DNA from: Halarcobacter sp.
Lineage (GTDB): Bacteria > Campylobacterota > Campylobacteria > Campylobacterales > Arcobacteraceae
Reading direction: 5' to 3'
Length of the DNA: 64,000 nucleotides
NCBI GenBank assembly: GCA_963676565.1
Contig: OY781089.1
Span: forward strand, 3,008,001 to 3,072,000
The translations under genes were made by a program, and so were the position numbers. The notes under the pieces were generated by a model. The model was not told the origin of the DNA. It did no database searches and saw only the letters and a list, made by a program, of their open reading frames with translations. Positions 1 through 64,000 of the stretch are shown in pieces (the first letter of the stretch is position 1; each line of letters begins with the position of its first letter).

Positions 1-1
1 A

Positions 2-178
2 CTAAAAACAAATCCAGGTATAACTGGACTTTGGCAAGTTAGTGGAAGAAATGAACTTACATTTGATGAGAGAGTTCAACTAGAAAAATGGTATGTTCAA
101 AACTGGTCTCTATGGAAAGATTTTGTTATACTTCTAAAAACTGCAGGTGTAGTTTTAAATAAAGTTGGGGCAAGATAG
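2..178 (+). CDS. C-terminal fragment of a bacterial sugar transferase (WbaP/WcaJ-type priming undecaprenyl-phosphate glycosyl-1-phosphate transferase), truncated by window start
   Basis: Manual translation of frame 2: LKTNPGITGLWQVSGRNELTFDERVQLEKWYVQNWSLWKDFVILLKT...GAR*; contains the PGITGLWQVSGR and Y..NWSLW.D motifs. Confidence 0.9.
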   Translation, partial: LKTNPGITGLWQVSGRNELTFDERVQLEKWYVQNWSLWKDFVILLKTAGVVLNKVGAR

Positions 179-181
179 TAT

Positions 182-547
182 TTGAAAAGTTTATTTAGTA
201 ACCTAAAAGAAAAAAATACTTTTATTTTCTTTTTGGTGATATTTGGAATCTTTGCAATTGCATTTGATCCAACTCATAGTGTAGACAAAGTTTTTCTTAC
301 TAACTTTGACAAGATAAAACATATACTTGCATTTGTAGTGATTAGTTACTTTTTTGTAGAAAGTTCTATAAAACTAAAAGTGATATTAAAAATACTGATT
401 TTAGTTTTGATAGCTTTTTTTATAGAGTATGTTCAATTTATGATTGGAAGAGAGGCTTCAGTTTTAGACTTCTTTGCTAGTATTAGTGGAGTTGGAATAT
501 TTTTCCTAGTTAGATTTTTTGTTTTAAAAAATAAATTTACTTTTTAA
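182..547 (+). CDS. VanZ-like membrane protein
   Basis: Hydrophobic 121 aa with DKxxH.xAF and E..Q....R.AS..D motifs; typical of EPS loci. Confidence 0.75.
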   Translation: MKSLFSNLKEKNTFIFFLVIFGIFAIAFDPTHSVDKVFLTNFDKIKHILAFVVISYFFVESSIKLKVILKILILVLIAFFIEYVQFMIGREASVLDFFASISGVGIFFLVRFFVLKNKFTF

Positions 548-1679
548 ATTTATTTTTTAAAACGATATTAAAAGGTCTTATAAGATAATACAAAAAATTT
601 AAACTTTTTGGAAGTTTTATTACTTTGTAATCATACTCTGTAGGATGAAGCATTGATTTTAGATATTTCAATCTATATGAAGTGTTTTTCAACATAAACC
701 ATTGAACAGATGAAATCTCTTTTGTATGGATTTTATCTGTATTTTCAAACTCTTTTATAAATCGATAATATATCTTATCTGTATTTTCAATTATTTTTTT
801 ATCACGAGTGTTTAAATTGATATTTAAATTTATAGAAAATACTTTTTCACAGAGTAATATACTAGATAATACAACTCTATCTGCATCTATTTTTTTTGCA
901 AGAGACAATACTTTTTCAAAATCTAAAATCTTTTTTACTATTATCAAGTTTATATCTACTAACCATTCTAGTCTTTCCCACATATGTTTATATCCATGAA
1001 TACAAAGATAGATAAAGTGAATTTCATTTGATAAGATATTTACTTCAGAATTTTTTAGTTTATATTTTTGACTAACAAAATAGTTTAATTTTTCTAAGTC
1101 CATAAAAAACTCAGCACTAGACAATGTCCAGTGTGCTTCTATGAGTATATTATTTATTTTATTCAAAAAACTTCTGTCATGTACTATATCAACTAATTTT
1201 TCTTTTTGATACTCTTCTAAATCAAAAACTTCTTCGTAATTTTCTTCAGCTAAAAGTTTTCCTAATCTATTGATATCCTTTAAGCTTACCAAAATATCTA
1301 AATCAACATATTGCCTTAGTGTTATATCATCATATGCCATTTGTGATAGAACAGGCCCTTTGAAAGCTATAGCATTTATACCATTTTCTTCCAAAAGTTT
1401 TGTAACTTTTATAAGTTCAGATGTCATAAGCATGTTTTGCTTAGCTATGTCCATATTGATTAATTTTAATCTTCTAAAAATATCTTCAGGTATAAACTCT
1501 TTAAAATTTTTGATGCTATTGTAGACTAATGGAAAAACTCCATGTTTATAAGAAAGTTCTATAAAAATATCCCAATCCTTTATTAAAAGAATCTTTTCTT
1601 TTAGTAAGTTCTGCTTTGGAATTATTTTACATGATTCTATTATTAATTCTACGTCATTTGATAATTTTTTTAGTTTTAT
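537..1679 (-). CDS. Nucleotidyltransferase family protein (NTP_transf_5-like, type found in lasso-peptide/HPr-kinase-related cassettes); about 380 aa, probable ATA start
   Basis: KG...R...DLDILV and IEAHW motifs; frame stays open 75 codons upstream of the ATG at 1454 and encodes DWDIFIELSYKHGVFPLVY; AAAGG SD-like sequence just upstream of ATA at 1679; in-frame stop at 1710-1712. Confidence 0.8.
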   Translation of the reverse strand: MKLKKLSNDVELIIESCKIIPKQNLLKEKILLIKDWDIFIELSYKHGVFPLVYNSIKNFKEFIPEDIFRRLKLINMDIAKQNMLMTSELIKVTKLLEENGINAIAFKGPVLSQMAYDDITLRQYVDLDILVSLKDINRLGKLLAEENYEEVFDLEEYQKEKLVDIVHDRSFLNKINNILIEAHWTLSSAEFFMDLEKLNYFVSQKYKLKNSEVNILSNEIHFIYLCIHGYKHMWERLEWLVDINLIIVKKILDFEKVLSLAKKIDADRVVLSSILLCEKVFSINLNINLNTRDKKIIENTDKIYYRFIKEFENTDKIHTKEISSVQWFMLKNTSYRLKYLKSMLHPTEYDYKVIKLPKSLNFLYYLIRPFNIVLKNKFKK

Positions 1680-1856
1680 TTTTTTGCCTTTGAAAAATCT
1701 AATTAGATACTATCAAATTATATTAAAAAATAAAATAAAAACTCAAAAACTTACTAATAAAAAATATACAGATTTATTACCTTATTGTAATACTTTTAAG
1801 ATATACTTCCATCTTATTTAAGTATAATACGCAAAATTATTAAAAAGGTAAACTAA

Positions 1857-3002
1857 ATGGCAGAACAGAAAGTAGCACTAATAACAGGAATCACAGGACA
1901 AGATGGTTCATATTTAGCTGAATTTCTTCTAAAAAAAGGTTATATAGTACATGGTATCAAAAGAAGATCTTCTATGTTCAACACAGATAGAATTGATCAC
2001 TTATATGAAGATCCACATGTAGAAAATAGAAACTTAGTATTACACTATGGTGATATGACTGACTCTATGAATATAACAAGAATCATCCAAGAGACTCAAC
2101 CTGATGAAATCTATAACTTAGCTGCGATGTCTCATGTTGCTGTATCTTTTGAAACTCCAGAATATGTAGCAAATGCAGATGGTACAGGAACACTAAGAAT
2201 CTTAGAAGCAGTTAGATTCTTAGGACTTGAAAAGAAAACAAAAATCTATCAAGCAAGTACATCTGAACTATATGGTAAAGTTCAAGAAACACCTCAAAGT
2301 GAAACAACTCCTTTTTATCCAAGATCACCTTATGCAGTTGCAAAGATGTATGCATATTGGATTACTGTAAACTATAGAGAAGCATATGATATGTTTGCTT
2401 GTAATGGTATTTTATTTAACCATGAGTCTCCTGTTAGAGGTGAAACATTTGTAACTAGAAAGATTACAAGAGCAGCTTCAAAGATTGCTTTAGGATTACA
2501 AGAAAAACTATATCTTGGAAACCTTGATGCAAAAAGAGACTGGGGACATGCAAAAGACTATGTTAGAATGATGTGGATGATTTTACAAGCAGAACAACCA
2601 GAAGATTGGGTTATAGCAACTGGACAAACAACTACTGTAAGAGACTTTGTGAAATTTGCCTTTGAATATGCAGGTATAAACCTAAGATTTGAAAATGAAG
2701 GTGTAGATGAAGTTGGTATAATAGATAACTTTGATGAAGCAAAAGCAAAAGAATCAGGAATCGATTTATCTCACTTAAGTATCAATCAAACAGTTGTAGG
2801 TGTAGATCCAAGATACTTTAGACCAACAGAAGTTGACTTACTTCTTGGAGATCCAAGTAAAGCAGAAAAGAAACTTGGATGGAATAGAGAATATAACTTA
2901 CAAGAGTTAGTTGATGATATGATGAAATCAGACCTTAAACTTATGACAAAAGACACTTATCTAAAAGATGGTGGTTATAAGATTATGAATTATTTTGAAT
3001 AG
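1857..3002 (+). CDS. gmd: GDP-mannose 4,6-dehydratase
   Basis: [42 protein letters not shown] motifs. Confidence 0.97.
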
Positions 3003-3014
3003 TAGTAATTAGTT

Positions 3015-3023
3015 TGCTATAAT
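3015..3023 (+). promoter_or_regulatory. Extended -10 promoter (TGcTATAAT) of the toxin-antitoxin pair
   Basis: TGCTATAAT, followed by AGGAG SD and ATG at 3042. Confidence 0.6.
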
Positions 3024-3041
3024 TGTTATCAGGAGTTAAAA

Positions 3042-3236
3042 ATGAGTTTAGATGAAATAAAAAAATTAGATGTAAAAGATAGAATCATTTTAATGAATGA
3101 AATCTGGGCTACTTTAGAAGAAGAAGATAGTAATATTGAATCTCCATCTTGGCACAAAGAAGTTTTAGAAGAAAGACTTCAAAAACTTGATAACAATAAA
3201 GCAGAATTTATCTCACTTGAAGACTTAAAAGCTTAA
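3042..3236 (+). CDS. Putative addiction-module antitoxin
   Basis: 64 aa with L...R..L...IW..L and P.W..E.LEER pattern; overlaps the downstream RelE/ParE-like gene (TAATG). Confidence 0.8.
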   Translation: MSLDEIKKLDVKDRIILMNEIWATLEEEDSNIESPSWHKEVLEERLQKLDNNKAEFISLEDLKA

Positions 3237-3559
3237 TGAATATAAAAAACATAATAGCTTTAAAAGAAGTTTCAAATGATTTGAAATTAGGCGAAGAATT
3301 TTATGAAAAACAAAATCATGGATTGGGTTCATACTTTAAAGATAGCATAATATCTGACATAGAGTCTTTATGGCTTTATGGAGGAATTCATCAAAAAGTA
3401 TTTGGTTTGTATCGATTGCTTTCTAAAAGATTTCCGTATGGAATTTATTATGTCATCAAAGATGAAACAGTTATAGTAGTAGCTATTCTTGATTTAAGAC
3501 AAAACCCTAAAAAAATTTCTTCATATTTAAATAATAGAAATACTAAAAAAGAATATTGA
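3236..3559 (+). CDS. Type II toxin, RelE/ParE family
   Basis: DL....[26 protein letters not shown] motifs. Confidence 0.8.
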
Positions 3560-3560
3560 A

Positions 3561-4610
3561 ATGAACAAAGATAGTAAAATATATATAGCAGGACACAGAG
3601 GATTAGTTGGTTCTGCTATTGTTAAAAACTTAGAATCAAAGGGTTATACAAATCTTGTATATAAAACTCATAAAGAACTAGACCTAACTTCACAAGTAGA
3701 AGTAGCTAAGTTTTTTGAAGATGAAAAACCAGAATATGTAATACTAGCAGCTGCTAAAGTTGGTGGTATAGTTGCAAACAATACATATAGAGGTGAATTT
3801 ATATATGAGAATCTTGCTATTCAAAACAATGTAATCCACCAATCATATGTAAATGGTGTAAAAAAATTATTGTTTTTAGGTAGTACTTGTATCTATCCAA
3901 AAGAAGCACCACAACCTATGCCAGAAAATTGCCTTTTAACTTCACCCTTAGAATATACAAATGAGCCATATGCAATAGCTAAAATTGCAGGTATAAAAAT
4001 GTGTGAATCATATAACTTACAATATGCTACAAACTTTATATCTGTAATGCCAACAAATCTATATGGACCAAATGACAACTTTGATTTAGAAAAATCTCAT
4101 GTGTTGCCAGCACTTATTAGAAAAATTCATTGTGCTAAGCTTTTATATGAAGGGAGAGAAGACGAAGTTGCAAAAGAGTTAGGTATTGAAAATATTGATG
4201 ATGCAAAAGAGTATTTAGAAGGTTTTGGAGTAGATGCCTCTTCAGTTGAAATTTGGGGAACAGGAAAACCAAGACGAGAGTTTTTATATAGTGAAGATAT
4301 GGCTGATGCTTGTGTATTTTTATTAGAAAATAGAGACTTTAGTGATACCTATGAAAAAGACTCAAAAGAAGTAAGAAATACCCATATCAATATTGGAACT
4401 GGTGTAGATATATCAATCAAAGAACTGGCAGAGCTTATACAAAAAATTATTGGTTTTGAAGGTGAATTAAAATTTAATATCAATAAACCAGATGGTACAA
4501 TGGTTAAATTAACTGATCCGTCTAAATTACACAGTTTAGGATGGAAACACAAAGTTGAACTTGAAGATGGTATTAAAACTATGTATGAGTGGTATTTAAA
4601 TAATAAATAA
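3561..4610 (+). CDS. fcl: GDP-L-fucose synthase
   Basis: [38 protein letters not shown] motifs. Confidence 0.96.
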
Positions 4611-4611
4611 A

Positions 4612-5073
4612 ATGTTTTTAGATAAAGAAACTTTTAGTACAATTATTGCAAATGCACCACTTATCTCTATTGATTTAATAATCAAAAATAGCGAAGATAA
4701 AGTTCTACTAGGTAAAAGAATAAACAAACCAGCAAAAAACAGTTGGTTTGTTCCTGGTGGAAGAGTTTTCAAAGATGAAAAAATAGATGATGCTTTTAAA
4801 AGAATCACACAAAATGAGATTGGTGTTGAATACAATATCAAAAGTGCTTCTTTTAAAGGTATATATCAACACTTTTATGATGACAATGTTTTTGGTGATG
4901 ATTTTTCTACCCATTATATTGTGTTAAGTTTTGAACTTAGAATTACAAATACACCTATGACAAATAATCAACATGAAAATTATAGATGGTTTGAAGAAGA
5001 TGAACTAATGAAAAGTGATGATGTATACTTTTTTGTAAAAGACTATTTTGATAAAGATAAGGGGATTAGATGA
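4612..5073 (+). CDS. gmm: GDP-mannose mannosyl hydrolase (Nudix)
   Basis: PLISIDLI, WFVPGGRV.KDE variant Nudix box, HFYDDN, THYIVL; lies between fcl and manC. Confidence 0.9.
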   Translation: MFLDKETFSTIIANAPLISIDLIIKNSEDKVLLGKRINKPAKNSWFVPGGRVFKDEKIDDAFKRITQNEIGVEYNIKSASFKGIYQHFYDDNVFGDDFSTHYIVLSFELRITNTPMTNNQHENYRWFEEDELMKSDDVYFFVKDYFDKDKGIR

Positions 5074-6440
5074 CTAATATAATACTATGTGGAGGTAGTG
5101 GAACAAGATTATGGCCAATAAGTAGAACACTTATGCCAAAACAATTTGTAAAATTGTTTGATGAAAAATCTTTATTTCAATTAACTGTTCAAAGAAATTC
5201 AAAAGTTTGTAATAGTCAATTTATAGTTTCAAATGCTGAACAATATTTTCTTTCTGTTGATCAATTAGAAGAATTAAAAAAAGAGAATAATAAATACCTT
5301 CTTGAACCTGTTGGAAGAAATACTGCCCCTGCTATTGCTTTGGCTTGTATGGAGTTAGATTCTGAGGAGATAGTATTAGTAACACCAAGTGATCATCTAA
5401 TTAAAGATGAAGAAGAGTATTCAAAAGTTTTAGAAAAAGCAAAAGAATTAGCACTTGAAGATAATCTAGTAACTTTTGGTATTACTCCAACATTTGCTGA
5501 AACTGGATTTGGATACATAGAAAGTGAAAATGAATATGATGTAAAAGCTTTCCATGAAAAACCTGACTTTGAAACAGCAACTTCGTATTTAAAAGCTGGA
5601 AACTATTATTGGAATAGTGGTATGTTTATGTTTAAAGCTGGAGTATTTTTAGAGGAATTAAAAAAATATTCTCCTGAGATATTTGATACTAGTAAAGATG
5701 CTTTAACAAACTCTTCTAAAGATGATATTACAAGAATAAAATATGATGATATGATGAAAATCCCTGAAGATAGTATCGATTATGCAGTTATGGAAAAATC
5801 TTCAAAAGTAAAAGTTGTTCCATCTAATATTAATTGGTCAGATGTAGGAAGTTTTGATTCTTTATATGAAGAACTTCCAAAAGATGAAAATGGAAATACC
5901 TTAAATAAAAATCATGTGTCAATAGATAGTAAAAACAATCTAATCTATGGAAAACAAAGAAAAATTGCAACTGTTGATATTGAAGATTGTATTATAGTTG
6001 ATACTGGAGATGCTTTACTTATATCTAAAAAGGGAAGCTCACAAAAGGTTAAAAAAGTAGTTGCAGAAGTTAGAAAAACAACAGAACTACACAATATTCA
6101 CTTAACTGGCTATAGACCATGGGGTTCATATACAGTTTTAGAAGATACTCCTGGATATAAAATCAAAAGAATTGATGTAAAACCAGGGAAAAGACTAAGC
6201 TTACAAAAACATTTCCATAGAAATGAACACTGGATTGTCGTAAGTGGAACTGCTACAGTTACAGTTGGTGAAGAAACAAAACTAGTAAGACCAAATGAAT
6301 CTATTTATATAAAAATGGGTGAATTACATAGACTAGCAAATGAAGGGAAAATTCCTGTAGTACTTATAGAAGCACAAGTTGGCGAGTATACAGGTGAAGA
6401 TGATATCGTAAGAATTGATGATGATTTTAAAAGGGATTAA
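5070..6440 (+). CDS. manC: Mannose-1-phosphate guanylyltransferase / mannose-6-phosphate isomerase
   Basis: ILCGGSGTRLWP.SR, EPVGRNTAPA, C-terminal cupin RPWG...SLQKH.HR.EHW. Confidence 0.95.
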   Translation: MTNIILCGGSGTRLWPISRTLMPKQFVKLFDEKSLFQLTVQRNSKVCNSQFIVSNAEQYFLSVDQLEELKKENNKYLLEPVGRNTAPAIALACMELDSEEIVLVTPSDHLIKDEEEYSKVLEKAKELALEDNLVTFGITPTFAETGFGYIESENEYDVKAFHEKPDFETATSYLKAGNYYWNSGMFMFKAGVFLEELKKYSPEIFDTSKDALTNSSKDDITRIKYDDMMKIPEDSIDYAVMEKSSKVKVVPSNINWSDVGSFDSLYEELPKDENGNTLNKNHVSIDSKNNLIYGKQRKIATVDIEDCIIVDTGDALLISKKGSSQKVKKVVAEVRKTTELHNIHLTGYRPWGSYTVLEDTPGYKIKRIDVKPGKRLSLQKHFHRNEHWIVVSGTATVTVGEETKLVRPNESIYIKMGELHRLANEGKIPVVLIEAQVGEYTGEDDIVRIDDDFKRD

Positions 6441-7856
6441 ATGAAAACTATAAAAGAAGTTATTACTCAAAGTGATGTTAAATTTGGGACTAGTGGAGCA
6501 AGAGGTTTAGTTACTGAATTCACAACTGAAGTATGTACAGCTTTTACTATCTCTTTTTTAGATGCCATGAAAAAAAGCTTTGAGTTTAAAAAAATTGCAG
6601 TTGCAATGGATAATCGTCCAAGCAGTCCTGAAATAAGTTCTATAATTTGTGGGGCTATAAAAGCCTATGGTTATGAAGTAGATTTTTATGGAGTGATTCC
6701 TACTCCAGCATTAGCCCTACAAGCTATGGCAGATAAAATACCATCTATTATGATAACAGGAAGTCATATCCCCTTTGATAGAAATGGTATCAAGTTTTAT
6801 AGACCAGATGGTGAGATATCAAAAGATGATGAAATAGCTATTTTAAATAATACCAACCAAATAGTTGATGTCAATAGTTATTTACCAAAAGTAGAAGACA
6901 CTGCAGCAACAAATTATATTAACAGATACGCAAACTATTTTGGGGAAAACTGCTTAGATGGTCTTAAAATTGGTATTTATGAACACTCAAGTGCAGGTAG
7001 AAATTTGTATTCAAAACTTTTTACAAATTTAGGTGCAGAGGTCATTTCTCTTGGAAGATCTGATGAGTTTATACCAATAGACACAGAAGCAGTTTCAGAT
7101 GAAGATAAACAAAGAGGAAAAGACTGGTCAAAAGAATATAACTTTGATACTATTTTTTCTACAGATGGAGATGGAGATAGACCATTAATTGCTGATGAAA
7201 ATGGTGACTGGTTAAGAGGTGATATTGTTGGTTTAATGACTTCCAATATCCTTGGGGTTAAAGCTTTAGCTGTGCCTGTTAGTTGTAATACAGCTATTGA
7301 AAAAAGTGGCTTTTTTGAAAAAGTAAAAAGAACAAAAATTGGATCACCTTATGTTATAGAAGCCTTTGAAGAGTTAAATACTTACAAATCAATTGCAGGG
7401 TTTGAAGCAAATGGTGGTTTTCTATTAGGTTCAGCACTTGAACAAAATGGAACTATTTTAGATGCATTACCAACTAGGGATGCCCTGCTTCCATTTATAG
7501 TATTAGCTAGTTTTACAGTAAAAGAAAAGACAAGACTTTCTAAACTTATTGAAAATTTACCAAAACGTTTTACATCAAGTGATAGAATTCAAAATTTTCC
7601 AAGAGAAAAGAGTATTAAACTTATAAATAAAGGTGTAGAAAATCCAAATAACCTATTAGAAATGTTAGGTTTTGAAAATCTAAAAATAGTAGACATAAAT
7701 CAAATTGATGGATTGAGACTGACATTTGATAATGATGTAATCATACATCTAAGACCTTCTGGTAATGCACCAGAGTTACGTTGTTATGTAGAAACTAATA
7801 ATCAAGATACTTCAGATAAGCTAGTAAAACAAACCTTAACTTCAATTTCACAATAA
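6441..7856 (+). CDS. manB: Phosphomannomutase
   Basis: KFGTSGARG, ITGSHIP, TDGDGDRP, HLRPSGNAPE motifs. Confidence 0.93.
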   Translation: MKTIKEVITQSDVKFGTSGARGLVTEFTTEVCTAFTISFLDAMKKSFEFKKIAVAMDNRPSSPEISSIICGAIKAYGYEVDFYGVIPTPALALQAMADKIPSIMITGSHIPFDRNGIKFYRPDGEISKDDEIAILNNTNQIVDVNSYLPKVEDTAATNYINRYANYFGENCLDGLKIGIYEHSSAGRNLYSKLFTNLGAEVISLGRSDEFIPIDTEAVSDEDKQRGKDWSKEYNFDTIFSTDGDGDRPLIADENGDWLRGDIVGLMTSNILGVKALAVPVSCNTAIEKSGFFEKVKRTKIGSPYVIEAFEELNTYKSIAGFEANGGFLLGSALEQNGTILDALPTRDALLPFIVLASFTVKEKTRLSKLIENLPKRFTSSDRIQNFPREKSIKLINKGVENPNNLLEMLGFENLKIVDINQIDGLRLTFDNDVIIHLRPSGNAPELRCYVETNNQDTSDKLVKQTLTSISQ

Positions 7857-7859
7857 AAA

Positions 7860-7880
7860 AGAACCCATATTTTGGGTTCT
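7860..7880. terminator. Hairpin between convergent manB and PqqD genes (probable terminator)
   Basis: AGAACCCA-tattt-TGGGTTCT, preceded by an A-tract. Confidence 0.65.
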
Positions 7881-7886
7881 AAAGTG

Positions 7887-8159
7887 TTATGAGATAGTAA
7901 TCAAACCTTTGTTTGCTACTTCTTGAATAAAATTTAAAATATCATTTTCAACTTGTTTTTCATCCACCTCATAATTTGAGATTATCTCTTCTTTTACTTT
8001 ATTTAAATCTTTTTTTTCTTCTAAAGTTTCCCAAATAAAAGTTCCAATCTCATTTATAGAAAAATACTCATTGGTATTACTATCAAGTAAAATTGTTTCA
8101 TCATCTACTTTTTGTAAAAAAAGTGTATCTGGTATATTTATTTTTGTATCTAGTGTCAT
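7887..8159 (-). CDS. PqqD-family / RiPP recognition element (RRE) protein
   Basis: 90 aa; ETILLD...EYFSINEIGTFIWETL...Y.VDEKQVENDILNFIQE...GLI is the stand-alone PqqD/lasso-B1 pattern. Confidence 0.9.
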   Translation of the reverse strand: MTLDTKINIPDTLFLQKVDDETILLDSNTNEYFSINEIGTFIWETLEEKKDLNKVKEEIISNYEVDEKQVENDILNFIQEVANKGLITIS

Positions 8160-8162
8160 ATT

Positions 8163-9020
8163 TTATATTACCTTTTTATTTTTTATAAATTTTACAATAG
8201 CTTGATAAACCTCTTCAAGTCTATTTAAATCCCAAGGAATAGTTATATCATATATATCTACTTTATTTGCTATATTTGTCAAAGCTTTAAATCTTTGTTT
8301 TTTATGAATAGGCAAATCTATTTCTGTGGAATATCTTATAATCTTAAATTTATCAATTCCTAAAGTTTGTGAAACTTTTATTTCACATAGCGGATCAGAT
8401 TTTATTAAATTTAATATACAATTAATTGGTTTAGATTCTTCTGCAAAATTCTCTACAAATAATCCTAAATCTTCCATTTTACGATAAGGTCTATGATATG
8501 GATATGAAGGTACAGAAAAAATCATATTATCTTTTTCAAAAGTTGCTACTTTATCATCAGATATCATAGTATGACCTTTTTTTATAAAGAAATCTGTTAA
8601 GGTAGATTTTCCACCAAATGAATTTGCTACAAACAAAACTGAGGTATCTTCAATCTCCACAGCCCCGGCATGTAAGAAATAATACTTGTTTTCAAAGGTA
8701 AGTAGTATGGGGAAATAGGTATGTTTCAACCAATAGTCTACTAATTTATCTGTAGTTCCATCCGCTTTTGAGTATGTTATTAGATTAGAGTTGATTTTAC
8801 TTGAAAAAGTAACAACATCTCTAACTGTGAAACTTATTATTTGATTAGATTCTATTCTAGAGAAAGGTTTTTCACTTTGAATAAAAACTTCTCTAAGCTG
8901 ATTATTGTGAAGTTCTATCTTATAATTGAGTTTATTAGTAGAAGTTTGTTCTTCTACTAATGTGTATCTATTAGGACTCTGTTTTTTATTTATTTCTAAA
9001 TGGTATCCAAATAAATACAT
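8163..9020 (-). CDS. HPr-kinase-related kinase (lasso-peptide-kinase-like)
   Basis: LHAGAV...variant Walker A (ANSFGGKSTL)...ISDD signature of the HprK C-terminal fold. Confidence 0.8.
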   Translation of the reverse strand: MYLFGYHLEINKKQSPNRYTLVEEQTSTNKLNYKIELHNNQLREVFIQSEKPFSRIESNQIISFTVRDVVTFSSKINSNLITYSKADGTTDKLVDYWLKHTYFPILLTFENKYYFLHAGAVEIEDTSVLFVANSFGGKSTLTDFFIKKGHTMISDDKVATFEKDNMIFSVPSYPYHRPYRKMEDLGLFVENFAEESKPINCILNLIKSDPLCEIKVSQTLGIDKFKIIRYSTEIDLPIHKKQRFKALTNIANKVDIYDITIPWDLNRLEEVYQAIVKFIKNKKVI

Positions 9021-9042
9021 TAATACTTTTTACTATATGTTA

Positions 9043-9264
9043 CTAGTTAAATGAACTTCTTCTTATTCCACCTCTATCATCATTTGATGGATCAGTACCA
9101 GGTCCAGTTACTGAAGTAGAAGTATCTCTATTTACAGTATTACTTGCTGCTGCTGATGTAGGGATTGTCATTGAACCTAAAGCAACTATTGCAGGTGCTG
9201 CATATGCTGCTTTTTTTAGGAAACTTCTTCTGCTGTTTTTATTTTCTTCTACAATTTTATCCAT
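9043..9264 (-). CDS. Putative RiPP-like precursor peptide with twin-arginine signal and lasso-type leader motif
   Basis: 73 aa; SRRSFLK, YAAPAIVALGSMTIPT, SAAA|S, Ser/Thr-rich tail; GGAG SD at 9273-9276; first gene before kinase and PqqD. Confidence 0.75.
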   Translation of the reverse strand: MDKIVEENKNSRRSFLKKAAYAAPAIVALGSMTIPTSAAASNTVNRDTSTSVTGPGTDPSNDDRGGIRRSSFN

Positions 9265-9294
9265 TTTATATTCTCCAAAATTTTTTATAATGGC

Positions 9295-9303
9295 ATTATA
9301 ACA
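9295..9303 (-). promoter_or_regulatory. Extended -10 promoter (TGtTATAAT) of the peptide-kinase-PqqD operon
   Basis: Plus-strand ATTATAACA reads TGTTATAAT on the minus strand, about 30 nt upstream of the peptide ATG. Confidence 0.65.
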
Positions 9304-9365
9304 TAAAAACTTTCTAATAATATTAGAAGTTACTTAAAAAATATACAGCTACGTTATAATGTTAT

Positions 9366-9386
9366 TTTTGTAACTATTTTGTAACT
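9366..9386. promoter_or_regulatory. 11-bp-period direct repeat TTTTGTAACT (candidate OmpR-type operator)
   Basis: TTTTGTAACT at 9366 and 9377 in the divergent peptide/wza intergenic region. Confidence 0.45.
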
Positions 9387-9476
9387 TTAAAATTTTAGCT
9401 ATTTTTTAGACAGTTTTATTTGATATTTAATAACTCATTGTGTTATGATAACAAAAAAATTTATAAAAGGATGTTT

Positions 9477-10277
9477 ATGGGGTTAAAGATAAAATCTATT
9501 TTTACTTTCTCTATTCTAATTGCTTTATTCAGTGGTTGTAGTCTAAAAGATTATAAACTTTTCCAAGAAGGTAATCTAGATATTGAAGAAACTACTGTTG
9601 TTGAAAAAGAAGAATATTATCAAGAAATGGCATTTGAGAATATAATCGCTCCAAATGATAGAGTTGATGTTACAGTTTATATTCAAGCTGGTCAAGGTAG
9701 TCAACAAATGACTTCGATTCTTACTAGTAGAGATGTAAACAATAGTAATACAATTCAAGAAAACATTGGATTACTTGTTACTAGAAAAGGAAGTGTTAGA
9801 CTTCCATTACTTGGAAGTGTAAATATTGCAGGGCTAACGCAAGATGAAGCTTCTAATTATCTAATTAAAGAATACAAAAAATTTATCAGAAACCCATATG
9901 TAATCGTTGAAATCAAAAACCAAAGAGTTATCGTAATAGGTGAAGTAAAATCGCCAGGTATCGTTCCAGTTACAAATGGTACAATGAATGTAATTGAAGC
10001 TATTGCAAGGACTGGTGACTTAACAGATATGGCATCTAGAAACAATATCAAAGTTATTAGAGGTGATTTAAGAAATCCTAAAGTTAGAACTATTAACCTT
10101 ACAAGAATGGATGAATTATCTGTTTCAAGTTTATACTTAAAACCAAACGATATATTATATGTACAACCTAGAAATCTTAAAGGTTATAATAGAGCATTTA
10201 ATGATATCAACCCATTTTGGAATATGTTATCTAGTATCCTAGATCCACTAAACCAAAGAAAAACTCTTATAGAATAG
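9477..10277 (+). CDS. wza: Polysaccharide export outer-membrane lipoprotein (Wza family)
   Basis: Lipobox LFSGC; G.V.LPLLG.V...GLT Poly_export motif and SLBB domain; start placed at ATG 9477 after AAGGA SD. Confidence 0.88.
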   Translation: MGLKIKSIFTFSILIALFSGCSLKDYKLFQEGNLDIEETTVVEKEEYYQEMAFENIIAPNDRVDVTVYIQAGQGSQQMTSILTSRDVNNSNTIQENIGLLVTRKGSVRLPLLGSVNIAGLTQDEASNYLIKEYKKFIRNPYVIVEIKNQRVIVIGEVKSPGIVPVTNGTMNVIEAIARTGDLTDMASRNNIKVIRGDLRNPKVRTINLTRMDELSVSSLYLKPNDILYVQPRNLKGYNRAFNDINPFWNMLSSILDPLNQRKTLIE

Positions 10278-10294
10278 TATAAGGGTTATCATTA

Positions 10295-12652
10295 ATGGAA
10301 CAAAATAAATATATACAACATACAAATGATGAAATAGATTTAAAACAAGTATTTAAAACCATTCTTAAATACAAGTTTTTTATCTTTTTTACGATTTTAA
10401 TATTTACTATAGGTTCAGCTGTATTTGCTTATGTTAAGCCAAATATCTATTCTTCTTCTGCAACTATTGAAGTAAAAGAGGAAGAAAGAGGTTGGAACAC
10501 AAGTTCAGCACTAAAAGAAGCATTTAGTGGAACTGGAGTTAATATAGAAAATCAAATTGAAGTTTTTAAATCAAAGTTTTTAGCTGATAGAGCAGCTAGT
10601 TACTTAAATCTTGGGACAAGATATTTTACAAAAAATAACTATAGAACATATGAGTTCTATCAAAATTCTCCTTTTGTTGCTACAAAAGAGTTTATAGATG
10701 ATGAATTCTACAATAAAACTTTTTATATACAACCTTTATCAAAAGATACTTTTAAACTAATTATTAAACCTAGTAACAAATGGTCAAAGTCTGGGATTTT
10801 AGATCTATTAGGTGTTAGAAAATTTGAGGACATAGATCTTTTTAAGTATGAAAAAATCCATAAATATAATGAAGAGATAAAAACACAATGGTTTAATATA
10901 AAAATTCAAAAGATTAGTGAACTAGAAGAAAGTGAATATTCTTTTTATTTTGTTCATGAGTCTTCATTTGTAGACTACTACTATAATTTATCAATTGAGC
11001 AAGTTTCTGAATTTGCGAGTGTATTAAGACTTTCTATTTTAGATACTGTTTCAACTAGAGCAAAAGATCTTTTAAATGCTATGTTAAAGGCATATAGAGA
11101 TCAAGAAAGAGAAAGAAAAAATGAAACAGCAAACTTATCTTTAGACTTTATTGATTCTCAACTTGAAGAGATAAATAAAAGACTTAAGGCTTCAGAGGGA
11201 AAACTTGAAGAGTATAAAGAGACTAACGAAGTAATTGATTTATCACAAAAAGCAAAAATGACTTCAGAAAAATTAACTGATTATGAAAGTAAACTTCAAG
11301 AGATATCAATAGAACAAAATATCTTAAAAAATTTACAACAATATATCAATAAAAATCACAATTTATCTGGTCTAGCAGTTGGATCAATAAGCTTTGCTGA
11401 TCCTTCATTATCAAATATGGTTAAAAACTTAACCGAGTTATCAAATCAAAGAGATAACTTACTTATTGATTATACAGAGTTACACCCTGATATTGTAAAA
11501 CTTAGTCAATCAATTGCAACACTAAGAAGAAATATTAAAACTGTTTTAAGTAATAACTTAAATCAAATAGCACAAAGAAAAGCTTCTTTAGAATCTTTGA
11601 TTAGACAATATACAAAATCTTTAGAAACACTTCCTCAACAAGAAAAAGAGCTAACAAGACTTACAAGATATTTTTCTGTAAATGAAAAAGTATATTCATA
11701 TTTACTTGAAAAAAGAGCTGAAACAGCTATCTTAAAATCATCTACAATCTCTAATTCAAGAGTATTGGATGAAGCATTAAATTACCCTATTCCTGTTAAA
11801 CCAAAAAGAATGTTAATAGTTTTAGTTGGTATGATATTAGGTGGAATTGTTGGTATTGCTTACGCATTTTTAAGAGAGTTTTTAAATGATACAGTTAAAA
11901 ATACAGAGGAAATTGAAAGATATAGTTCAATTCCAATTTATGGTGTTGTTCCTCTTAATAAAAACAAAAAAACAAAAAATATCTTCCTTGAATCATTTAG
12001 GTCAATTAGAACAAACTTACAGTTCTTGCCACAAACAGAATCAAGTAGAGTTATTACAGTAACTTCTTCTGTATCAGGAGAAGGGAAAACAACTGTTGTT
12101 GCAAAAATTGCTGAAATAATAGGTCAAACAAATAAAAAGGTTGTTGTTTTAGATATAGATATGAGAAAAGCTAGTGTTCATAAAGAGTTTGATGTAGATA
12201 ATGTTATAGGATTAAGTAATTATCTAACTGGACAAAATACACTAAAAGATGTAATCTCTAAAACAGAGTCTGAAAATGTTGATTTAATTACTACAGGGCC
12301 TCTTCCTCCAAATCCTTCAGAATTGATTTTATTAGATAACATGAAAACCTTAATTGAAGATTTAAAAGAGGAATATGATTATATTATTATAGATACGCCA
12401 CCTGTTGGTCTTGTAACAGATGCACTTATTCTTATGAACTATGCAGATATTTCATTTGTATTAGTTAGAGCTGATTACACGAGAAAAGAGTTTATCAAAA
12501 ACCTTGATAGACTAGCGCGTGAACACTCACACAATCATATTGGTATGATTTTAAATGGTGTTGAAATTGGTGAAAAATATGGATACGGTTATGGTGTAAG
12601 TTATGGATATGGTTACGGAAATGACAAATATTATAAAGATAGACCTAGTTAA
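10295..12652 (+). CDS. wzc: Polysaccharide co-polymerase / BY tyrosine kinase
   Basis: DEIDL N-terminus, two TM segments, ESFRSIRTNL, Walker A GEGKT, DIDMRK, IIDTPP, C-terminal tyrosine cluster YGYGYGVSYGYGY. Confidence 0.93.
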   Translation: MEQNKYIQHTNDEIDLKQVFKTILKYKFFIFFTILIFTIGSAVFAYVKPNIYSSSATIEVKEEERGWNTSSALKEAFSGTGVNIENQIEVFKSKFLADRAASYLNLGTRYFTKNNYRTYEFYQNSPFVATKEFIDDEFYNKTFYIQPLSKDTFKLIIKPSNKWSKSGILDLLGVRKFEDIDLFKYEKIHKYNEEIKTQWFNIKIQKISELEESEYSFYFVHESSFVDYYYNLSIEQVSEFASVLRLSILDTVSTRAKDLLNAMLKAYRDQERERKNETANLSLDFIDSQLEEINKRLKASEGKLEEYKETNEVIDLSQKAKMTSEKLTDYESKLQEISIEQNILKNLQQYINKNHNLSGLAVGSISFADPSLSNMVKNLTELSNQRDNLLIDYTELHPDIVKLSQSIATLRRNIKTVLSNNLNQIAQRKASLESLIRQYTKSLETLPQQEKELTRLTRYFSVNEKVYSYLLEKRAETAILKSSTISNSRVLDEALNYPIPVKPKRMLIVLVGMILGGIVGIAYAFLREFLNDTVKNTEEIERYSSIPIYGVVPLNKNKKTKNIFLESFRSIRTNLQFLPQTESSRVITVTSSVSGEGKTTVVAKIAEIIGQTNKKVVVLDIDMRKASVHKEFDVDNVIGLSNYLTGQNTLKDVISKTESENVDLITTGPLPPNPSELILLDNMKTLIEDLKEEYDYIIIDTPPVGLVTDALILMNYADISFVLVRADYTRKEFIKNLDRLAREHSHNHIGMILNGVEIGEKYGYGYGVSYGYGYGNDKYYKDRPS

Positions 12653-12662
12653 TAGGTCTTCT

Positions 12663-13415
12663 TTATACTAACTTATAATTTTTAATTCTATTATTTTCAA
12701 ATAATTTGTGAGTTTCTTTTGCAAAAACTGCTTTGCTAAATGAATCTAAATACTTCTCTCCATGTATATCACTACCAACAAAATCAATAAGTCCATTGTC
12801 AGATAAATATTTTGCAGCAGCTTTTGGTTTTTTACCATAAAAACCAATTAAAGAATTGAGATTTATTTGAAACCTAACACCACTTTGTTTTAATTTATCA
12901 TATTTTGAGAAGTTTGATGAAAAATATGAATATCTCTCAGGATGAGCTAAAATAGGTCTATACCCTTTTGAAAGTAAATTAAAGATAGTTTGCTCTAAGC
13001 CAAAGGGTTTATTTGTATAAGAAAGTTCAAATAAAACGTATTTGTCTTTTCCAAAATATAATAAGTCATCATTTTCAATAAGTTCTAAAAAATTTTCATC
13101 AAAATAGTACTCTGCAGAAGCAATAAGTTCTATATCTATATTTCTATTTTTTAGTTCTTGTTTAAGTTTTTCACAACCATCTAGAATAATCTCTTTTGTA
13201 TTTGGAAATCTATGGGCCATAATATGTGGAGTTGTGATAATCTTATTAAATCCAAGTTTTTTTATACCTTGGATAATTTGTATTGATTCATCTAAAGTTT
13301 TTACACCATCATCAATCCCAGGGATTAGATGAGAGTGTAAATCTGTGGTATAGAATTCAGGTTTATAGTCTTTTGATTTTTTTTCAAAAATTGAACTAAA
13401 AAGTTTTTTAACCAA
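12663..13415 (-). CDS. CpsB/CapC-type PHP-family protein-tyrosine phosphatase
   Basis: DLHSHLIPGIDDG, TPH, AHPERY, GSD.H motifs; adjacent to wzc. Confidence 0.9.
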   Translation of the reverse strand: MVKKLFSSIFEKKSKDYKPEFYTTDLHSHLIPGIDDGVKTLDESIQIIQGIKKLGFNKIITTPHIMAHRFPNTKEIILDGCEKLKQELKNRNIDIELIASAEYYFDENFLELIENDDLLYFGKDKYVLFELSYTNKPFGLEQTIFNLLSKGYRPILAHPERYSYFSSNFSKYDKLKQSGVRFQINLNSLIGFYGKKPKAAAKYLSDNGLIDFVGSDIHGEKYLDSFSKAVFAKETHKLFENNRIKNYKLV

Positions 13416-13431
13416 AATTAAACCTTTATTT

Positions 13432-13459
13432 TAGAGTAATGAATTATATCATTACTCTA
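13432..13459. terminator. Hairpin immediately downstream of the adhesin gene
   Basis: TAGAGTAATGA-attata-TCATTACTCTA, 11-bp perfect stem. Confidence 0.55.
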
Positions 13460-16400
13460 TTAAATTACTGTAATATCCTGATCAATAAGAAGTTTTAAAG
13501 TTTGATTACTACTATCAGTATAAGTATATTCTTCATAACCGTCTGCTGTTGGTGTTGAATTACCCCAAATAGTTGAATCTAATGCAATTTTATCTGAACT
13601 ATCTCCATCTATTTTTAATTCATTATCATCTGAGATTGCTAAGAAGTTATCAATTGAAAGATTTGATAATATATGCATTCCATCTTCAGTTAAATCAATT
13701 GATTCTACTTTTGCACCACTAGCAGATTCTAAAATTTCTAACATATTATATAATCCTGCATCACTTGAAGAAATATCTCCTAAAGTTACTGAATTATTAG
13801 AAATTGAAACTCCTGGATTCTCTCCATTAATATCTAATGTTACTTCTTCTACATTACTTTGGTTCCCATCTGGGTCTGTTACTAGTACATTAAATTTTGC
13901 TGTTATACTTTCACCTAAATCTAATCCATCTACTTCTTCTGAGTATACATACAAGTCACCCTTTTGCGCTCCAAATTTTGTTACTAAATCTGCAAAGTCA
14001 CCATCTAAATCTGCTTGTGTTAATTGAATTACACCATTTGTTGTTGAACTTGTTATATCTCCTGTTTCATCTGCAAAGCTTGAACTATCTCTTACTAATG
14101 ACAATCCAAATTCACTATCCTCTGCATCTTCTACTCCTAACATTGCTAGTAATGCTGATGCTGATATTACTGTCTCATAGTTTGACACTGGTCCATAATC
14201 TGCAAATGATGTCTCATTTATTGTGATTGTTGGTGCTACTGTGATTACTGGTGCTTCATCTACTCCATTAATATCTAATGTTACTTCTTCTACATTACTT
14301 TGGTTTCCATCTGGGTCTGTTACTAGTACATTAAATTTTGCTGTTATACTTTCACCTAAATTTAATCCATCTACTTCTTCTGAGTATACATACAAGTCAC
14401 CCTTTTGCGCTCCAAATTTTGTTACTAAATCTGCAAAGTCACCATCTAAATCTGCTTGTGTTAATTGAATTACACCATTTGTTGTTGAACTTGTTATATC
14501 TCCTGTTTCATCTGCAAAGCTTGAACTATCTCTTACTAATGACAATCCAAATTCACTATCCTCTGCATCTTCTACTCCTAACATTGCTAGTAATGCTGAT
14601 GCTGATATTACTGTCTCATAGTTTGACACTGGTCCATAATCTGCAAATGATGTCTCATTTATTGTGATTGTTGGTGCTACTGTGATTACTGGTGCTTCAT
14701 CTACTCCATTAATATCTAATGTTACTTCTTCTACATTACTTTGGTTTCCATCTGGGTCTGTTACTAGTACATTAAATTTTGCTGTTATACTTTCACCTAA
14801 ATTTAATCCATCTACTTCTTCTGAGTATACATACAAGTCACCCTTTTGCGCTCCAAATTTTGTTACTAAATCTGCAAAGTCACCATCTAAATCTGCTTGT
14901 GTTAATTGAATTACACCATTTGTTGTTGAACTTGTTATATCTCCTGTTTCATCTGCAAAGCTTGAACTATCTCTTACTAATGACAATCCAAATTCACTAT
15001 CCTCTGCATCTTCTACTCCTAACATTGCTAGTAATGCTGATGCTGATATTACTGTCTCATAGTTTGACACTGGTCCATAATCTGCAAATGATGTCTCATT
15101 TATTGTGATTGTTGGTGCTACTGTGATTACTGGTGCTTCATCTACTCCATTAATATCTAATGTTACTTCTTCTACATTACTTTGGTTTCCATCTGGGTCT
15201 GTTACTAGTACATTAAATTTTGCTGTTATACTTTCACCTAAATTTAATCCATCTACTTCTTCTGAGTATACATACAAGTCACCCTTTTGCGCTCCAAATT
15301 TTGTTACTAAATCTGCAAAGTCACCATCTAAATCTGCTTGTGTTAATTGAATTACACCATTTGTTGTTGAACTTGTTATATCTCCTGTTTCATCTGCAAA
15401 GCTTGAACTATCTCTTACTAATGACAATCCAAATTCACTATCCTCTGCATCTTCTACTCCTAACATTGCTAGTAATGCTGATGCTGATATTACTGTCTCA
15501 TAGTTTGACACTGGTCCATAATCTGCAAATGATGTCTCATTTATTGTGATTGTTGGTGCTACTGTGATTACTGGTGCTTCATCTACTCCATTAATATCTA
15601 ATGTTACTTCTTCTACATTACTTTGGTTTCCATCTGGGTCTGTTACTAGTACATTAAATTTTGCTGTTATACTTTCACCTAAATTTAATCCATCTACTTC
15701 TTCTGAGTATACATACAAGTCACCCTTTTGCGCTCCAAATTTTGTTACTAAATCTGCAAAGTCACCATCTAAATCTGCTTGTGTTAATTGAATTACACCA
15801 TTTGTTGTTGAACTTGTTATATCTCCTGTTTCATCTGCAAAGCTTGAACTATCTCTTACTAATGACAATCCAAATTCACTATCCTCTGCATCTTCTACTC
15901 CTAACATTGCTAGTAATGCTGATGCTGATATTACTGTCTCATAGTTTGACACTGGTCCATAATCTGCAAATGATGTCTCATTTATTGTGATTGTTGGTGC
16001 TACTGTGATTACTGGTGCTTCATTACCACCATTTACTGTTAATGATATAGTTGATGAATCTACTAATATACCATCTGATACTTGATAATCAAAATTTATT
16101 TCTAGTTTTTCATTTGGTGTTAATAAATTAAAATATGGACTATTTAAAGTATATGTACCATCACTTTGCACATCTATACTTAAAACATTATTTGTCTGTA
16201 AAAGATCAACATATTTTTCACTTATAACACCCTCAATAGTAAGCTTTCCTGTTGTCAAATCAATATTAACTGGAGCTAAATTATTTAAATAAGTTATTGC
16301 ATCATTTATTGTTGTTGTAGGATCTAAAAGATAGGCTTCAATCTCTTGTAACTTTTGACTATCATCAATTACTGCTGATACTAAAGGATTACTTACAAGT

Positions 16401-17932
16401 TCTAAAAAATAAGTTTTTAAAACTTGTGTAAATTCAGGGCTAGGATTGTTTAATGCAGATACAATTGACATATTTGTTGTACTTAATGAAATATTTAAAT
16501 TTCCTGCATATGAATATTCGATATCATCACCATTTACATCAGTTGCATTCCCTGCCACACTTCCTGTAAAATTGTAATCTACAATCTCTGTTCCACCAAT
16601 TGTCACATCATTTAAATCATTCTCTTCTACTATATTTGATTCTTCTGTTGAAACGGGTGCATCGTTTGAAGTAAACTTATTTTCTAAATTTTCTACTTGA
16701 ACTCTTTGAATCTCAGCCATTGTTGCAAATGGGTCTAGAGCATTAATAGATTCTTCAACTTGTACATTAATATTAGCAATACTTGATGAAATCCCTTCAA
16801 AATCTAAAGTTGGATTATCATTTGTAATTTCTCTCATAAATATTTCAATATCAGCAGAATTAGATAAATCAAATTGAGGATTATTTTGAAGAATTTGTGC
16901 TAAATAATCAAAAGCCAATAATGATGCATCTGCTTCACTTCCCCCTTCTAAATTACTAAATAAAGCTGCACTTAAATTAACTAAGTTTGCAATTTGTACA
17001 GCAACAATTTGAACTTGTGGATTTTGTTCTTGGATAGGATCATAATTTAACAAATCAATATTTGTATCCAATCCAAAAGTAGTTGCAATTAAATCTTCTG
17101 CTTCACTTTCAGTTAAACCATCTTTTACAAGCTCATGCAATAGTGTACTTAAAGGTGAAACTGTTGTTGAGCCAGTAGGAGCAGTATAGAAGCCTTCAAA
17201 TGGTAATCCAGTAGAGATATCTGTTCCACCAAAAGCTACAATTGGTCCTGCATCTAATTCAGTTTGTGTTAATCCAGTAAAACTAAAATCCCCATTTGCA
17301 TCTGTTGTAGTAGAGTTCTCACCAATGTCTAAAGAACCATTATTGTTTGCATCAATAAAAACTGTTGAACCTGCAATATATCCATCAATTAGTTTTCCTG
17401 AATATAATATAGAAGAAATACCTGTTTCGTCATTGTTTTGATTTAAATTAACAAATAAAGGAAGAAATCCATTTTGTGTAAGTTCATTGTCAATATCTAA
17501 TCTTCCTGCAAGTGTAGGAGTATTATCAAATGTTAGTTCATTATTTTGAGTTGGATTTTGAGTTCCATCACCTTGAGTAATAACTTCGCCCCCAGCAGCT
17601 GAAGCTTCAAGTGCACTTGCTAAATCAGAAATACTATAAGTATTTTCTGTATCAGTTTGAATTAATTTAATTAGATCAGAACCATCATTTGAATTAAGAA
17701 TTTCTACCATCCCTTTTAAAACTATTTTAAAAGTTTGTGCATTATCATTAAATGTTAAAGTTAAGTCTTCTCCATTATTTGTAAGTTCTGACTTATAAGA
17801 TATATCAGAAGACAATTCGATATTTATTGTCTTGCCTTTTTGGAAATCTCTTAAAATCAATTCATTAATGTCATTCTTTGACATAAGATTTTCTAAATTT
17901 ATACTTTTTTCATATTTTTCTATTGATAACAT
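13460..17932 (-). CDS. Large acidic repetitive surface protein (LapA/Bap-like, probable type I secretion substrate) with VCBS/cadherin-like Ig repeats
   Basis: 1490 aa, no Sec signal, LEASAAG at aa 108-114, DGYIAG..FID.N.NG..D.GE domain, 5x147-aa repeats, C-terminus resembling T1SS target tails (IDL...L.I.GD..D...LLIDQDI). Confidence 0.8.
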   Translation of the reverse strand: MLSIEKYEKSINLENLMSKNDINELILRDFQKGKTINIELSSDISYKSELTNNGEDLTLTFNDNAQTFKIVLKGMVEILNSNDGSDLIKLIQTDTENTYSISDLASALEASAAGGEVITQGDGTQNPTQNNELTFDNTPTLAGRLDIDNELTQNGFLPLFVNLNQNNDETGISSILYSGKLIDGYIAGSTVFIDANNNGSLDIGENSTTTDANGDFSFTGLTQTELDAGPIVAFGGTDISTGLPFEGFYTAPTGSTTVSPLSTLLHELVKDGLTESEAEDLIATTFGLDTNIDLLNYDPIQEQNPQVQIVAVQIANLVNLSAALFSNLEGGSEADASLLAFDYLAQILQNNPQFDLSNSADIEIFMREITNDNPTLDFEGISSSIANINVQVEESINALDPFATMAEIQRVQVENLENKFTSNDAPVSTEESNIVEENDLNDVTIGGTEIVDYNFTGSVAGNATDVNGDDIEYSYAGNLNISLSTTNMSIVSALNNPSPEFTQVLKTYFLELVSNPLVSAVIDDSQKLQEIEAYLLDPTTTINDAITYLNNLAPVNIDLTTGKLTIEGVISEKYVDLLQTNNVLSIDVQSDGTYTLNSPYFNLLTPNEKLEINFDYQVSDGILVDSSTISLTVNGGNEAPVITVAPTITINETSFADYGPVSNYETVISASALLAMLGVEDAEDSEFGLSLVRDSSSFADETGDITSSTTNGVIQLTQADLDGDFADLVTKFGAQKGDLYVYSEEVDGLNLGESITAKFNVLVTDPDGNQSNVEEVTLDINGVDEAPVITVAPTITINETSFADYGPVSNYETVISASALLAMLGVEDAEDSEFGLSLVRDSSSFADETGDITSSTTNGVIQLTQADLDGDFADLVTKFGAQKGDLYVYSEEVDGLNLGESITAKFNVLVTDPDGNQSNVEEVTLDINGVDEAPVITVAPTITINETSFADYGPVSNYETVISASALLAMLGVEDAEDSEFGLSLVRDSSSFADETGDITSSTTNGVIQLTQADLDGDFADLVTKFGAQKGDLYVYSEEVDGLNLGESITAKFNVLVTDPDGNQSNVEEVTLDINGVDEAPVITVAPTITINETSFADYGPVSNYETVISASALLAMLGVEDAEDSEFGLSLVRDSSSFADETGDITSSTTNGVIQLTQADLDGDFADLVTKFGAQKGDLYVYSEEVDGLNLGESITAKFNVLVTDPDGNQSNVEEVTLDINGVDEAPVITVAPTITINETSFADYGPVSNYETVISASALLAMLGVEDAEDSEFGLSLVRDSSSFADETGDITSSTTNGVIQLTQADLDGDFADLVTKFGAQKGDLYVYSEEVDGLDLGESITAKFNVLVTDPDGNQSNVEEVTLDINGENPGVSISNNSVTLGDISSSDAGLYNMLEILESASGAKVESIDLTEDGMHILSNLSIDNFLAISDDNELKIDGDSSDKIALDSTIWGNSTPTADGYEEYTYTDSSNQTLKLLIDQDITVI
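13822..16023. repeat. Five tandem 441-bp intragenic repeats
   Basis: Shadow ORFs recur exactly every 441 bp (13897, 14338, 14779, 15220, 15661); copies appear identical apart from about 2 substitutions in the leftmost copy. Confidence 0.97.
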
Positions 17933-17976
17933 TGAGTATCCTTCATAATTTTATAAATAATATAATAACAAAAAAG

Positions 17977-18026
17977 TAGTCACTTTATAGTTACATAAAG
18001 AAAATTCTAAAGATTATTTGTAACTA
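17977..18026. promoter_or_regulatory. GTAAC-type repeats in the divergent adhesin/regulator promoter
   Basis: TAGTCAC (17977) and TAGTTAC (17988) at 11-bp spacing, plus TTTGTAACTA at 18017. Confidence 0.4.
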
Positions 18027-18045
18027 ATTATGTTATGATAAACTT

Positions 18046-18738
18046 ATGAATGTATCATTAAATAAAATCCTTAAACAAAGCAATGTCTTATATCTTTCTA
18101 GTAATGATAAATTATGTAAGCAAACAATAAATATCTTAAAACTTTTTTTTAAAAAAATAATTTTTAGAGATAATGTAGAAAAGGCTATTTTAGCATTTGA
18201 TAATATATTTATACATTTAATAATAACAGAAATAGATTTATATGAATCAAATGGAATTGAATTTATTAAAAAAATTAGAAGTATAAATAATAAGATTCCT
18301 ATTATTGTAATTACTGAAAACAAAAGTATAGATGTCTTATTAGAAGTTGTCAAGTTAAACTTAACTGATTATATTATTAAGCCAACAGATGTAAATAAAT
18401 TAATCACTAGTTTAAATATTAGTGCAAAAAAAATATACAATAGTGGTGAAATTGTAAATATAATAAATGACCATCTTACATATAATTATTTAGATAAATC
18501 TCTTCTTTACGATAATTCTGTAATAAACTTAACAAAAAAAGAGTCAAAATTATTTGAACTTCTATTATTACATAAAAATAAAATTGTAAAAATAGAAGAT
18601 ATAAAAAAACATATATGGATAGATAAAGAAGTTTCTGATTCTGCTTTAAAAACTATGTTTAGTAGATTGACAAAAAAAATAGGAAAAGATGTTATAACCA
18701 ACTCATTTGGAGTTGGTTATGGAATTTATGAAAAGTAA
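18046..18738 (+). CDS. OmpR-family response regulator with degenerate (pseudo-)receiver domain
   Basis: Receiver fold (NGIEFIKKIR, DYIIKP) plus winged helix (LTKKE..L..LL, GVGY); acidic pocket replaced (YLSSN) and acceptor site reads IITEI. Confidence 0.85.
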   Translation: MNVSLNKILKQSNVLYLSSNDKLCKQTINILKLFFKKIIFRDNVEKAILAFDNIFIHLIITEIDLYESNGIEFIKKIRSINNKIPIIVITENKSIDVLLEVVKLNLTDYIIKPTDVNKLITSLNISAKKIYNSGEIVNIINDHLTYNYLDKSLLYDNSVINLTKKESKLFELLLLHKNKIVKIEDIKKHIWIDKEVSDSALKTMFSRLTKKIGKDVITNSFGVGYGIYEK

Positions 18739-18743
18739 TTTAC

Positions 18744-19439
18744 TTATTTTTGTAACTTCTCTACAATTTTTATCATATATTCAGCTGAGTTTTTTGCAGA
18801 TGATTTTAAGAATTCATCAAAATCAAATCCTGCATCCATATCAGCTGTATCAGAAATAGCTCTTAAAACTAAGAATGGAACATCTAAAGCATCACAAATC
18901 ACTGCAACACTAGCTCCTTCCATTTCAAGGGCATCTGCATTGAAAGTGCTTTCTATAAACTCTTTTCGTTCAGTTGAATGTACAAATTGATCTCCTGTAG
19001 CAATAGTTCCTTCCAAAACTGAAATTTTATTTTCATGTGCAACATCAAAAGCAACTTGTCTCAGCTCTTTTGAAGTCTCAACAAAAACCTTTCCACCAGG
19101 AACAAAACCATTTGGATGTCCAAATGCAGTAATATCTAAATCGTGTTGACAAAGTTTATCAGCAATAATTAAATCACCAATTTTTAGTTTTGGGTTTATT
19201 CCCCCTGCAACACCAGAAAAAAGTAAAGTATCACATCCAAACTTCTCAATCATTGTACTTGCTGTTAAACTTGCGAAAACTTTTCCAATTTTTGAATAAG
19301 CAATTACAATATCAAGACCGTTTAAATTTACTTCATAGTATTTATTATTTGCAAATTCAGTTACTTTAACATCATCAAAGTATTCTAGAAGAGGCTCAAT
19401 CTCCTCTTCCATTGCACCCATTATTGCTAATTTAGTCAT
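18744..19439 (-). CDS. mtnN: 5'-methylthioadenosine/S-adenosylhomocysteine nucleosidase
   Basis: AIMGAMEEE, SKIGKV, EMEGA, RAISD motifs. Confidence 0.95.
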   Translation of the reverse strand: MTKLAIMGAMEEEIEPLLEYFDDVKVTEFANNKYYEVNLNGLDIVIAYSKIGKVFASLTASTMIEKFGCDTLLFSGVAGGINPKLKIGDLIIADKLCQHDLDITAFGHPNGFVPGGKVFVETSKELRQVAFDVAHENKISVLEGTIATGDQFVHSTERKEFIESTFNADALEMEGASVAVICDALDVPFLVLRAISDTADMDAGFDFDEFLKSSAKNSAEYMIKIVEKLQK

Positions 19440-20364
19440 TTAATTCACCTAATACTTTCTCTAAACTTGCCATATCAGAAACATTTACAGTTGGTGTTCC
19501 TTTACAAATTTTTCTATTTAGACCTTTTAAAACAATACCATTTCCAAACTCAATCATCATATCTACACTAGAAGCATTAGCACTTACTGATTGCTTATAT
19601 TTAACGGAAGACACCAATTGTTCTGAAAGTAGTTCAATTGCCTCATCCTTTGTAGAATAAGCCTCTGCAGTTACATTTGAAATAACTGGAGAAAATTCAT
19701 CTTTTAAATACTCTTCTAAATATGGCTTTAAATTTTCAACTGCTGATGTTAAAAGTTCACAGTGTGAAGCAACACTCATATCAAGTACAATTGCTCTTTT
19801 TGCTCCAGCTTCTTTAAATGTATCAACTAAGCTTTCAAGGTCAGCTTTAATACCAGCTAAAACTAATTGTCCATCCATATTATAATTTGCTGGCCAAACT
19901 TGTTTTCCAAGTTCTTGTTGCTCTTTACAAATATCCTCAACAACTTTATCTCCCAGTCCAACTAATGCCATCATACCAGCTCCACCACCTGAACAAGCTT
20001 CATTCATAAAAAGCCCTCTTCTATGAACTAGTTCAACTGCATCTAAATAATCTAATGCTCCAGCTGCAACTAATGCTGAAAATTCACCTAATGAATGTCC
20101 TAATACAAATTCTGGTACAACATCACACTTTTCTTTAAAAATTGCATTTGCAATTGAACTTACAAGTAAAATTGCAGGCTGTGTATATTCTGTTTGTCCT
20201 AATTTATCATTTTCTGCAAAAAGAAGTTCTTCAAAATTTATATTTAATCTTTGGCTAGCTTTACTAATCATCTCTTTAGCGATGTCGCTATTTTCAAAAA
20301 AATCTTTTCCCATTCCTACAGATTGACTTCCCTGTCCAGGGAAAATAAAAGCTACTTTTTTCAT
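19432..20364 (-). CDS. fabD: Malonyl-CoA:ACP transacylase
   Basis: FPGQGSQ, TQPA, GHSLGE motifs. Confidence 0.96.
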   Translation of the reverse strand: MKKVAFIFPGQGSQSVGMGKDFFENSDIAKEMISKASQRLNINFEELLFAENDKLGQTEYTQPAILLVSSIANAIFKEKCDVVPEFVLGHSLGEFSALVAAGALDYLDAVELVHRRGLFMNEACSGGGAGMMALVGLGDKVVEDICKEQQELGKQVWPANYNMDGQLVLAGIKADLESLVDTFKEAGAKRAIVLDMSVASHCELLTSAVENLKPYLEEYLKDEFSPVISNVTAEAYSTKDEAIELLSEQLVSSVKYKQSVSANASSVDMMIEFGNGIVLKGLNRKICKGTPTVNVSDMASLEKVLGELND

Positions 20365-20428
20365 CTCTTTTACCTTTTAAATTTAAAATTGAGCAGTATT
20401 ATACTGAAAGTTTTTATTCATATAAATA

Positions 20429-20463
20429 AAAAAGCCCAAGAGTAGCAAACTCTTGGGCTTTTT
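20429..20463. terminator. Rho-independent terminator downstream of slyD
   Basis: AAAAAGCCCAAGAGT-agcaa-ACTCTTGGGCTTTTT. Confidence 0.8.
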
Positions 20464-20512
20464 GTTTAGTTTTAAAACTAAGTTAAAACTACATATTTTC
20501 GCAAACTGCGAA

Positions 20513-21088
20513 CTAATGGCTACAACCACATCCACCATGTGATTGTTGTGGTTGAGGCTCAGATGAACAACATCCACCTTCACTACCATGATCGTGTCCG
20601 CCACCACCGCAGCATCCACCACCCATAGCAGCCATTCCGCCAACTACACCAGTTTGGATCTCTTCTTCAGTTGCATCTCTTAAAGATAATACAGTTACTG
20701 AGAACATTAAAGTTTTACCAGCCATTGGGTGATTATAATCAATTGTTACATCAGAATCAGAAAAAGATTTAACAGTTACTTGAACTGTTTCACCTTGCTC
20801 ACCAGTTCCATATAAAGTCATTCCTTCAGTTAATTCGATTCCTGCAAATTGCTCTTTTGGAAGAGTTTGCATTGCTTCTTCATTATACTCACCATAAGCT
20901 TCTGCTGGTTGAACCATAACATCTGCTTGCTCATTTTCAGCCATTTCAACAAGTTTAGACTCTAAACCTGGAATAATTTGACCTCTACCAGAAATAAATT
21001 CTAAAGGAGCTCCACCAACATTTGAGTCTAGTTGCTCACCAGAATTTGCATCTTTTAAACTATATTCAATACCAATTACTTTTGACAT
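20513..21088 (-). CDS. slyD: FKBP-type peptidyl-prolyl isomerase with His/Cys-rich metal-binding tail
   Basis: G.GQIIPGLE, DYNHPMAGKTL, tail GGGCCGGGGHDHG...GCGCSH. Confidence 0.93.
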   Translation of the reverse strand: MSKVIGIEYSLKDANSGEQLDSNVGGAPLEFISGRGQIIPGLESKLVEMAENEQADVMVQPAEAYGEYNEEAMQTLPKEQFAGIELTEGMTLYGTGEQGETVQVTVKSFSDSDVTIDYNHPMAGKTLMFSVTVLSLRDATEEEIQTGVVGGMAAMGGGCCGGGGHDHGSEGGCCSSEPQPQQSHGGCGCSH

Positions 21089-21106
21089 TATTTTCCTTTA
21101 TAAATT

Positions 21107-22054
21107 TTATTTTAATTTTCTTAATCGTTTTTCAGCTTCTTTTGCCTCTTTTGAATTTGGATACATATCAATTACAGAGGTATAAAAGTTAACTGCGTTT
21201 CCTAAATCATTTGTTTCTTCAAAGGCAATTGCACTATGAAGAAGCAATTCAGGCATATAATCAGCCTTGTCATATAACATTGCTGATGTTTTAAAATACC
21301 TAATGGCATCATCATATTTTTCACGGTAATACCACATATTACCTAAATAAAAATTACTTGCCGCAGGTTTATAGTTTCTCTCAAGTAACTCTTCAAACAT
21401 AGGAATTGCTTTTGTAAACCAATCTTTTTTAAATAGTCTATATGCTTCATTATACATATCTTCACTACTTAAATCGGATGATACCTTTTTTGTTTTAGGT
21501 TTTGCTGTAGATTTATTACTAGTTTTTACGCCTAAAGATTTTTTTAAAGCTTCAAACTCTTCTCTAGTAATAAACTGATTCATATTTGATTTAAACTCTT
21601 TCTCTGAAATATAACTTTTATTAATCTTGTTTATTGTATTGCTTAATTTTTCTACGGCAAGTTTAAGGTTTGCAATATTTTTTGCAAACTCTTCTTGCAT
21701 TAATAAAATCTGTTCTATATCTGTACTGTGTTTTTCAGTAAGTGTTGAATTCTCTTCAACTTTTTTTATAATCTCATTTATCTTTAAAACTGAAGTATTT
21801 AATTTTTGAGAATCACCTTCATAGATAGATTCTAATCCATCAATTCTTTCATTAATTGATTCCAAAGATAATTTTACATCTTTAACTTTTGAATCAACAT
21901 TTTCTAAAGTTTTTCTTGTTTTTAGTAAATTTTTTTCAGTAGAATTTAATCCATAAGGATTTTTTGAATTTAAATCACCCGCACCAAATGCTGAGACCTC
22001 TTCAGCCCCAGCAATGGCACCAAGTAAAAAGAAAGTTAGTGCAAGTTTTTTCAT
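21107..22054 (-). CDS. cpoB: Tol-Pal associated periplasmic coiled-coil/TPR protein (CpoB/YbgF-like)
   Basis: Signal peptide, coiled coil, C-terminal TPRs ending YPNSKEA; downstream of pal. Confidence 0.75.
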   Translation of the reverse strand: MKKLALTFFLLGAIAGAEEVSAFGAGDLNSKNPYGLNSTEKNLLKTRKTLENVDSKVKDVKLSLESINERIDGLESIYEGDSQKLNTSVLKINEIIKKVEENSTLTEKHSTDIEQILLMQEEFAKNIANLKLAVEKLSNTINKINKSYISEKEFKSNMNQFITREEFEALKKSLGVKTSNKSTAKPKTKKVSSDLSSEDMYNEAYRLFKKDWFTKAIPMFEELLERNYKPAASNFYLGNMWYYREKYDDAIRYFKTSAMLYDKADYMPELLLHSAIAFEETNDLGNAVNFYTSVIDMYPNSKEAKEAEKRLRKLK

Positions 22055-22057
22055 AAA

Positions 22058-22606
22058 TTACTTAACTAATTTGTGCTCTGATCTTCTGTTTTTTGACCAA
22101 CAATCTTTATTTTTGTCAGTACATACAGGATTGCTCTCACCAAAACTAACTACAGAAACAGCATCTGAAGCAATTCCGTCCATAACTAAAGCATCTTTTA
22201 CAACTTTTGCTCTTTTTAAACCTAAAGCATAGTTGTACTCATCAGTTCCCCACTCATCACAGTTACCTTCAACTTTGATTGTAGTTCCAGATTGGATACC
22301 TGCTAATTTCGAAGCATTTGATTTTGCAACTTCTTTCATATCAGAAGTTAAGTTATATTTATCAAATCCAAAATAGATATTTTCAATAAATACTTTTTCT
22401 CCATTGATCATATAGTAATAACCTTTATCTGCTCTTTCTAACATTGCATCATTGATAACTTCATCTTGAATATTTGAGTTATCGATATTATTTAATGCTG
22501 ATTCAGAGTTTTTTGGAGCTTCATTTCCAACTTCTACCTCTTTTTGACTACATCCAGTAAATAATACTGCTGCAACTAAGAAAGTATAAATGCTTAATTT
22601 CTTCAT
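22058..22606 (-). CDS. pal: Peptidoglycan-associated lipoprotein
   Basis: Lipobox FTGC; IYFGFDK, EGNCDEWGTDEYNYALG, NRR OmpA-like domain. Confidence 0.93.
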   Translation of the reverse strand: MKKLSIYTFLVAAVLFTGCSQKEVEVGNEAPKNSESALNNIDNSNIQDEVINDAMLERADKGYYYMINGEKVFIENIYFGFDKYNLTSDMKEVAKSNASKLAGIQSGTTIKVEGNCDEWGTDEYNYALGLKRAKVVKDALVMDGIASDAVSVVSFGESNPVCTDKNKDCWSKNRRSEHKLVK

Positions 22607-22736
22607 GGCGTTGTTTCCTTATTTAAAATTTCAATTGATTTTACTAAATCTAAACTTAAGCTCGGTTTACAAGGGTTTTTGAGATTTTGTATATCTTGTA
22701 AAATTATTATACATTATCTTAAAATACCCTTTAATT

Positions 22737-24011
22737 TTACCAATCTATTGATTGGATTTTCCCATTTTTAAGTGGGAACAAATATGATTTATCATGATTA
22801 AGTCTGATAATTCCAATAGAACTTCTATCTCTAACTGTTTTTAGAAAAATAACTGATTCACCATCTGGTGAAAATTTAGGAAATTGATTACTTCCATTTG
22901 CAGTTAGTCTTTTAAGATAATCAGATTTTGTAGACATCAAATATAGATTAAAGGCAAAATCACCAAATTCATTCCCTTTATCCCTACTTGTGTAAACTAT
23001 ATAATCTTTAAAAGTAGTTGCAGATGAGTTATTTTTTCCATGGTAAACTAATCTTTCAACTCCCCTACTTCCAAGTTTTTTTGCAAAAATATTTGGATAA
23101 CTCAATCTATCAGAAACAAAAACGATTTTTGAATCATTTTCTACAAATCTAGCTCCAACATCAATCCCTTTATAAGTAGTAAGTCTAATTTTAGATTTAT
23201 TTCTTGTATCATAAAGATAAATATCTGGTTGATATTCTGGGCTGGCAGTAATTAAAACCTTTTTTCCATCTTCACTTATATCAGACGCTACAATCATACC
23301 TTCACTTTTCATGATAGTTTCTCTTTTTCTAGTGTAAAGATTTGTTTTTACAAGTGTTGGGATACCTTTATCATAAGTTGTGTAGTAAAACTCTTCTTGC
23401 TTAGTTTTACTTGCCCATTTAGGGAAAATATTTAGTCCACCTCTAATAACTGGTTTTTGGAAAGTTAAAGTATAATCAGCAATTATAATATCAGCTTTTC
23501 TTGCTTCTTTATATTGTGAAAATAAAACAAACTTATCCATCCACTCTATTGATGGTGCTTTTAGATGTTTGTTAACTGCAATTGAGATTCTGTGTGCTAA
23601 AAATGGATATCTATCTTCTAAAGAAGTTGTAAAACTTCTATTAAATACTAACTGTCTTGTATTTATATCAAATAACTTAACCATAACAGAGATTCCACCA
23701 AATCCACTAACTTGTGTATTTATATTTAAAAACAAGTCAGTTCCTCTATTTGAAAGAGTAAGAACATTTGGCATTGAATTATAATCAACACTTTCGTTTG
23801 ATTTTAATACGTCAAAGTGACCACTTACTTCCAAATCTTTTTCGATCATTTTTTTAATTTTAGTTGTTAATGTTTTTTTCATTGTATTAGGTGAAACACC
23901 AATCTCTACTTTTGGAAGATTTGTAGAGTTTTTTACAATATCAAGTTCTGCATCAGCTGCAAAAACAGAAATAGAAAATATTAAAACTGAAACAATTAAT
24001 TTTTTTATCAT
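22737..24011 (-). CDS. tolB: Tol-Pal beta-propeller protein
   Basis: Signal peptide, PD40-like repeats (FVSDR, PKFSPDG); tol operon context. Confidence 0.9.
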   Translation of the reverse strand: MIKKLIVSVLIFSISVFAADAELDIVKNSTNLPKVEIGVSPNTMKKTLTTKIKKMIEKDLEVSGHFDVLKSNESVDYNSMPNVLTLSNRGTDLFLNINTQVSGFGGISVMVKLFDINTRQLVFNRSFTTSLEDRYPFLAHRISIAVNKHLKAPSIEWMDKFVLFSQYKEARKADIIIADYTLTFQKPVIRGGLNIFPKWASKTKQEEFYYTTYDKGIPTLVKTNLYTRKRETIMKSEGMIVASDISEDGKKVLITASPEYQPDIYLYDTRNKSKIRLTTYKGIDVGARFVENDSKIVFVSDRLSYPNIFAKKLGSRGVERLVYHGKNNSSATTFKDYIVYTSRDKGNEFGDFAFNLYLMSTKSDYLKRLTANGSNQFPKFSPDGESVIFLKTVRDRSSIGIIRLNHDKSYLFPLKNGKIQSIDW

Positions 24012-24015
24012 TTAT

Positions 24016-24750
24016 TTATCCTTCTGATTTAAAGTTTATAATAATATCAACTTTAGAGTTAATTTTGTGTGTAGGAAAGCTTTCATTTATTTGACTTTCT
24101 AAAAACTCTTTTAATGATTGATCAAATCTGTCATTTCCAGAATATTTCATTACTCTATAATCAAATACTCCACTATTTGTAATCATTACAAGAACTTTCA
24201 CGGTAAGACCTGGCTCTAAAAGTGAGGGATTCCATCTTTGCCATAAAATCTCTTTAATTTTTGAAAAATATTCATGCTCTTCACCATTTGATGTTGCAGA
24301 TGTTTTTGGCATATTTGTTGTAGTTTTTGTATCATTTAAAAGTTTATTTACATTTAGATTATCAGTTTTCTTTTGTTTTTGAAATTTTGATTTAAATCTA
24401 CTTGGATCTAAAGATTCTTTTACGGTACTAGTATTTTCTTTAACAACTTTTTTTGCAGTAGTTTTTACTTTTGCAAAAAGTGACTTTGCATCTACACCTT
24501 TTTGTTCACTTGACCTTGATGTTGATTTTTTTACTACTTCTTTAGGTTTAGGTTTTTGAACACTTTTTTTAGCAACTTTTTTTTCTGTTGCTTTTGTTGA
24601 AATCAATTCTAATTCTAAAACAGTCGTTTTTGAAGAATCATATTTTTTTGGTTTTGGTGCATAAATATAAAGTAAAAAAGTGAAACATATTGCTAAATAA
24701 ACTGTAATTGATAAGAATCCAGATAGATAAAAAATACCTTTTTTTTCCAT
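24016..24750 (-). CDS. tolA: TolA/TonB-like protein
   Basis: N-terminal TM, Lys-rich linker, C-terminal SG...FD domain; between tolR and tolB. Confidence 0.7.
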   Translation of the reverse strand: MEKKGIFYLSGFLSITVYLAICFTFLLYIYAPKPKKYDSSKTTVLELELISTKATEKKVAKKSVQKPKPKEVVKKSTSRSSEQKGVDAKSLFAKVKTTAKKVVKENTSTVKESLDPSRFKSKFQKQKKTDNLNVNKLLNDTKTTTNMPKTSATSNGEEHEYFSKIKEILWQRWNPSLLEPGLTVKVLVMITNSGVFDYRVMKYSGNDRFDQSLKEFLESQINESFPTHKINSKVDIIINFKSEG

Positions 24751-24752
24751 AA

Positions 24753-25145
24753 TTACCCATCAGTTATTAATGCAACTTTGTAAAAACCAGCTTCTTTTAC
24801 TGATTTTAATACAAACATAATATCATTATAAATTAAAGTTTTTTCTGCTCTTATATGAATTGGAATATTTCTATCTTGTTCCTTTGCAAATAAAACAAAG
24901 TTATCAGGGAAACTATCAAGTTCATATTTCTTTTTATTTACAATTACCATTCTATCTTTTGTAATTAATATATTGATTTTTTTAACTGCTTGAATAGATT
25001 TTGAAGCACTTCCTTGAGGAAGATTAATAGGTTCTTCAAATTCTATTACTGGTGCTGTAACCATTAAGATTGCAAGAAGTACTAGCATAATATCAACTAA
25101 AGGGGTAATATTTAAATCAGGTTTTTGGTTATAATCAAACACCAT
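24753..25145 (-). CDS. tolR: ExbD/TolR family protein
   Basis: LNITPLVDIMLVLL motif. Confidence 0.88.
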   Translation of the reverse strand: MVFDYNQKPDLNITPLVDIMLVLLAILMVTAPVIEFEEPINLPQGSASKSIQAVKKINILITKDRMVIVNKKKYELDSFPDNFVLFAKEQDRNIPIHIRAEKTLIYNDIMFVLKSVKEAGFYKVALITDG

Positions 25146-25706
25146 TTACCCTTTAGCTATCAAAATTTCTGATTGTGCCTTTATATAAGTATTTAACTCA
25201 TAAACTTTTCTTGTCAAAATTTGATGAAAAGTATAAGCAAATATAGCTACAAAAATACCAGCTGCGGTTGCAACTAAAGCTTCACTAATTGCTGGAGCAA
25301 TAACAGAAAAACCAACTTTACTTTCATTTGAAAATTTTGCAAATGACTCTAATATTCCAACTACTGTACCAAATAAACCAACAAAAGGTGCAGTTGAAGC
25401 AATAATTGATAACCATGTTATACCAACACTTGCATCTTTAATAATATTAATCTCACAAGCATTTAATATCTCTTTTGTATGAACACTATTAGAACATTTA
25501 TGTAATGCAGACATAGGAGATAAAGTAGAACTTCTAGAAGTTAAGTCATCAAGTGATTTTTTTTCATTGAAAATAGAAGATTTAATAGATAAAAATCTAT
25601 AAATAAAAATCCAAAAACATAATACGAAGTAGAATGAGAGTGTCAATAACACTAAAAGTGTTATTGCACTACCATTACCTAAGTAGTCTAAAGCTGTATC
25701 AATCAT
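25146..25706 (-). CDS. tolQ: MotA/TolQ/ExbB proton channel protein
   Basis: APFVGLFGTVVGI, ISEALVATAAG motifs. Confidence 0.88.
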   Translation of the reverse strand: MIDTALDYLGNGSAITLLVLLTLSFYFVLCFWIFIYRFLSIKSSIFNEKKSLDDLTSRSSTLSPMSALHKCSNSVHTKEILNACEINIIKDASVGITWLSIIASTAPFVGLFGTVVGILESFAKFSNESKVGFSVIAPAISEALVATAAGIFVAIFAYTFHQILTRKVYELNTYIKAQSEILIAKG

Positions 25707-25713
25707 TCTTTTC

Positions 25714-26091
25714 TTACGCGAAAGAGTTGATTTTTGCTTCTACTGCTGCTAATGATACATTTGCATCTTTAACAGAGTTAACTAAGTCTTTTGCAGCCTC
25801 AATATTTTTAGCGATTTCTGAATCTTTTCCAGCTGTTAGAGCAACTGCTCCATCAACTAAACAATCAACAGAACTTTCACTAACTTTTACATGTCCCCAA
25901 TTAATAGCGACAGCTTCAGTTGAGTCTGCTTTTTCTATAATAATTACGCCAACTGTTAGTGAAGAAACTAAAGATGCGTGTCCAGGTAGAACACCGAACT
26001 CTCCCTCTTTTCCAGGAAGAGTTACACTCTTTACTTCATCACTAAAAATTTGACCATTTGGTGCAACTATCGATAATTTTAATGTATCCAT
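25714..26091 (-). CDS. atpC: ATP synthase epsilon subunit
   Basis: PG.EGEFGVLPGH motif; follows atpD. Confidence 0.95.
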   Translation of the reverse strand: MDTLKLSIVAPNGQIFSDEVKSVTLPGKEGEFGVLPGHASLVSSLTVGVIIIEKADSTEAVAINWGHVKVSESSVDCLVDGAVALTAGKDSEIAKNIEAAKDLVNSVKDANVSLAAVEAKINSFA

Positions 26092-26105
26092 AAAGCCGCC
26101 TTTAA

Positions 26106-27518
<1,413 letters not shown>

Positions 27519-28406
27519 TTATTTTAATGATTCAACACCACTGATAATTTCAATCAGCTCGGTTGTAATTGCAGCTTGTCTAGCTTTATTATATTCAACT
27601 GTTAACGAATCAACTCTCTCTTTTGCATTTGTTGTTGCAGCGTCCATTGCTTGCATTCTAGCACTATGCTCAGCAGCCAATGAATCAATTAAAGAGTAAT
27701 ACATATTAAAATCAATGTATTTAGCAGTTAATTCTTCTAACACTTCTTCATCATCATCTGGTTCAATTTCTAACATTGAAGATTCATTTTCAGAAATTTC
27801 AACATTTTCTAAACTAATTGGTAATAAATCTCTTACTCTAATCTCTTGAGTAAGCATATTTAAGAAACCATTATAAACCAAAACAACTTTATCTGTTTCA
27901 CCTTTTTGGAAGTCTTTAACAACCTCACCAATAAACTCTGCAGCTCTATCATAATCAGGAGCAGAAGATAAGTCAGATACTTTTTGTGTTAATTCAACAC
28001 CTTGGAATGAAAAGTAGTCAACACCTTTTCTTCCTGCTACTCTATATCTAACTTTTGCACCTTTTGCTTCATATTCAGCTGCTAATTTACTAACTGTTTT
28101 GATTGTTGCCATGTTAAAACCACCACAAAGACCTTTGTCAGCAGTTACAAAAACTAAATCAACAGTTTTTGGGTTTTCAACTGGTACAAATGCTTTACTA
28201 TCATTTCCACCATCTTGAACTTTGCTAACTCTGTTTGCAATCTCAGAAAGAACTTGATTAATCTTCTTTGCATAACTTCTAGCTTGGTCAGACAATTGTC
28301 TAGTTCTAGTAAGTTTTGCAGAAGATACAAGCTTCATAGCTTTTGTAGTCTTCTGAGTGTTTTTAACACTTCCAATTTTTAATTTAATCTCTTTTAAGTT
28401 AGCCAT
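27519..28406 (-). CDS. atpG: ATP synthase gamma subunit
   Basis: DKGLCGGFN, RQAAITTELIEI motifs. Confidence 0.98.
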   Translation of the reverse strand: MANLKEIKLKIGSVKNTQKTTKAMKLVSSAKLTRTRQLSDQARSYAKKINQVLSEIANRVSKVQDGGNDSKAFVPVENPKTVDLVFVTADKGLCGGFNMATIKTVSKLAAEYEAKGAKVRYRVAGRKGVDYFSFQGVELTQKVSDLSSAPDYDRAAEFIGEVVKDFQKGETDKVVLVYNGFLNMLTQEIRVRDLLPISLENVEISENESSMLEIEPDDDEEVLEELTAKYIDFNMYYSLIDSLAAEHSARMQAMDAATTNAKERVDSLTVEYNKARQAAITTELIEIISGVESLK

Positions 28407-28415
28407 AGACTATCC

Positions 28416-29933
28416 TTATTTTGCGCTGAAAACAGTTTTGAACTCTTCTAATGCAGCTTTTAATGCTGTTTCAGTATCTTCTTCAAGTTTTTTTGCTGTT
28501 TTAATTGAATCTAAAATATTTGCATATTTTTGCTCAATAAATGCATGTAATTCTTCTTCAAATCTTACAACATCTTCTACAGCTACATCTTCTAAGTAAC
28601 CTTTTGTACCAGCATAGATGATAACAATTTGTTTTTCAATTACTAATGGTTTATTAACACCTTGTTTTAATACTTCAACCATTCTTTGACCAAGTTCTAA
28701 CTCTTTTCTTGTACTTTCGTCAAGGTCAGATGCAAACTGTGCGAATGCTTCAAGCTCTCTAAATTGTGCAAGAGATAATTTTAATGTACCAGCAACTTGT
28801 TTAGTAGCTTTAATTTGTGCAGCACCACCAACTCTTGATACTGATAAACCTACGTTAATAGCTGGTCTGATACCAGAGTTAAATAGGTTAGTTTCAAGGA
28901 AAATTTGTCCATCTGTAATTGAAATTACGTTAGTTGGAATATATGCAGCAACGTCACCAGCTTGTGTTTCAATAATTGGTAATGCAGTCATAGAACCAGC
29001 ACCTCTTTCATCTGAAAGTTTAGCAGCTCTTTCTAATAATCTTGAGTGTAGATAGAATACATCCCCTGGGAACGCCTCTCTACCTGGAGGTCTTCTTAAT
29101 AATAAAGACATTTCTCTATATGCAACTGCGTGTTTTGATAAATCATCATAAACGATAAGTGCGTGTTTACCATTATCTCTAAAGTACTCACCAATTGTAA
29201 CACCAGTATATGGAGCTAAGAATTGTAAAGCTGAAGATTCAGAAGCACCAGCATTAACAACAATTGTATAATCCATAGCACCTGATTCTTCTAATGTTCT
29301 AACAACAGAAGCAACAGAAGAAGCTTTTTGTCCAATTGCAACATAAATACAAATTACATCTTCACCTTTTTGGTTAAGAATTGTATCAATAGCAACTGTA
29401 GTTTTACCAGTTTGTCTATCTCCAATGATAAGCTCTCTTTGTCCACGTCCTATTGGAACAAGTGCATCAATTGCTTTAATACCAGTTTGTAATGGTTCAT
29501 GAACAGATTTTCTAGCCATGATACCTGGTGCTTTTTCTTCAACAAATCTTGATTCAGATGATTCAATTGCACCTTTACCATCAATAGGATCACCAAGAGC
29601 ATTAACAACTCTTCCAACCATACCTTCACCAACTGGAGTTTCTAATAATTTACCTAATCTCTTACAAGAAGAACCTTCTCTTAATCCTTCTCCTGATCCA
29701 AGTACAACAACACCAACTGAAGACTCTTCTAAGTTTGAAGCAAGACCTCTCTCACCATTTTCAAACTCTACAATTTCTCCAGCCATAACGTTCTTAAGAC
29801 CGTATACTTGTGCAATACCATCTGCAAAAGAGATGATTTTTCCCGTTTCGTTAACATCTACATTTAATTCAAAGTTATCAATTCTTTCTTTGATGATTGA
29901 ACTGATTTCATCTGCTTGAATTTTTGCACCCAT
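28416..29933 (-). CDS. atpA: ATP synthase alpha subunit
   Basis: [16 protein letters not shown] motifs. Confidence 0.99.
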
Positions 29934-29954
29934 TCAATTTCTCCTTTATAAGTT

Positions 29955-30485
29955 CTAAACTGCTTTTAAAATATGATCAATCATTTGTGATTTTAATCTC
30001 TCTTTTGAGAATGAAATCTCAACACCAAGAGAATCAATATCTACCTTGATACCATCATAATCACAAACGTTTTGTGATAGTGATAAATTAACATTAAATT
30101 TTTTACTAAATTGTTCTTCTATTGAAGACATATATTTTTCATCTAATTTATTGTTAGTGTACACTACACCTGTATATGAGTTATTCATTATTGCTATTTT
30201 AGATTCTAAATCTTTAACAATATCTGGAATAAGTTCAAGTCTTTTGTTAGCCCCTAGTAACTTAACAAAATTCTTTAATTCATCTCCACTATTTTCAATA
30301 AATGAAATAACTAATTCAACTTTTTCACTATTTTTAACTTCTGATGAAGCTATAATAGATACAAACTTCTCATCAGCAAAAGCTGAAGAAATAGCTTTTA
30401 AATCATTACAAATAGCAGTTGCAGACTCAACATCTCTACCATCCAATAATGCCTTAACATATCTTTTTGCTATTAAATCATTCAT
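29955..30485 (-). CDS. atpH: ATP synthase delta subunit
   Basis: IAKRYVKAL N-terminus; position between atpF and atpA. Confidence 0.9.
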   Translation of the reverse strand: MNDLIAKRYVKALLDGRDVESATAICNDLKAISSAFADEKFVSIIASSEVKNSEKVELVISFIENSGDELKNFVKLLGANKRLELIPDIVKDLESKIAIMNNSYTGVVYTNNKLDEKYMSSIEEQFSKKFNVNLSLSQNVCDYDGIKVDIDSLGVEISFSKERLKSQMIDHILKAV

Positions 30486-31003
30486 TACGCTACCTTCTTA
30501 AGAACAATATTTGCTAACTCATCTTGTGATAATGAAACATTGTCTGAACTTAATAGCTCTTCAAGAATTTCTGAAACAATTTGTTTCTTAGCTTTAGAAG
30601 TTTCAACTTTGATTCTTTCATCAAAGCTTTTGTTTAAGTTTGCGATTTCAGCATCAACTGCTTCAGCAACTTTTTTCTTAACAGAATCAATATCTGCTTT
30701 TGCAGTTTCAACAATTTCCGCTGCTAAAGCTTTTGATTCTTCAAGTTTTTTATTTGCATCTTCTACTTTATCTTTTGAAGCTTTTAAAGTATCTTGTACT
30801 TTATCAAGCTCTGCTTGAATTGAAGCAGTTCTATCTGCAAAGAATGCTTTGATTTTATCAGCAAGCAAGTACCATAAAATTCCAGCAAAAATTATAAAGT
30901 TAACGGTTCTTTGAACTATATCATAGTTTGTTTCCGCACCTTCACTATTAGCGAGCAATGCCACAGGAGCCAGCGCTAATCCAAGTAATAATAATTTTTT
31001 CAA
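30485..31003 (-). CDS. atpF: ATP synthase b subunit
   Basis: RTVNFIIFAGIL TM followed by coiled coil. Confidence 0.9.
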   Translation of the reverse strand: MKKLLLLGLALAPVALLANSEGAETNYDIVQRTVNFIIFAGILWYLLADKIKAFFADRTASIQAELDKVQDTLKASKDKVEDANKKLEESKALAAEIVETAKADIDSVKKKVAEAVDAEIANLNKSFDERIKVETSKAKKQIVSEILEELLSSDNVSLSQDELANIVLKKVA

Positions 31004-31017
31004 CCCTAACCTCCTAA

Positions 31018-31440
31018 TTAAATTGAGCTAATCTTAGCTTTCAAGCTCTCATTAAATTGAGGCATTGCAGCTACTAATGATTCTTTTAAAGCTTTCGTTT
31101 CTGCTTCTAAATCTTTTGTAAAGTTTGCAGATTTAGCTTCTAGATCCTCTTTAGCACTTGCAAGCTTTGCATCAGCAACTTCTTTCGCTTCGTTATATGC
31201 TTGTTCTCTAATTGCAGCTGCTTCTTTTTTAGCTTCAGCAATAACATGATTTGCTTCTTCTAACATCCCATCTACATCAGCAGAGTTTGATTGAGCATTT
31301 GCCAAGTCTTTTTTGATTGACGCTGCTCTATCATCCATATGCTTTAATAGAGGTGTAAATAGACAGCTGTTTAGTCTAGCAACAACTAAAAGAAAGATTA
31401 CTGCTGTACCTAGCAATAATACAGGACTTATGTCTAACAT
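31018..31440 (-). CDS. atpF2: ATP synthase b' subunit
   Basis: N-terminal TM, LF.PLL..MD.R, coiled coil. Confidence 0.88.
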   Translation of the reverse strand: MLDISPVLLLGTAVIFLLVVARLNSCLFTPLLKHMDDRAASIKKDLANAQSNSADVDGMLEEANHVIAEAKKEAAAIREQAYNEAKEVADAKLASAKEDLEAKSANFTKDLEAETKALKESLVAAMPQFNESLKAKISSI

Positions 31441-31544
31441 TCATTCCTCCATATTTTTTACAGTTTAGTTTGACTAAAACTGCCTAAATTTTATCCAAAA
31501 GTATTATAAACTTATATTAAAATGAGTAAAATAAGAAAAGAATT

Positions 31545-32420
31545 TTAAAAAGTGTTACCAAAGTAATTAGAAATCTTCTCAATATCTTCTTGAGACTTAA
31601 TTTCTATCTTAAAATAGTTTTTTTCAGCCTTAACTTTTAAGTTAGATTTTTTAAGATTTTCAATGGCTGATTCAAGAGGTTTAAAATCAAAATTTTTATT
31701 TTTTGTTTTTGTCTTTTTTTCAGAAGAATCATCTTTTGATGATTTTAATTTTTTCACTAGAGATTCTGTTTCTCTCACTGACAATTTTTGTCCAATAATA
31801 GAATCAGCAACTATTCTTTGTTGTTCATCTTCTAGGCCTAGCATAACCTTTCCATGACCTGCACTAATTTTGTTATTTGCTAACAATTGTTGTACATATG
31901 AACTTAATTGTAAAAGTCTAAGTGTGTTTGTAATTGATGTTCTAGATTTGAAAACTTTTTTAGAAAGCTCTTCATGAGTTATTGAATGTTCGTTAATTAA
32001 TTGTGCATAAGAATAAGCTAATTCAATAATATTTAAATCATCTCTTTGAATATTTTCAATTAAAGCTAATTCTCTTAATTTGAACTCTTCAATATCAATA
32101 ATAATTGCTTTAATTGTATCAAGATTTGCTAGTTTATGTGCCTTTAATCTTCGCTCACCTGCAATTAAAATATAACCATCAGCTTTATCTTTAATTACTG
32201 TAACAGGTTGAAGTAAACCATGAGATAATATTGAATCAGAAAGTTCTTTTAACTTTTCTTCATCAAATATTTTTCTTGGTTGATTAGGATTGGGTTTAAT
32301 TTGATTAATATCTAATTTAATAATTTTATTATTGTCATTTGATTTATCATAATTATTTGAGTTGTTGTAAGCTGTTTCAACTTCACCTAAAAGTTCCCCA
32401 AGTCCTCTACCTAATGCCAT
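31545..32420 (-). CDS. parB: Chromosome partitioning protein
   Basis: ALGRGL, NPNQPRK, IAGERR, ENIQRDDL motifs. Confidence 0.96.
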   Translation of the reverse strand: MALGRGLGELLGEVETAYNNSNNYDKSNDNNKIIKLDINQIKPNPNQPRKIFDEEKLKELSDSILSHGLLQPVTVIKDKADGYILIAGERRLKAHKLANLDTIKAIIIDIEEFKLRELALIENIQRDDLNIIELAYSYAQLINEHSITHEELSKKVFKSRTSITNTLRLLQLSSYVQQLLANNKISAGHGKVMLGLEDEQQRIVADSIIGQKLSVRETESLVKKLKSSKDDSSEKKTKTKNKNFDFKPLESAIENLKKSNLKVKAEKNYFKIEIKSQEDIEKISNYFGNTF

Positions 32421-32440
32421 AATCTATCCTATTTTTAAAA

Positions 32441-33217
32441 TTAACCTGCAATAGCTCTTGCTAAATTTGTATATGCTTTCGTACCAACTGCCATTGAATC
32501 ATATAACATAATTGGTTTACCAAAACTTGGCGATTCTGCAAGCTTGATATTTCGTGGAATAACAACATATGATGATTCATCAACCTTAAATAGTTTACTT
32601 TCAAAGTGTTGTGCTAAATCAGCAAATACTTGTTTAGACAAGTTGTTTTGAGAAGAATACATAGTTGGTAAAAAACCTCTAATTTGTAATCCTCTGTTAA
32701 TAGTTTGTTTTACCAATTTAATTGTATTTAATAGTTGTGCTAACCCCTCTAATGCAAAAAATTCACATTGAATTGGAATTAAGACCGAATTTGATGCACT
32801 TAATGTATTTATCGTAATAGGTCCAAGTGCTGGAGGTGAATCAATTATAATATAGTCAAAATCTTTTCTAACTGGATCAATTTTTCTTTTTAAAACCAAT
32901 TCTCTATCTTGGTTTTGTTTATAGAACTCTTTTTCAATACCAACTAAGCCAATATTTGAAGGCGCAACTTTTAGATTTTCAATTTCGCTATCAAGTATAA
33001 TTTCAGACAATTCTTTTGTCCCTAACATTACATGATAGATATTGTACTCGTAAGTATCTCTATGGAAACCTAGTGAGGTTGTTGCGTTTGCTTGTGGATC
33101 GGCATCAATAAGTAAGACTCTTTTACCATCTAAGGCTAGTGCTGCACTTAAATTTACGGCAGTTGTAGTTTTTCCTACACCACCTTTTTGATTTGCAATT
33201 GCAATTACTTCTGTCAT
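32441..33217 (-). CDS. parA: Chromosome partitioning ATPase (Soj)
   Basis: NQKGGVGKTTT, DPQAN, QCEFFALEG motifs. Confidence 0.96.
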   Translation of the reverse strand: MTEVIAIANQKGGVGKTTTAVNLSAALALDGKRVLLIDADPQANATTSLGFHRDTYEYNIYHVMLGTKELSEIILDSEIENLKVAPSNIGLVGIEKEFYKQNQDRELVLKRKIDPVRKDFDYIIIDSPPALGPITINTLSASNSVLIPIQCEFFALEGLAQLLNTIKLVKQTINRGLQIRGFLPTMYSSQNNLSKQVFADLAQHFESKLFKVDESSYVVIPRNIKLAESPSFGKPIMLYDSMAVGTKAYTNLARAIAG

Positions 33218-33849
33218 CTTAAACTAAAAACCCTTGTGTTATTAATTTCAATAGAACCATCATCATTTAAAATGGCTTTTTTTAAAGAAATTTTATTATT
33301 ATTTATTGTAGCTGTGAAATTTTCGCTTTTTTTGAATTCTATCTTAAATTCCCTAAAAATCTGCTTCCAAGATTGTTCAATTTCTAACTTTTTAAAATAG
33401 TTTTCTAAAGTTTCCTTTATATCAATATTTATATCAAGTTTTCCAAAATCAGAACTAACTTCAATTAAATTTAATCCAATTCCACATAGAACTAAATCTT
33501 TTGTTGCAGTTGTAATAGTTCCACCAATTTTTTTATCATCAATATAAAAGTCATTTGGCCACTTTAACCATAAATTAGAGCCTAAAGAGCTTAAAACTTT
33601 TTTTAAAATAAAAGAAAAATAGATTGAGGCACTTTGAAGTTCTAGATCATTAGGTAAACTTTTTTTCTCTAAAACAAAGGAAAAAAATAGATTTCCCTCT
33701 TTCCCTTGCCAAGAGTTTCCCCTACTTCCTATTCCATTTGTTTGTTTTTTTGTAGTTATACAAAGTGGATAAGTAAAACCTTCCTCTTTGAGTTTGTTTT
33801 TTAAATATGTATGAGTAGAATCTACTTCATCTAAAATAATAATTTCCAT
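33214..33849 (-). CDS. birA: Biotin-[acetyl-CoA carboxylase] ligase
   Basis: DST, QT.G.G.RG..W, KWPND, KIGG motifs. Confidence 0.93.
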   Translation of the reverse strand: MEIIILDEVDSTHTYLKNKLKEEGFTYPLCITTKKQTNGIGSRGNSWQGKEGNLFFSFVLEKKSLPNDLELQSASIYFSFILKKVLSSLGSNLWLKWPNDFYIDDKKIGGTITTATKDLVLCGIGLNLIEVSSDFGKLDINIDIKETLENYFKKLEIEQSWKQIFREFKIEFKKSENFTATINNNKISLKKAILNDDGSIEINNTRVFSLR

Positions 33850-33887
33850 GTTATATTTTATCTTATAAATCTAAAGGAATAAATAAA

Positions 33888-35255
33888 CTATATAATAATT
33901 GTAAAAAGTGCACCTTTGCATTTTTTATTTTTATAAGTATATTCACAATTTGATACTTCAATAGTACCATTCATATTATTTTCGATAATTTTATTTGTCA
34001 TATAAAGACCAATACCTGTTCCACCTTGATTCTCTTTTGTTGTAAAGTTTTGTTCAAAAATTTTAGGTAAAATATTTTCAGCTATTCCTAATGCATTATC
34101 TTTTATTTGTACAATAACTTTTCCATCAATTTTTTTAGAAGAGATAAATATATATCTTTTTTGATCTTTTGAAATATTTGATACTAAAGCATCATTAGAG
34201 TTTTGAATAATATTTAAAAAAGCTTGTTTCATTTCATTTTCATATCCATAAATCTCTAAAGAATCATCAAAATCTTTTATAACTTCAATATATTCACTTA
34301 ATAATGAAGCCTCAACAATAGAAAGACTCTGTTCAATATTTTGTTTTAAGTTAAAAAAGTTTTTAGATTTATCTTTTTTATAAAAATTTCTAAAATCATC
34401 AATTGTTTGAGATAAATGTTTTGTAGTTTTAACAATATTATCTAAACTATTTTTTGCATTTTTTTTATTAAAATTACCCATTTCTATATAAAGATTTAGA
34501 CCACTTGCAATTGTACTAATAGCACTTAATGGCTGTCTCCATTGATGGGCAATATTCCCAATCATTTCTCCTACAAATGCTAATTTACTCTGATGATAAA
34601 TAATTGCTGATTTTTTTTCACTTTCAATCACTTCCTCTTGAATTCTTTTTTCTAATTGTTTATTAGCAATTTCAAGTTCTTCATTTACCATTTTCAATTT
34701 TTCAATATCATCTTGAGCTTTTGAAATAGAAAGAGCAATAAAAGAACTAACCATTGAAATCACTTCTTTATCTTTGTCGTTAAAAGGTACAAGCTCATTA
34801 TCTTTAGATTTATTAAGAAGTTGTAAAACTCCTAGTTTTTTATTTTCTATGGGATGGACAATTGGTGCAGTAATAATTGATTTTGTTCTGTAATTAAAAC
34901 GTTTATCAAACTCTTTAACTCCTAAAAAATCAAATTCTTTTTCTTCATAAACATCATCAATGGCTATAATTTTATTTGAAATAAATGATTTTACTGCTAA
35001 ATACTTTTCTTGTTCAGTTAAAGAAAGTTTGACATCTTTTAAAGAATAAAATTGTCTATAGATGTTTTCATAAGACATGGCATCATTTTGAAAAACATTA
35101 AAAGATAAATAATCTCCTTCGATTATATATATACTTCCTGCTTCAGAATTTAATACAGATCTTGCATGCTTTAATATTTTATGTAATAAAACATCAAAAT
35201 CATTTAATTTAAAAAGACTAGGATCATATATATCAGAAATATTTTTTTCTTTCAT
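33888..35255 (-). CDS. Cytoplasmic GAF-domain sensor histidine kinase
   Basis: GAF (FDKRFNYRTKSII..P, GVLQLLNK), H-box IAHQWRQPL, N/G boxes (NIIQNS.DA, DNALGI, GTGIGL). Confidence 0.9.
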   Translation of the reverse strand: MKEKNISDIYDPSLFKLNDFDVLLHKILKHARSVLNSEAGSIYIIEGDYLSFNVFQNDAMSYENIYRQFYSLKDVKLSLTEQEKYLAVKSFISNKIIAIDDVYEEKEFDFLGVKEFDKRFNYRTKSIITAPIVHPIENKKLGVLQLLNKSKDNELVPFNDKDKEVISMVSSFIALSISKAQDDIEKLKMVNEELEIANKQLEKRIQEEVIESEKKSAIIYHQSKLAFVGEMIGNIAHQWRQPLSAISTIASGLNLYIEMGNFNKKNAKNSLDNIVKTTKHLSQTIDDFRNFYKKDKSKNFFNLKQNIEQSLSIVEASLLSEYIEVIKDFDDSLEIYGYENEMKQAFLNIIQNSNDALVSNISKDQKRYIFISSKKIDGKVIVQIKDNALGIAENILPKIFEQNFTTKENQGGTGIGLYMTNKIIENNMNGTIEVSNCEYTYKNKKCKGALFTIII

Positions 35256-35294
35256 AGTTTCACTTAAAATAATTTTAAATCATTATATCAAAGA

Positions 35295-36215
35295 TTATTT
35301 TAAAATGTCACCGATTTCTAATCTCTTACCTCTTATGTAGTCTGTAGCATTAACTGCTTTTTTAGATGGAGCTTGTAAAGTTTTTACTTCTAAAGAGCCA
35401 GTTTTACAGCCTATAAGTATAGAATTATTTTTGATATCTAGAATTTGACCCTCTTTATTTGAAGATGAATTCTCAAATATAGTAATATCTTTTAGTTTTA
35501 AACCTGAACTTAGAAAAACACCTGGCCAAAAAGAATAAGCTTTATATTTTAGATGAAGTTTTTTTGCACTTACAAAATCAACTTCACCATCCTCTTTTTT
35601 TATTTTTTTACAAAAGCTTACTTCTGATTCATTTTGTTTTTTTGGTTTTATATTTTCAAAATTATTTAATGTAGTTATTGTTAATTTTGCAGCTATTTCA
35701 GATAACTTATTAAAAGCTTCAACTACATCCATTGTTGGAGTAATTTTAAGATACTGTAAACCTAAAATATCTCCTGAATCAAGTCCCTCTTCCATTAGCA
35801 TTGAAGTAACACCTGTAAATTCATCATCATTTAATAATGATTCTTGAATAGGACTAGCTCCTCTGTATTTAGGTAATAAAGAAGCATGAAGATTTATACA
35901 TGGAGCAATAGCTAAAATATCTTTTGGTAAAATTTGTCCATAGGCTGCAACAATTATAAAATCAGGTTTTAAATTTTCTATTTGTTTTTTTGCATCTTCA
36001 TTTCCCCTTAATCTTTCAGGTTGATAAATAGGGATACCAAGATTTTTGTCTAAGCAAAACTGTTTTATATGAGGAGCTGTTATAACTTGTTTTCTACCAA
36101 CTGGTTTATCTGGTTGAGTAAATAATCCTACTATTTCATATGAACTATTTAAAATCTCTTCAAAGATTTTTGTAGCATAATCAGGTGTTCCCATAAATAA
36201 GATTTTTTTACTCAT
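35295..36215 (-). CDS. fmt: Methionyl-tRNA formyltransferase
   Basis: FMGTP, TQPDKP.GR, NLHASLLPKYRGASPI motifs. Confidence 0.96.
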   Translation of the reverse strand: MSKKILFMGTPDYATKIFEEILNSSYEIVGLFTQPDKPVGRKQVITAPHIKQFCLDKNLGIPIYQPERLRGNEDAKKQIENLKPDFIIVAAYGQILPKDILAIAPCINLHASLLPKYRGASPIQESLLNDDEFTGVTSMLMEEGLDSGDILGLQYLKITPTMDVVEAFNKLSEIAAKLTITTLNNFENIKPKKQNESEVSFCKKIKKEDGEVDFVSAKKLHLKYKAYSFWPGVFLSSGLKLKDITIFENSSSNKEGQILDIKNNSILIGCKTGSLEVKTLQAPSKKAVNATDYIRGKRLEIGDILK

Positions 36216-36241
36216 ATTAGTTCCTTTATTAAATGTTTAAT

Positions 36242-37042
36242 CTAATTTTTTTTTGGTAAGAAAAGTGTGCCGCTTTTATGATTCTCTTCACAAAAATATT
36301 CATATGCATTAGTTAAATCAAACCCAGATGTTAAATACATAGATTTTCCTTTTTTCATAAGAAAATCTGCTGCTTTTAATTTTGTAGCAATTCCACCTGT
36401 AGCAAATTCTGTATTAGGTGTATGAACTGCGTTTACCATCTCATCACTAATATAATCTACTTCTTTTAATAAAACTGCATCATCAAATTGATGTGGATGT
36501 TTATTGTAATATCCATCAATATCAGTTAAAATAGCTAACATATCTGCTTCAAAAAAATGAGTAACGTGGGCTGCTAATTGATCATTGTCACCAAATAAAA
36601 GTTCATCTGTCGCTGTTACATCATTTTCATTTATAATTGGTAAAACATTGTTTTTTAATAAAACTTCAATTGCACCTTTTGCATAAGCAGTTCTTTTTCT
36701 AGAATCAAAGTCATCTGCTATTAAAAGCATTTGCGCACATATAATATTATGTTCTCTAAACTCTTTTTTATAATGTTTTAATAAAAGGGGTTGTCCAATA
36801 GCAGCTAAAGCTTGTCTATTTTCAATTTTATGTTTATTTAATTGTAAAGAGGTAAATCCAGCTGCAACTGCACCAGAACTAACTAATATAACCTCCACTC
36901 CCTTTTTGTTTTTTAATTTAGAAATAAAATCTACCAGATTTTTTAATCTTTGTGTTGCAAGTTTTCCATCTTCAGTTAAAACAGCACTTCCAACTTTAAT
37001 TACCAATCTTTTATATGATGGCATGGTTGCATTATTTTCCAT
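36242..37042 (-). CDS. proB: Glutamate 5-kinase (no PUA domain)
   Basis: VIKVGSA, VSSGAV, NEND, FGDND, TGGI.TK motifs. Confidence 0.94.
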   Translation of the reverse strand: MENNATMPSYKRLVIKVGSAVLTEDGKLATQRLKNLVDFISKLKNKKGVEVILVSSGAVAAGFTSLQLNKHKIENRQALAAIGQPLLLKHYKKEFREHNIICAQMLLIADDFDSRKRTAYAKGAIEVLLKNNVLPIINENDVTATDELLFGDNDQLAAHVTHFFEADMLAILTDIDGYYNKHPHQFDDAVLLKEVDYISDEMVNAVHTPNTEFATGGIATKLKAADFLMKKGKSMYLTSGFDLTNAYEYFCEENHKSGTLFLPKKN

Positions 37043-37043
37043 T

Positions 37044-38135
37044 TTATTTATTTTGTCCTATTAATTCATATAAAGCAAATCTAATTGCATTTGTGTTTAA
37101 ATGAGTTACTGATGAGATTGGTAATACAAAAAATGGTTTTTGTTCATCAAATTTGTTAAAAGTTAAATCTTGTACATAATATGGTAATGATTTATTAAAA
37201 CCATATTCATTTGAAGAACTCACTTCAAGCCCAATATCTTCAATAAACGTTTTAATATCACCTTCTAAGTCCTCGCCATAATAAGCATCAACTTTTGTCA
37301 AGGCAATAGCAAAATTTCTTCCACTAAGTTCAGTTGAGAATTTTTTAACCTCTTCTTTTAAAACTTCATATTGCTCTATAGTTGTTCTATAATTTGCAAT
37401 ATCAATCATAAAAAGTAAAGTTTTTGTTCTCTCAATATGTTTTAAAAACTCTAAACCTAAACCTCTTCCCTCTGATGCTCCATCAATAATTCCAGGAATA
37501 TCAGCCATAACAAATGAGTTAAAATCACCAACTTCAACTACACCTAATTTTGGAGTAATAGTTGTAAATTCATAATTTGCAATCTCTGGACTTGCATTTG
37601 ATGAAGTTGAAATAAGTGTAGATTTTCCTACATTTGGATATCCAACTAGACCTACATCAGCAATAAGTTTTAATTCTAGTCTAATCTCAAGACTTTGTCC
37701 AGGAAGTCCAGGTTGACAATAAGTTGGTCTTTGGTTACTTGCATTTTTAAAGTGAGTATTACCTAAACCACCCTTTCCTCCTTCTAGAAGTAGTTCTTTT
37801 TGTCCCTCTTCTAAAAGATCTAATAAAATTTCACCTGTTTGGTTATCTATAACTTGAGTTCCAGGGGGTACAACTAAAACTAATGGTTCAGCTGATTTAC
37901 CAGTTTTATTTCTACCTTCACCTTGTTTTCCATTATTTGCTTTAATTACAGCTCTACCCTTGTACCAAGATAAGGTATCAGTATTGTTGTCTACTTGGAA
38001 GTAAACATCTCCACCTTTTCCACCATCTCCTCCATCAGGTCCACCTTTAATTACAAACTTTTCTCTTCTAAATGAGGCACAACCTTGTCCACCTTTTCCT
38101 GATGAAACGGTAAATTTAACGCTATCTATAAACAC
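37044..38135 (-). CDS. obgE: GTPase Obg
   Basis: FRREK...[22 protein letters not shown] motifs. Confidence 0.97.
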
Positions 38136-38278
38136 TATTTTTTCCTTATTAATGTCCTATCTTCTTTCTTTAATGAAATCAAATTCCATTTTAAGAAGCC
38201 TAAATGTTTCTCTTTATGAGAAAACCTAAATTATCAATAATCAAATATCTATTTAATATTTCATTATTAATAATTACT

Positions 38279-38314
38279 AAAAAAGGGTGTAGGCAAAAGC
38301 ACTACACCCTTTTT
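38279..38314 (-). terminator. Rho-independent terminator after rplU-rpmA
   Basis: AAAAAGGGTGTAG...CTACACCCTTTTT inverted repeat. Confidence 0.8.
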
Positions 38315-38336
38315 AAAATTAAACCTGTATGAGAAA

Positions 38337-38591
38337 TTATGAAGCGTATACAGATACTTTTTTTCTATCTTTGTCTTTTACTTCAAATTTTACAACACCA
38401 TCAATTAGTGCGTAAATAGTGTGGTCTTTTCCAATTCCTACGTTTTCTCCACAGTGTACTTTTGTACCTCTTTGTCTAATGATGATATTTCCAGCTCTAA
38501 CTGTTTCACCACCAAACTTTTTAACACCAAGTCTTTTTCCAGCTGAATCTCTATTATTCTGAGTAGATCCTTGACCTTTCTTGTGAGCCAT
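38337..38591 (-). CDS. rpmA: 50S ribosomal protein L27
   Basis: [14 protein letters not shown]...RLGVK. Confidence 0.98.
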
Positions 38592-38608
38592 ACTTTATCT
38601 CCTTAAAC

Positions 38609-38926
38609 TTATGCAGCGATTTTAGTAATTCTAACTTTTGTGAAGCTTCTTCTGAAACCTCTTTTTAATTTAGAATCTTTTCTTCTTCTTTTTTTGTAAA
38701 TGATAACTTTTTTATCTCTATTTACACCAGTTCCATCTAAAACAACTTCAGCTTCTACTTTTGCAGTAGATACAGCATCACCAGTTTTTAACTCACCATC
38801 GTTTATTGCTAAAACATCAGTGATTTCTAAAGTTTCTTTAGCAGCTTTACCAGTATAATCAATATCTAAAATATCACCCTCAGATACTTTGTACTGCTTA
38901 CCACCACACTTAATAATTGCGTACAT
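38609..38926 (-). CDS. rplU: 50S ribosomal protein L21
   Basis: MYAII..GGKQYKV; KKRRRK...KRGFR. Confidence 0.97.
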
Positions 38927-39044
38927 ATTTCAATCCTCTAATTTATCAATCTTTTTTACTATAACTTTTAACGGGACGAAATATTATCTAATATTAGTTT
39001 AAAGTTTCTTTAAGCCAATATATTGAATCAATAGTATTTTATAT

Positions 39045-39428
39045 TTATCTAAAATCAATTGGCAAGGCAATTGCATCCATAACTACCATTGAACCCATTG
39101 GTAGCCTTCTTGCTTCAACAGTTGTTCTTGCTGGTTTATGATCTCCAAAAGCTTCTGCAAATAATACATTTACAATACCAAAATCATCCATATTCTCTAA
39201 ATGAACATTAACTTTTATAACTTTGTCCATTGAACTTTCAGAATCTTCAAGTAAGTTTTTTAAGTTTTCTAATACTTGTCTAGTTTGTATTTTTATATCT
39301 CTTACAACTATCTCACCATCTTGTGTTAAAGGTATCTGTGCAGATGTGTAGATAAATCCATTTGCTCTAATTGCTTGTGAGTATGGTCCAATTGCTTCTG
39401 GTAACTTACTACTTTCTAAAAATTCCAT
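39045..39428 (-). CDS. RidA/YjgF family enamine deaminase
   Basis: P.AIGPYSQA, PAR..V....LP motifs. Confidence 0.9.
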   Translation of the reverse strand: MEFLESSKLPEAIGPYSQAIRANGFIYTSAQIPLTQDGEIVVRDIKIQTRQVLENLKNLLEDSESSMDKVIKVNVHLENMDDFGIVNVLFAEAFGDHKPARTTVEARRLPMGSMVVMDAIALPIDFR

Positions 39429-39540
39429 TTTTTCTCCCTAAGAATTGCCCTTTTTTAAGGGCGCCCCTAAATTAATTATTTTTTAACAAATGAAAGAACT
39501 TCTTCTTTCTTGCTTAAGTTGATGAATTTTACAAAAATAA

Positions 39541-41178
39541 TTATAAATTATAACTTACTAATTTACCTAATTTTAATTGATATATATTATCTTTTATTTT
39601 TCTTAGCATTGTTGCTTTTTCCCTAAAAGCTAAAGTTTGATCATATTGAATATTTCTTAATTTATTTGTATAAAACTTCAATAATAACACTAACAACTCA
39701 CTATTTAATCTTTCATCGTCATAAACTTCTAATTTATCATTTATTAAAATTCCATTAAAACTTTGATTTTTGATATCTGTAATTAATAATTCAAATTCAT
39801 TTCTATGATACTCAAACATTGATGCATCAACTAAATCTAAAACTTTGTCTAATCTACTTGGTTTTTCTAAAATTGTTTTTATTATACATAGTTCAGCAAT
39901 ATCTATTTTTGTTAAATTAACTTCCGTTGGTCTTACATTATCAGTTGTAGTTTTTATTAAAGTTTCCCTTACATTTAATCTTTGAGCTAAATATCTTTTG
40001 TATTCATCTTGGTAAATTATCCCCAATGATTTTAGATAATCATTTGCTTCTAAGAGTGCTTTTTGCTTAGAACTTGGATTATTTATATCATATTTTGAAA
40101 TTATATAATCTATTGCAAAAGGAATAAATGGCTTTGGATTATCAAATATTTTATTTAACTCTTCAACTTTTCCATCATTTACCATATCAGCTGGATCTTT
40201 ACCTTCACCAAAGATAACAACACCACCTTCAAAATCACCTTGAGAAAGCATAACTGAAGCCTTAAATGCTGCATTTAAACCAGCATTATCACCATCATAG
40301 GCAAGAATAACCTTTGGTTCTCCCCTTCTAATTAAAGGTAAATGTTCTTTGGTTAAAGCAGTTCCAAGGGTTGCAACAGCAGTTGTAAAACCTGCTTGAT
40401 GAAGCATAATAACATCTAAATATCCTTCAGTTACAATAATTCTGTTTCTTTTGTATATATGCTCTTTTGCAAGGTTATATCCATATAAAAGTTTTGATTT
40501 ATTAAATATTTTTGTTTGGGGTGAATTTACATATTTAGCATTATGCCCTGTAATTGTTCTTCCACCAAAACCAACTATTTTTCCACTTTGTGAATATATA
40601 GGAAAAGTAATTCTTTCTATGAATCTAGAATATAAACCATTTTGTCCAGTATCAATAACACCTAACTCTTTTGCATCTGCAAGATTAAAATAATTGCTTT
40701 TTAAAAAATTGATTGTATCATTTGAACTTGGAGCATATCCTATTTCAAATTTTTCTATTGAAAACTCTGAGATTCCTCTTTTTTTAATATACTCTTTTGC
40801 AATATCATTGCTAACAAAAAGTTTTTGATAAAATTTATTAACCTCTTCTAATACTTTTAAATCTTGCTTTTTCTGATTTGATTCATCATAACTTAGGGTA
40901 AAATTATACATTGAAGCCAATTTTTCAATTGCTTCAGGGAAAGATAGTTTTTCATATTCCATAACAAAACTAATGGCATTATTCCCACCTGCACCACAAC
41001 CAAAACAGTGATAAATCTGTTTTGCAGGGCTTACGACAAAAGAGGGAGTATCTTCTCCATGAAAGGGGCAACAAGCTTTAAAATTTGCACCACTTTTTTT
41101 TAATTCTACATATTGGGAAATAACATCTACAATATCAAGGTGGTTTTTTAAATTTTCTATGGAGTCTTTTGTAATCAT
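39541..41178 (-). CDS. dnaG: DNA primase
   Basis: CPFH..C..C zinc finger, KYVNSP, EGYLDV, AYDGD.AG Toprim motifs. Confidence 0.97.
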   Translation of the reverse strand: MITKDSIENLKNHLDIVDVISQYVELKKSGANFKACCPFHGEDTPSFVVSPAKQIYHCFGCGAGGNNAISFVMEYEKLSFPEAIEKLASMYNFTLSYDESNQKKQDLKVLEEVNKFYQKLFVSNDIAKEYIKKRGISEFSIEKFEIGYAPSSNDTINFLKSNYFNLADAKELGVIDTGQNGLYSRFIERITFPIYSQSGKIVGFGGRTITGHNAKYVNSPQTKIFNKSKLLYGYNLAKEHIYKRNRIIVTEGYLDVIMLHQAGFTTAVATLGTALTKEHLPLIRRGEPKVILAYDGDNAGLNAAFKASVMLSQGDFEGGVVIFGEGKDPADMVNDGKVEELNKIFDNPKPFIPFAIDYIISKYDINNPSSKQKALLEANDYLKSLGIIYQDEYKRYLAQRLNVRETLIKTTTDNVRPTEVNLTKIDIAELCIIKTILEKPSRLDKVLDLVDASMFEYHRNEFELLITDIKNQSFNGILINDKLEVYDDERLNSELLVLLLKFYTNKLRNIQYDQTLAFREKATMLRKIKDNIYQLKLGKLVSYNL

Positions 41179-41254
41179 AGTGAGAATTATACCTTTTTAT
41201 TATTTTATATGCCCTTTTATGTTATATTCTTTCAAATTTAAAATGAGGTTTTTC

Positions 41255-42304
41255 TTGGACAGTATACTCTTAGAATATAGAGATCCACTATTTGGTGTTG
41301 TAGTTCTTTTTGCACTTATTTTTGCAATATCTTTCTTAACTCACTCTTTTTCTATCTATAAAGAGAAAAAGGCTAGAAGAGATTATAAAAAACTTTTAAG
41401 AAGATTTGAGATTGGAAAATTAAAAGAAGAGGATTATGTTCATCTATATAAAACTTATAATCTTCCCTTTGATTCAATTATTCTTTTAGCTTCAACCTTC
41501 TTACAAAAAGGTAATTATAATAAAGCTATATCTGTTTATCTATCACTTTTAGAGATTGTTACAGATAGAGTAAAAAAAGAAGAATTATTAGAATTACTTG
41601 GAACAACATATTTTAAAAGTGGTTTTATGCAAAGAGCAAGGGATATATTTTTAAGAATTTTAAAATTTTCTCCTAGAAATAAAAAAGCCCTTTATCACCT
41701 ACTTATCATTAATGAAAAATTAAAAGAGTATGAAAAAGCAAAAGAGGTTATTGAGTGTTTAGATGAGATTGGTGATGATACAAAAAAAGATAAAGTTTTT
41801 ATTGATACCTTAACCATAATAAATGACCCTTTAGAATCTTTTGAGAAAAAAGGTGAAAAGCTTTATAAAATCTTTAAAGAAAATAATGATGTTCAAAGAC
41901 TTGTTGCAAGCTATTTTATAAGATACAATAAAGAGTTTTTTTGGAATCACTTAGATGAGTTTGAACCAAAAAAATTTACCGACTTAATGTGGTATTTAAA
42001 TTTTGATGATATTGATTTTGAAAAAGTTTCGAAGAATAAGTTCTTAAATGAACTGTATAATGCAAAAGGGTATTTAGACACTCTAGATCATAGTGATGAT
42101 TTTGTATTTGATATTTTAATTGTTTTAAATAAACATGAACATAAAATTCCAGCTACAATTGATTTTGAATTTATTTGTAATTCGTGCAAACAAATACACC
42201 CTATGTTTGATACAAGATGCCCACACTGTCACTCAATTTTAAGTTTTGAAGTAAAACACAATATAGTAAAGGACTTAGTTGAAAGAAATCAATCTTTACA
42301 GTGA
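41255..42304 (+). CDS. LapB/YciM-like TPR membrane protein with C-terminal rubredoxin-like zinc site
   Basis: N-terminal TM, TPRs, CNSC...CPHC; likely TTG start at 41255 after GAGG SD (ORF track start overlaps dnaG). Confidence 0.7.
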   Translation: MDSILLEYRDPLFGVVVLFALIFAISFLTHSFSIYKEKKARRDYKKLLRRFEIGKLKEEDYVHLYKTYNLPFDSIILLASTFLQKGNYNKAISVYLSLLEIVTDRVKKEELLELLGTTYFKSGFMQRARDIFLRILKFSPRNKKALYHLLIINEKLKEYEKAKEVIECLDEIGDDTKKDKVFIDTLTIINDPLESFEKKGEKLYKIFKENNDVQRLVASYFIRYNKEFFWNHLDEFEPKKFTDLMWYLNFDDIDFEKVSKNKFLNELYNAKGYLDTLDHSDDFVFDILIVLNKHEHKIPATIDFEFICNSCKQIHPMFDTRCPHCHSILSFEVKHNIVKDLVERNQSLQ

Positions 42305-42713
42305 TGGCTCTTCTTTAGGAAATCCAGGACCAGGTGGTTGGGGAACTATTTTAGAATATAAAGGAAAAGAAAGAGAACTTTCTGGAGCTGTAGATAATAC
42401 AACAAATAATCAAATGGAATTAAAAGGTGTAATAGAAGGATTAAAAGCTTTAAAAGAACCTTGTGTTGTAAATATTATCTCTGATTCAACTTATGTTGTA
42501 AAAGGGATAAATGAATGGCTTAATTCTTGGATTAGAAATAACTGGAAAACTGCATCAAAAAAACCTGTTAAGAATTTAGAACTTTGGCAGGAGTATGTAG
42601 AAGTTAGTAAATTACATAAAATCAATGCTACTTGGGTAAAAGGTCATGCAGGACATAAACATAATGAAAGATGTGATATACTTGCACGCTCACAAGCAGA
42701 GAGTATAAAGTAA
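42279..42713 (+). CDS. rnhA: Ribonuclease HI
   Basis: DGS..GNPGPGG, TTNN.MEL, DS.Y, WVKGHAGH..NE.CD motifs. Confidence 0.96.
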   Translation: MKEINLYSDGSSLGNPGPGGWGTILEYKGKERELSGAVDNTTNNQMELKGVIEGLKALKEPCVVNIISDSTYVVKGINEWLNSWIRNNWKTASKKPVKNLELWQEYVEVSKLHKINATWVKGHAGHKHNERCDILARSQAESIK

Positions 42714-42734
42714 GCTCTATTCATAGAGCTTTTT
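42712..42734 (+). terminator. Terminator-like hairpin after rnhA
   Basis: AAGCTCTA-ttca-TAGAGCTT followed by T-run. Confidence 0.6.
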
Positions 42735-42861
42735 AGGTTTTATCAAAGAGATTAACAAGCACAGGCCTACTTTTAAGTGAATTTTACATTCACTGCTAAA
42801 AAGTAGTAAATATAATTTTTGGTCACTTCGAAAATGGACCATATTAAAGGGAGTAAAAAAG

Positions 42862-43533
42862 ATGGATGATTATTCAAAATTAGAAAAGTGTTTGGCTTAT
42901 CAGTTTAAAAATAAAGATCTGATAATCGAAGCACTTACGCATAAAAGTTATAAAAAACCTTATAACAATGAAAGACTTGAGTTTTTAGGGGATGCCGTTT
43001 TAAACTTAATTGTTGGGGAATACCTTTTTAAAAAATTTCCAAAATCAAATGAAGGTGATTTATCAAAAATAAGAGCTAGTTTAGTTAATGAAACAGGTTT
43101 TACAAAACTTGCAAATGATATTAAACTTGGGGATTATATTTATATTTCAAATGCCGAAGAGAGAAATAAAGGTAGAAGTAAAGCTTCAATTTTATCAGAT
43201 GCATTTGAAGCAATCATGGGTGCTATATATTTAGAATCTGGATTAGAAACACTAAAACCAATTATTTTAAACTTATTAGAAAATTCATATGATAAAATCA
43301 ATCTTGATGTTTTATTTAGTGATTACAAAACTGCTTTACAAGAGATAACACAAGCAGAGTTTGGTTCAATTCCAGAATATAAAATTGAAGGTTCTTATGG
43401 ACCTGATCATAAAAAAGAGTTTGAAGTATCAATCTGGATAGATGGTAAATCATATGGAAAAGCTATTGGTAAAAGTAAAAAACTTGCACAGCAAGCTGTT
43501 GCAAAAATAGCAATTGAAAAATTAAAGAAGTAA
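42862..43533 (+). CDS. rnc: Ribonuclease III
   Basis: [12 protein letters not shown] signature plus dsRBD. Confidence 0.97.
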
Positions 43534-43546
43534 GAGAAAAGTTATA

Positions 43547-44620
43547 ATGAATACGTTTGGACAAAAATTTAGATTTACAACATTTGGGGAGAGTCATGGT
43601 AAGGCTTTAGGTTGTGTTGTGGATGGTGTTCCAGCAGGAATTAAAATAGATGAATCTTTTATTCAAAAAGAAATGGATAGAAGAAAACCAGGACAAAATG
43701 CCTATGCAACATCAAGAAAAGAAGGTGACAAGGTTGAGATTTTAAGTGGTGTTTTTGAAGGCATTACAACAGGAACTCCAATCTCTATGGTAATTTTTAA
43801 TGAAAATCAAAAAAGTAAAGATTACTCAAATGTAAAAGATTTATTTAGACCTGGTCACGCAGATTTCACATATTTTCATAAATATGGAATTAGAGATTAC
43901 AGAGGTGGAGGGAGAAGTTCTGCAAGGGAAACAGCAGCAAGAGTTGCAGCTGGAGCTATTGCAAAACTAATGCTTGATGAAATTGGTGCACAAATTCAAA
44001 GTGGTATTTGTGAAGTTGATGGTATAAAAGGAAGTTCTTTTGATTTTGAATATGCTAAAACTTCTGAAATTTTTGCCTTAGATAAATCAAAAGAAGATTT
44101 TCAAAAGGAAGCTATCTTAAATGCAAAAAAAGAGCATAATTCAGTAGGTGGTGTTGCTCTAGTAAATGTAAAAAACTGCCCTATTGGTCTTGGTGAACCA
44201 CTTTATTATAAACTTGATTCACAAATTGCAAATGCAATGATGGGAATCAATGCAGTTAAAGGTGTAGAGATAGGTGATGGTATTGAATCTGTTTCACTAA
44301 AAGGACAAGATAATAATGATGAGATTAGAAGTTCAGGCTTTAAATCAAATCATAGTGGAGGTATGTTAGGTGGTATCTCAAATGGCGATGATATTAATGT
44401 TAAAATTTATTTTAAACCAACACCTTCTATTTTTATAAAACAAGAAACAGTAGATATCAATAATAATGAAGTTGAATGTGAACTAAAAGGTAGACATGAT
44501 CCTTGTGTTGCTGTAAGAGGAAGTGTTGTAGCTGAATCTATGATGGCTTTAGTTTTAGCAGATATGGCTTTATTAAATTTAAGTAGTAATATAAATAATA
44601 TCAAGAAAATTTATAATTAG
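43547..44620 (+). CDS. aroC: Chorismate synthase
   Basis: [29 protein letters not shown] motifs. Confidence 0.97.
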
Positions 44621-44680
44621 TTAAAGTAAATTTTTGTAATATTCATTTCTCCTTTACTTTGGTTAAGTTGAAAGGATGTG

Positions 44681-44707
44681 AGCGGAGTTTATCTCCGCTT
44701 TTTTTTT
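44681..44707 (+). terminator. Strong Rho-independent terminator
   Basis: AGCGGAG-tttat-CTCCGCT followed by a long T-run. Confidence 0.85.
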
Positions 44708-45044
44708 AACTCAATTTATGTAATTTGTCGTTTATAAAATCACTATATGTATCAAGTACTGTTTTTTTAGAATCTGTAAGGAAAACAGATACACCACTTT
44801 TTTTTAATTCAGATAAAGGTAACTCTTCATTTTCTGGAAGAATTAAAACTCCAAATCTCTCCTGTTTACATTCGTTTACAATTTCGAATGCTGTGTGGGG
44901 ATGTGGATTTTTTATAATCTGAACATCTGAAATATTCTGTCCATTTAAATCTAAAACTGTTAAATATTCCGATTCTTCAAAATTACTTTCAAGAACTGAT
45001 AGATAACTCATCTTTTGATTTGTAGGGAAGACTACTCTAAGCAT
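44706..45044 (-). CDS. NifB/NifX-like (FeMo-cofactor-binding fold) small protein
   Basis: 112 aa, V.FPT....S....F...Y, I..NP, L...G..V pattern; divergent from a DUF134 gene, a common pairing. Confidence 0.55.
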   Translation of the reverse strand: MLRVVFPTNQKMSYLSVLESNFEESEYLTVLDLNGQNISDVQIIKNPHPHTAFEIVNECKQERFGVLILPENEELPLSELKKSGVSVFLTDSKKTVLDTYSDFINDKLHKLS

Positions 45045-45327
45045 TTAAACTCCTTAGATTAGATTATTAAATTCAATGCATTTAAAAAAGAAATTGAAAC
45101 ATCAGTCGCTAGGACGTGTGAAAAAAAGTAATGACTAGGGAAAAGACAATTATGTATTTTTATCCTAACCAAACTGATGTTTGAAATATATTCTATTAAA
45201 GCTTATATTTATATACAATTTGTACAATATCGGGAACCATTTGGTTACCGTAGAGAGAAGATCACATATTTCATATTGTATAATTATATATTAAGTGATT
45301 ATTGTGTCAAACTAATAACTGCTTAAA

Positions 45328-45370
45328 TGAACATATGTCAGAATTGTATCAATTTTCTGAACATATGTCA
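45328..45370. promoter_or_regulatory. Tandem quasi-palindromic operators TGAACATATGTCA
   Basis: Exact 13-mer at 45328 and 45358, directly upstream of TATAAT (45373-45378). Confidence 0.6.
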
Positions 45371-45426
45371 AGTATAATTCAACTAATTTGTGTTAAAATT
45401 TTAATATATCAATTTTAAGGTTGTAA

Positions 45427-46017
45427 ATGGCAAGAGAAAAACTTGAAAGAAAGTTAGAATTAAAGCCGGTATCTAAGTACTTTGGACCTAAAGATATCCA
45501 AGCTAAACAAGATGTAATTTTATTACATGAAGAGCTTGAAGCGATTCATCTAATGGATTCATTCTGTATGTATCAAGAAGATGCAGCAAAGAAAATGAAT
45601 GTATCAAGGGCTACATTTGCAAGAATTATAAAAAGTGCTAGAAAAAAAATCTCTTTAGCTTTAATTACAGGTAGTAATATAAAAGTTCATGAGATTAAAA
45701 ACGAATTTCATGTTGCAATTTGTTCAAATAGTAATACGAAACTTGAATATTCAAATGCGGATGCGAAGTATATTTGGATCTATTTTATTAAAGATTACAA
45801 ATTAAAGTCTTCAAACTGTATTACGAATCCTGTATATGGGAATAAAGAAGAAGCACCATGTAATATTCTTCCAGATGTGTTGTATGACTATGCTACTAAC
45901 TATTTTATGCTACAAGATATTGATTATGATTTAAAAATCTCTTTGATAGCTAAAGGTATTTATCCAATTTTACAAGAAGATATTACTGAAGATAAGATAG
46001 TAGACTTATTCCAATAA
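45427..46017 (+). CDS. DUF134-family HTH protein fused to a NifB/NifX-like domain
   Basis: EELEAI.L.D....QEDAA..M.VSR.TF.RI...AR.K...AL..G pattern; C-terminal ..NP.. domain. Confidence 0.8.
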   Translation: MAREKLERKLELKPVSKYFGPKDIQAKQDVILLHEELEAIHLMDSFCMYQEDAAKKMNVSRATFARIIKSARKKISLALITGSNIKVHEIKNEFHVAICSNSNTKLEYSNADAKYIWIYFIKDYKLKSSNCITNPVYGNKEEAPCNILPDVLYDYATNYFMLQDIDYDLKISLIAKGIYPILQEDITEDKIVDLFQ

Positions 46018-46045
46018 TAAACAATCAGTTAATACTGATTGTTTA
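46018..46045. terminator. Bidirectional terminator between convergent genes
   Basis: TAAACAATCAGT-taat-ACTGATTGTTTA perfect stem. Confidence 0.7.
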
Positions 46046-46894
46046 TCCTAACTCATGCTTTAATTCTTCCAATCTAGCAATTCTATCTTCAGTTGTTGGA
46101 TGAGTTCTAAAAAGATTTCCAAAAGATGATTTCATTCCTGAAAATGGATTAATTATAAACATATGAGCAGTTTGTTCTGTGGCATTATGTATTTGATGCC
46201 CCCGTCTTGCATAATTTTCAAGTTTTGACAAAGCACTTTGTAATCCCGCTGGATTTCCTGTTAATCTTGCAGCTCCTTCATCAGCCATGAATTCCCTACT
46301 TCTACTAACACTCATTTGAATTATAGATGCAGCTAGAGGTAAAATAATAGCCATAATAATCATAACAATAGGATTTCCACCTTGTCTATTATTTCCCCCA
46401 AACATTGCACCAAACTGTAAAATATTAGCAAGCATAGCAATTGCACCAGCAAAAACTGCTGCTATTGTACCAATTAAAATATCATAATGTTTTACATGGG
46501 AAAGTTCATGGGCAATAACCCCTTCTAGCTCTTTTTCATTTAACATTTCATATAACCCCATAGTAACTGCAACGGCTGCATTTTCATGGTTTCTTCCTGT
46601 TGCAAAAGCATTTGGAGTATGGTCTGGTATTAAATAAACCTTTGGCATAGGAAGTCCTGCTTTTTGAACCAACCTAAATGTTATTTGATAAATTGGATGT
46701 CTTGTATCTTCAATTGGGGTTGCATTATATTGTTTTAATACATGTTTATCTGAATAGTAATATGCATAAAAATTCATACCTCCTGCAATTAAAAATGCTA
46801 TTAACATACCATTAGTTCCACCGACATAAAAACCAACAAAGACAAATAAAACTGAAAGTAATGCTAATAAAAAAACTGTTTTTACTTGTTCCAT
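46043..46894 (-). CDS. htpX: Zinc metalloprotease HtpX
   Basis: [24 protein letters not shown]...RI motifs. Confidence 0.95.
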
Positions 46895-46996
46895 AAGTCT
46901 CCTTTATTTTAAAATTTTAAAAATTCTATCACAATAAAGTTAATAAAATTTTAATAAACTAGTTATAATAATTATAGCAAAGGATAAAAAAATATA

Positions 46997-47497
46997 ATGA
47001 AAAAGTTATTTATAATTAGACATGCAAAATCTGATTGGTCAAACCCTTCATTAGATGATTACGATAGACCTTTAAGTAAAAGAGGTAAAAAGAATGCCCC
47101 ATTTATGGGTAAAATCATTGCAAAAAAAGATATTATCCCAGATTTAATTATCTCAAGTCCTGCTTATAGAGCAAGGGAAACCGCTAAAATAATTGCTGAA
47201 AAAGTTTCATACCAAGAAGAGATAATATACAATGAGTATATCTACGAAGCATCTTTAAAAAGCCTTTTAGAAATTGTTAATTTTATTGAAGATGAATATG
47301 ATGATGTATTTATATTTGGCCATAACCCTGGATTAAATATGTTGGCTTTTTATTTAGTTGACTTCAATGAAAACTTACCCACTTGTGCTGTATTAGAAAT
47401 TGAATTTGATTGTGAGAGTTGGAGAGAAGCTACAAAATCAAATGCTAAACTAATTTCATATGAATACCCAAAGAAATTTAAACAATTAGAAAAATAA
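46997..47497 (+). CDS. SixA-like histidine phosphatase
   Basis: RHAKS, DRPL..RG, SSPA.RA.ETA, GHNP motifs. Confidence 0.88.
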   Translation: MKKLFIIRHAKSDWSNPSLDDYDRPLSKRGKKNAPFMGKIIAKKDIIPDLIISSPAYRARETAKIIAEKVSYQEEIIYNEYIYEASLKSLLEIVNFIEDEYDDVFIFGHNPGLNMLAFYLVDFNENLPTCAVLEIEFDCESWREATKSNAKLISYEYPKKFKQLEK

Positions 47498-47570
47498 TAG
47501 TTTATTTTTATCAATTTTCAAGTTAAAACCCTTTAAAATTTAAATAATAATTTTTTTTAGAATGGATATT

Positions 47571-48047
47571 ATGAAAACATTATATATTTTAAGACATGCA
47601 CAAAAGGATGAATCAAATCCAGACCAATATGATTATGATGTAGAACTTACACCAAAAGGTGAGGAGGACTCTAAAAAAATTGGTCAAAAATTAAAAGAAA
47701 AAAAAATTTGTCCTGATTTAATTGTATCAAGTCCAGCTATAAGAGCAAGAACTACAGCTGAAATTGTAGCAAAGGAGATTGAGTATCCAAGAAGTGTAAT
47801 GTACAATGAAACAATCTATCAAGCTTTTTTAAATGAAATCATTGAATCAATTACATATACATATGATACTGTTGATACTTTAATGGTTGTGGGACATAAT
47901 CCATCACTCACTGCCCTTGCAATAAGTTTTACAGGATATAAAGAAGAGTTAAAGATGGCAAATGCAATTAGAATAGATTTTGATTGTTCTTCATGGACTT
48001 CAATTGATAAAACCAATGCACATTTTGTAGAGCTAATAGAAATTTAG
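47571..48047 (+). CDS. SixA-like histidine phosphatase (tandem paralog)
   Basis: RHAQK, SSPA.RA..TA, GHNP; start placed at MKTLYILRHA by alignment to the upstream paralog. Confidence 0.85.
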   Translation: MKTLYILRHAQKDESNPDQYDYDVELTPKGEEDSKKIGQKLKEKKICPDLIVSSPAIRARTTAEIVAKEIEYPRSVMYNETIYQAFLNEIIESITYTYDTVDTLMVVGHNPSLTALAISFTGYKEELKMANAIRIDFDCSSWTSIDKTNAHFVELIEI

Positions 48048-48049
48048 CT

Positions 48050-49279
48050 CTATTTTAAAAGTTTTCCAGCTAAATTTCCACTAGCAAAAGACCATTGAAG
48101 ATTATAACCACCGCAAGGTCCATCTAAATCCATAACTTCTCCACAAAAATAAAGCCCTTCAATAATTTTACTTTGCATTGTTTTTGGATTTATCTCTTTT
48201 AAGGTAACTCCACCTCTTGTAATCATAGCCTTTTCAAAGCCAACATGATCAATGACTGTTAAAGGAGTATTTACTAATATCTTTACAAGCTTTTCTCTTA
48301 TTTGTCCATTTAAATCTTTAAACTTTTTTGTTAAATCTGCTTCAACTAATAAACATAACTCTTTTACAACAGAATTTGGTAATAAAAGATTTAATACATC
48401 CTCAACATTTTTCTCAGGGTGAGTTTTAATATGTTTAAAAACATCTTCTTCATTCATCCCTTTAATCATATTGATTAATAAAGGAACCTCACCATATTTT
48501 TCTAAAAAAGGTGTAATCTCTCTAGAAAAATCAAGTACAACTGGACCTCTAATTCCTTTTGGAGTAAAGATTAAATCCCCAATCGCTTTTAGATTTTTTG
48601 CTTTTTTTAAATCAATTCTTACAATTGCTTTTGCTATTGTATCAGCCTTACACTTTGCTACCCACTTTTCTTTTGTAATAAGTGGAAGCATTGCTGGATA
48701 AAGTTCTGTGATTTTGTGTCCCAATGATTTAGCAAAATCAAAACCATCTCCATTTGCACCAAGCATAGAAAAACCTAAACCACCAGTTGCAACAATAACA
48801 TTTGGTGCAAAAAAGTCTTCAGTAGTAGTTTTTACACCTTTTATTGTTTCATTTTCACAAATTAAATCTTCAACCTTAGTATTGTTTTTAACTTCTACCT
48901 TTTGATTATAAAGCTCTTCTTCTAGTGCTTTTATGATGGTTCCAGAATTATGACTAATTGGGAAAACCCTAAAACCATCAGGAATATGGGTTTCAACTCC
49001 AATATTATTTAAAAAAAATATTAAATCTTGATAATTGAAGTCATTTAAAGCATCTTGCATAAATCTTCCATTTTTACCAAATCTATTCATAAATTCTTCA
49101 TTTGAAAGTGTATTTGTAAGATTACATTTACCACCACCAGTGGCTTTTAATTTTGGTCCCAATTTTCCCTGCTGTTCACAAAGAAGTACATTTTTGCCAT
49201 CCCTTGCAGCAACAATTGCACTAATCATTCCTGCAGCACCTGAACCTATTACTATTAAATCATATTGCTCATTTTTCAT
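48050..49279 (-). CDS. HI0933/YhiN-family flavoprotein
   Basis: GSGAAG, TGGGKCN.TN, ATGG, T.GGV, GE..D..G..GGYNLQ motifs. Confidence 0.92.
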   Translation of the reverse strand: MKNEQYDLIVIGSGAAGMISAIVAARDGKNVLLCEQQGKLGPKLKATGGGKCNLTNTLSNEEFMNRFGKNGRFMQDALNDFNYQDLIFFLNNIGVETHIPDGFRVFPISHNSGTIIKALEEELYNQKVEVKNNTKVEDLICENETIKGVKTTTEDFFAPNVIVATGGLGFSMLGANGDGFDFAKSLGHKITELYPAMLPLITKEKWVAKCKADTIAKAIVRIDLKKAKNLKAIGDLIFTPKGIRGPVVLDFSREITPFLEKYGEVPLLINMIKGMNEEDVFKHIKTHPEKNVEDVLNLLLPNSVVKELCLLVEADLTKKFKDLNGQIREKLVKILVNTPLTVIDHVGFEKAMITRGGVTLKEINPKTMQSKIIEGLYFCGEVMDLDGPCGGYNLQWSFASGNLAGKLLK

Positions 49280-49386
49280 CTTGACATAATATCAAAAAGC
49301 TATTAACAACTAGTTTTATAGTTTAAAAATATTTTTATACAATTAGTTATACAATTCTTAATTATAGTTTAATTAAAGGATTCATT

Positions 49387-50259
49387 ATGACACTTGCTGC
49401 AATTAACACCTATACTCAATACCAAAGAACAGAACTTTCATATGAAGCTAAAATATCCGCTGTAGAAAATGAAGAACTTGAAAATAAAGATTTTGACAAT
49501 GAAGAAGTTAGCAATTATAATCTTCCAATAATTTATGCAAATGAAAATGATTTGACAAATGCTGAGTATTTTCAAAAAAATATTTTACAAAGTATAATAG
49601 GTCGTTTTAATCAAAACCAGGAAGATTATTCTTTATTTCCAAATGGTAATTATTCTTCAAATACATCTAACTCACCATATGAAAACAATATACCTGCTTC
49701 TTTTTATTATGCAGGTCAAAGTGAGTATTATGAAAAGATATCTTTTGAATTTGATGCAAGTGCTACAATCAAAACTCCAGAAGGAGAATACAATATTGAA
49801 TTAAAATTTTCTTTTACTCAAGAGTATTATGAAAAAAATGAAACCCAAATAGCAATAGTTCAAGATGAATTTAAAAATCCATTTGAGATTAATCTTGAGA
49901 AAGATGATAAGTCATTAGAAAATATAAAACAACTAAATTTCATCTTTGCCTCATATAAAGAGGGGAAAAGTGAAAAAGTTGATATATTTGAACAACTAAA
50001 AGAGCTTCTAAGCCAAAGAGATAAAATGATTTTAGAAAAAAATACTTTAGATAATTTTGAAATCTGGCAAAGAAATTCAAAAAATGAGATAAATATAGTT
50101 GCAGCGCAAAAAGATGGCATTGGAGTATTTTTAGCAAATTCTTCTAGTCAATCTAGCCAAATGAGTTTGAAAGCAAATGAAAATGGATACAGTTTTCAAG
50201 CAAGTTATTCAAATCGAAGTAGCCAATATATGGAGTTTACAAAGGATTTAAAAGCCTAA
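49387..50259 (+). CDS. Hypothetical acidic protein, paralog of downstream gene
   Basis: 290-aa ORF with AAGGA SD; shares motif blocks with 50348..51358. Confidence 0.7.
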   Translation: MTLAAINTYTQYQRTELSYEAKISAVENEELENKDFDNEEVSNYNLPIIYANENDLTNAEYFQKNILQSIIGRFNQNQEDYSLFPNGNYSSNTSNSPYENNIPASFYYAGQSEYYEKISFEFDASATIKTPEGEYNIELKFSFTQEYYEKNETQIAIVQDEFKNPFEINLEKDDKSLENIKQLNFIFASYKEGKSEKVDIFEQLKELLSQRDKMILEKNTLDNFEIWQRNSKNEINIVAAQKDGIGVFLANSSSQSSQMSLKANENGYSFQASYSNRSSQYMEFTKDLKA

Positions 50260-50347
50260 GACTCATACAAAAAATAATCTTTTTTATTAAATTTTAATTT
50301 ATATTATATGTAATACAATATAACTTAATCATTAAAAGGAGTTTGCT

Positions 50348-51358
50348 ATGAAAATTGAATCATCTGAAATTATCATGGGTGCAAGAACAAGTTTTAACTT
50401 TGAAATGAAATCATCAACAGAGTTTTCAAGCCAAATCATAAATCAAACTGTAGATATAAAAGATTTAGAAGTAAAACAAGATTTTGTAAAAGTTCAAACC
50501 ACTGAACTTGAAAAAATTTTAGTTTCAAATGAAAATCAATTAAGTCATTTAGATAAATTGAAAAAAATGCTTATAGAACTACTTTTAGGTAAATTCACAA
50601 CGAAAGAAGATTTTACTATTAAACCTACAAAAGAGGACTTAAATAGTGTCCCAATAGCTCTAGTTCAAACAAGAGAAACAAACTTTAAACTTACAAAAGA
50701 GTATTATCAAGAAAGTAATATAGAGTTTAATTCAAAAGCTTTAGTAAAGACAAATAGAGGTGAAATTCATATTGATTTAGATCTTTCCTTTTCACAAAAA
50801 TTTGCTGAAGTACATAAGTCTTCATTTACTACGAAAGAAACTATTTTTATGGATCCTTTAATTATAAATTATGATGGCAATCTAACATCATATGATAATA
50901 TAAGTCCAAAAATGAGATTTGAATTTGATTTAAATAGTAATGGAGAAAATGAATTAATACCTGAACTTAAAAAGGGAGCAGGATTTTTAGCACTTGATAA
51001 AGATGATAATGGGAAAATTGATAATGGAAATGAACTGTTTGGTGCAAATAGTGGTGATGGGTTTAGAGAATTAAGCCAATATGATGAAGATGGAAACTCT
51101 TGGATAGATGAAAATGATTCTGTATTTAATGATCTATTAGTTTGGGAAAGAAATGAAGAAGGAGAAGATTCTCTTATAACACTAGGTCAAGCAGGAATTG
51201 GAGCTATATACTTAGCTGCAACAGATTCCGCATACACATACGCAAGTGGGATTAATGAAAACTATGCCCAATTAAAACAATCTAGTTTTTATCTAAAAGA
51301 AGATGGACAAGCTGGGCTTATTACTAGTGTTGATTTTGCAACAGAACAAGTTGTCTAA
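50348..51358 (+). CDS. Hypothetical protein with DxDxDG-type calcium-binding loops
   Basis: DPLIIN, FDLNSNG, LALDKDDNGKIDNGNELFG, YDEDGNSWIDEND; AAGGAG SD. Confidence 0.75.
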   Translation: MKIESSEIIMGARTSFNFEMKSSTEFSSQIINQTVDIKDLEVKQDFVKVQTTELEKILVSNENQLSHLDKLKKMLIELLLGKFTTKEDFTIKPTKEDLNSVPIALVQTRETNFKLTKEYYQESNIEFNSKALVKTNRGEIHIDLDLSFSQKFAEVHKSSFTTKETIFMDPLIINYDGNLTSYDNISPKMRFEFDLNSNGENELIPELKKGAGFLALDKDDNGKIDNGNELFGANSGDGFRELSQYDEDGNSWIDENDSVFNDLLVWERNEEGEDSLITLGQAGIGAIYLAATDSAYTYASGINENYAQLKQSSFYLKEDGQAGLITSVDFATEQVV

Positions 51359-51426
51359 TAAAATAGAGGGAAATAGAAATATTTAAATAGAGATATTTAT
51401 TTTTGTTAATATCAAAGTAAAAATGA

Positions 51427-51530
51427 TTTTTTCAAAAAAATTCAAGGCCAGAGTAAAAATATAAGTAGGAGCATACTGTAGTATGTGACTTTCTATATTT
51501 TTATGACAACGCAGAATTTTAAAGAAAAAA
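51427..51530. repeat. About 100-bp nested palindromic element (MITE/RPE-like)
   Basis: Nested arms AAAATTC/GAATTTT, AAAAATATA/TATATTTTT, CATACT/AGTATG, with CAAGGC and ACAACGCAG flanks. Confidence 0.45.
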
Positions 51531-52874
51531 TCATTTTCCTAGGCAGAATGCACCAAACATTACATCAAGCATCTGGTCATTCTCATAAGGTCTTGTAATA
51601 TTAGAGATATTTTCTAAAGCTTCTTTAATATGATAAGCAAAAAACTCTAACTCACCTGTTTGAAGTGGCATAGTTGATTCATTTATATGAAAAAGTGTTT
51701 GTGATACTGAATCAACTTGTCTTTTTGAAATAAGTGTCATATCATCACTATGTGTATTTGAATCAAGAAGAGTTTCTAATTTATAAACTAAAGGATTAAT
51801 TGTCTCTTTAGTACTTAATTCAATAAACTCATCTTCTAGTTTAGACTTATCAAAATTATTGTCTAAATCTGATTTATTAAGAACTTTGATTATCTCTTTA
51901 TGCTTATTTTCATCGAGTAAAGTTAGAATTTTTTCATCTTCACTATCACAAGTCTTACTATTATCAAAAAGTGCTATAACAATATCAGCTTCATTTACTG
52001 CTTCAATTGATTTTTCTATACCTATTTTTTCAATTACATCTGAAGCATCTCTAATACCAGCTGTATCAACAATTTTTATTATATGAGTACCAACTTTAAC
52101 AGATTCTTCAATTGTATCTCTAGTAGTTCCTGCTATATCAGATATAATTGCTCTATCAAAGTTTAAAAGCTTATTTAAGAGCGAAGATTTTCCAACATTT
52201 GGTTTTCCAACAATTGCTACTTTAAAACCTTCTATTAAACCTTCTCTTCTACGACTAGCTTCTAAAGTATCAGATAACTTAGTTTTGATTTTATTTAGTT
52301 TATTTTCAATTTGCGAATATATATCATCTGGTAAATCTTCTTCTGCATAATCAATATTAACCTCTGTATATGCAAGCATAAAAAGTAAATCTTCTCTAAT
52401 ATCATTTACAAAATTTGTTAATTCACCCTTTAACTGTTTTGCTAATAACTTAACAGCATCTTCACTTCTTGCTTCAATAATTTTAGCAATTGCTTCAGCT
52501 TTTGTAAGGTCAATTTTTCCATTTAAAAAAGCTCTTTTTGAAAACTCTCCAGGCTGAGCAACCCTTGCTCCAAGTTTAATTACTTCACTCATAATAATAT
52601 TTGAAATAGCAATACCACCATGACATTGAAATTCAACAATATCTTCACCTGTAAAAGAAAATGGATTTTTAAAATATATTAAAAGTGCCTCATCAATAAC
52701 TTCATCATTTGAATTATAAATTGAAGAAAGCGTTGCAAGACGTGGTTTTAAGTCAGTTTTTTTTGAAAGTTTTAGAGCTATGGGTAAAGCATCTTTACCA
52801 CTAACTCTAATAATTGAGATTGAACCAATACCATTAGCTGTAGCAATGGCAACTATTGTTTCATCATTAAGCAA
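51531..52874 (-). CDS. mnmE: tRNA modification GTPase
   Basis: TI.AIAT, SFTGED, GKPNVGKSS, DTAGIR, FCLGK terminus. Confidence 0.97.
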   Translation of the reverse strand: MLNDETIVAIATANGIGSISIIRVSGKDALPIALKLSKKTDLKPRLATLSSIYNSNDEVIDEALLIYFKNPFSFTGEDIVEFQCHGGIAISNIIMSEVIKLGARVAQPGEFSKRAFLNGKIDLTKAEAIAKIIEARSEDAVKLLAKQLKGELTNFVNDIREDLLFMLAYTEVNIDYAEEDLPDDIYSQIENKLNKIKTKLSDTLEASRRREGLIEGFKVAIVGKPNVGKSSLLNKLLNFDRAIISDIAGTTRDTIEESVKVGTHIIKIVDTAGIRDASDVIEKIGIEKSIEAVNEADIVIALFDNSKTCDSEDEKILTLLDENKHKEIIKVLNKSDLDNNFDKSKLEDEFIELSTKETINPLVYKLETLLDSNTHSDDMTLISKRQVDSVSQTLFHINESTMPLQTGELEFFAYHIKEALENISNITRPYENDQMLDVMFGAFCLGK

Positions 52875-52876
52875 TT

Positions 52877-53776
52877 TTATTGCTCTTTTGACTTGTATTC
52901 ATTTACAAGTACGTATTTATCTCCCCTAATATTTGTCTTAACTGCAACATATTTTTCAGGGAATTCATCTCTTAATTTTTTTAAAGCAATATGAACTAAA
53001 ATCCCATCAAGGGGTTTAGTTTTGAAAGAACCTTTCTCTTTTATTGTTTCAATTACTGGTTCTAGATAAGCATAAATTGCAGTCTCTTGATTTTTCAAAA
53101 ACTCTGCAACCTCAAGTCTTAACATAAGACCATATTTTTCATTAATCCAATTAAATAAAATATATGAAAGTGCCTTATATCTATAACCCTCTTTACCAAT
53201 TAGTAAAGCAGAGTCATCTCCAGTAAATTCGATATATAAAGTATCTTCATCATAAAATTCTACTTTAATATTTTCAATACCATAACATGTATCTTCAAAT
53301 AAAGATTTTAGACCTGCATCAACTTCATCTAAAATATCTTGTCTCTCTTTTTTTACAACAATTTTTGCAACTTCACCTTTTGAAGCATCTTCACCATAAA
53401 AATTATCAAAGATTTTTTCCTTTGATTCTACTTTTGGAACATCTCTTAGTCTTGGCTGCTCTTTTTTTCTTTCTTCTCTTCTTCTTTTTTGCGCAGCTCT
53501 TCTTTGATCCTCTTTATTAGAATCTTCAATTTTCTTAGAGACCTCTTCAATCTTTATATCTTTTTTCTTGAATTTATGTTCTCTAGGTTTGTTATCTCTT
53601 CTTTTATTATTATATTTTGGGCTTGCTGTGATAATGGCATCTTTTTTACCAAATCCTAGAAAACCCTTACTTGGTTGTTGAATAATCTCAATATTTAACT
53701 GCGTAATTGAACAACCAAATTCATTTGATGCTAATTCATAAACCTCTTCTAAAGTTTTTGCTTCAAATTGTTTCAT
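52877..53776 (-). CDS. jag: Jag/KhpB-like RNA-binding protein
   Basis: Jag_N (AKTLEE, KGFLGFGKK), KH-like LLIGKEG; located between yidC and mnmE. Confidence 0.85.
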   Translation of the reverse strand: MKQFEAKTLEEVYELASNEFGCSITQLNIEIIQQPSKGFLGFGKKDAIITASPKYNNKRRDNKPREHKFKKKDIKIEEVSKKIEDSNKEDQRRAAQKRRREERKKEQPRLRDVPKVESKEKIFDNFYGEDASKGEVAKIVVKKERQDILDEVDAGLKSLFEDTCYGIENIKVEFYDEDTLYIEFTGDDSALLIGKEGYRYKALSYILFNWINEKYGLMLRLEVAEFLKNQETAIYAYLEPVIETIKEKGSFKTKPLDGILVHIALKKLRDEFPEKYVAVKTNIRGDKYVLVNEYKSKEQ

Positions 53777-53788
53777 AGTAAACTCCTA

Positions 53789-55396
53789 TTACTTTTTAGC
53801 AGCTCTTTGCTTTTCAAACATTCTATTAATATAGTATTGTTGAGAAATAGTAAATACGTTGTTTACAAACCAATATAATGTAAGTCCCGCTGGGAACCAT
53901 AGGAAGAAGAATGTAAATACAACTGGCAACATTTGGAAAATCTTTCTTTGCATCTCATCTTGCATAGTATTTGGAGTAATTCTTTGTTGTAAATACATTG
54001 AAGCACCCATTAAAATTGGTAATACAAAATATGGATCCATCTCAGCTAAATCGTGAATCCATAAAATCCACTCTGCACCTTTAAGCTCAATTGAGTTTAA
54101 TAAAACCCTATAAATAGCAAAGAATACTGGAATTTGTAAGATTAATGGTAAACAACCACCCATTGGATTTGCACCATGTTTCTTGTAAAGTTCCATCATA
54201 TGCATAGATTGTTTTTGTTTATCATCTTTGTATTTTGTTTGAATCTCTTTCATTTTAGGAGCTAAATCTTTTAGCTTTTGCATAGATACCATACCTTTGT
54301 ATGATAATGGATATAATATAAGTTTAATAATAATTGTTAAAAATACAATTGTCCAACCCCAGTTTCCAACAATACCATGAATATATTGTAAGAATAAGAA
54401 CATAGGTTTTGCAATAAATGTAAACCAACCATACTCAATAACATCAGTTAATTCAGGGTTTAATGCTTCTAAATCTTTAAAGTTTTTAGGTCCCATAAAA
54501 CCTGAAAATGAAACATCCCCATTTGCATGTATAAAACTTTGTGGATTATTTGAAGAATCAGGCATTAAAGAAACTTGTAACGAGTTTTCAAAATTATAAG
54601 CTACAGTTGCATAATATCTATCAAAGTTTGAAACAAATTTGATTCCTGTATGAGATTCAACTTTTTCTAGTTTTTCATCAGAAGTTAAACTCATAGTTCC
54701 ATCATTTAATTTTAAATACACACCATGATCAGCATACATATCAACTAAAACATTTGGTCTAAATCCATTTGTAATAAAAAATTGTTGTTTTTCAGAAGTT
54801 TTTACATTTATATCATAATGCCCATCTGGGTAAAATGTTAAATCTTTTGTTACTATTAATCCATCTATATTTTGAGTTAATGTAAGTTTTTGTTCAGTAG
54901 ATGTAGCATCAACTTTTGAACTTGAAGATGTATAAGCAACTTTAAATGCTTTTTCATTTGTATCTGCATTTGCAAATCTAACCTCTAAAGGTCTTAATTG
55001 ATTTGCTTCAAAAAGTTTGATTTGGTTACCCTCTTCATCTTTATATTTACTTTCTAAAAGTGTAACTTGTGCAACTCTACCTAGTTTATCTATTTGGATA
55101 GTGTTTTTTGCAGTTGTAATTGTTGAAATTATTTCAGAATCTCCAATTGCTTTTGAAGAAAGTGCTGAAATTGACTTTTTCATATCTGCACTTGAAGGTT
55201 GTGCTGCTGGACTTACATTTGAAGCAATTTCAGGTGCTGCATTTTGAGATTGTTCTTTTGCTATTTGTGCTTGTTTAGCCTTCTCTTCTTGTTGAGGCTT
55301 TAATACTAAAAATTCATAAGCAATAAAAAATACAAACACTACTAGTGTCATTATTAACATTCTTTTTTGCATACCGTTATCTTGTTGATTCATCAT
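53789..55396 (-). CDS. yidC: Membrane protein insertase
   Basis: GNWGW.I, NPMGGCLP, FPAGL.LYW motifs. Confidence 0.96.
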   Translation of the reverse strand: MMNQQDNGMQKRMLIMTLVVFVFFIAYEFLVLKPQQEEKAKQAQIAKEQSQNAAPEIASNVSPAAQPSSADMKKSISALSSKAIGDSEIISTITTAKNTIQIDKLGRVAQVTLLESKYKDEEGNQIKLFEANQLRPLEVRFANADTNEKAFKVAYTSSSSKVDATSTEQKLTLTQNIDGLIVTKDLTFYPDGHYDINVKTSEKQQFFITNGFRPNVLVDMYADHGVYLKLNDGTMSLTSDEKLEKVESHTGIKFVSNFDRYYATVAYNFENSLQVSLMPDSSNNPQSFIHANGDVSFSGFMGPKNFKDLEALNPELTDVIEYGWFTFIAKPMFLFLQYIHGIVGNWGWTIVFLTIIIKLILYPLSYKGMVSMQKLKDLAPKMKEIQTKYKDDKQKQSMHMMELYKKHGANPMGGCLPLILQIPVFFAIYRVLLNSIELKGAEWILWIHDLAEMDPYFVLPILMGASMYLQQRITPNTMQDEMQRKIFQMLPVVFTFFFLWFPAGLTLYWFVNNVFTISQQYYINRMFEKQRAAKK

Positions 55397-55721
55397 TATA
55401 TGTTTTCCACTCCCGATTTTTTACTATGAGATATTTATTGTCACCTATTGGTACATGCCAATAGGTGACTTTAATTTTTTTAAAATTGATATTATTATGC
55501 CTTACAATCTTTACAACTGGATAATCAAATCCACCAGGAAAAAGTTGATTGCATTTTAATACGCGTGATATTGTAAAATAAATTGCCTTAAAGAAAGAAT
55601 TGTTTTCCAACTGCCATAGTGCATAATTTGAGCAAGTTGGGTAATATCTACAACTTCCAAAGGAAATTACAGACAAGTATCGTTGATAAAATTTGATTAA
55701 GTATCTAAAAAGTGTTTTCAT
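55377..55721 (-). CDS. yidD: Membrane protein insertion efficiency factor
   Basis: CRYYPTCS.Y, R..KC....GG.D motifs. Confidence 0.9.
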   Translation of the reverse strand: MKTLFRYLIKFYQRYLSVISFGSCRYYPTCSNYALWQLENNSFFKAIYFTISRVLKCNQLFPGGFDYPVVKIVRHNNINFKKIKVTYWHVPIGDNKYLIVKNREWKTYNDESTR

Positions 55722-56056
55722 TTTGAATAAAGTTGCATTTTTTTCATTGCATATATAAAATCTTTTTCTAACTCTTTATGAGTTTTTTCAAAAAGTCTTT
55801 CTTTTGCAACAAAAATATATTTGCCAGTGGCAATATTATTTTCAAAAGTTAAGCATAAGGCTCTTAATTTTCTTTTTGCTTTCGCTCTTTTTACAGCATT
55901 TCCTACTTTTTTTGAAGCAACAAATGCAATTTCTAGATCTTTGCTAGAAGTAAAAAAAGCGACAAAAGAGTGGGTGTGCCACTTCTTGCCGCTTTTATAT
56001 AATCGATTAAAATCTTTTGAATTGTTAAGACGGTGGTCTTTGCTTAAACAGCTAAT
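55718..56056 (-). CDS. rnpA: Ribonuclease P protein component (missed by ORF track; probable ATT start)
   Basis: Manual translation [24 protein letters not shown]...[20 protein letters not shown]...; between rpmH and yidD; TGA overlaps yidD ATG. Confidence 0.88.
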
Positions 56057-56178
56057 CTCTTTCTACCTTTAGCTCTTCTAGCTTTAATTACTTTTCTACC
56101 GTTCTTAGTTTTCATTCTGATTCTAAAACCATGCGTTCTTTTTCTTGGCGTGTTATGTGGTTGATATGTTCTTTTCAT
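56044..56178 (-). CDS. rpmH: 50S ribosomal protein L34 (missed by ORF track)
   Basis: Manual translation [44 protein letters not shown]. Confidence 0.97.
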
Positions 56179-56253
56179 ATTCTTTAGTTCCTCTATTCAC
56201 AAATTAAGTCGCGTATTATATTTAAACAAAACTTAAGTTAAGGTTAACTTTAG

Positions 56254-57156
56254 CTACTTTTCCAGATTTAATGCTTTTTGAACGCAACTTTCTAATGTTG
56301 TGTTATCTGCTATACTTACATTTATATTTTTGGGAAAATATTTCATTGTTGTTTTTCCAATACTTATAGCTCTAAAAGAGTCTTTCCAATTTACATTTTT
56401 GAAAAATGAATCAATAGTTGAAGGGGATGAAAATATAATAATTGAATCATCTGGTAAATCTATCTTTTCTTCATATTCTACACATACTGTTTCATATAAA
56501 GCTATATGTTCACATTCTACATTGTTTTCATTTAAAATACCAATTAGATTAGAGACAATTTTTTTTGCCCCAATATAAGCAACTTTTTTGTTTCTTAATA
56601 ACTTGATAAGTTCATAGGCAAACTCATTACCATGCTTTTCCTTGCCAACAAATGCTGCCTTTATCCCAAATTTGCTTATCTGTTTTGCAGTTTGTGTTGA
56701 GATGGCATAAGAGGGGATATTTTTCCATTCTTTTGTAATTGAATTTAAATGTATTACTGCATTCTTTGAGGTAAAAATTAATCCATCATAGTTTTTTAAA
56801 TCTATCTCATTTAAGATTGGTTTTGTATTTATAAGTGGCAAGTTTTTTGCATATTTAACATTTTTGTCACTTAAAATATAAATATTTTTATTTCTATTTT
56901 TAATATCATAATTTATATTCTTAACTCTTTGTTTTAAATGCTCAAAAAAATTATCTTTAGAAGATATTACCAAATCACCATTTTCATCAATAAAAAATTG
57001 AATTTGATTTTTTGAAAGTTCATATGTAAGTTTAATAAACTCCTTATAAGAACTGTTTTTATCACAATTTTTATCTTTTACGAATTTATTTTGATATTTA
57101 TCATATTCATAATAAAGTAGTTTTAGATTATCAAAAAGCTGTGTAAGGTTTTTCAT
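56254..57156 (-). CDS. hemD: Uroporphyrinogen-III synthase with about 90-aa N-terminal extension
   Basis: LIFTSKNAV, LYET, FSSPS, SIGKTT motifs. Confidence 0.8.
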   Translation of the reverse strand: MKNLTQLFDNLKLLYYEYDKYQNKFVKDKNCDKNSSYKEFIKLTYELSKNQIQFFIDENGDLVISSKDNFFEHLKQRVKNINYDIKNRNKNIYILSDKNVKYAKNLPLINTKPILNEIDLKNYDGLIFTSKNAVIHLNSITKEWKNIPSYAISTQTAKQISKFGIKAAFVGKEKHGNEFAYELIKLLRNKKVAYIGAKKIVSNLIGILNENNVECEHIALYETVCVEYEEKIDLPDDSIIIFSSPSTIDSFFKNVNWKDSFRAISIGKTTMKYFPKNINVSIADNTTLESCVQKALNLEK

Positions 57157-57175
57157 TTTCCTCTCATCTTTACAT

Positions 57176-57206
57176 AAAATAAAGCTTCAATTAGAAGCTT
57201 TATTTT
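57176..57206. terminator. Terminator hairpin after clpB
   Basis: AAAATAAAGCTTC-aatta-GAAGCTTTATTTT. Confidence 0.7.
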
Positions 57207-59784
57207 AATTTAAATTAACTACGACTTTATCATTTATAACATCAAACTCTACTTTAGAACCTTCTACAATTTTATCTTCTAAGATTAAGTCAGCTAATTT
57301 ATCTTCTACTATCTCATAAATAGCTCTTTTTAGTGGTCTTGCACCATAAACTGGGTCGAAACCAACTTTTGCAATAAACTCTTTTGCACTTGTAGTTAAA
57401 CTAATCTCAATATCTTTTGAAACAACTTTTTTCTTAATAGCTTCAAATAATATATCAACTATATTTGTAATAGCTTCAAGTCCTAGCTGCTCAAAGATAA
57501 CAATATCATCAAGTCTATTTAAAAACTCTGGTCTAAAATAAGCTTTTAAATCATCTAATACTAATTTTTTTCTTTCCTCTTTATCACTAATTTCAATAAT
57601 CTTAGCACTTCCAATATTTGAAGTTAAGATGATAATTGTATTTTTAAAATCAACAGTAACACCTTTGTTATCAGTAAGTCTTCCATCATCTAATACTTGT
57701 AAAAGTATATTAAATACATCAGGGTGTGCTTTTTCTATCTCATCAAATAAAATAACACTATAAGGTTTTCTTCTAACTGCTTCTGTTAACTGACCACCTT
57801 CTTCATATCCTACATATCCTGGAGCTGCACCAATAAGTCTACTTACAGCATGTTTTTCCATATACTCACTCATATCAAATCTAATAAGAGCTTTTTCATC
57901 ATCAAATAAAAATCTTGCAAGTGTTTTAGCACTTTCTGTTTTACCAACTCCTGTTGGTCCTAAGAACATAAATGACCCAACTGGTCTATTATCATCACTT
58001 AATCCAGCTTTGTTTCTTTTAATAGCTCTAGAGATTGCTTTTAAAGCTTCATCTTGCCCTATTACATCTTGTTTTAAAACCTCTTCAACTTTTAAAACTT
58101 TTTGTTTTTCAGAGTCCATCATTTTATTTACTGGAATACCTGTCCATCTACTTACAATACTTGCAATTGACTCTTCATCAACTGAGTTTCTAAGTAAGGT
58201 ACCCTCTTCTTGCATTTGATTCCATTTAGCTTGGTTTTCAGCAATCTTTTTTTGTAACTCTGGAATTTCACCATACTCAATTGAAGCTGCTTCTTCAAAC
58301 TTTGATTCTCTTTTAGCTCTTTCTGCTTTTACTTTTAATTCATCAATTTTTGCTTTTAATGAACTTTCTGCATTAAAAGTCTCTTTTTCATTGTCAAATC
58401 TTGCTTCTAAGTTTTGCTTTTCTTCATTTTTGTTTGCCAATTCTTTTTCAATCTCTTCTAATCTTTGTTCATTCTTTTTAGATTTTTCCATTTTTAATGC
58501 TTCTTTTTCTACATTAAGTGTTTGTATCTCTCTTTTTATTGTAGAAAGGGCAATTGGCTCTGATTCTATTTGCATTTTTAGCTCTGCTGCTGCTTCATCA
58601 ATTAAGTCAATTGCTTTATCTGGTAAAAATCTATCAGAGATATATCTATCAGATAATTTGGCAGCTGCAACTAATGCAGAATCATTTATTGTTACATTAT
58701 GGTGTGTTTCAAGTCTCTCTTTTATACCTCTTAGTATTTGTAAAGCTTCATTTACACTTGGCTCATTTACATTAACTGGTTGGAACCTTCTTTGCATTGC
58801 TGCATCTTTTTCAAAATATTTTCTATACTCTTTTAGTGTAGTTGCACCAATAGTGTGTAGTTCACCTCTTGCTAATGATGGTTTTAAGATATTTGCTGCA
58901 TCCATACTACCTTCACTTGCACCTGCACCAATAATTGTGTGAATCTCATCAATAAAAAGGATAATATTTCCAGCTTTTTTCACTTCATCAATAACTGCTT
59001 TTAATCTATCTTCAAACTCACCTCTATATTTAGCACCTGCAATTAATGCACTCATATCTAAAGTTACAACTTTTTTATTTTGTAAACTTAAAGGTACTTG
59101 TTTTTCAACTATTCTTTGAGCTAGACCTTCTGCTATTGCTGTTTTACCAGTACCTGGCTCACCTAGTAAAATTGGATTATTTTTAGTTTTTCTAATTAGA
59201 ATTTGCATCATTCTTTGAATTTGCTCATCTCTTCCAATTACAGGGTCTAATTCACCATCAATCGCTTTTTTATTTAAATCAATACCATATTTACTTAAAG
59301 CTTCTAAATTATCATCTGAACTTTGTGAATCAATTGTTTGTCCTGCTCTCATAGCTTCAAGATTCTTCTTAGCCTCACTTAAATCTAAATACTTTCCAAG
59401 CACATCTTTAATCACTTGATTTGATAAATTTGCCATCAACCATGTATCAATAGCTATAAATTTATCTCCATTGCTAGTCATCAGGCCTTCAGCATTTTGA
59501 ACCGAACTTAAAAAGTTTCTTGATAGTTTTATATTCTCTTTTGTTACACTTGAAACTTGAGGAAGTTTGTTAGCATATGATTTTGCTTCTAATTCAATTG
59601 CTGCTTTATCCACATTCATTTTATTTAATAGTTGATTTAATACTGAATTTGTATTTGTTAATAAAGCCCATAAAAAGTGAATTACATCAACTTCTTGATT
59701 TTTATTATGTAATGCAAGTGATACTGATGAATCAATCACTTCATGCATTTGGTTTGTTAGTTTTTCAAATATTTTATTACTCAT
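57205..59784 (-). CDS. clpB: Disaggregase chaperone ClpB
   Basis: Two AAA+ modules ([16 protein letters not shown]), middle coiled coil, GYVGYEEGG. Confidence 0.97.
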
Positions 59785-59811
59785 TTAGCACTCCTTTTCT
59801 TTAACTGCTAA
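59785..59811. promoter_or_regulatory. CIRCE-like (HrcA) operator over the clpB RBS
   Basis: TTAGCACTC-N9-AACTGCTAA versus consensus TTAGCACTC-N9-GAGTGCTAA. Confidence 0.6.
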
Positions 59812-59825
59812 TATAATTTTAGCAC

Positions 59826-59846
59826 TTTGAGTGTATCTTTGTCAAG
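59826..59846. promoter_or_regulatory. HAIR-like (HspR) operator overlapping the clpB -35
   Basis: TTTGAGT-N7-TGTCAAG versus CTTGAGT-N7-ACTCAAG; minus-strand TTGACA (59840-59845) and TGcTAAAAT (59816-59824). Confidence 0.6.
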
Positions 59847-59929
59847 TCTTTTTATAAATCTTTTATAAATTATAATTCTTTTTTTATATTTTTGTCCCTT
59901 TTAAAGTGGGACACTTTTGAAGGATTTTA

Positions 59930-60511
59930 ATGTTGTGTGGAATTGATGAAGCAGGCCGTGGTCCAATTGCAGGGCCTTTAAGTGTAGCAGGTGTTATATT
60001 TATAAATGAAGTTAAAGAATTAAATGACTCTAAGAAATTAAGTGAAAAAAAGAGGGAAGAATTATTCCCTAAAATTAAAGAAAACTGTCACTATCATATA
60101 GTATTTAAAAGTGCTAAAGAGATAGATGAAAAAGGAATTAGTACTTGTTTAAAAGAATCAATAATAGAAATTATGGAAACATTAAAAGATAAATGTGATG
60201 AAAATATAGAATTTTTAATGGATGGAAATACCTCTTTTGGGATAAATACACTTCAACATAAAATAAAAGCAGATGCAACGATAAAAGAAGTAAGTGCAGC
60301 TTCAATATTAGCAAAAGTAAGTCGTGACAGATATATGAATGAAATAGCCCCAAACTATAAAGAGTATGATTTTTATAAACATAAAGGATATGGAACAAAA
60401 GCTCATGTTGAAGCAATTAAAAAATATGGTAGAAGTGATCAACATAGAGTTACTTTTAGATTAAAAGCATTAGGTGAAGAAAAAATTGGAGTACAAAAAA
60501 ATCTATTTTGA
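59930..60511 (+). CDS. rnhB: Ribonuclease HII
   Basis: GIDEAGRGP.AGP, DSKKLS, AASILAKV.RD, KGYGT..H motifs. Confidence 0.96.
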   Translation: MLCGIDEAGRGPIAGPLSVAGVIFINEVKELNDSKKLSEKKREELFPKIKENCHYHIVFKSAKEIDEKGISTCLKESIIEIMETLKDKCDENIEFLMDGNTSFGINTLQHKIKADATIKEVSAASILAKVSRDRYMNEIAPNYKEYDFYKHKGYGTKAHVEAIKKYGRSDQHRVTFRLKALGEEKIGVQKNLF

Positions 60512-60817
60512 AACCTCTCCAATATGATTTTCAACAGATTTTACTTTTCCTTCAAGTCTATTTTCATGACCAGGTCGAATATCAAAAGTTATAGTAGAAT
60601 ATATCCGTTTAGAACCTAATTGTTCTAACTTGTCATAACATTTTTGAATTATCATTAAGGCTTCACTCATTTTTTCTGTTTCAATAATAGTAGACATCGC
60701 AGTTAGTTTATAAGGATATCCACAATCTCTTATAACCTTTAAAACTTCAGAAACTTCTTTACTTTTACTTTCACTTTTATCTGTTGGAAACATAGCCATT
60801 TGTAACAATACAGACAC
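60503..60817 (-). CDS. MTH1187/YkoF-like thiamine-binding family protein
   Basis: S.S..V.....I...G..Y.LT.M.T.IE and K..SV pattern. Confidence 0.75.
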   Translation of the reverse strand: MSVLLQMAMFPTDKSESKSKEVSEVLKVIRDCGYPYKLTAMSTIIETEKMSEALMIIQKCYDKLEQLGSKRIYSTITFDIRPGHENRLEGKVKSVENHIGEVSK

Positions 60818-60831
60818 AAGAACTCCTTATT

Positions 60832-62463
60832 TTAGTTGAAAATATTTAATTGGTTTTTACCATTTTTCTTAGCAACATACATACCCTCATCTGCTCTATC
60901 AAGTGCAGTATAAATATCATCACTAGCATTACAAATAGTTAAGCCCATACTTGCAGTTATTCTAATACTAAGATTATCAATTTTAAGTTTTTTTCTTGCA
61001 ATAATTTCCCTTAAATTTTCTGAATATTTTCTTGCACCATTTAAAGATGTATTTGGTAATAAAATAGCAAATTCTTCACCACCATATCTGCAAATTACAT
61101 CACTTTCTCTTTTGTGTTCCATCATTAAATCAGCCACGGCACATAATACATAGTCTCCTACTTGGTGACCATAGGTATCATTTATCTTCTTAAAATTATC
61201 AAGGTCGATAAGTAAAATAGCTACATCTTTGCCCTCACGTTTTGCAAGGTTTATTGACTCTTTTGCTATTGTCTCAAAATATCTTCTATTGTAAATTTTG
61301 GTTAAAAAATCTTTTTCAGAAAGGTCTTTTAATTCTTTATTCATTTCAAGCAGCTTTTCTTCATTGCTTTTTAATTGATGCGTTACTTTATAAAGTACTA
61401 TATTTTTATAAATAATAACAATTATTAAAAGAGTAAAAAGTCCAATAAAAAAGTATAAATATGGTAATTCTTTATATTCAGATAAACGTTTAAATTCATT
61501 TTTTAAATGATTAATTAAACTATTATCATGATAAACAAAATCTTTTATATCAATGTTTTTTCTAACTAAACCCATAACATTATATAAATCATAAATTCTT
61601 TGTAGTTTATTTAAATCAATATTCCCCAAAATATCAGTATCATAATAAGAAAGTTTTTTTAACTCTTTTCCTTCAAATATCAACTCTTCTCTTGTTAGAT
61701 TTTGAGTATTGTATTTTTCTAAAATTAAATCAACTGTTTCTTCAATATTTGAGTAAGCATATTCCCAACCCTTTAATGAAGCATTTCTAAATTTTTCAAC
61801 TAACTCTTCTTGATTTTCTAATTTTGTTTTACTAGTATATAAAAAATCACTATACATATCAAAGCCATAATCACTTGGAGAAAAAGTATTATATGCAATT
61901 CCCATTTTTTGTAAAAAATATGGTGCTTTTGAGGTATAAGCTGATATAACATCTGTTTTCTTATTTATTAAATCATTAATATTGTGAGTATGATTAATAA
62001 ATTTTAAATTTTTTAGTTGAACTTTTTGAGAAATAATCATAGATTTAAGTGATACTTCACTAGCATCGTCAATGGTAGTCATTATTCTTTTACCATGAAA
62101 ATCAGTAATATTATTGATATTAGATTCTTTTGTAGATATTAAAATTAGTGGACTATTTTGAAACAAAGCATATAAAGTAACAATATTTTTATTATCACTT
62201 TTTTCTAAAATTAAAGTTTCTCTACCAACTGCAAAATCATATTTGCCATTACTTACACCTTGAGGGATATCAAGACCAAATTCAAAAGGTTTAATATTTA
62301 CATCTAATCCTTCATCTTTGTAAAAACCTTTTTCTTTTGCAATAAAATAACCTGCAAATTGGAATTGATTAAACCATGATAATTGTAAGGTGACACTATT
62401 TGCAATAGCTAAAAAAGGATTCAATATCAAAATAAGAAACAGCGTAAAGAAAAAAGGATTCAT
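60832..62463 (-). CDS. Diguanylate cyclase with periplasmic NMT1/THI5-like binding domain
   Basis: LQL.W..QFQFAGY..AKEKGFY; TM; D.DNFK.IND.YGH..GD, RESD I-site, GGEEF. Confidence 0.9.
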   Translation of the reverse strand: MNPFFFTLFLILILNPFLAIANSVTLQLSWFNQFQFAGYFIAKEKGFYKDEGLDVNIKPFEFGLDIPQGVSNGKYDFAVGRETLILEKSDNKNIVTLYALFQNSPLILISTKESNINNITDFHGKRIMTTIDDASEVSLKSMIISQKVQLKNLKFINHTHNINDLINKKTDVISAYTSKAPYFLQKMGIAYNTFSPSDYGFDMYSDFLYTSKTKLENQEELVEKFRNASLKGWEYAYSNIEETVDLILEKYNTQNLTREELIFEGKELKKLSYYDTDILGNIDLNKLQRIYDLYNVMGLVRKNIDIKDFVYHDNSLINHLKNEFKRLSEYKELPYLYFFIGLFTLLIIVIIYKNIVLYKVTHQLKSNEEKLLEMNKELKDLSEKDFLTKIYNRRYFETIAKESINLAKREGKDVAILLIDLDNFKKINDTYGHQVGDYVLCAVADLMMEHKRESDVICRYGGEEFAILLPNTSLNGARKYSENLREIIARKKLKIDNLSIRITASMGLTICNASDDIYTALDRADEGMYVAKKNGKNQLNIFN

Positions 62464-62667
62464 TTGTTTTAATTTCCTATTATTGAATTATTAATAAATT
62501 ATTTTATGTATTTCATTCTACAATAGTTTTGATAAAAATAATTTTATATGTCTATATTTTTCAAGACTTTAAGTATGTAAAAAAGATATATTATATAGAT
62601 TTATTAATATTTTATTTACATTATTTTTGATATTATTTCAAACTTTACAATAAAAAAGGGGAAAAGT

Positions 62668-63006
62668 ATGCAGATAGAAATATCTCCAGAAGTTTTATTA
62701 TCTCAACTGGGTTACGCTAAAAATGATTCTTCATTGAAGCAAGCTGAAGATGTTATTAATGAAACTAAAAACTTCAATAAATTTTCAAAACATATAATTA
62801 GTTTAAATGACCATTTAAAAAAGATGAATGCATATGTTGCATTATCAAATTCATCTAATTATTTAAAAATTAAATGCGACGAAAATGATGCAGATGAAAT
62901 CTTAACTGAATTCCATAATGAAGTGTCTCATTGGGCTGGAAAATACAATGTTGATGTTGAGAAATTAGATAAAAAACATGTATATTATATTTTAGGATCT
63001 AACTAA
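62668..63006 (+). CDS. Hypothetical protein
   Basis: 112-aa ORF with SD-like AAGGGG and downstream terminator. Confidence 0.7.
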   Translation: MQIEISPEVLLSQLGYAKNDSSLKQAEDVINETKNFNKFSKHIISLNDHLKKMNAYVALSNSSNYLKIKCDENDADEILTEFHNEVSHWAGKYNVDVEKLDKKHVYYILGSN

Positions 63007-63013
63007 AAAAAGC

Positions 63014-63044
63014 AATAAAGATATCTTGAATAGATATCTTTATT
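63014..63044. terminator. Bidirectional terminator hairpin
   Basis: AATAAAGATATCT-tgaat-AGATATCTTTATT. Confidence 0.7.
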
Positions 63045-63046
63045 TA

Positions 63047-63904
63047 TTATTTGAAAATTTTTTTGTATGAGTGACAGTAAGGAGTTTTCCCTGTTCTTTC
63101 ATAATAGTTTTGATGATAATCTTCTGCTTCATAAAATACACTTGACTCATATAAAGATGTAGCAACTTTATAATTCATATCTTCAAGTTCATCTACTAAT
63201 TCCAAAGCAGTTCTTTTTTGACCTTCATTTTGATAAAAAATCGCAGATAAATATTGACTTCCTATATCTGGTCCTTGACCATCAGTTTGAGTAAAGTCAT
63301 GGATTTCAAAAAAATGTTTAGCTAATTCTCTAAAAGAAACTTCACATTCATCATATTCGACCCTAACAACCTCTAGGTGACCAGTTCTTCCTGTACATAC
63401 AGCTTCATATCGAGGATTTTCCATATGTCCACCCATATATCCAGAAACTACAGAATGTACACCTTTGAATTTTTCAAAAAAATGCTCAACACCCCAAAAG
63501 CAACCAGCAGCAAAATATGCAAAGGCATGTTGTTCACAACAATTTTCTATACTTTTAAATGATAAAGATAATGAATTTACGCAGTGTCTTGTATTTTTTG
63601 ATGTGAAACCTTCACCTTCAAAAACATGACCTAAATGTGCACCACAATTGGCACAAATAATTTCAACTCTTCTTCCATCTGCATCGGGAACTCTTTTTAC
63701 AGCTCCCACAATATCATCGTCAAAGCTTGGCCATCCACAACCTGATGAAAATTTATCTTCTGATCTGTAAAGTGCAGTATCGCACTTTCTACATTTGTAA
63801 ACTCCATCTTGATAAAAGTCATTGTACTTACCAGAAAAAGGTCTCTCTGTACCTTTATTTTCTATTACATACTCTTCTTCAGGAGTTAATTTATTATAGC
63901 CCAT
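63047..63904 (-). CDS. msrAB: Bifunctional methionine sulfoxide reductase (MsrB-MsrA fusion)
   Basis: GTERPF, GCGWPSF, HLGHVF, RHCVNS (MsrB) followed by GCFWG, GH.E, AEDYHQ.Y (MsrA). Confidence 0.95.
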   Translation of the reverse strand: MGYNKLTPEEEYVIENKGTERPFSGKYNDFYQDGVYKCRKCDTALYRSEDKFSSGCGWPSFDDDIVGAVKRVPDADGRRVEIICANCGAHLGHVFEGEGFTSKNTRHCVNSLSLSFKSIENCCEQHAFAYFAAGCFWGVEHFFEKFKGVHSVVSGYMGGHMENPRYEAVCTGRTGHLEVVRVEYDECEVSFRELAKHFFEIHDFTQTDGQGPDIGSQYLSAIFYQNEGQKRTALELVDELEDMNYKVATSLYESSVFYEAEDYHQNYYERTGKTPYCHSYKKIFK

Positions 63905-64000
63905 ACGTCTCTCTTTACAAAAATTAATTGCGGTAGTTTATCAAAACAACAACAAAGGGTGCATTAATTTTTAATATAATCAACAGACTTTAGTTTTTTT

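Follow-up and report, generated by a model that had tools for sequence, protein, structure and literature searches.

We analyzed a stretch of 64,000 nucleotides from Halarcobacter sp. (GCA_963676565.1 OY781089.1:3008001-3072000), referred to here as the window. Gene calls on the sequence recovered all four minus-strand genes that an earlier note on this DNA had claimed, each at its predicted coordinates: a 73-aa peptide, an HprK-fold kinase, a PqqD-family RiPP recognition element (RRE), and an NTP_transf_5 nucleotidyltransferase (NTase) (Table 1). Pfam searches also bore out the exopolysaccharide (EPS) setting described there, as a Wzx/Wzy/Wza/Wzc polysaccharide locus encloses the four genes. 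The polysaccharide export and regulation genes (9420..13415) recur as neighbors in loci L020-L027. An FHA-domain gene sits upstream in the polysaccharide locus. Direct reading of the sequence agreed that the peptide gene has its own extended -10 element and Shine-Dalgarno sequence, and a consensus promoter scan in which the -35 hexamer was compulsory did not list the element at 9303-9295. Scanning for intrinsic terminators found two such sites against 0.3 expected, and the one at 7860..7880 closes the peptide-kinase-RRE operon.

Table 1 Features of the peptide-modification locus and its surroundings in the window.
Feature	Position	Strand	Basis
Extended -10 promoter element TGTTATAAT upstream of peptide gene	9295..9303	-	Direct sequence reading
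Shine-Dalgarno GGAG, 8 nt 5' of peptide ATG	9273..9276	-	Direct sequence reading
Peptide gene, 73 aa	9043..9264	-	Stop codon 9043-9045
Leader, precursor residues 1-40	9145..9264	-	Alignment A3, position statistics on 72 sequences, TIGR01409
Predicted core, residues 41-73	9046..9144	-	Column entropy; core variation between orthologues
HprK-fold P-loop kinase, 285 aa, LppK/PadeK-like	8163..9020	-	Pfam (below cut-off), PDB profile match, invariant motifs, AlphaFold/Foldseek
Discrete PqqD-family RRE, 90 aa	7887..8159	-	Pfam PqqD E 7.1e-18
Intrinsic terminator 3' of RRE gene	7860..7880	-	8-bp stem, 4 GC pairs, T-run
NTP_transf_5 nucleotidyltransferase, 380 aa, probable ATA start after AAAGG	537..1679	-	Pfam E 4.2e-53
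GDP-mannose/GDP-fucose block between RRE and NTase	1857..7856	+	Pfam; context
gmd	1857-3002	+	Pfam
ParD/ParE-like pair	3042-3559	+	Pfam
fcl	3561-4610	+	Pfam
NUDIX gene	4612-5073	+	Pfam
manC	5070-6440	+	Pfam
manB	6441-7856	+	Pfam
wza-like gene, divergent from peptide gene	9420-10277	+	Pfam Poly_export/SLBB
wzc-like BY-kinase	10295-12652	+	Pfam Wzz/GNVR/AAA_31
CpsB-type phosphatase	12663-13415	-	Pfam CpsB_CapC

The leader of the precursor has an n-region S11-R-R-S-F-L-K-K, of which S-R-R-S-F-L-K matches the Tat consensus, and an h-region containing Y21-A-A-P24-A-I26, followed by P35 and A38-A-A40. R12, R13, Y21, and P24 are invariant in alignment A3, and the 73-aa peptide scores 18.2 bits with TIGR01409 TAT_signal_seq (cut-off 16.7). 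Counting from the tyrosine as position 1 in 72 sequences, Y1 and P4 never vary, 70 sequences have G10 and 57 have P15, while position 18 is A, S, or V in 63 and position 20 is A or G in 69. Past position 20 the column entropy exceeds 2.8 bits, which marks the leader/core boundary. A38-A-A40 is a predicted signal peptidase I site, and Y21-A-A-P24-A-I26 probably is the RRE-binding motif. Taken as sequence, the leader reads both ways, as a textbook Tat signal complete with its signal-peptidase I site, and as carrier of the YxxP motif of lasso-type RRE ligands. The core begins SNTVNRD, ends RRSSFN, and is rich in Ser, Thr, Asn, Asp, and Gly. Core sequences differ from orthologue to orthologue, and the phosphorylation site is not fixed, since Ser occurs within core residues 1-5 in only 52 of the 72. 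Chance does not account for the peptide ORF, which is kept beside the kinase in 5/5 close orthologous loci and whose leader codons have a variability of 0.26, 0.17, and 0.44 at positions 1, 2, and 3. The genome has just one peptide of this kind, at this locus.

A neighborhood survey for small RRxFL/YxxP ORFs near kinase homologues, the check proposed with the original claim, came out in its favor. Of 65 related loci, 38 had the peptide at most 400 bp from the kinase, and these 38 also contained an RRE in 35 cases and an NTase in 15. At E<=1e-3, the profile of the peptide family matched 743 representatives, of which the best 150 were all 46-141 aa long. Among the 144 new sequences in these best 150, the RR…YxxP motif was present in 143 and an AxA-like site in 136. 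The family leader follows the pattern SRRxFLKKxxYxxPx(I/L)xxLG…P…AxA, after which comes a variable Gly/Asn/Ser/Pro-rich core. Three jackhmmer matches were found without the full motif, two of them being a truncated fragment and a lasso-like peptide.

The four-gene set recurs in at least 15 loci across several families. The genes are contiguous in the order peptide-kinase-RRE-NTase in L021, L023, L054-L056, and L060, with no insert between RRE and NTase in L021 and L023. Kinase, RRE, and NTase are contiguous with the peptide gene divergent in L036, L040, L044, L045, and L051. An opposite-strand manC separates RRE from NTase in L020, L022, L024, and L026; in L025 manC follows the RRE and the contig ends inside manC. 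In a further architecture, type B (21 loci), the peptide again accompanies kinase and RRE. Two Sulfurimonadaceae loci (L040 and L051) have the same four genes with no polysaccharide genes nearby, so the link to EPS is not universal.

The Pfam match of the kinase to Hpr_kinase_C is weak (E 5e-6, 26.6 bits against a cut-off of 33.3). Its profile matches the PDB HprK structure 2qmh (E 2.9e-5), and its AlphaFold model (pLDDT 90.9) has HPr kinase/phosphatase structures as top Foldseek matches (E 1.8e-7). H117, G136-G-K-S-T140, and D155-D156 are invariant. In the kinase tree it falls in a 37-row clade together with Campylobacterota lasso-cluster kinases. The NTase, the sole copy in the genome, retains invariant K107-G108, D126-x-D128, and E181-x-H183, and its fold resembles Pol-beta-type NTases by structure comparison. 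Its codon at 1679-1677 is ATA, not ATG, GTG, or TTG. The enzyme nevertheless needs an upstream non-canonical start, probably this ATA, because starting at its first ATG (1454) would cost G47, P50, and L51, which are invariant in orthologues. An ATA start after a Shine-Dalgarno sequence also occurs in L020 and L026 and is conserved in 3/3 loci with a separated NTase. Given this start, expression of the NTase may be poor.

The closest solved relative of the RRE is the lasso RRE TbiB1 (E 4.3e-13), with LppB at E 1e-5. RRE D73, invariant in 32/32 sequences, aligns with TbiB1 D70; LppB D70, at the same position, is the Tyr-binding Asp (PMC13381572). Structure prediction of the RRE-peptide complex gave an ipSAE of 0.50, where the best of 3 controls reached 0.02. 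The tool classes this result as ‘weak support’, and it may reflect memory, because similar complexes have already been solved. Runs shared at least 95% of contacts, with a partner pLDDT of at least 54. In the calibration of the tool, 116 of the 157 solved complexes reached the pass mark, as did 2 of the 215 mismatched pairs, and scores of 0.60 or lower came from only 18 of the 157 solved complexes plus both mismatches that passed. According to a quick tree of this short protein, the RRE next to rsmG in Sulfurovum hardly differs between loci adjoining a lasso cluster and loci adjoining a Tat-leader cluster.

Transglut_core3, the domain of the B2 peptidase, had 0 matches in the whole 3.34-Mb genome (99.97% complete), and the 18 kb upstream of the window held sugar and EPS genes only, with no cyclase and no B2. 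Four Asn_synthase genes scored above cut-off in the genome, all more than 190 kb from the locus and the nearest at about 193 kb. The absence of both functions from the window, noted earlier, thus extends to the upstream region and, for B2, to the genome. The genome has 0 SipW-type peptidases, and no dedicated pump (MsbA-like) or peptidase was found in the locus or the 18 kb upstream. TatC and LepB are each present in one copy, and 17 other ORFs of 149-946 aa with an N-terminal RRxF have similar signals.

The closest known system is the cluster lppA-K-B-S-D-N of Paenibacillus alginolyticus and other Bacillota (PMC13381572, May 2026, Nat Commun). There, a precursor, an HprK-like kinase, a discrete RRE, and an NTP transferase, with no cyclase, have been found experimentally to yield linear polyphosphorylated peptides (LPPs), from capsule loci. 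LppK polyphosphorylates core Ser3, a signal-peptidase-type enzyme cuts off the leader, and LppN was inactive in the heterologous host (PMC13381572). The two systems share a YxxP leader with a variable core, the same three proteins without a cyclase, the gene order precursor-kinase-RRE…NTase, the polysaccharide setting, more than one precursor in some clusters (here L054, L056, and L077), and true lasso clusters in the same lineage. However, the locus studied here lacks both the SipW-like peptidase and the MsbA-like ABC pump of LPP clusters, and its leader forms a complete Tat signal that includes an AxA site, whereas that of LPPs has …HQxIxFET; the full consensus YxxPxVLxHQxIxFETxxS is absent from the peptide. 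The host also belongs to a Gram-negative phylum, whereas LPPs are called restricted to Bacillota (PMC13381572). Because TbiB1 rather than LppB is the closer relative of the RRE and the kinase groups with Campylobacterota lasso kinases, we consider the system an analogue of LPP, not an orthologue. Tat and LepB may stand in for the SipW-like peptidase and ABC pump.

Clusters of the paeninodin/pseudomycoidin lasso type likewise combine an HPr-kinase homologue, which phosphorylates a Ser of the linear precursor, with an NTP_transf_5-type enzyme and an RRE for a [Y/W]xxP leader, and in pseudomycoidin the related NTase adds hexoses to phosphoserine (PMC8498205). Unlike in these, no lasso fold is expected here, because the B2 peptidase and macrolactam cyclase are absent, and the C-terminal Ser is not conserved in the Tat-leader family. 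Sulfurovum-type kinase lasso clusters (ABC-B2-kinase-cyclase; for example L042, L037, and L031) share the 37-row kinase clade and related RREs, but have the B2, cyclase, and ABC pump that are missing here. Inspection by eye of lasso-type loci from this clade yielded about 13 candidate precursors, which have [Y/W]xxPx[L/I] without RR or a hydrophobic stretch, and the AxA site is absent from those of Sulfurovum and relatives. TorD, DmsD, and NapD are Tat ‘proofreading’ chaperones that keep the twin-arginine signal of unfinished cargo bound. By analogy, the RRE would be a small cytoplasmic protein that, prior to export, binds the Tat signal of a single dedicated cargo, although the chaperone fold is unrelated to the winged-helix RRE and the cargo there is a cofactor enzyme, here a peptide under modification. 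Other RiPP precursors with a housekeeping export signal at the N-terminus are those of bufferins, with Sec signals (PMC11626156), and of macrocycles of a lipoprotein pathway (PMC13056109); these use Sec or lipoprotein signals and other enzymes, whereas the signal here is Tat-type and holds the RRE motif.

We weighed several other explanations. It is rather unlikely that the product is a linear modified peptide whose twin-arginine leader is a docking site for RRE and kinase only, with export by Sec, an unlinked pump, or not at all, and cleavage by another protease. Basic residues also precede [Y/W]xxP in the candidate lasso leaders of related loci, only 5 of 35 family members match TIGR01409 at E<=0.01, and the cores are unstructured, whereas the Tat system is best known for folded cargo. 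However, RR is present in all 72 motif-bearing sequences at a fixed spacing to the h-region, conservation extends to P15 and to the AxA-type site (positions 18 and 20), c-region position 14 is K or R in 33 of 72, and the locus lacks a dedicated pump or peptidase. We find it improbable that the three enzymes and binding proteins (kinase, RRE, and NTase) serve another target, for instance a Wza/Wzc machinery protein or the polysaccharide itself, the small ORF being an unrelated secreted neighbor. The EPS locus, divergent transcription from wza, and the FHA-domain gene upstream would fit such a target, but the peptide accompanies kinase and RRE without EPS genes (L040 and L051) and in type B, its leader has the predicted RRE-binding motif, the RRE retains the Tyr-binding Asp, and the only such peptide in the genome is encoded here.

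A non-functional remnant of a lasso cluster that lost its cyclase and B2 might explain why the kinase groups with true lasso-cluster kinases (46% identity to the L042 kinase) and why the NTase has no canonical start codon. This appears very improbable, as the four genes are intact with invariant catalytic residues, substitutions in the leader follow a coding pattern, the set is maintained across families, the ATA start and Shine-Dalgarno sequence are kept in 3/3 loci with a separated NTase, and the leader has gained Tat features not found in lasso precursors. There is scarcely any likelihood that a lasso peptide is still made by one of the four distant Asn-synthase homologues and an unrecognized leader peptidase. 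The leader is compatible with the lasso spacing Y-x2-P-x-I-x3-G-x5-T-x, but Transglut_core3 is lacking, the synthases are at least 193 kb off, and with a cut after T36-S37 the first acidic residue would be residue 10 of the core instead of residue 7-9. The cassette that NCBIfam calls ‘HPr-rel-A’, which consists of a TIGR04352 kinase and a TIGR04353 PqqD and had been named by the earlier note, resembles the locus in pairing an HprK-related kinase with a PqqD-family protein, and TIGR04352 tops the NCBIfam matches of the kinase. Membership is nonetheless a very poor fit: the kinase reaches 24.4 bits, where the cut-off is 200 bits, with residues 110-168 alone matched, and the RRE has no TIGR04353 match; this model found none in the genome, a weak negative in that control genomes likewise gave none.

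We therefore favor, with a probability of roughly 0.6, the reading that the cluster makes a linear ribosomal peptide that is phosphorylated, probably decorated further, and has a Tat signal as its leader, a Campylobacterota counterpart of the Bacillota LPPs. The prediction of the earlier note, a linear, RRE-bound, Tat-exported peptide that would be phosphorylated and then nucleotidylated or glycosylated, is supported. As read from the sequence, the extended -10 would drive transcription of the peptide-kinase-RRE operon, stopping at the terminator. Homology and the weak complex prediction suggest that the RRE would grip Y21-x-x-P24-x-I26 of the leader. By analogy with LppK and the paeninodin kinase, the RRE would pass the peptide to the kinase and a core Ser would be phosphorylated, possibly several times, with S41 just past the leader and S70/S71 as candidate sites. 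The NTase may then put a hexose, deoxyhexose, or nucleotidyl group on the phosphate, as suggested by synteny and the pseudomycoidin precedent, and the genes between RRE and NTase point to GDP-mannose or GDP-fucose as a possible donor. Because the predicted RRE motif lies within the hydrophobic region of the signal, the RRE-bound peptide may not be export-competent; release would uncover the twin-arginine signal, a hand-over step that is conjecture. Sequence features and gene content suggest that TatABC would export the finished peptide and LepB cleave it after A38-A-A40. The 33-aa anionic product might, speculatively, work in the periplasm or at the cell surface alongside Wza/Wzc polysaccharide export, and the part of EPS anchor, primer, or signal that the earlier note suggested would be a hypothetical one. 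If this is true, an ordinary protein-export signal would double as a RiPP recognition tag, in a Gram-negative version of a peptide family described in 2026.

All four minus-strand genes described in the earlier note, encoding a 73-aa peptide, a kinase, an RRE and a nucleotidyltransferase (NTase), were found in the window, which comes from a complete, low-GC genome of 3.34 Mb. This set can be compared with the linear polyphosphorylated peptide (LPP) clusters of Bacillota, which the text of PMC13381572 describes as a precursor, an HprK-like kinase, a discrete RRE, a SipW-like peptidase, an MsbA-like pump and an NTP transferase. The RRE matched Pfam PqqD with an E-value of 7.1e-18, which makes it a discrete RRE as in LPP clusters. 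Its sequence identifies it as a true RRE, and the ranking of its PDB matches (TbiB1, 4.3e-13; PbaB1, 1.7e-8; LppB, the LPP RRE, 1e-5) does not establish membership in the LppB clade. Direct matches of the kinase sequence were sub-threshold (Hpr_kinase_C, 26.6 of 33.3 bits; TIGR04352, 24.4 of 200 bits). A profile search of the PDB returned HPr kinases, and the top Foldseek matches of the AlphaFold model (pLDDT 90.9) were HPr kinase/phosphatase chains (E 1.8e-7), with PEP carboxykinases ranking after them. In an alignment of 19 homologues, H117, a GGKST P-loop and a D155-D156 pair were invariant. Sequence and model together indicate an HprK-like kinase of the kind that LPP clusters carry. The NTase belonged to NTP_transf_5 (E 4.2e-53), as does that of LPP clusters, and kept the Pol-beta-type signature (K107-G108, D126-x-D128, E181-x-H183). 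A PDB search with its sequence gave 0 matches at E<=1. Its model weakly matched small-molecule and tRNA nucleotidyltransferases, namely generic Pol-beta enzymes (MenT1, ANT(2'')-Ia, LnuA) with FKRP lower, at E>=6e-4, and these fold matches say nothing specific about the substrate. The genome contained one NTP_transf_5 gene, one kinase of this type and one peptide of the family described below. Its second PqqD match was part of a pqqB-C-D-E operon and unrelated to the RRE.

Locations of the features discussed. Coordinates without a prefix are those of the window; G000 is the genome carrying it, L085 the region upstream of it, and other L-numbers are related loci.
Feature	Location	Strand	Observation
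NTase gene	537-1679	minus	
ATA codon of the NTase gene	1677-1679		Preceded by AAAGG
ParD-like and ParE-like pair	3042-3559		Between gmd and fcl; Unstab_antitox E 1.5e-14; ParE-like E 0.0086, below cut-off
RRE (PqqD) gene	7887-8159	minus	
Kinase gene	8163-9020	minus	
Peptide gene	9043-9264	minus	
1490-aa protein	13460-17932		No Pfam match
Repeat array of the 1490-aa protein	13822-16023		Five 441-bp tandem repeats, 99% identical
1292-aa protein	L085:100-3975		Also large, no Pfam match; far end of the locus
ugd, FHA-domain gene, ugd	L085:6174-9307		
Aligned NTase start in L020	L020, near 15317		ATA with Shine-Dalgarno
Aligned NTase start in L026	L026, near 8074		ATA with Shine-Dalgarno
Small ORFs ending in Ser, examples from G017	L019:3106-3261; L017:2393-2512		
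Second precursors of Sulfuricurvum clusters	L054:10361-10810; L056:10304-10759		Asn/Gly-rich, ~150 aa, after the NTase
pqqB-C-D-E operon	G000:C1:101593-104705		Adjoining 593-aa gene a putative quinoprotein dehydrogenase, judged from position
Second PqqD match of the genome	G000:102728		

To characterize the peptide family, we computed leader statistics from 72 distinct motif-bearing peptides. Three jackhmmer matches without the full motif were left out, one being a fragment at a contig start with only one R, another lasso-like and the third truncated. Like LPP precursors, which are 35-200 aa long, the window peptide has a leader that is conserved and a C-terminal part that varies. Leader residues Y1 and P4 (Y21 and P24 in the window peptide) were invariant, giving the [Y/W]xxP feature of LPPs, and were preceded by S-R-R-x-F-L-K-K. 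Further along, L9 was present in 65 of the 72 sequences, G10 in 70 and P15 in 57, with A, S or V at position 18 in 63 and A or G at position 20 in 69; position 14, in the c-region, was K or R in 33. Leader columns had low entropy, which exceeded 2.8 bits from position 21 onward, and leader substitutions concentrated at third codon positions. The cores, 4-111 aa long, were rich in Gly, Asn, Ser, Pro and Thr. Nearly all contained Ser (69/72), mostly within the first five core residues (52/72). Reading the window core by eye, we saw no D/E-x-N-x-S/T N-glycosylation sequon. One core subfamily (loci L054, L056, L036, L040, L044 and L051) shared NGWGNGDxxAPGNS…NNAEN.

Searched against 1.84 billion proteins, the family profile matched 743 representatives at E<=1e-3. 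The 150 best of these were all 46-141 aa long and included 144 new ones, among which the RR…YxxP motif was found in 143 (Y in 142, W in 1) and an AxA-like site in 136; the leader/core pattern of the 72 sequences recurred in 143 of the 144. The sole source name seen for any member was 'twin-arginine translocation signal domain-containing protein'. A Tat signal consists of an n-region, a weakly hydrophobic h-region, a helix breaker and an AxA site. In the window peptide, residues 11-17 read S11-R-R-S-F-L-K17, no charged residue occurs from A19 to A40, and P35 and A38-A-A40 are present; judged from these residues, its leader has the architecture of a Tat signal. The TIGR01409 model gave 18.2 bits on the window peptide against a cut-off of 16.7, but reached E<=0.01 in only 5 of 35 family members, and formate_TAT matched 7 of 35. 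The HMM evidence for Tat is therefore thin, and the motif statistics carry the argument. The genome had one match to TatC (E 1.4e-71) and one to the LepB-type signal peptidase I model TIGR02227 (E 9.2e-40), and its 17 other ORFs with an N-terminal RRxF, 149-946 aa long, have similar signals. Tat export of the peptide is thus predicted from sequence features and gene content.

The leader may also be the docking site of the RRE. Y-x-x-P-x-I is the motif bound by lasso-type RREs. The closest solved relative of the RRE is TbiB1, and its invariant D73 aligned with D70 of TbiB1 and with the position of Q79 in PbaB1. According to the text of PMC13381572, the Asp at this position in LppB (D70) hydrogen-bonds the leader tyrosine. 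A predicted RRE-leader complex had an ipSAE of 0.50 versus 0.02 for the best of three controls, with the verdict 'weak support'; this pass may reflect memory, because similar complexes have already been solved. About 13 candidate precursors of lasso-type loci, picked by eye, had a Thr close to the cleavage site as well as [Y/W]xxPx[L/I]; RR, hydrophobic stretch and AxA site were all lacking.

The extended -10 and Shine-Dalgarno that the earlier note placed before the peptide gene were both present, with TGTTATAAT 31 nt and GGAG 8 nt upstream of the ATG, and a terminator follows the RRE gene. A consensus promoter scan, which requires a -35 hexamer, did not include this extended -10, and its count was not above that of shuffles (10 vs 12.5). 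No RNA data set was listed for this stretch, and four oligo-dT RNA runs with the same species label as a DNA data set containing it gave 0 reads, which says nothing on expression. The NTase has no ATG, GTG or TTG between the upstream stop and the M at 1454, and the residues encoded upstream of this M, including the invariant G47, P50 and L51, align with all orthologues. Orthologues contiguous with the RRE start with ATG, TTG or GTG. L020 and L026 are Arcobacteraceae loci in which the NTase stands apart from the RRE. The ATA with a Shine-Dalgarno that they share with the window may be a conserved weak start of the separated NTase.

We then analyzed how widely the cassette is conserved. Among relatives, the kinase was found in 8 of 61 genomes searched, the window's own genome counted. 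A small ORF lay upstream of it in all five close orthologous loci, and the NTase of relatives directly follows the RRE gene, in two of these five. A scan of 185,579 species genomes uncovered 65 loci, which were sorted by iterative profile searches of their ORFs. In 38 of the 65, peptide and kinase were no more than 400 bp apart, and in six more the distance was larger, so that the conserved peptide ORF sought beside homologous kinases was indeed found. Among the other 21, 15 had a B2 peptidase and/or cyclase, and the rest were short contigs or had no such gene.

The loci fall into three architectures. Type A, that of the window, has the order peptide-kinase-RRE-NTase and comprised 15 loci (Arcobacteraceae, Sulfuricurvum and other Sulfurimonadaceae), of which 10 adjoin wza/wzc. 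Type B has a large LamG-domain protein (700-800 aa), a ~237-aa lipoprotein without Pfam match, the peptide, the kinase and the RRE, without NTase. It was found mostly in Sulfurovum, and also in Methyloprofundus and a Thermodesulfobacteriota MAG (L046, L052, L058, L069, L067, L078 and about 20 more loci). The lasso type, ABC-B2-kinase-cyclase, was found in Sulfurovum and relatives. In Sulfurovum type B loci the RRE lies just before rsmG (gidB). In a quick tree of this short protein, the RREs beside rsmG were almost identical with either a lasso or a Tat-leader neighbour (L037 vs L064, L066 vs L081), and three loci (L048, L053, L083) held both lasso and Tat-leader peptide clusters. These sequences suggest that one RRE may serve two peptide classes in Sulfurovum, in contrast to Bacillota, for which discrimination has been reported. 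A genome of the same genus as the window's, G017, carried three distant kinase paralogues (L017, L018, L019) in lasso-like settings with sulfotransferase-like neighbours.

The gene content on both sides agrees with the placement of the cassette in an exopolysaccharide locus. A single polysaccharide locus of the Wzx/Wzy type covers the 18 kb upstream and the window to about 13.4 kb, with an epimerase, a UTP-sugar transferase, murB-like and murA-like genes, a flippase, glycosyltransferases, a Wzy_C protein, a WecG-family transferase, an initiating sugar transferase and VanZ. In the part that lies in the window, GDP-mannose/fucose genes are followed by wza, wzc and a CpsB-type phosphatase. No ABC exporter or peptidase was found among the scanned genes of this locus. 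The part upstream of the window also has a 152-aa FHA-domain gene with a UDP-glucose dehydrogenase (ugd) gene on either side, the two ugd genes being near-duplicates. As FHA domains recognize phosphothreonine, this gene could be relevant to a phosphopeptide system. As in the window, L020, L022, L024 and L026 have manC on the opposite strand between RRE and NTase, whether or not gmd, fcl and manB accompany it, and the L025 contig stops inside manC, immediately past the RRE. No insert separates RRE and NTase in L021 and L023, and polysaccharide genes were absent around the cassette in L040 and L051.

A lasso peptide cluster was considered as an alternative. Tailoring by a kinase and an NTase is documented in paeninodin and pseudomycoidin in the part of the review PMC8498205 consulted, and the window kinase grouped in a 37-row clade with local lasso-cluster kinases (support 97/97; 46% identity to the L042 kinase). 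The earlier note had named a cyclase and B2 peptidase just upstream of the window as marks of a normal lasso cluster, and both were absent there. The B2 peptidase (PF13471, Transglut_core3) had 0 matches in the whole genome. No cyclase was found in the window or 18 kb upstream, and the nearest of the genome's four PF00733 Asn synthases above cut-off was about 193 kb away. We therefore rejected a cryptic lasso cluster. The core has no acidic residue at positions 7-9 for a lasso ring, the first Asp being at core position 10 (cut after T36-S37). A decayed lasso cluster was rejected as well, the catalytic residues of kinase and NTase being invariant. We also rejected membership in HPr-rel-A (TIGR04352/TIGR04353), given the kinase score of 24.4 bits against 200; TIGR04353 matched neither the RRE nor the genome, and control genomes were equally without match in the genome search. 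Literature searches on HprK-related/HPr-rel-A proteins, PF14907, Campylobacterota lasso peptides and a 2025 RRE survey returned nothing on this system.

LPP clusters have the same enzymatic set and logic as the window's system. In the text of PMC13381572 they often lie in capsule loci without a cyclase, core Ser3 is polyphosphorylated, and cleavage by a signal-peptidase-like enzyme is RRE-assisted; the NTase showed no activity, and a rare substrate from a partner outside the cluster was suggested. That text calls LPPs restricted to Bacillota, although its supplementary tables may list others, and does not contain the words Tat, twin-arginine, Proteobacteria or Campylobacter. The window's system, however, lacks the peptidase as well as the pump, both of which define LPPs. 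The SipW-like (archaeal-type) signal peptidase I model TIGR02228 had 0 matches in this 99.97%-complete genome, while the control matched 9 of 14 genomes, and the scanned ORFs, which cover the 18 kb upstream and the window up to position 27500, contained no ABC_tran or ABC_membrane domain of an MsbA-like exporter. The full LPP leader consensus, YxxPxVLxHQxIxFETxxS, is likewise not seen in the family, which agrees with it only at Y, P, the aliphatic position 6 and often T16, and instead has LGx(L/I)TxP at positions 9-15, an RR n-region and an AxA site. Because peptidase, pump and full consensus are wanting and the kinase is nearest to lasso-cluster kinases, we read the system as analogous to LPPs and independently derived from lasso clusters.

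Taken together, we tentatively propose, with a probability of about 40%, that a Tat signal was recruited as a RiPP leader, chaperoned by the RRE, in a second lasso-derived origin with a GDP-sugar as donor. The RRE would bind YxxP inside the hydrophobic region of the signal, recruit kinase and NTase, and double as a 'proofreading' chaperone of the Tat kind, retaining the peptide until its modification. The tasks of the dedicated pump and peptidase would fall to TatABC and LepB. Apart from the Bacillota LPPs, lasso clusters would have given rise to linear phosphopeptides in a second, independent event, and the 743 representative clusters would form a large unnamed family, mainly of Campylobacterota and also of Methylococcaceae and Thermodesulfobacteriota. 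Recurrence of the manC/gmd/fcl insert suggests, by synteny, that the NTase donor missing from the LPP study may be a GDP-sugar. The literature listings and abstracts searched contained no natural RiPP with a Tat-type leader.

If this is correct, the enzymatic logic of LPPs, which in 2026 were stated in the text of their description to be restricted to Bacillota, would also operate in Gram-negative Campylobacterota with another export solution. The leader motif provides a simple genome-mining handle on hundreds of small peptides whose present annotation, where there is any, names only the twin-arginine signal domain. GDP-mannose or GDP-fucose would be a concrete, testable donor candidate for the unsolved NTase step, and, with the association with Wza/Wzc loci recurring in two phyla, what the peptides do in capsule or biofilm formation becomes a testable question.

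Follow-up and report, generated by a model that had tools for sequence, protein, structure and literature searches.

The window analysed here, a stretch of 64,000 nucleotides, carries a three-gene operon on its minus strand. The open reading frame at 9043-9264 (minus strand, stop codon included) is a real gene and the first of the three. It appears in the ORF listing with an ATG start, encodes a 73-residue peptide with the translation given in the preliminary description, and is preceded by a Shine-Dalgarno-like GGAG (9273-9276, minus strand) located 8 nt 5' of the ATG. A 285-residue HPr-kinase-like P-loop kinase (8163-9020, minus strand; PF07475, 26.6 bits) begins 22 nt after the peptide gene and is followed by a 90-residue, lasso-B1-like RRE of the PqqD family (7887-8159, minus strand; PF05402, 7e-18). 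A terminator-like hairpin with a T-run (7860-7880, minus strand) marks the operon end; 2 terminator-like sites were found against 0.3 expected. None of the operon's three genes encodes a protease or a transporter.

The operon is divergent from capsule-export genes, namely a wza-like exporter gene (9420-10277, plus strand) and a wzc tyrosine autokinase gene (10295-12652, plus strand). This neighbourhood is kept in 16 loci encoding such RR peptides (or in 15, should L008 and L018, with their like-reading peptide ORFs, represent a single locus). Because the position beside wza/wzc is conserved, it suggests a link of the product to exopolysaccharide or the cell envelope. The window also holds the sole PF14907 copy of the genome, an NTP_transf_5 nucleotidyltransferase gene (537-1679, minus strand; 2.7e-43), 6.2 kb away across an inserted GDP-fucose/mannose cassette. 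Its codon aligned with the ATG of homologues is ATA (1677-1679) and the first ATG lies at 1454; the whole-genome search matched profile positions 4-248 within an open frame of 390 residues. In L008, L011, L018, L019, L025 and L036, the corresponding gene directly follows the PqqD gene.

The peptide itself matches no Pfam model. Residues 11-18, SRRSFLKK (9211-9234, minus strand), form a twin-arginine motif. The preliminary description had called S11-R-R-S-F-L-K17 an exact consensus, and the NCBIfam model TAT_signal_seq (TIGR01409) concurs with 18.2 bits against a cut-off of 16.7. The h-region that follows, AAYAAPAIVALGSM, is rich in Ala, Gly and Pro, moderately hydrophobic, and continues into P-T-S-A-A-A. 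Within this hydrophobic region of the signal falls a putative RRE-docking motif, YxxPx[ILV]xxxG (YAAPAIVALG, residues 21-30; 9175-9204, minus strand), assigned from family conservation and alignment with lasso leaders. On the numbering used along the leader, Y21 is +9, P24 is +12, T36 is +24 and A40 is +28. A-A-A at residues 38-40 (9145-9153, minus strand) is a signal peptidase I site predicted from family conservation, with the cut after A40, which agrees with the AxA-like site noted beforehand (SAAA/S, residues 37-41). This cut would leave a hydrophilic core of 33 residues (41-73; 9046-9144, minus strand), rich in Ser, Thr, Gly, Asn and Asp and hypervariable among relatives; 11 of the 33 are Ser or Thr, as originally counted.

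Conservation across relatives follows the same boundaries. Twenty-seven homologues with variable cores share R12, R13, F15, L16, K17, K18, A19, A20, Y21, P24, L29 and G30 as invariant residues. A profile search of 1.84 billion representative proteins returned 1071 matches at E ≤ 1e-3 (112 at ≤ 1e-10), and the best 150 of the 1071 were all 46-141 residues long. Among 144 new representatives, RR, Y(+9) and P(+12) were each present in 144/144, all three together, a count that is partly circular because the profile search and regular-expression selections favour motif-bearing sequences. Homologues keep both motifs rather than just one, the point on which the preliminary description had staked its proposal. 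The F of RRxF (144/144), KK (143/144), a residue from [ILVMF] at +14 (144/144) and the G of the docking motif (123/144) are also maintained. Further along, P(+23) occurs in 108/144, A(+26) in 97/144 and A(+28) in 100/144, giving the family an A-x-A site with Pro at -6 and Ala at -3 and -1. Conservation ends at +28, and nothing beyond it is conserved in the 144 representatives; the leader is near-invariant, while the cores are hypervariable, 7-96 residues long and rich in G, S, T and N. Ser is found within core positions 1-3 in 94/144, versus about 24% expected. Hosts of these peptides belong to the Campylobacterota and to some Gammaproteobacteria, and the cluster members of 10 family sequences carry no informative names. 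The missing Pfam model might suggest a spurious, untranslated ORF, but this is scarcely credible for a reading frame that has an SD-like site and is kept across families and phyla, diverging in a synonymous-type manner in the leader and freely in the core.

The genome encodes a TatC (241 bits) and a single signal peptidase I (Peptidase_S26, 139.8 bits), the latter 1.4 Mb from the operon. Its own Tat substrates carry SRRDFLKK-type motifs, and the motif of the peptide equals theirs. None of these substrates has Y+9/P+12. Genome-wide, 1 of 28 RR-leader ORF candidates combines the leader with Y+9/P+12, and that one is the peptide described here. Export and cleavage could in principle proceed via Sec instead of Tat. 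The hydrophobic stretch and A-x-A site fit Sec as well, the c-region of the peptide contains 0 basic residues (K or R is present at +19 to +26 in 54/144 relatives), and passages of PMC12452194 describe RiPP precursors with Sec signal peptides, the bufferins. We nevertheless consider the Sec route distinctly improbable, as S-R-R-x-F-L-K is fully kept across the family, the TIGR01409 cut-off is passed and the h-region is Ala/Gly/Pro-rich and moderately hydrophobic. In addition, an ATP-dependent modification made in the cytoplasm before export suits a post-translational route.

Gene order ties the peptide to its neighbours. When the kinase was used as an anchor, an RR/Y..P peptide lay directly upstream in 8/8 non-self full-length kinase loci of the family. 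Seventeen further loci in the class comprised 8 with an RR/Y..P peptide (2 with W for Y), 7 lasso clusters and 2 with neither, and the peptide-kinase adjacency recurred in two gammaproteobacterial MAGs. These associations argue against an ordinary small Tat-secreted protein with no tie to the kinase and PqqD. Small Tat targets do exist in this genome, such as a TAT target-like ORF in a formate-dehydrogenase region (L003), but Y+9/P+12 is missing from the other 27 RR-leader candidates. Moreover, the leader is far more conserved than the mature part, the reverse of ordinary secreted proteins. Such a protein is therefore a very unlikely identity for the gene product.

The docking motif links the family to lasso peptides. 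It aligns with lasso leaders, and the fit to YxxPxLxxxGxxxxxT claimed initially is borne out with Y21, P24, I26, G30 and T36 each in place. Furthermore, the KK of SRRSFLKK doubles as the start of the lasso-type leader motif. Related genomes contain true lasso clusters with homologous kinases, and a KK-x-Y/W-x-x-P-x-[LIM] leader is shared by their precursors, from which RRxFL is absent; KK-x-Y/W-x-x-P was present in 5/5 Campylobacterota lasso precursors found. In one such genome (G432), an RR peptide and kinase adjoin a Pfam-confirmed D-B2-K-C-A-B1 cluster. The lasso precursor there reads KK-x-Y-x-x-P-x-L-x-x-x-G-S-M without RRxFL, and that genome holds just one PqqD to serve both peptide types.

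A lasso precursor would be in keeping with this leader, with the lasso-B1-like PqqD and with the related kinases that sit within lasso clusters. We reject that identity, which has almost no chance of being correct. The lasso B2 protease domain (Transglut_core3, PF13471) has no match in the 99.97%-complete genome. None of the four Asn-synthase-like genes (24-28% identity) falls within the window; the nearest is about 190 kb away. Were the peptide cut in lasso style after T36-S37, its first acidic residue, a D, would sit at position 10, as first described, and not at 7-9. The lasso T(-2) exists in this copy as T36, but it is not family-wide, with T at +24 in 28/144. As there is no cyclase or B2 here, no lariat would be formed.

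A profile of the PqqD protein compared with solved structures matched TbiB1 best (E 1.4e-18), followed by three other lasso or PqqD-family chaperones; its score on lasso_PqqD_Bac (56 bits) is under the cut-off of 80. A second PqqD encoded in the genome is part of a pqqB-C-D-E operon and has no relation to this cassette. A complex of PqqD with leader residues 1-42 was predicted with a score of 0.53, compared with 0.00 for the best of 3 controls. The PqqD-leader check proposed at the outset thus passes, albeit weakly: 116 of 157 solved complexes attain the mark, as do 2 of 215 mismatched pairs, and scores of 0.60 or less take in 18 of the 157 and both mismatches that passed. Contacts agreed by at least 92% between runs, and partner pLDDT was at least 57. 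Since a complex of TbiB1 with its leader has already been solved, the pass may reflect mere likeness to a known complex.

The kinase falls under the PF07475 cut-off (26.6 versus 33.3 bits). Its matches among solved structures are weak HPr kinase hits (best E 1.3e-3), with no lasso-kinase structure among them. Because HPr-kinase models match weakly, we infer kinase activity only from relatives. HprK-like kinases occur with a PqqD-like protein and a nucleotidyltransferase in HPr-rel-A systems, which are set in polysaccharide or exosortase neighbourhoods and which we take to be those of NCBIfam TIGR04352, HprK-related kinase A. A gammaproteobacterial relative (L028) scores 84.6 bits on this model and relatives span 19-85 bits, but the kinase described here reaches 24.4 bits against a cut-off of 200 and is therefore not a TIGR04352 member by the NCBI threshold. 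It is 32-47% identical to homologous Campylobacterota kinases, including copies inside D-B2-K-C-A-B1 clusters (38-47% for 6 of 7 lasso-cluster copies; 37% for L041). In the kinase tree, RR-type and lasso-type labels interleave with 8 changes, of which starred branches force at least 5; the tree is unrooted and gives no direction, and the automatic RR label, drawn from -2.5 to +3.5 kb, is loose for a few rows (e.g. L023_5521).

The closest described parallel is the linear polyphosphorylated peptide (LPP) system of Paenibacillus alginolyticus (lppA-K-B-S-D-N; Popov et al., Nat Commun 2026, PMC13381572). As set out in parts of that report, it combines a discrete lasso-like RRE, an HprK-like kinase and an NTP transferase, has no cyclase, and polyphosphorylates Ser3 of a peptide whose YxxP leader is conserved and whose C-terminus is hypervariable. 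It is set in polysaccharide (capsule) loci and co-occurs with kinase-bearing lasso clusters, and its leader is removed by a signal-peptidase-type enzyme, a step that is predicted here. Our operon likewise has a YxxP-leader precursor with a variable core, a discrete RRE and an HprK-like kinase. The nucleotidyltransferase gene is detached from it and has ATA at the expected start. Several differences are also apparent. The same parts of the report describe LPP as restricted to Bacillota (its supplements may list non-Bacillota matches), whereas the peptides studied here occur in Campylobacterota and some Gammaproteobacteria. LPP has a dedicated archaeal-type SpI, the SipW-like peptidase LppS, and an MsbA-like pump, LppD, neither of which has a counterpart in our operon. 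Finally, the LPP leader, YxxPxVLxHQxIxFETxxS, lacks a twin-arginine signal; here, a Tat signal with A-x-A surrounds the docking motif. Supplements apart, the words Tat, twin-arginine and Gram-negative are all absent from the text of PMC13381572.

This comparison bears on whether RR-x-F-L-K-K might serve for docking or kinase recognition only, with the peptide being no Tat substrate and either acting in the cytoplasm or leaving by another exporter. LPP and lasso systems use pumps, and in G432 an ABC exporter gene comes after the RR peptide and its kinase, so a pump could serve that peptide. RR, F and KK are also as invariant as Y and P, as an enzyme-recognition tag would be. However, RRxFL is missing from lasso precursors of the same phylum, which an RRE of the same kind presumably reads, and in G432 one PqqD is available for both peptide types. 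P(-6), A(-3), A(-1) and the stop of conservation right after them fit signal peptidase I, the operon is free of transporter and protease genes, and the motif is that of the genome's own Tat substrates. On balance, a purely docking role is unlikely.

Taken together, we assign a probability of roughly 60% to the reading in which the ORF encodes the substrate of an operon for lasso-free, leader-guided peptide modification, with export of the product by Tat. Our best reading of the sequences is that the system would be a Gram-negative, lasso-free cousin of LPP with its RRE motif inside a Tat signal. The proposal of the preliminary description, in which a single leader guides both docking to the enzyme and export by Tat and signal peptidase takes the place of a dedicated protease and pump, came through every comparative test run.

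By homology with lasso B1 proteins and the LPP RRE, the PqqD protein would grip Y21-x-x-P24-x-I26 in the cytoplasm and may present the peptide to the HPr-kinase-like enzyme for phosphorylation of a core Ser. The best guess for this Ser, by analogy with Ser3 of LPP, is among the Ser-rich first residues past the cut site. Passages of PMC8498205 describe HPr-kinase homologues that phosphorylate lasso precursors and a nucleotidyltransferase that glycosylates the phosphate. The paeninodin and pseudomycoidin systems covered there resemble ours in the action of such a homologue on a linear precursor, a PqqD-like B1 and a nucleotidyltransferase, and the detached NTP_transf_5 may likewise add to the phosphate, as in pseudomycoidin. 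Phosphorylated and phosphoglycosylated lasso systems differ in that here there is no cyclase or B2, the leader bears RRxFLKK and the proposed target Ser does not lie at the C-terminus, the last residue being N. The same leader would then act as a twin-arginine signal through SRRSFLKK, the hydrophobic stretch and P-x-x-A-x-A. TatABC would export the modified, unstructured and hydrophilic peptide, and the housekeeping signal peptidase I would release it by cutting after A40; these two general machines would take over the tasks that LPP and lasso systems give to a dedicated leader peptidase and an ABC pump. Tat tolerates small, unfolded, hydrophilic substrates, according to sections of PMC13673990, which also state that REMP chaperones bind Tat signals.

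General secretion has been paired with RiPPs before. Portions of PMC12452194 (bufferins) and PMC13056109 (DAG-RiPPs) describe cytoplasmic modification before export, with general secretion and a signal peptidase instead of a dedicated protease and exporter. Those systems rely on Sec with SPI or SPII and on MNIO enzymes; in the present case, a Tat signal encloses a docking motif of lasso type. For DUF2282 precursors, the relevant part of PMC12710340 reports no RRE recognition motif seen in the signal peptide. A different parallel is offered by the REMPs (NapD-NapA, TorD, DmsD; sections of PMC3712460 and PMC13673990), in which a cytoplasmic protein binds the Tat signal as a platform during cargo maturation and transport and chaperone epitopes overlap. 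REMPs have unrelated folds and assist cofactor insertion into large redox enzymes, as opposed to the PqqD/RRE and putative peptide phosphorylation considered here.

An extension of this parallel, tentative and rather doubtful, is that the PqqD protein itself proofreads for Tat. It might cover the Y-x-x-P region against TatBC until the kinase (and nucleotidyltransferase) is done, such that only modified peptide is exported. The phospho- or phosphoglycosyl-peptide could then work in the periplasm with Wza/Wzc, for instance as an exopolysaccharide primer, anchor or regulator. If true, this would be the first Tat-dependent RiPP class, with an envelope-building and not an antibiotic role.

RiPP leaders and secretion signals are normally separate. 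Part of a 2026 paper (PMC13056109) judges lasso-type leaders probably incompatible with N-terminal signal peptides. Literature searches combining twin-arginine with lasso, PqqD or RiPP leaders, and on the HprK-related cassette, turned up nothing relevant to the arrangement described here among the papers listed. The arrangement points to a Gram-negative pathway, so far undescribed, by which modified peptides would be made and exported. In it, a lasso-type docking motif appears to be written into a twin-arginine signal; the family showing this comprises about a thousand sequence clusters or more. The LPP class would thereby extend from Bacillota to Gram-negatives, and the data suggest that Tat and a housekeeping signal peptidase can do the work of a dedicated protease and pump. 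The peptide would also supply the missing substrate for an uncharacterised kinase/PqqD/nucleotidyltransferase cassette recurring in polysaccharide loci. RRxFLKK-x-x-Y-x-x-P provides a search rule for further members, and RR versus Y/P define two separable sets of point mutants, for export and modification respectively.

Two minor features concern the peptides' C-terminal portion. The recurrence of RRS(S)F at the C-terminus, remarked on earlier, is present in this copy and is otherwise limited to its nearest relatives (P0002, P0003 and P0005), so that a functional repeat was rejected as a family feature. Separately, an aromatic residue is found among the last 8 positions in 96 of 143 sequences.

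The 73-aa precursor ORF (9043..9264, minus strand) starts with ATG, with GGAG 8 nt upstream, and its position and translation in the ORF listing are exactly those of the preliminary description. That description had proposed that a single leader combines a Tat signal with a lasso-type docking motif for the RRE protein, signal peptidase replacing a dedicated RiPP protease and transporter. The motifs it named are all in place: the twin-arginine stretch S11-R-R-S-F-L-K17, the YxxP-type residues Y21, P24, I26, G30, and T36, and the A-x-A site S37-A-A-A40|S41. A lasso-style cut after T36-S37 does put the first acidic residue at position 10, and a cut after A40 leaves a 33-residue core with 11 Ser/Thr. 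The NCBIfam model TAT_signal_seq passed on the precursor (18.2 bits, cut-off 16.7), and a Pfam search gave no model matching the peptide. The observation at 9043..9264 is thus confirmed. The predicted dual use of its leader, for docking and Tat export, is supported by the comparative evidence.

The peptide is the first of three minus-strand genes arranged head to tail (peptide, kinase, PqqD). Starting 22 nt past it is the gene for a 285-aa HPr-kinase-like P-loop protein (8163..9020), which scored below cut-off with both PF07475 (26.6 bits, cut-off 33.3) and TIGR04352 (24.4 bits, cut-off 200). A 90-aa PqqD protein follows (7887..8159; PF05402, 7e-18), for which the lasso B1 models were nearest, with scores under their cut-offs. 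A terminator-like hairpin (7880-7860, minus strand) comes after PqqD. On the divergent side come genes for a Wza-like exporter and the tyrosine autokinase Wzc, then one for a CpsB-type phosphatase. The second PqqD of this genome (L032, G000:C1:101228-104413) is part of a pqqB-C-D-E operon for PQQ synthesis.

A word-indexed search returned 27 precursor homologues, in which R12, R13, F15, L16, K17, K18, A19, A20, Y21, P24, L29, and G30 were invariant and the C-terminal halves could not be aligned. A family profile built from 34 members and searched against 1.84 billion representatives matched 1071 proteins at E ≤ 1e-3 (112 at E ≤ 1e-10). The best 150 of these 1071 matches were all 46-141 aa, with no large enzymes. 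Positions were counted on the 144 new sequences among these 150, numbered from the first Arg as 0; such counts are partly circular, as the searches select for the leader. Arg at 0 and +1, Phe at +3, Tyr at +9, and Pro at +12 were each found in 144/144, as was Ile, Leu, Val, Met, or Phe at +14, while Lys occupied +5 and +6 in 143/144. Homologues had been proposed as a check on whether one motif or both are kept, and both are. Downstream came Gly at +18 (123/144), Pro at +23 (108/144), Ala at +26 (97/144), and Ala at +28 (100/144), and from +29 onward no residue dominated. Thr at +24, equivalent to the lasso T(-2), occurred in 28/144. The conserved block therefore stops exactly at P(-6)/A(-3)/A(-1), which fits cleavage by signal peptidase I; docking alone would not predict such a stop.

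Cores of the 144 relatives span 7-96 residues and are abundant in Gly, Ser, Thr, and Asn. Ser is enriched in core positions 1-3 (94/144, against ~24% expected). By analogy, this Ser-rich start would parallel Ser3 of the linear polyphosphorylated peptides (LPP), with S41 as its putative counterpart here. An aromatic residue lies within the last 8 positions in 96/143 family members. At some loci (L019, L020, L024, L025) there are two or three genes for RR-leader precursors, whose long cores (80-120 aa) end in aromatic-rich tails.

Because leader-based searches are partly circular, the kinase was used as a second anchor. Kinase matches occurred in 11/151 genomes of the window's taxonomic family, and an RR/Y..P peptide lay directly upstream in 8/8 non-self full-length loci; outside these were one locus cut by a contig end and three distant paralogues in genome G115. 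At class level, matches in 15/401 genomes gave 17 new loci: 8 with an RR peptide, 7 genuine lasso clusters, and 2 with neither. Two of these 8 peptides have Trp for Tyr, one of them also shifted by one residue. A pattern scan of genome contigs added 12 RR-peptide loci (Sulfuricurvum, Sulfurovum, Sulfurimonadaceae, Aliarcobacter, two gammaproteobacterial MAGs, and one Paenisporosarcina-labelled contig), most with the kinase and several also with PqqD and NTP_transf_5. Two contexts recurred: wza/wzc beside peptide(s)-kinase-PqqD-(NTP_transf_5) in 16 loci (or 15, should L008 and L018, which have like peptide ORFs, be a single locus), and LamG protein-lipoprotein-peptide-kinase in Sulfurovum-type genomes. 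The Paenisporosarcina-labelled MAG contig (L021, JBFELW010000378.1; 2.9 kb) carries an RR peptide with the Sulfurovum-type LamG protein and lipoprotein, and its label may be a binning error.

The window's genome encodes TatC and one Peptidase_S26, the latter 1.4 Mb away. Its own RR-leader proteins carry SRRDFLKK/QRRSFIKK words too, and Y+9 with P+12 occurs in 1/28 RR-leader ORF candidates, namely the window's peptide. No signal sequence was seen in the kinase or PqqD sequences, so the peptide must be modified before it is exported, an order that suits a post-translational pathway. According to a 2026 review (PMC13673990), Tat tolerates substrates that are small and unfolded and expose no hydrophobic stretches, and Tat signal peptides serve REMP chaperones as platforms; the NapD epitope overlaps the RR motif (PMC3712460). 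Export via Sec instead of Tat would agree with the c-region, where a basic residue is absent from the window's copy and present in only 54/144 relatives.

Compared with solved structures, the PqqD profile matched TbiB1 best (E 1.4e-18), then three other lasso or PqqD-family chaperones. At locus L050 (G432:C1:352000-371500; positions 7558-14565), genes for an RR peptide and its own kinase immediately precede a complete lasso cluster comprising an ABC exporter (D), B2 (PF13471), a second kinase (K), a cyclase (PF00733), a 43-aa precursor, and PqqD (B1). This PqqD is the only one in genome G432 and presumably serves both peptides. The lasso leader there reads KK-E-Y-A-Q-P-K-L-I-V-M-G-S-M, and the window's KK-A-A-Y-A-A-P-A-I-V-A-L-G-S-M. 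Five lasso precursors were found in the phylum; each has a KK pair one or two positions ahead of an aromatic residue, then x-x-P-x-[LIM], and none of the five has RRxFL. Since lasso precursors keep KK-aromatic-P without RRxFL, the KK of the Tat consensus would double as the start of the docking motif, with RRxFL a predicted addition dispensable for docking.

Folding PqqD (14-row alignment) with leader residues 1-42 (34-row alignment) scored 0.53, against 0.00 for the best of 3 controls, a verdict of weak support. The mark for this score was reached by 116/157 solved complexes and 2/215 mismatched pairs; only 18 of the 157, plus both passing mismatches, scored ≤0.60. Runs agreed in at least 92% of contacts, with partner pLDDT of at least 57. 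Because a similar complex (TbiB1 with its own leader) is already solved, the pass may reflect likeness only.

Kinases link the two peptide types as well, with RR-type and lasso-type members interleaved in the kinase tree. The L052 lasso precursor (10919-11095, minus strand) ends in P-S-D-P-G-G-W, as in Sulfurovum-type RR cores, and in the tree its kinase forms a sister pair with one of RR type (100/100). At L052 and L056 (6900-7076, plus strand), lasso-precursor and RR-peptide tails share P-S-D-P-x-G-W, which the kinase may read. A lasso product was rejected for the window: a genome search gave no B2 protease, and none of the four Asn-synthase-like genes lies within the window (nearest ~190 kb from it; 24-28% identity). 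Kinship with lasso systems is real, yet the window's peptide does not belong to them.

The closest described class is LPP, defined in Bacillota by Popov et al. 2026 (PMC13381572). That paper describes precursors of 35-200 aa in which a conserved leader, YxxPxVLxHQxIxFETxxS, is followed by variable C-termini; the gene clusters occur in capsule loci, often beside paeninodin-type lasso clusters, and the class is said to be restricted to Bacillota. 'Tat', 'twin-arginine', 'Gram-negative', and 'Proteobacteria' are absent from its text. The window's system shares the logic and neighbourhood of LPP but differs in having no dedicated peptidase and pump and in a docking motif enclosed by a Tat signal. 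For MNIO systems, RiPP precursors with Sec or lipoprotein signals have been published (PMC12710340, PMC12452194, PMC13056109), the last of these papers holding lasso-type leaders likely incompatible with signal peptides. The literature searched gave no Tat-signal RiPP leader. Our comparisons suggest an LPP-like, lasso-derived system that would delegate export to Tat and signal peptidase I.

NTP_transf_5, the sole copy in the genome, lies 6.2 kb from the operon. Between it and PqqD runs a GDP-mannose/GDP-fucose cassette (1857-7856, plus strand; gmd, fcl-like epimerase, NUDIX, manC, manB), which looks like an insertion into a PqqD-NTP_transf_5 cassette, because the two genes adjoin in several relatives. 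The NTP_transf_5 frame is open for 390 codons, with the Pfam profile matched from position 4. Its first 75 codons (1454-1679, minus strand) contain no ATG, GTG, or TTG, and ATA (1677-1679) replaces the ATG of homologues, the start codon being either lost or, as a rare case, ATA itself. Between gmd and fcl (3042-3559, plus strand), a 64-aa Unstab_antitox gene (PF09720) overlaps a 107-aa ORF that matched nothing in Pfam; the pair may form an addiction module within the sugar operon. Elsewhere in the window, a 1490-aa protein (13460-17932, minus strand) consists in part of five near-identical tandem repeats of ~147 aa (441 nt) each; it has only a weak bMG6 match, and phantom antisense ORFs follow the same period.
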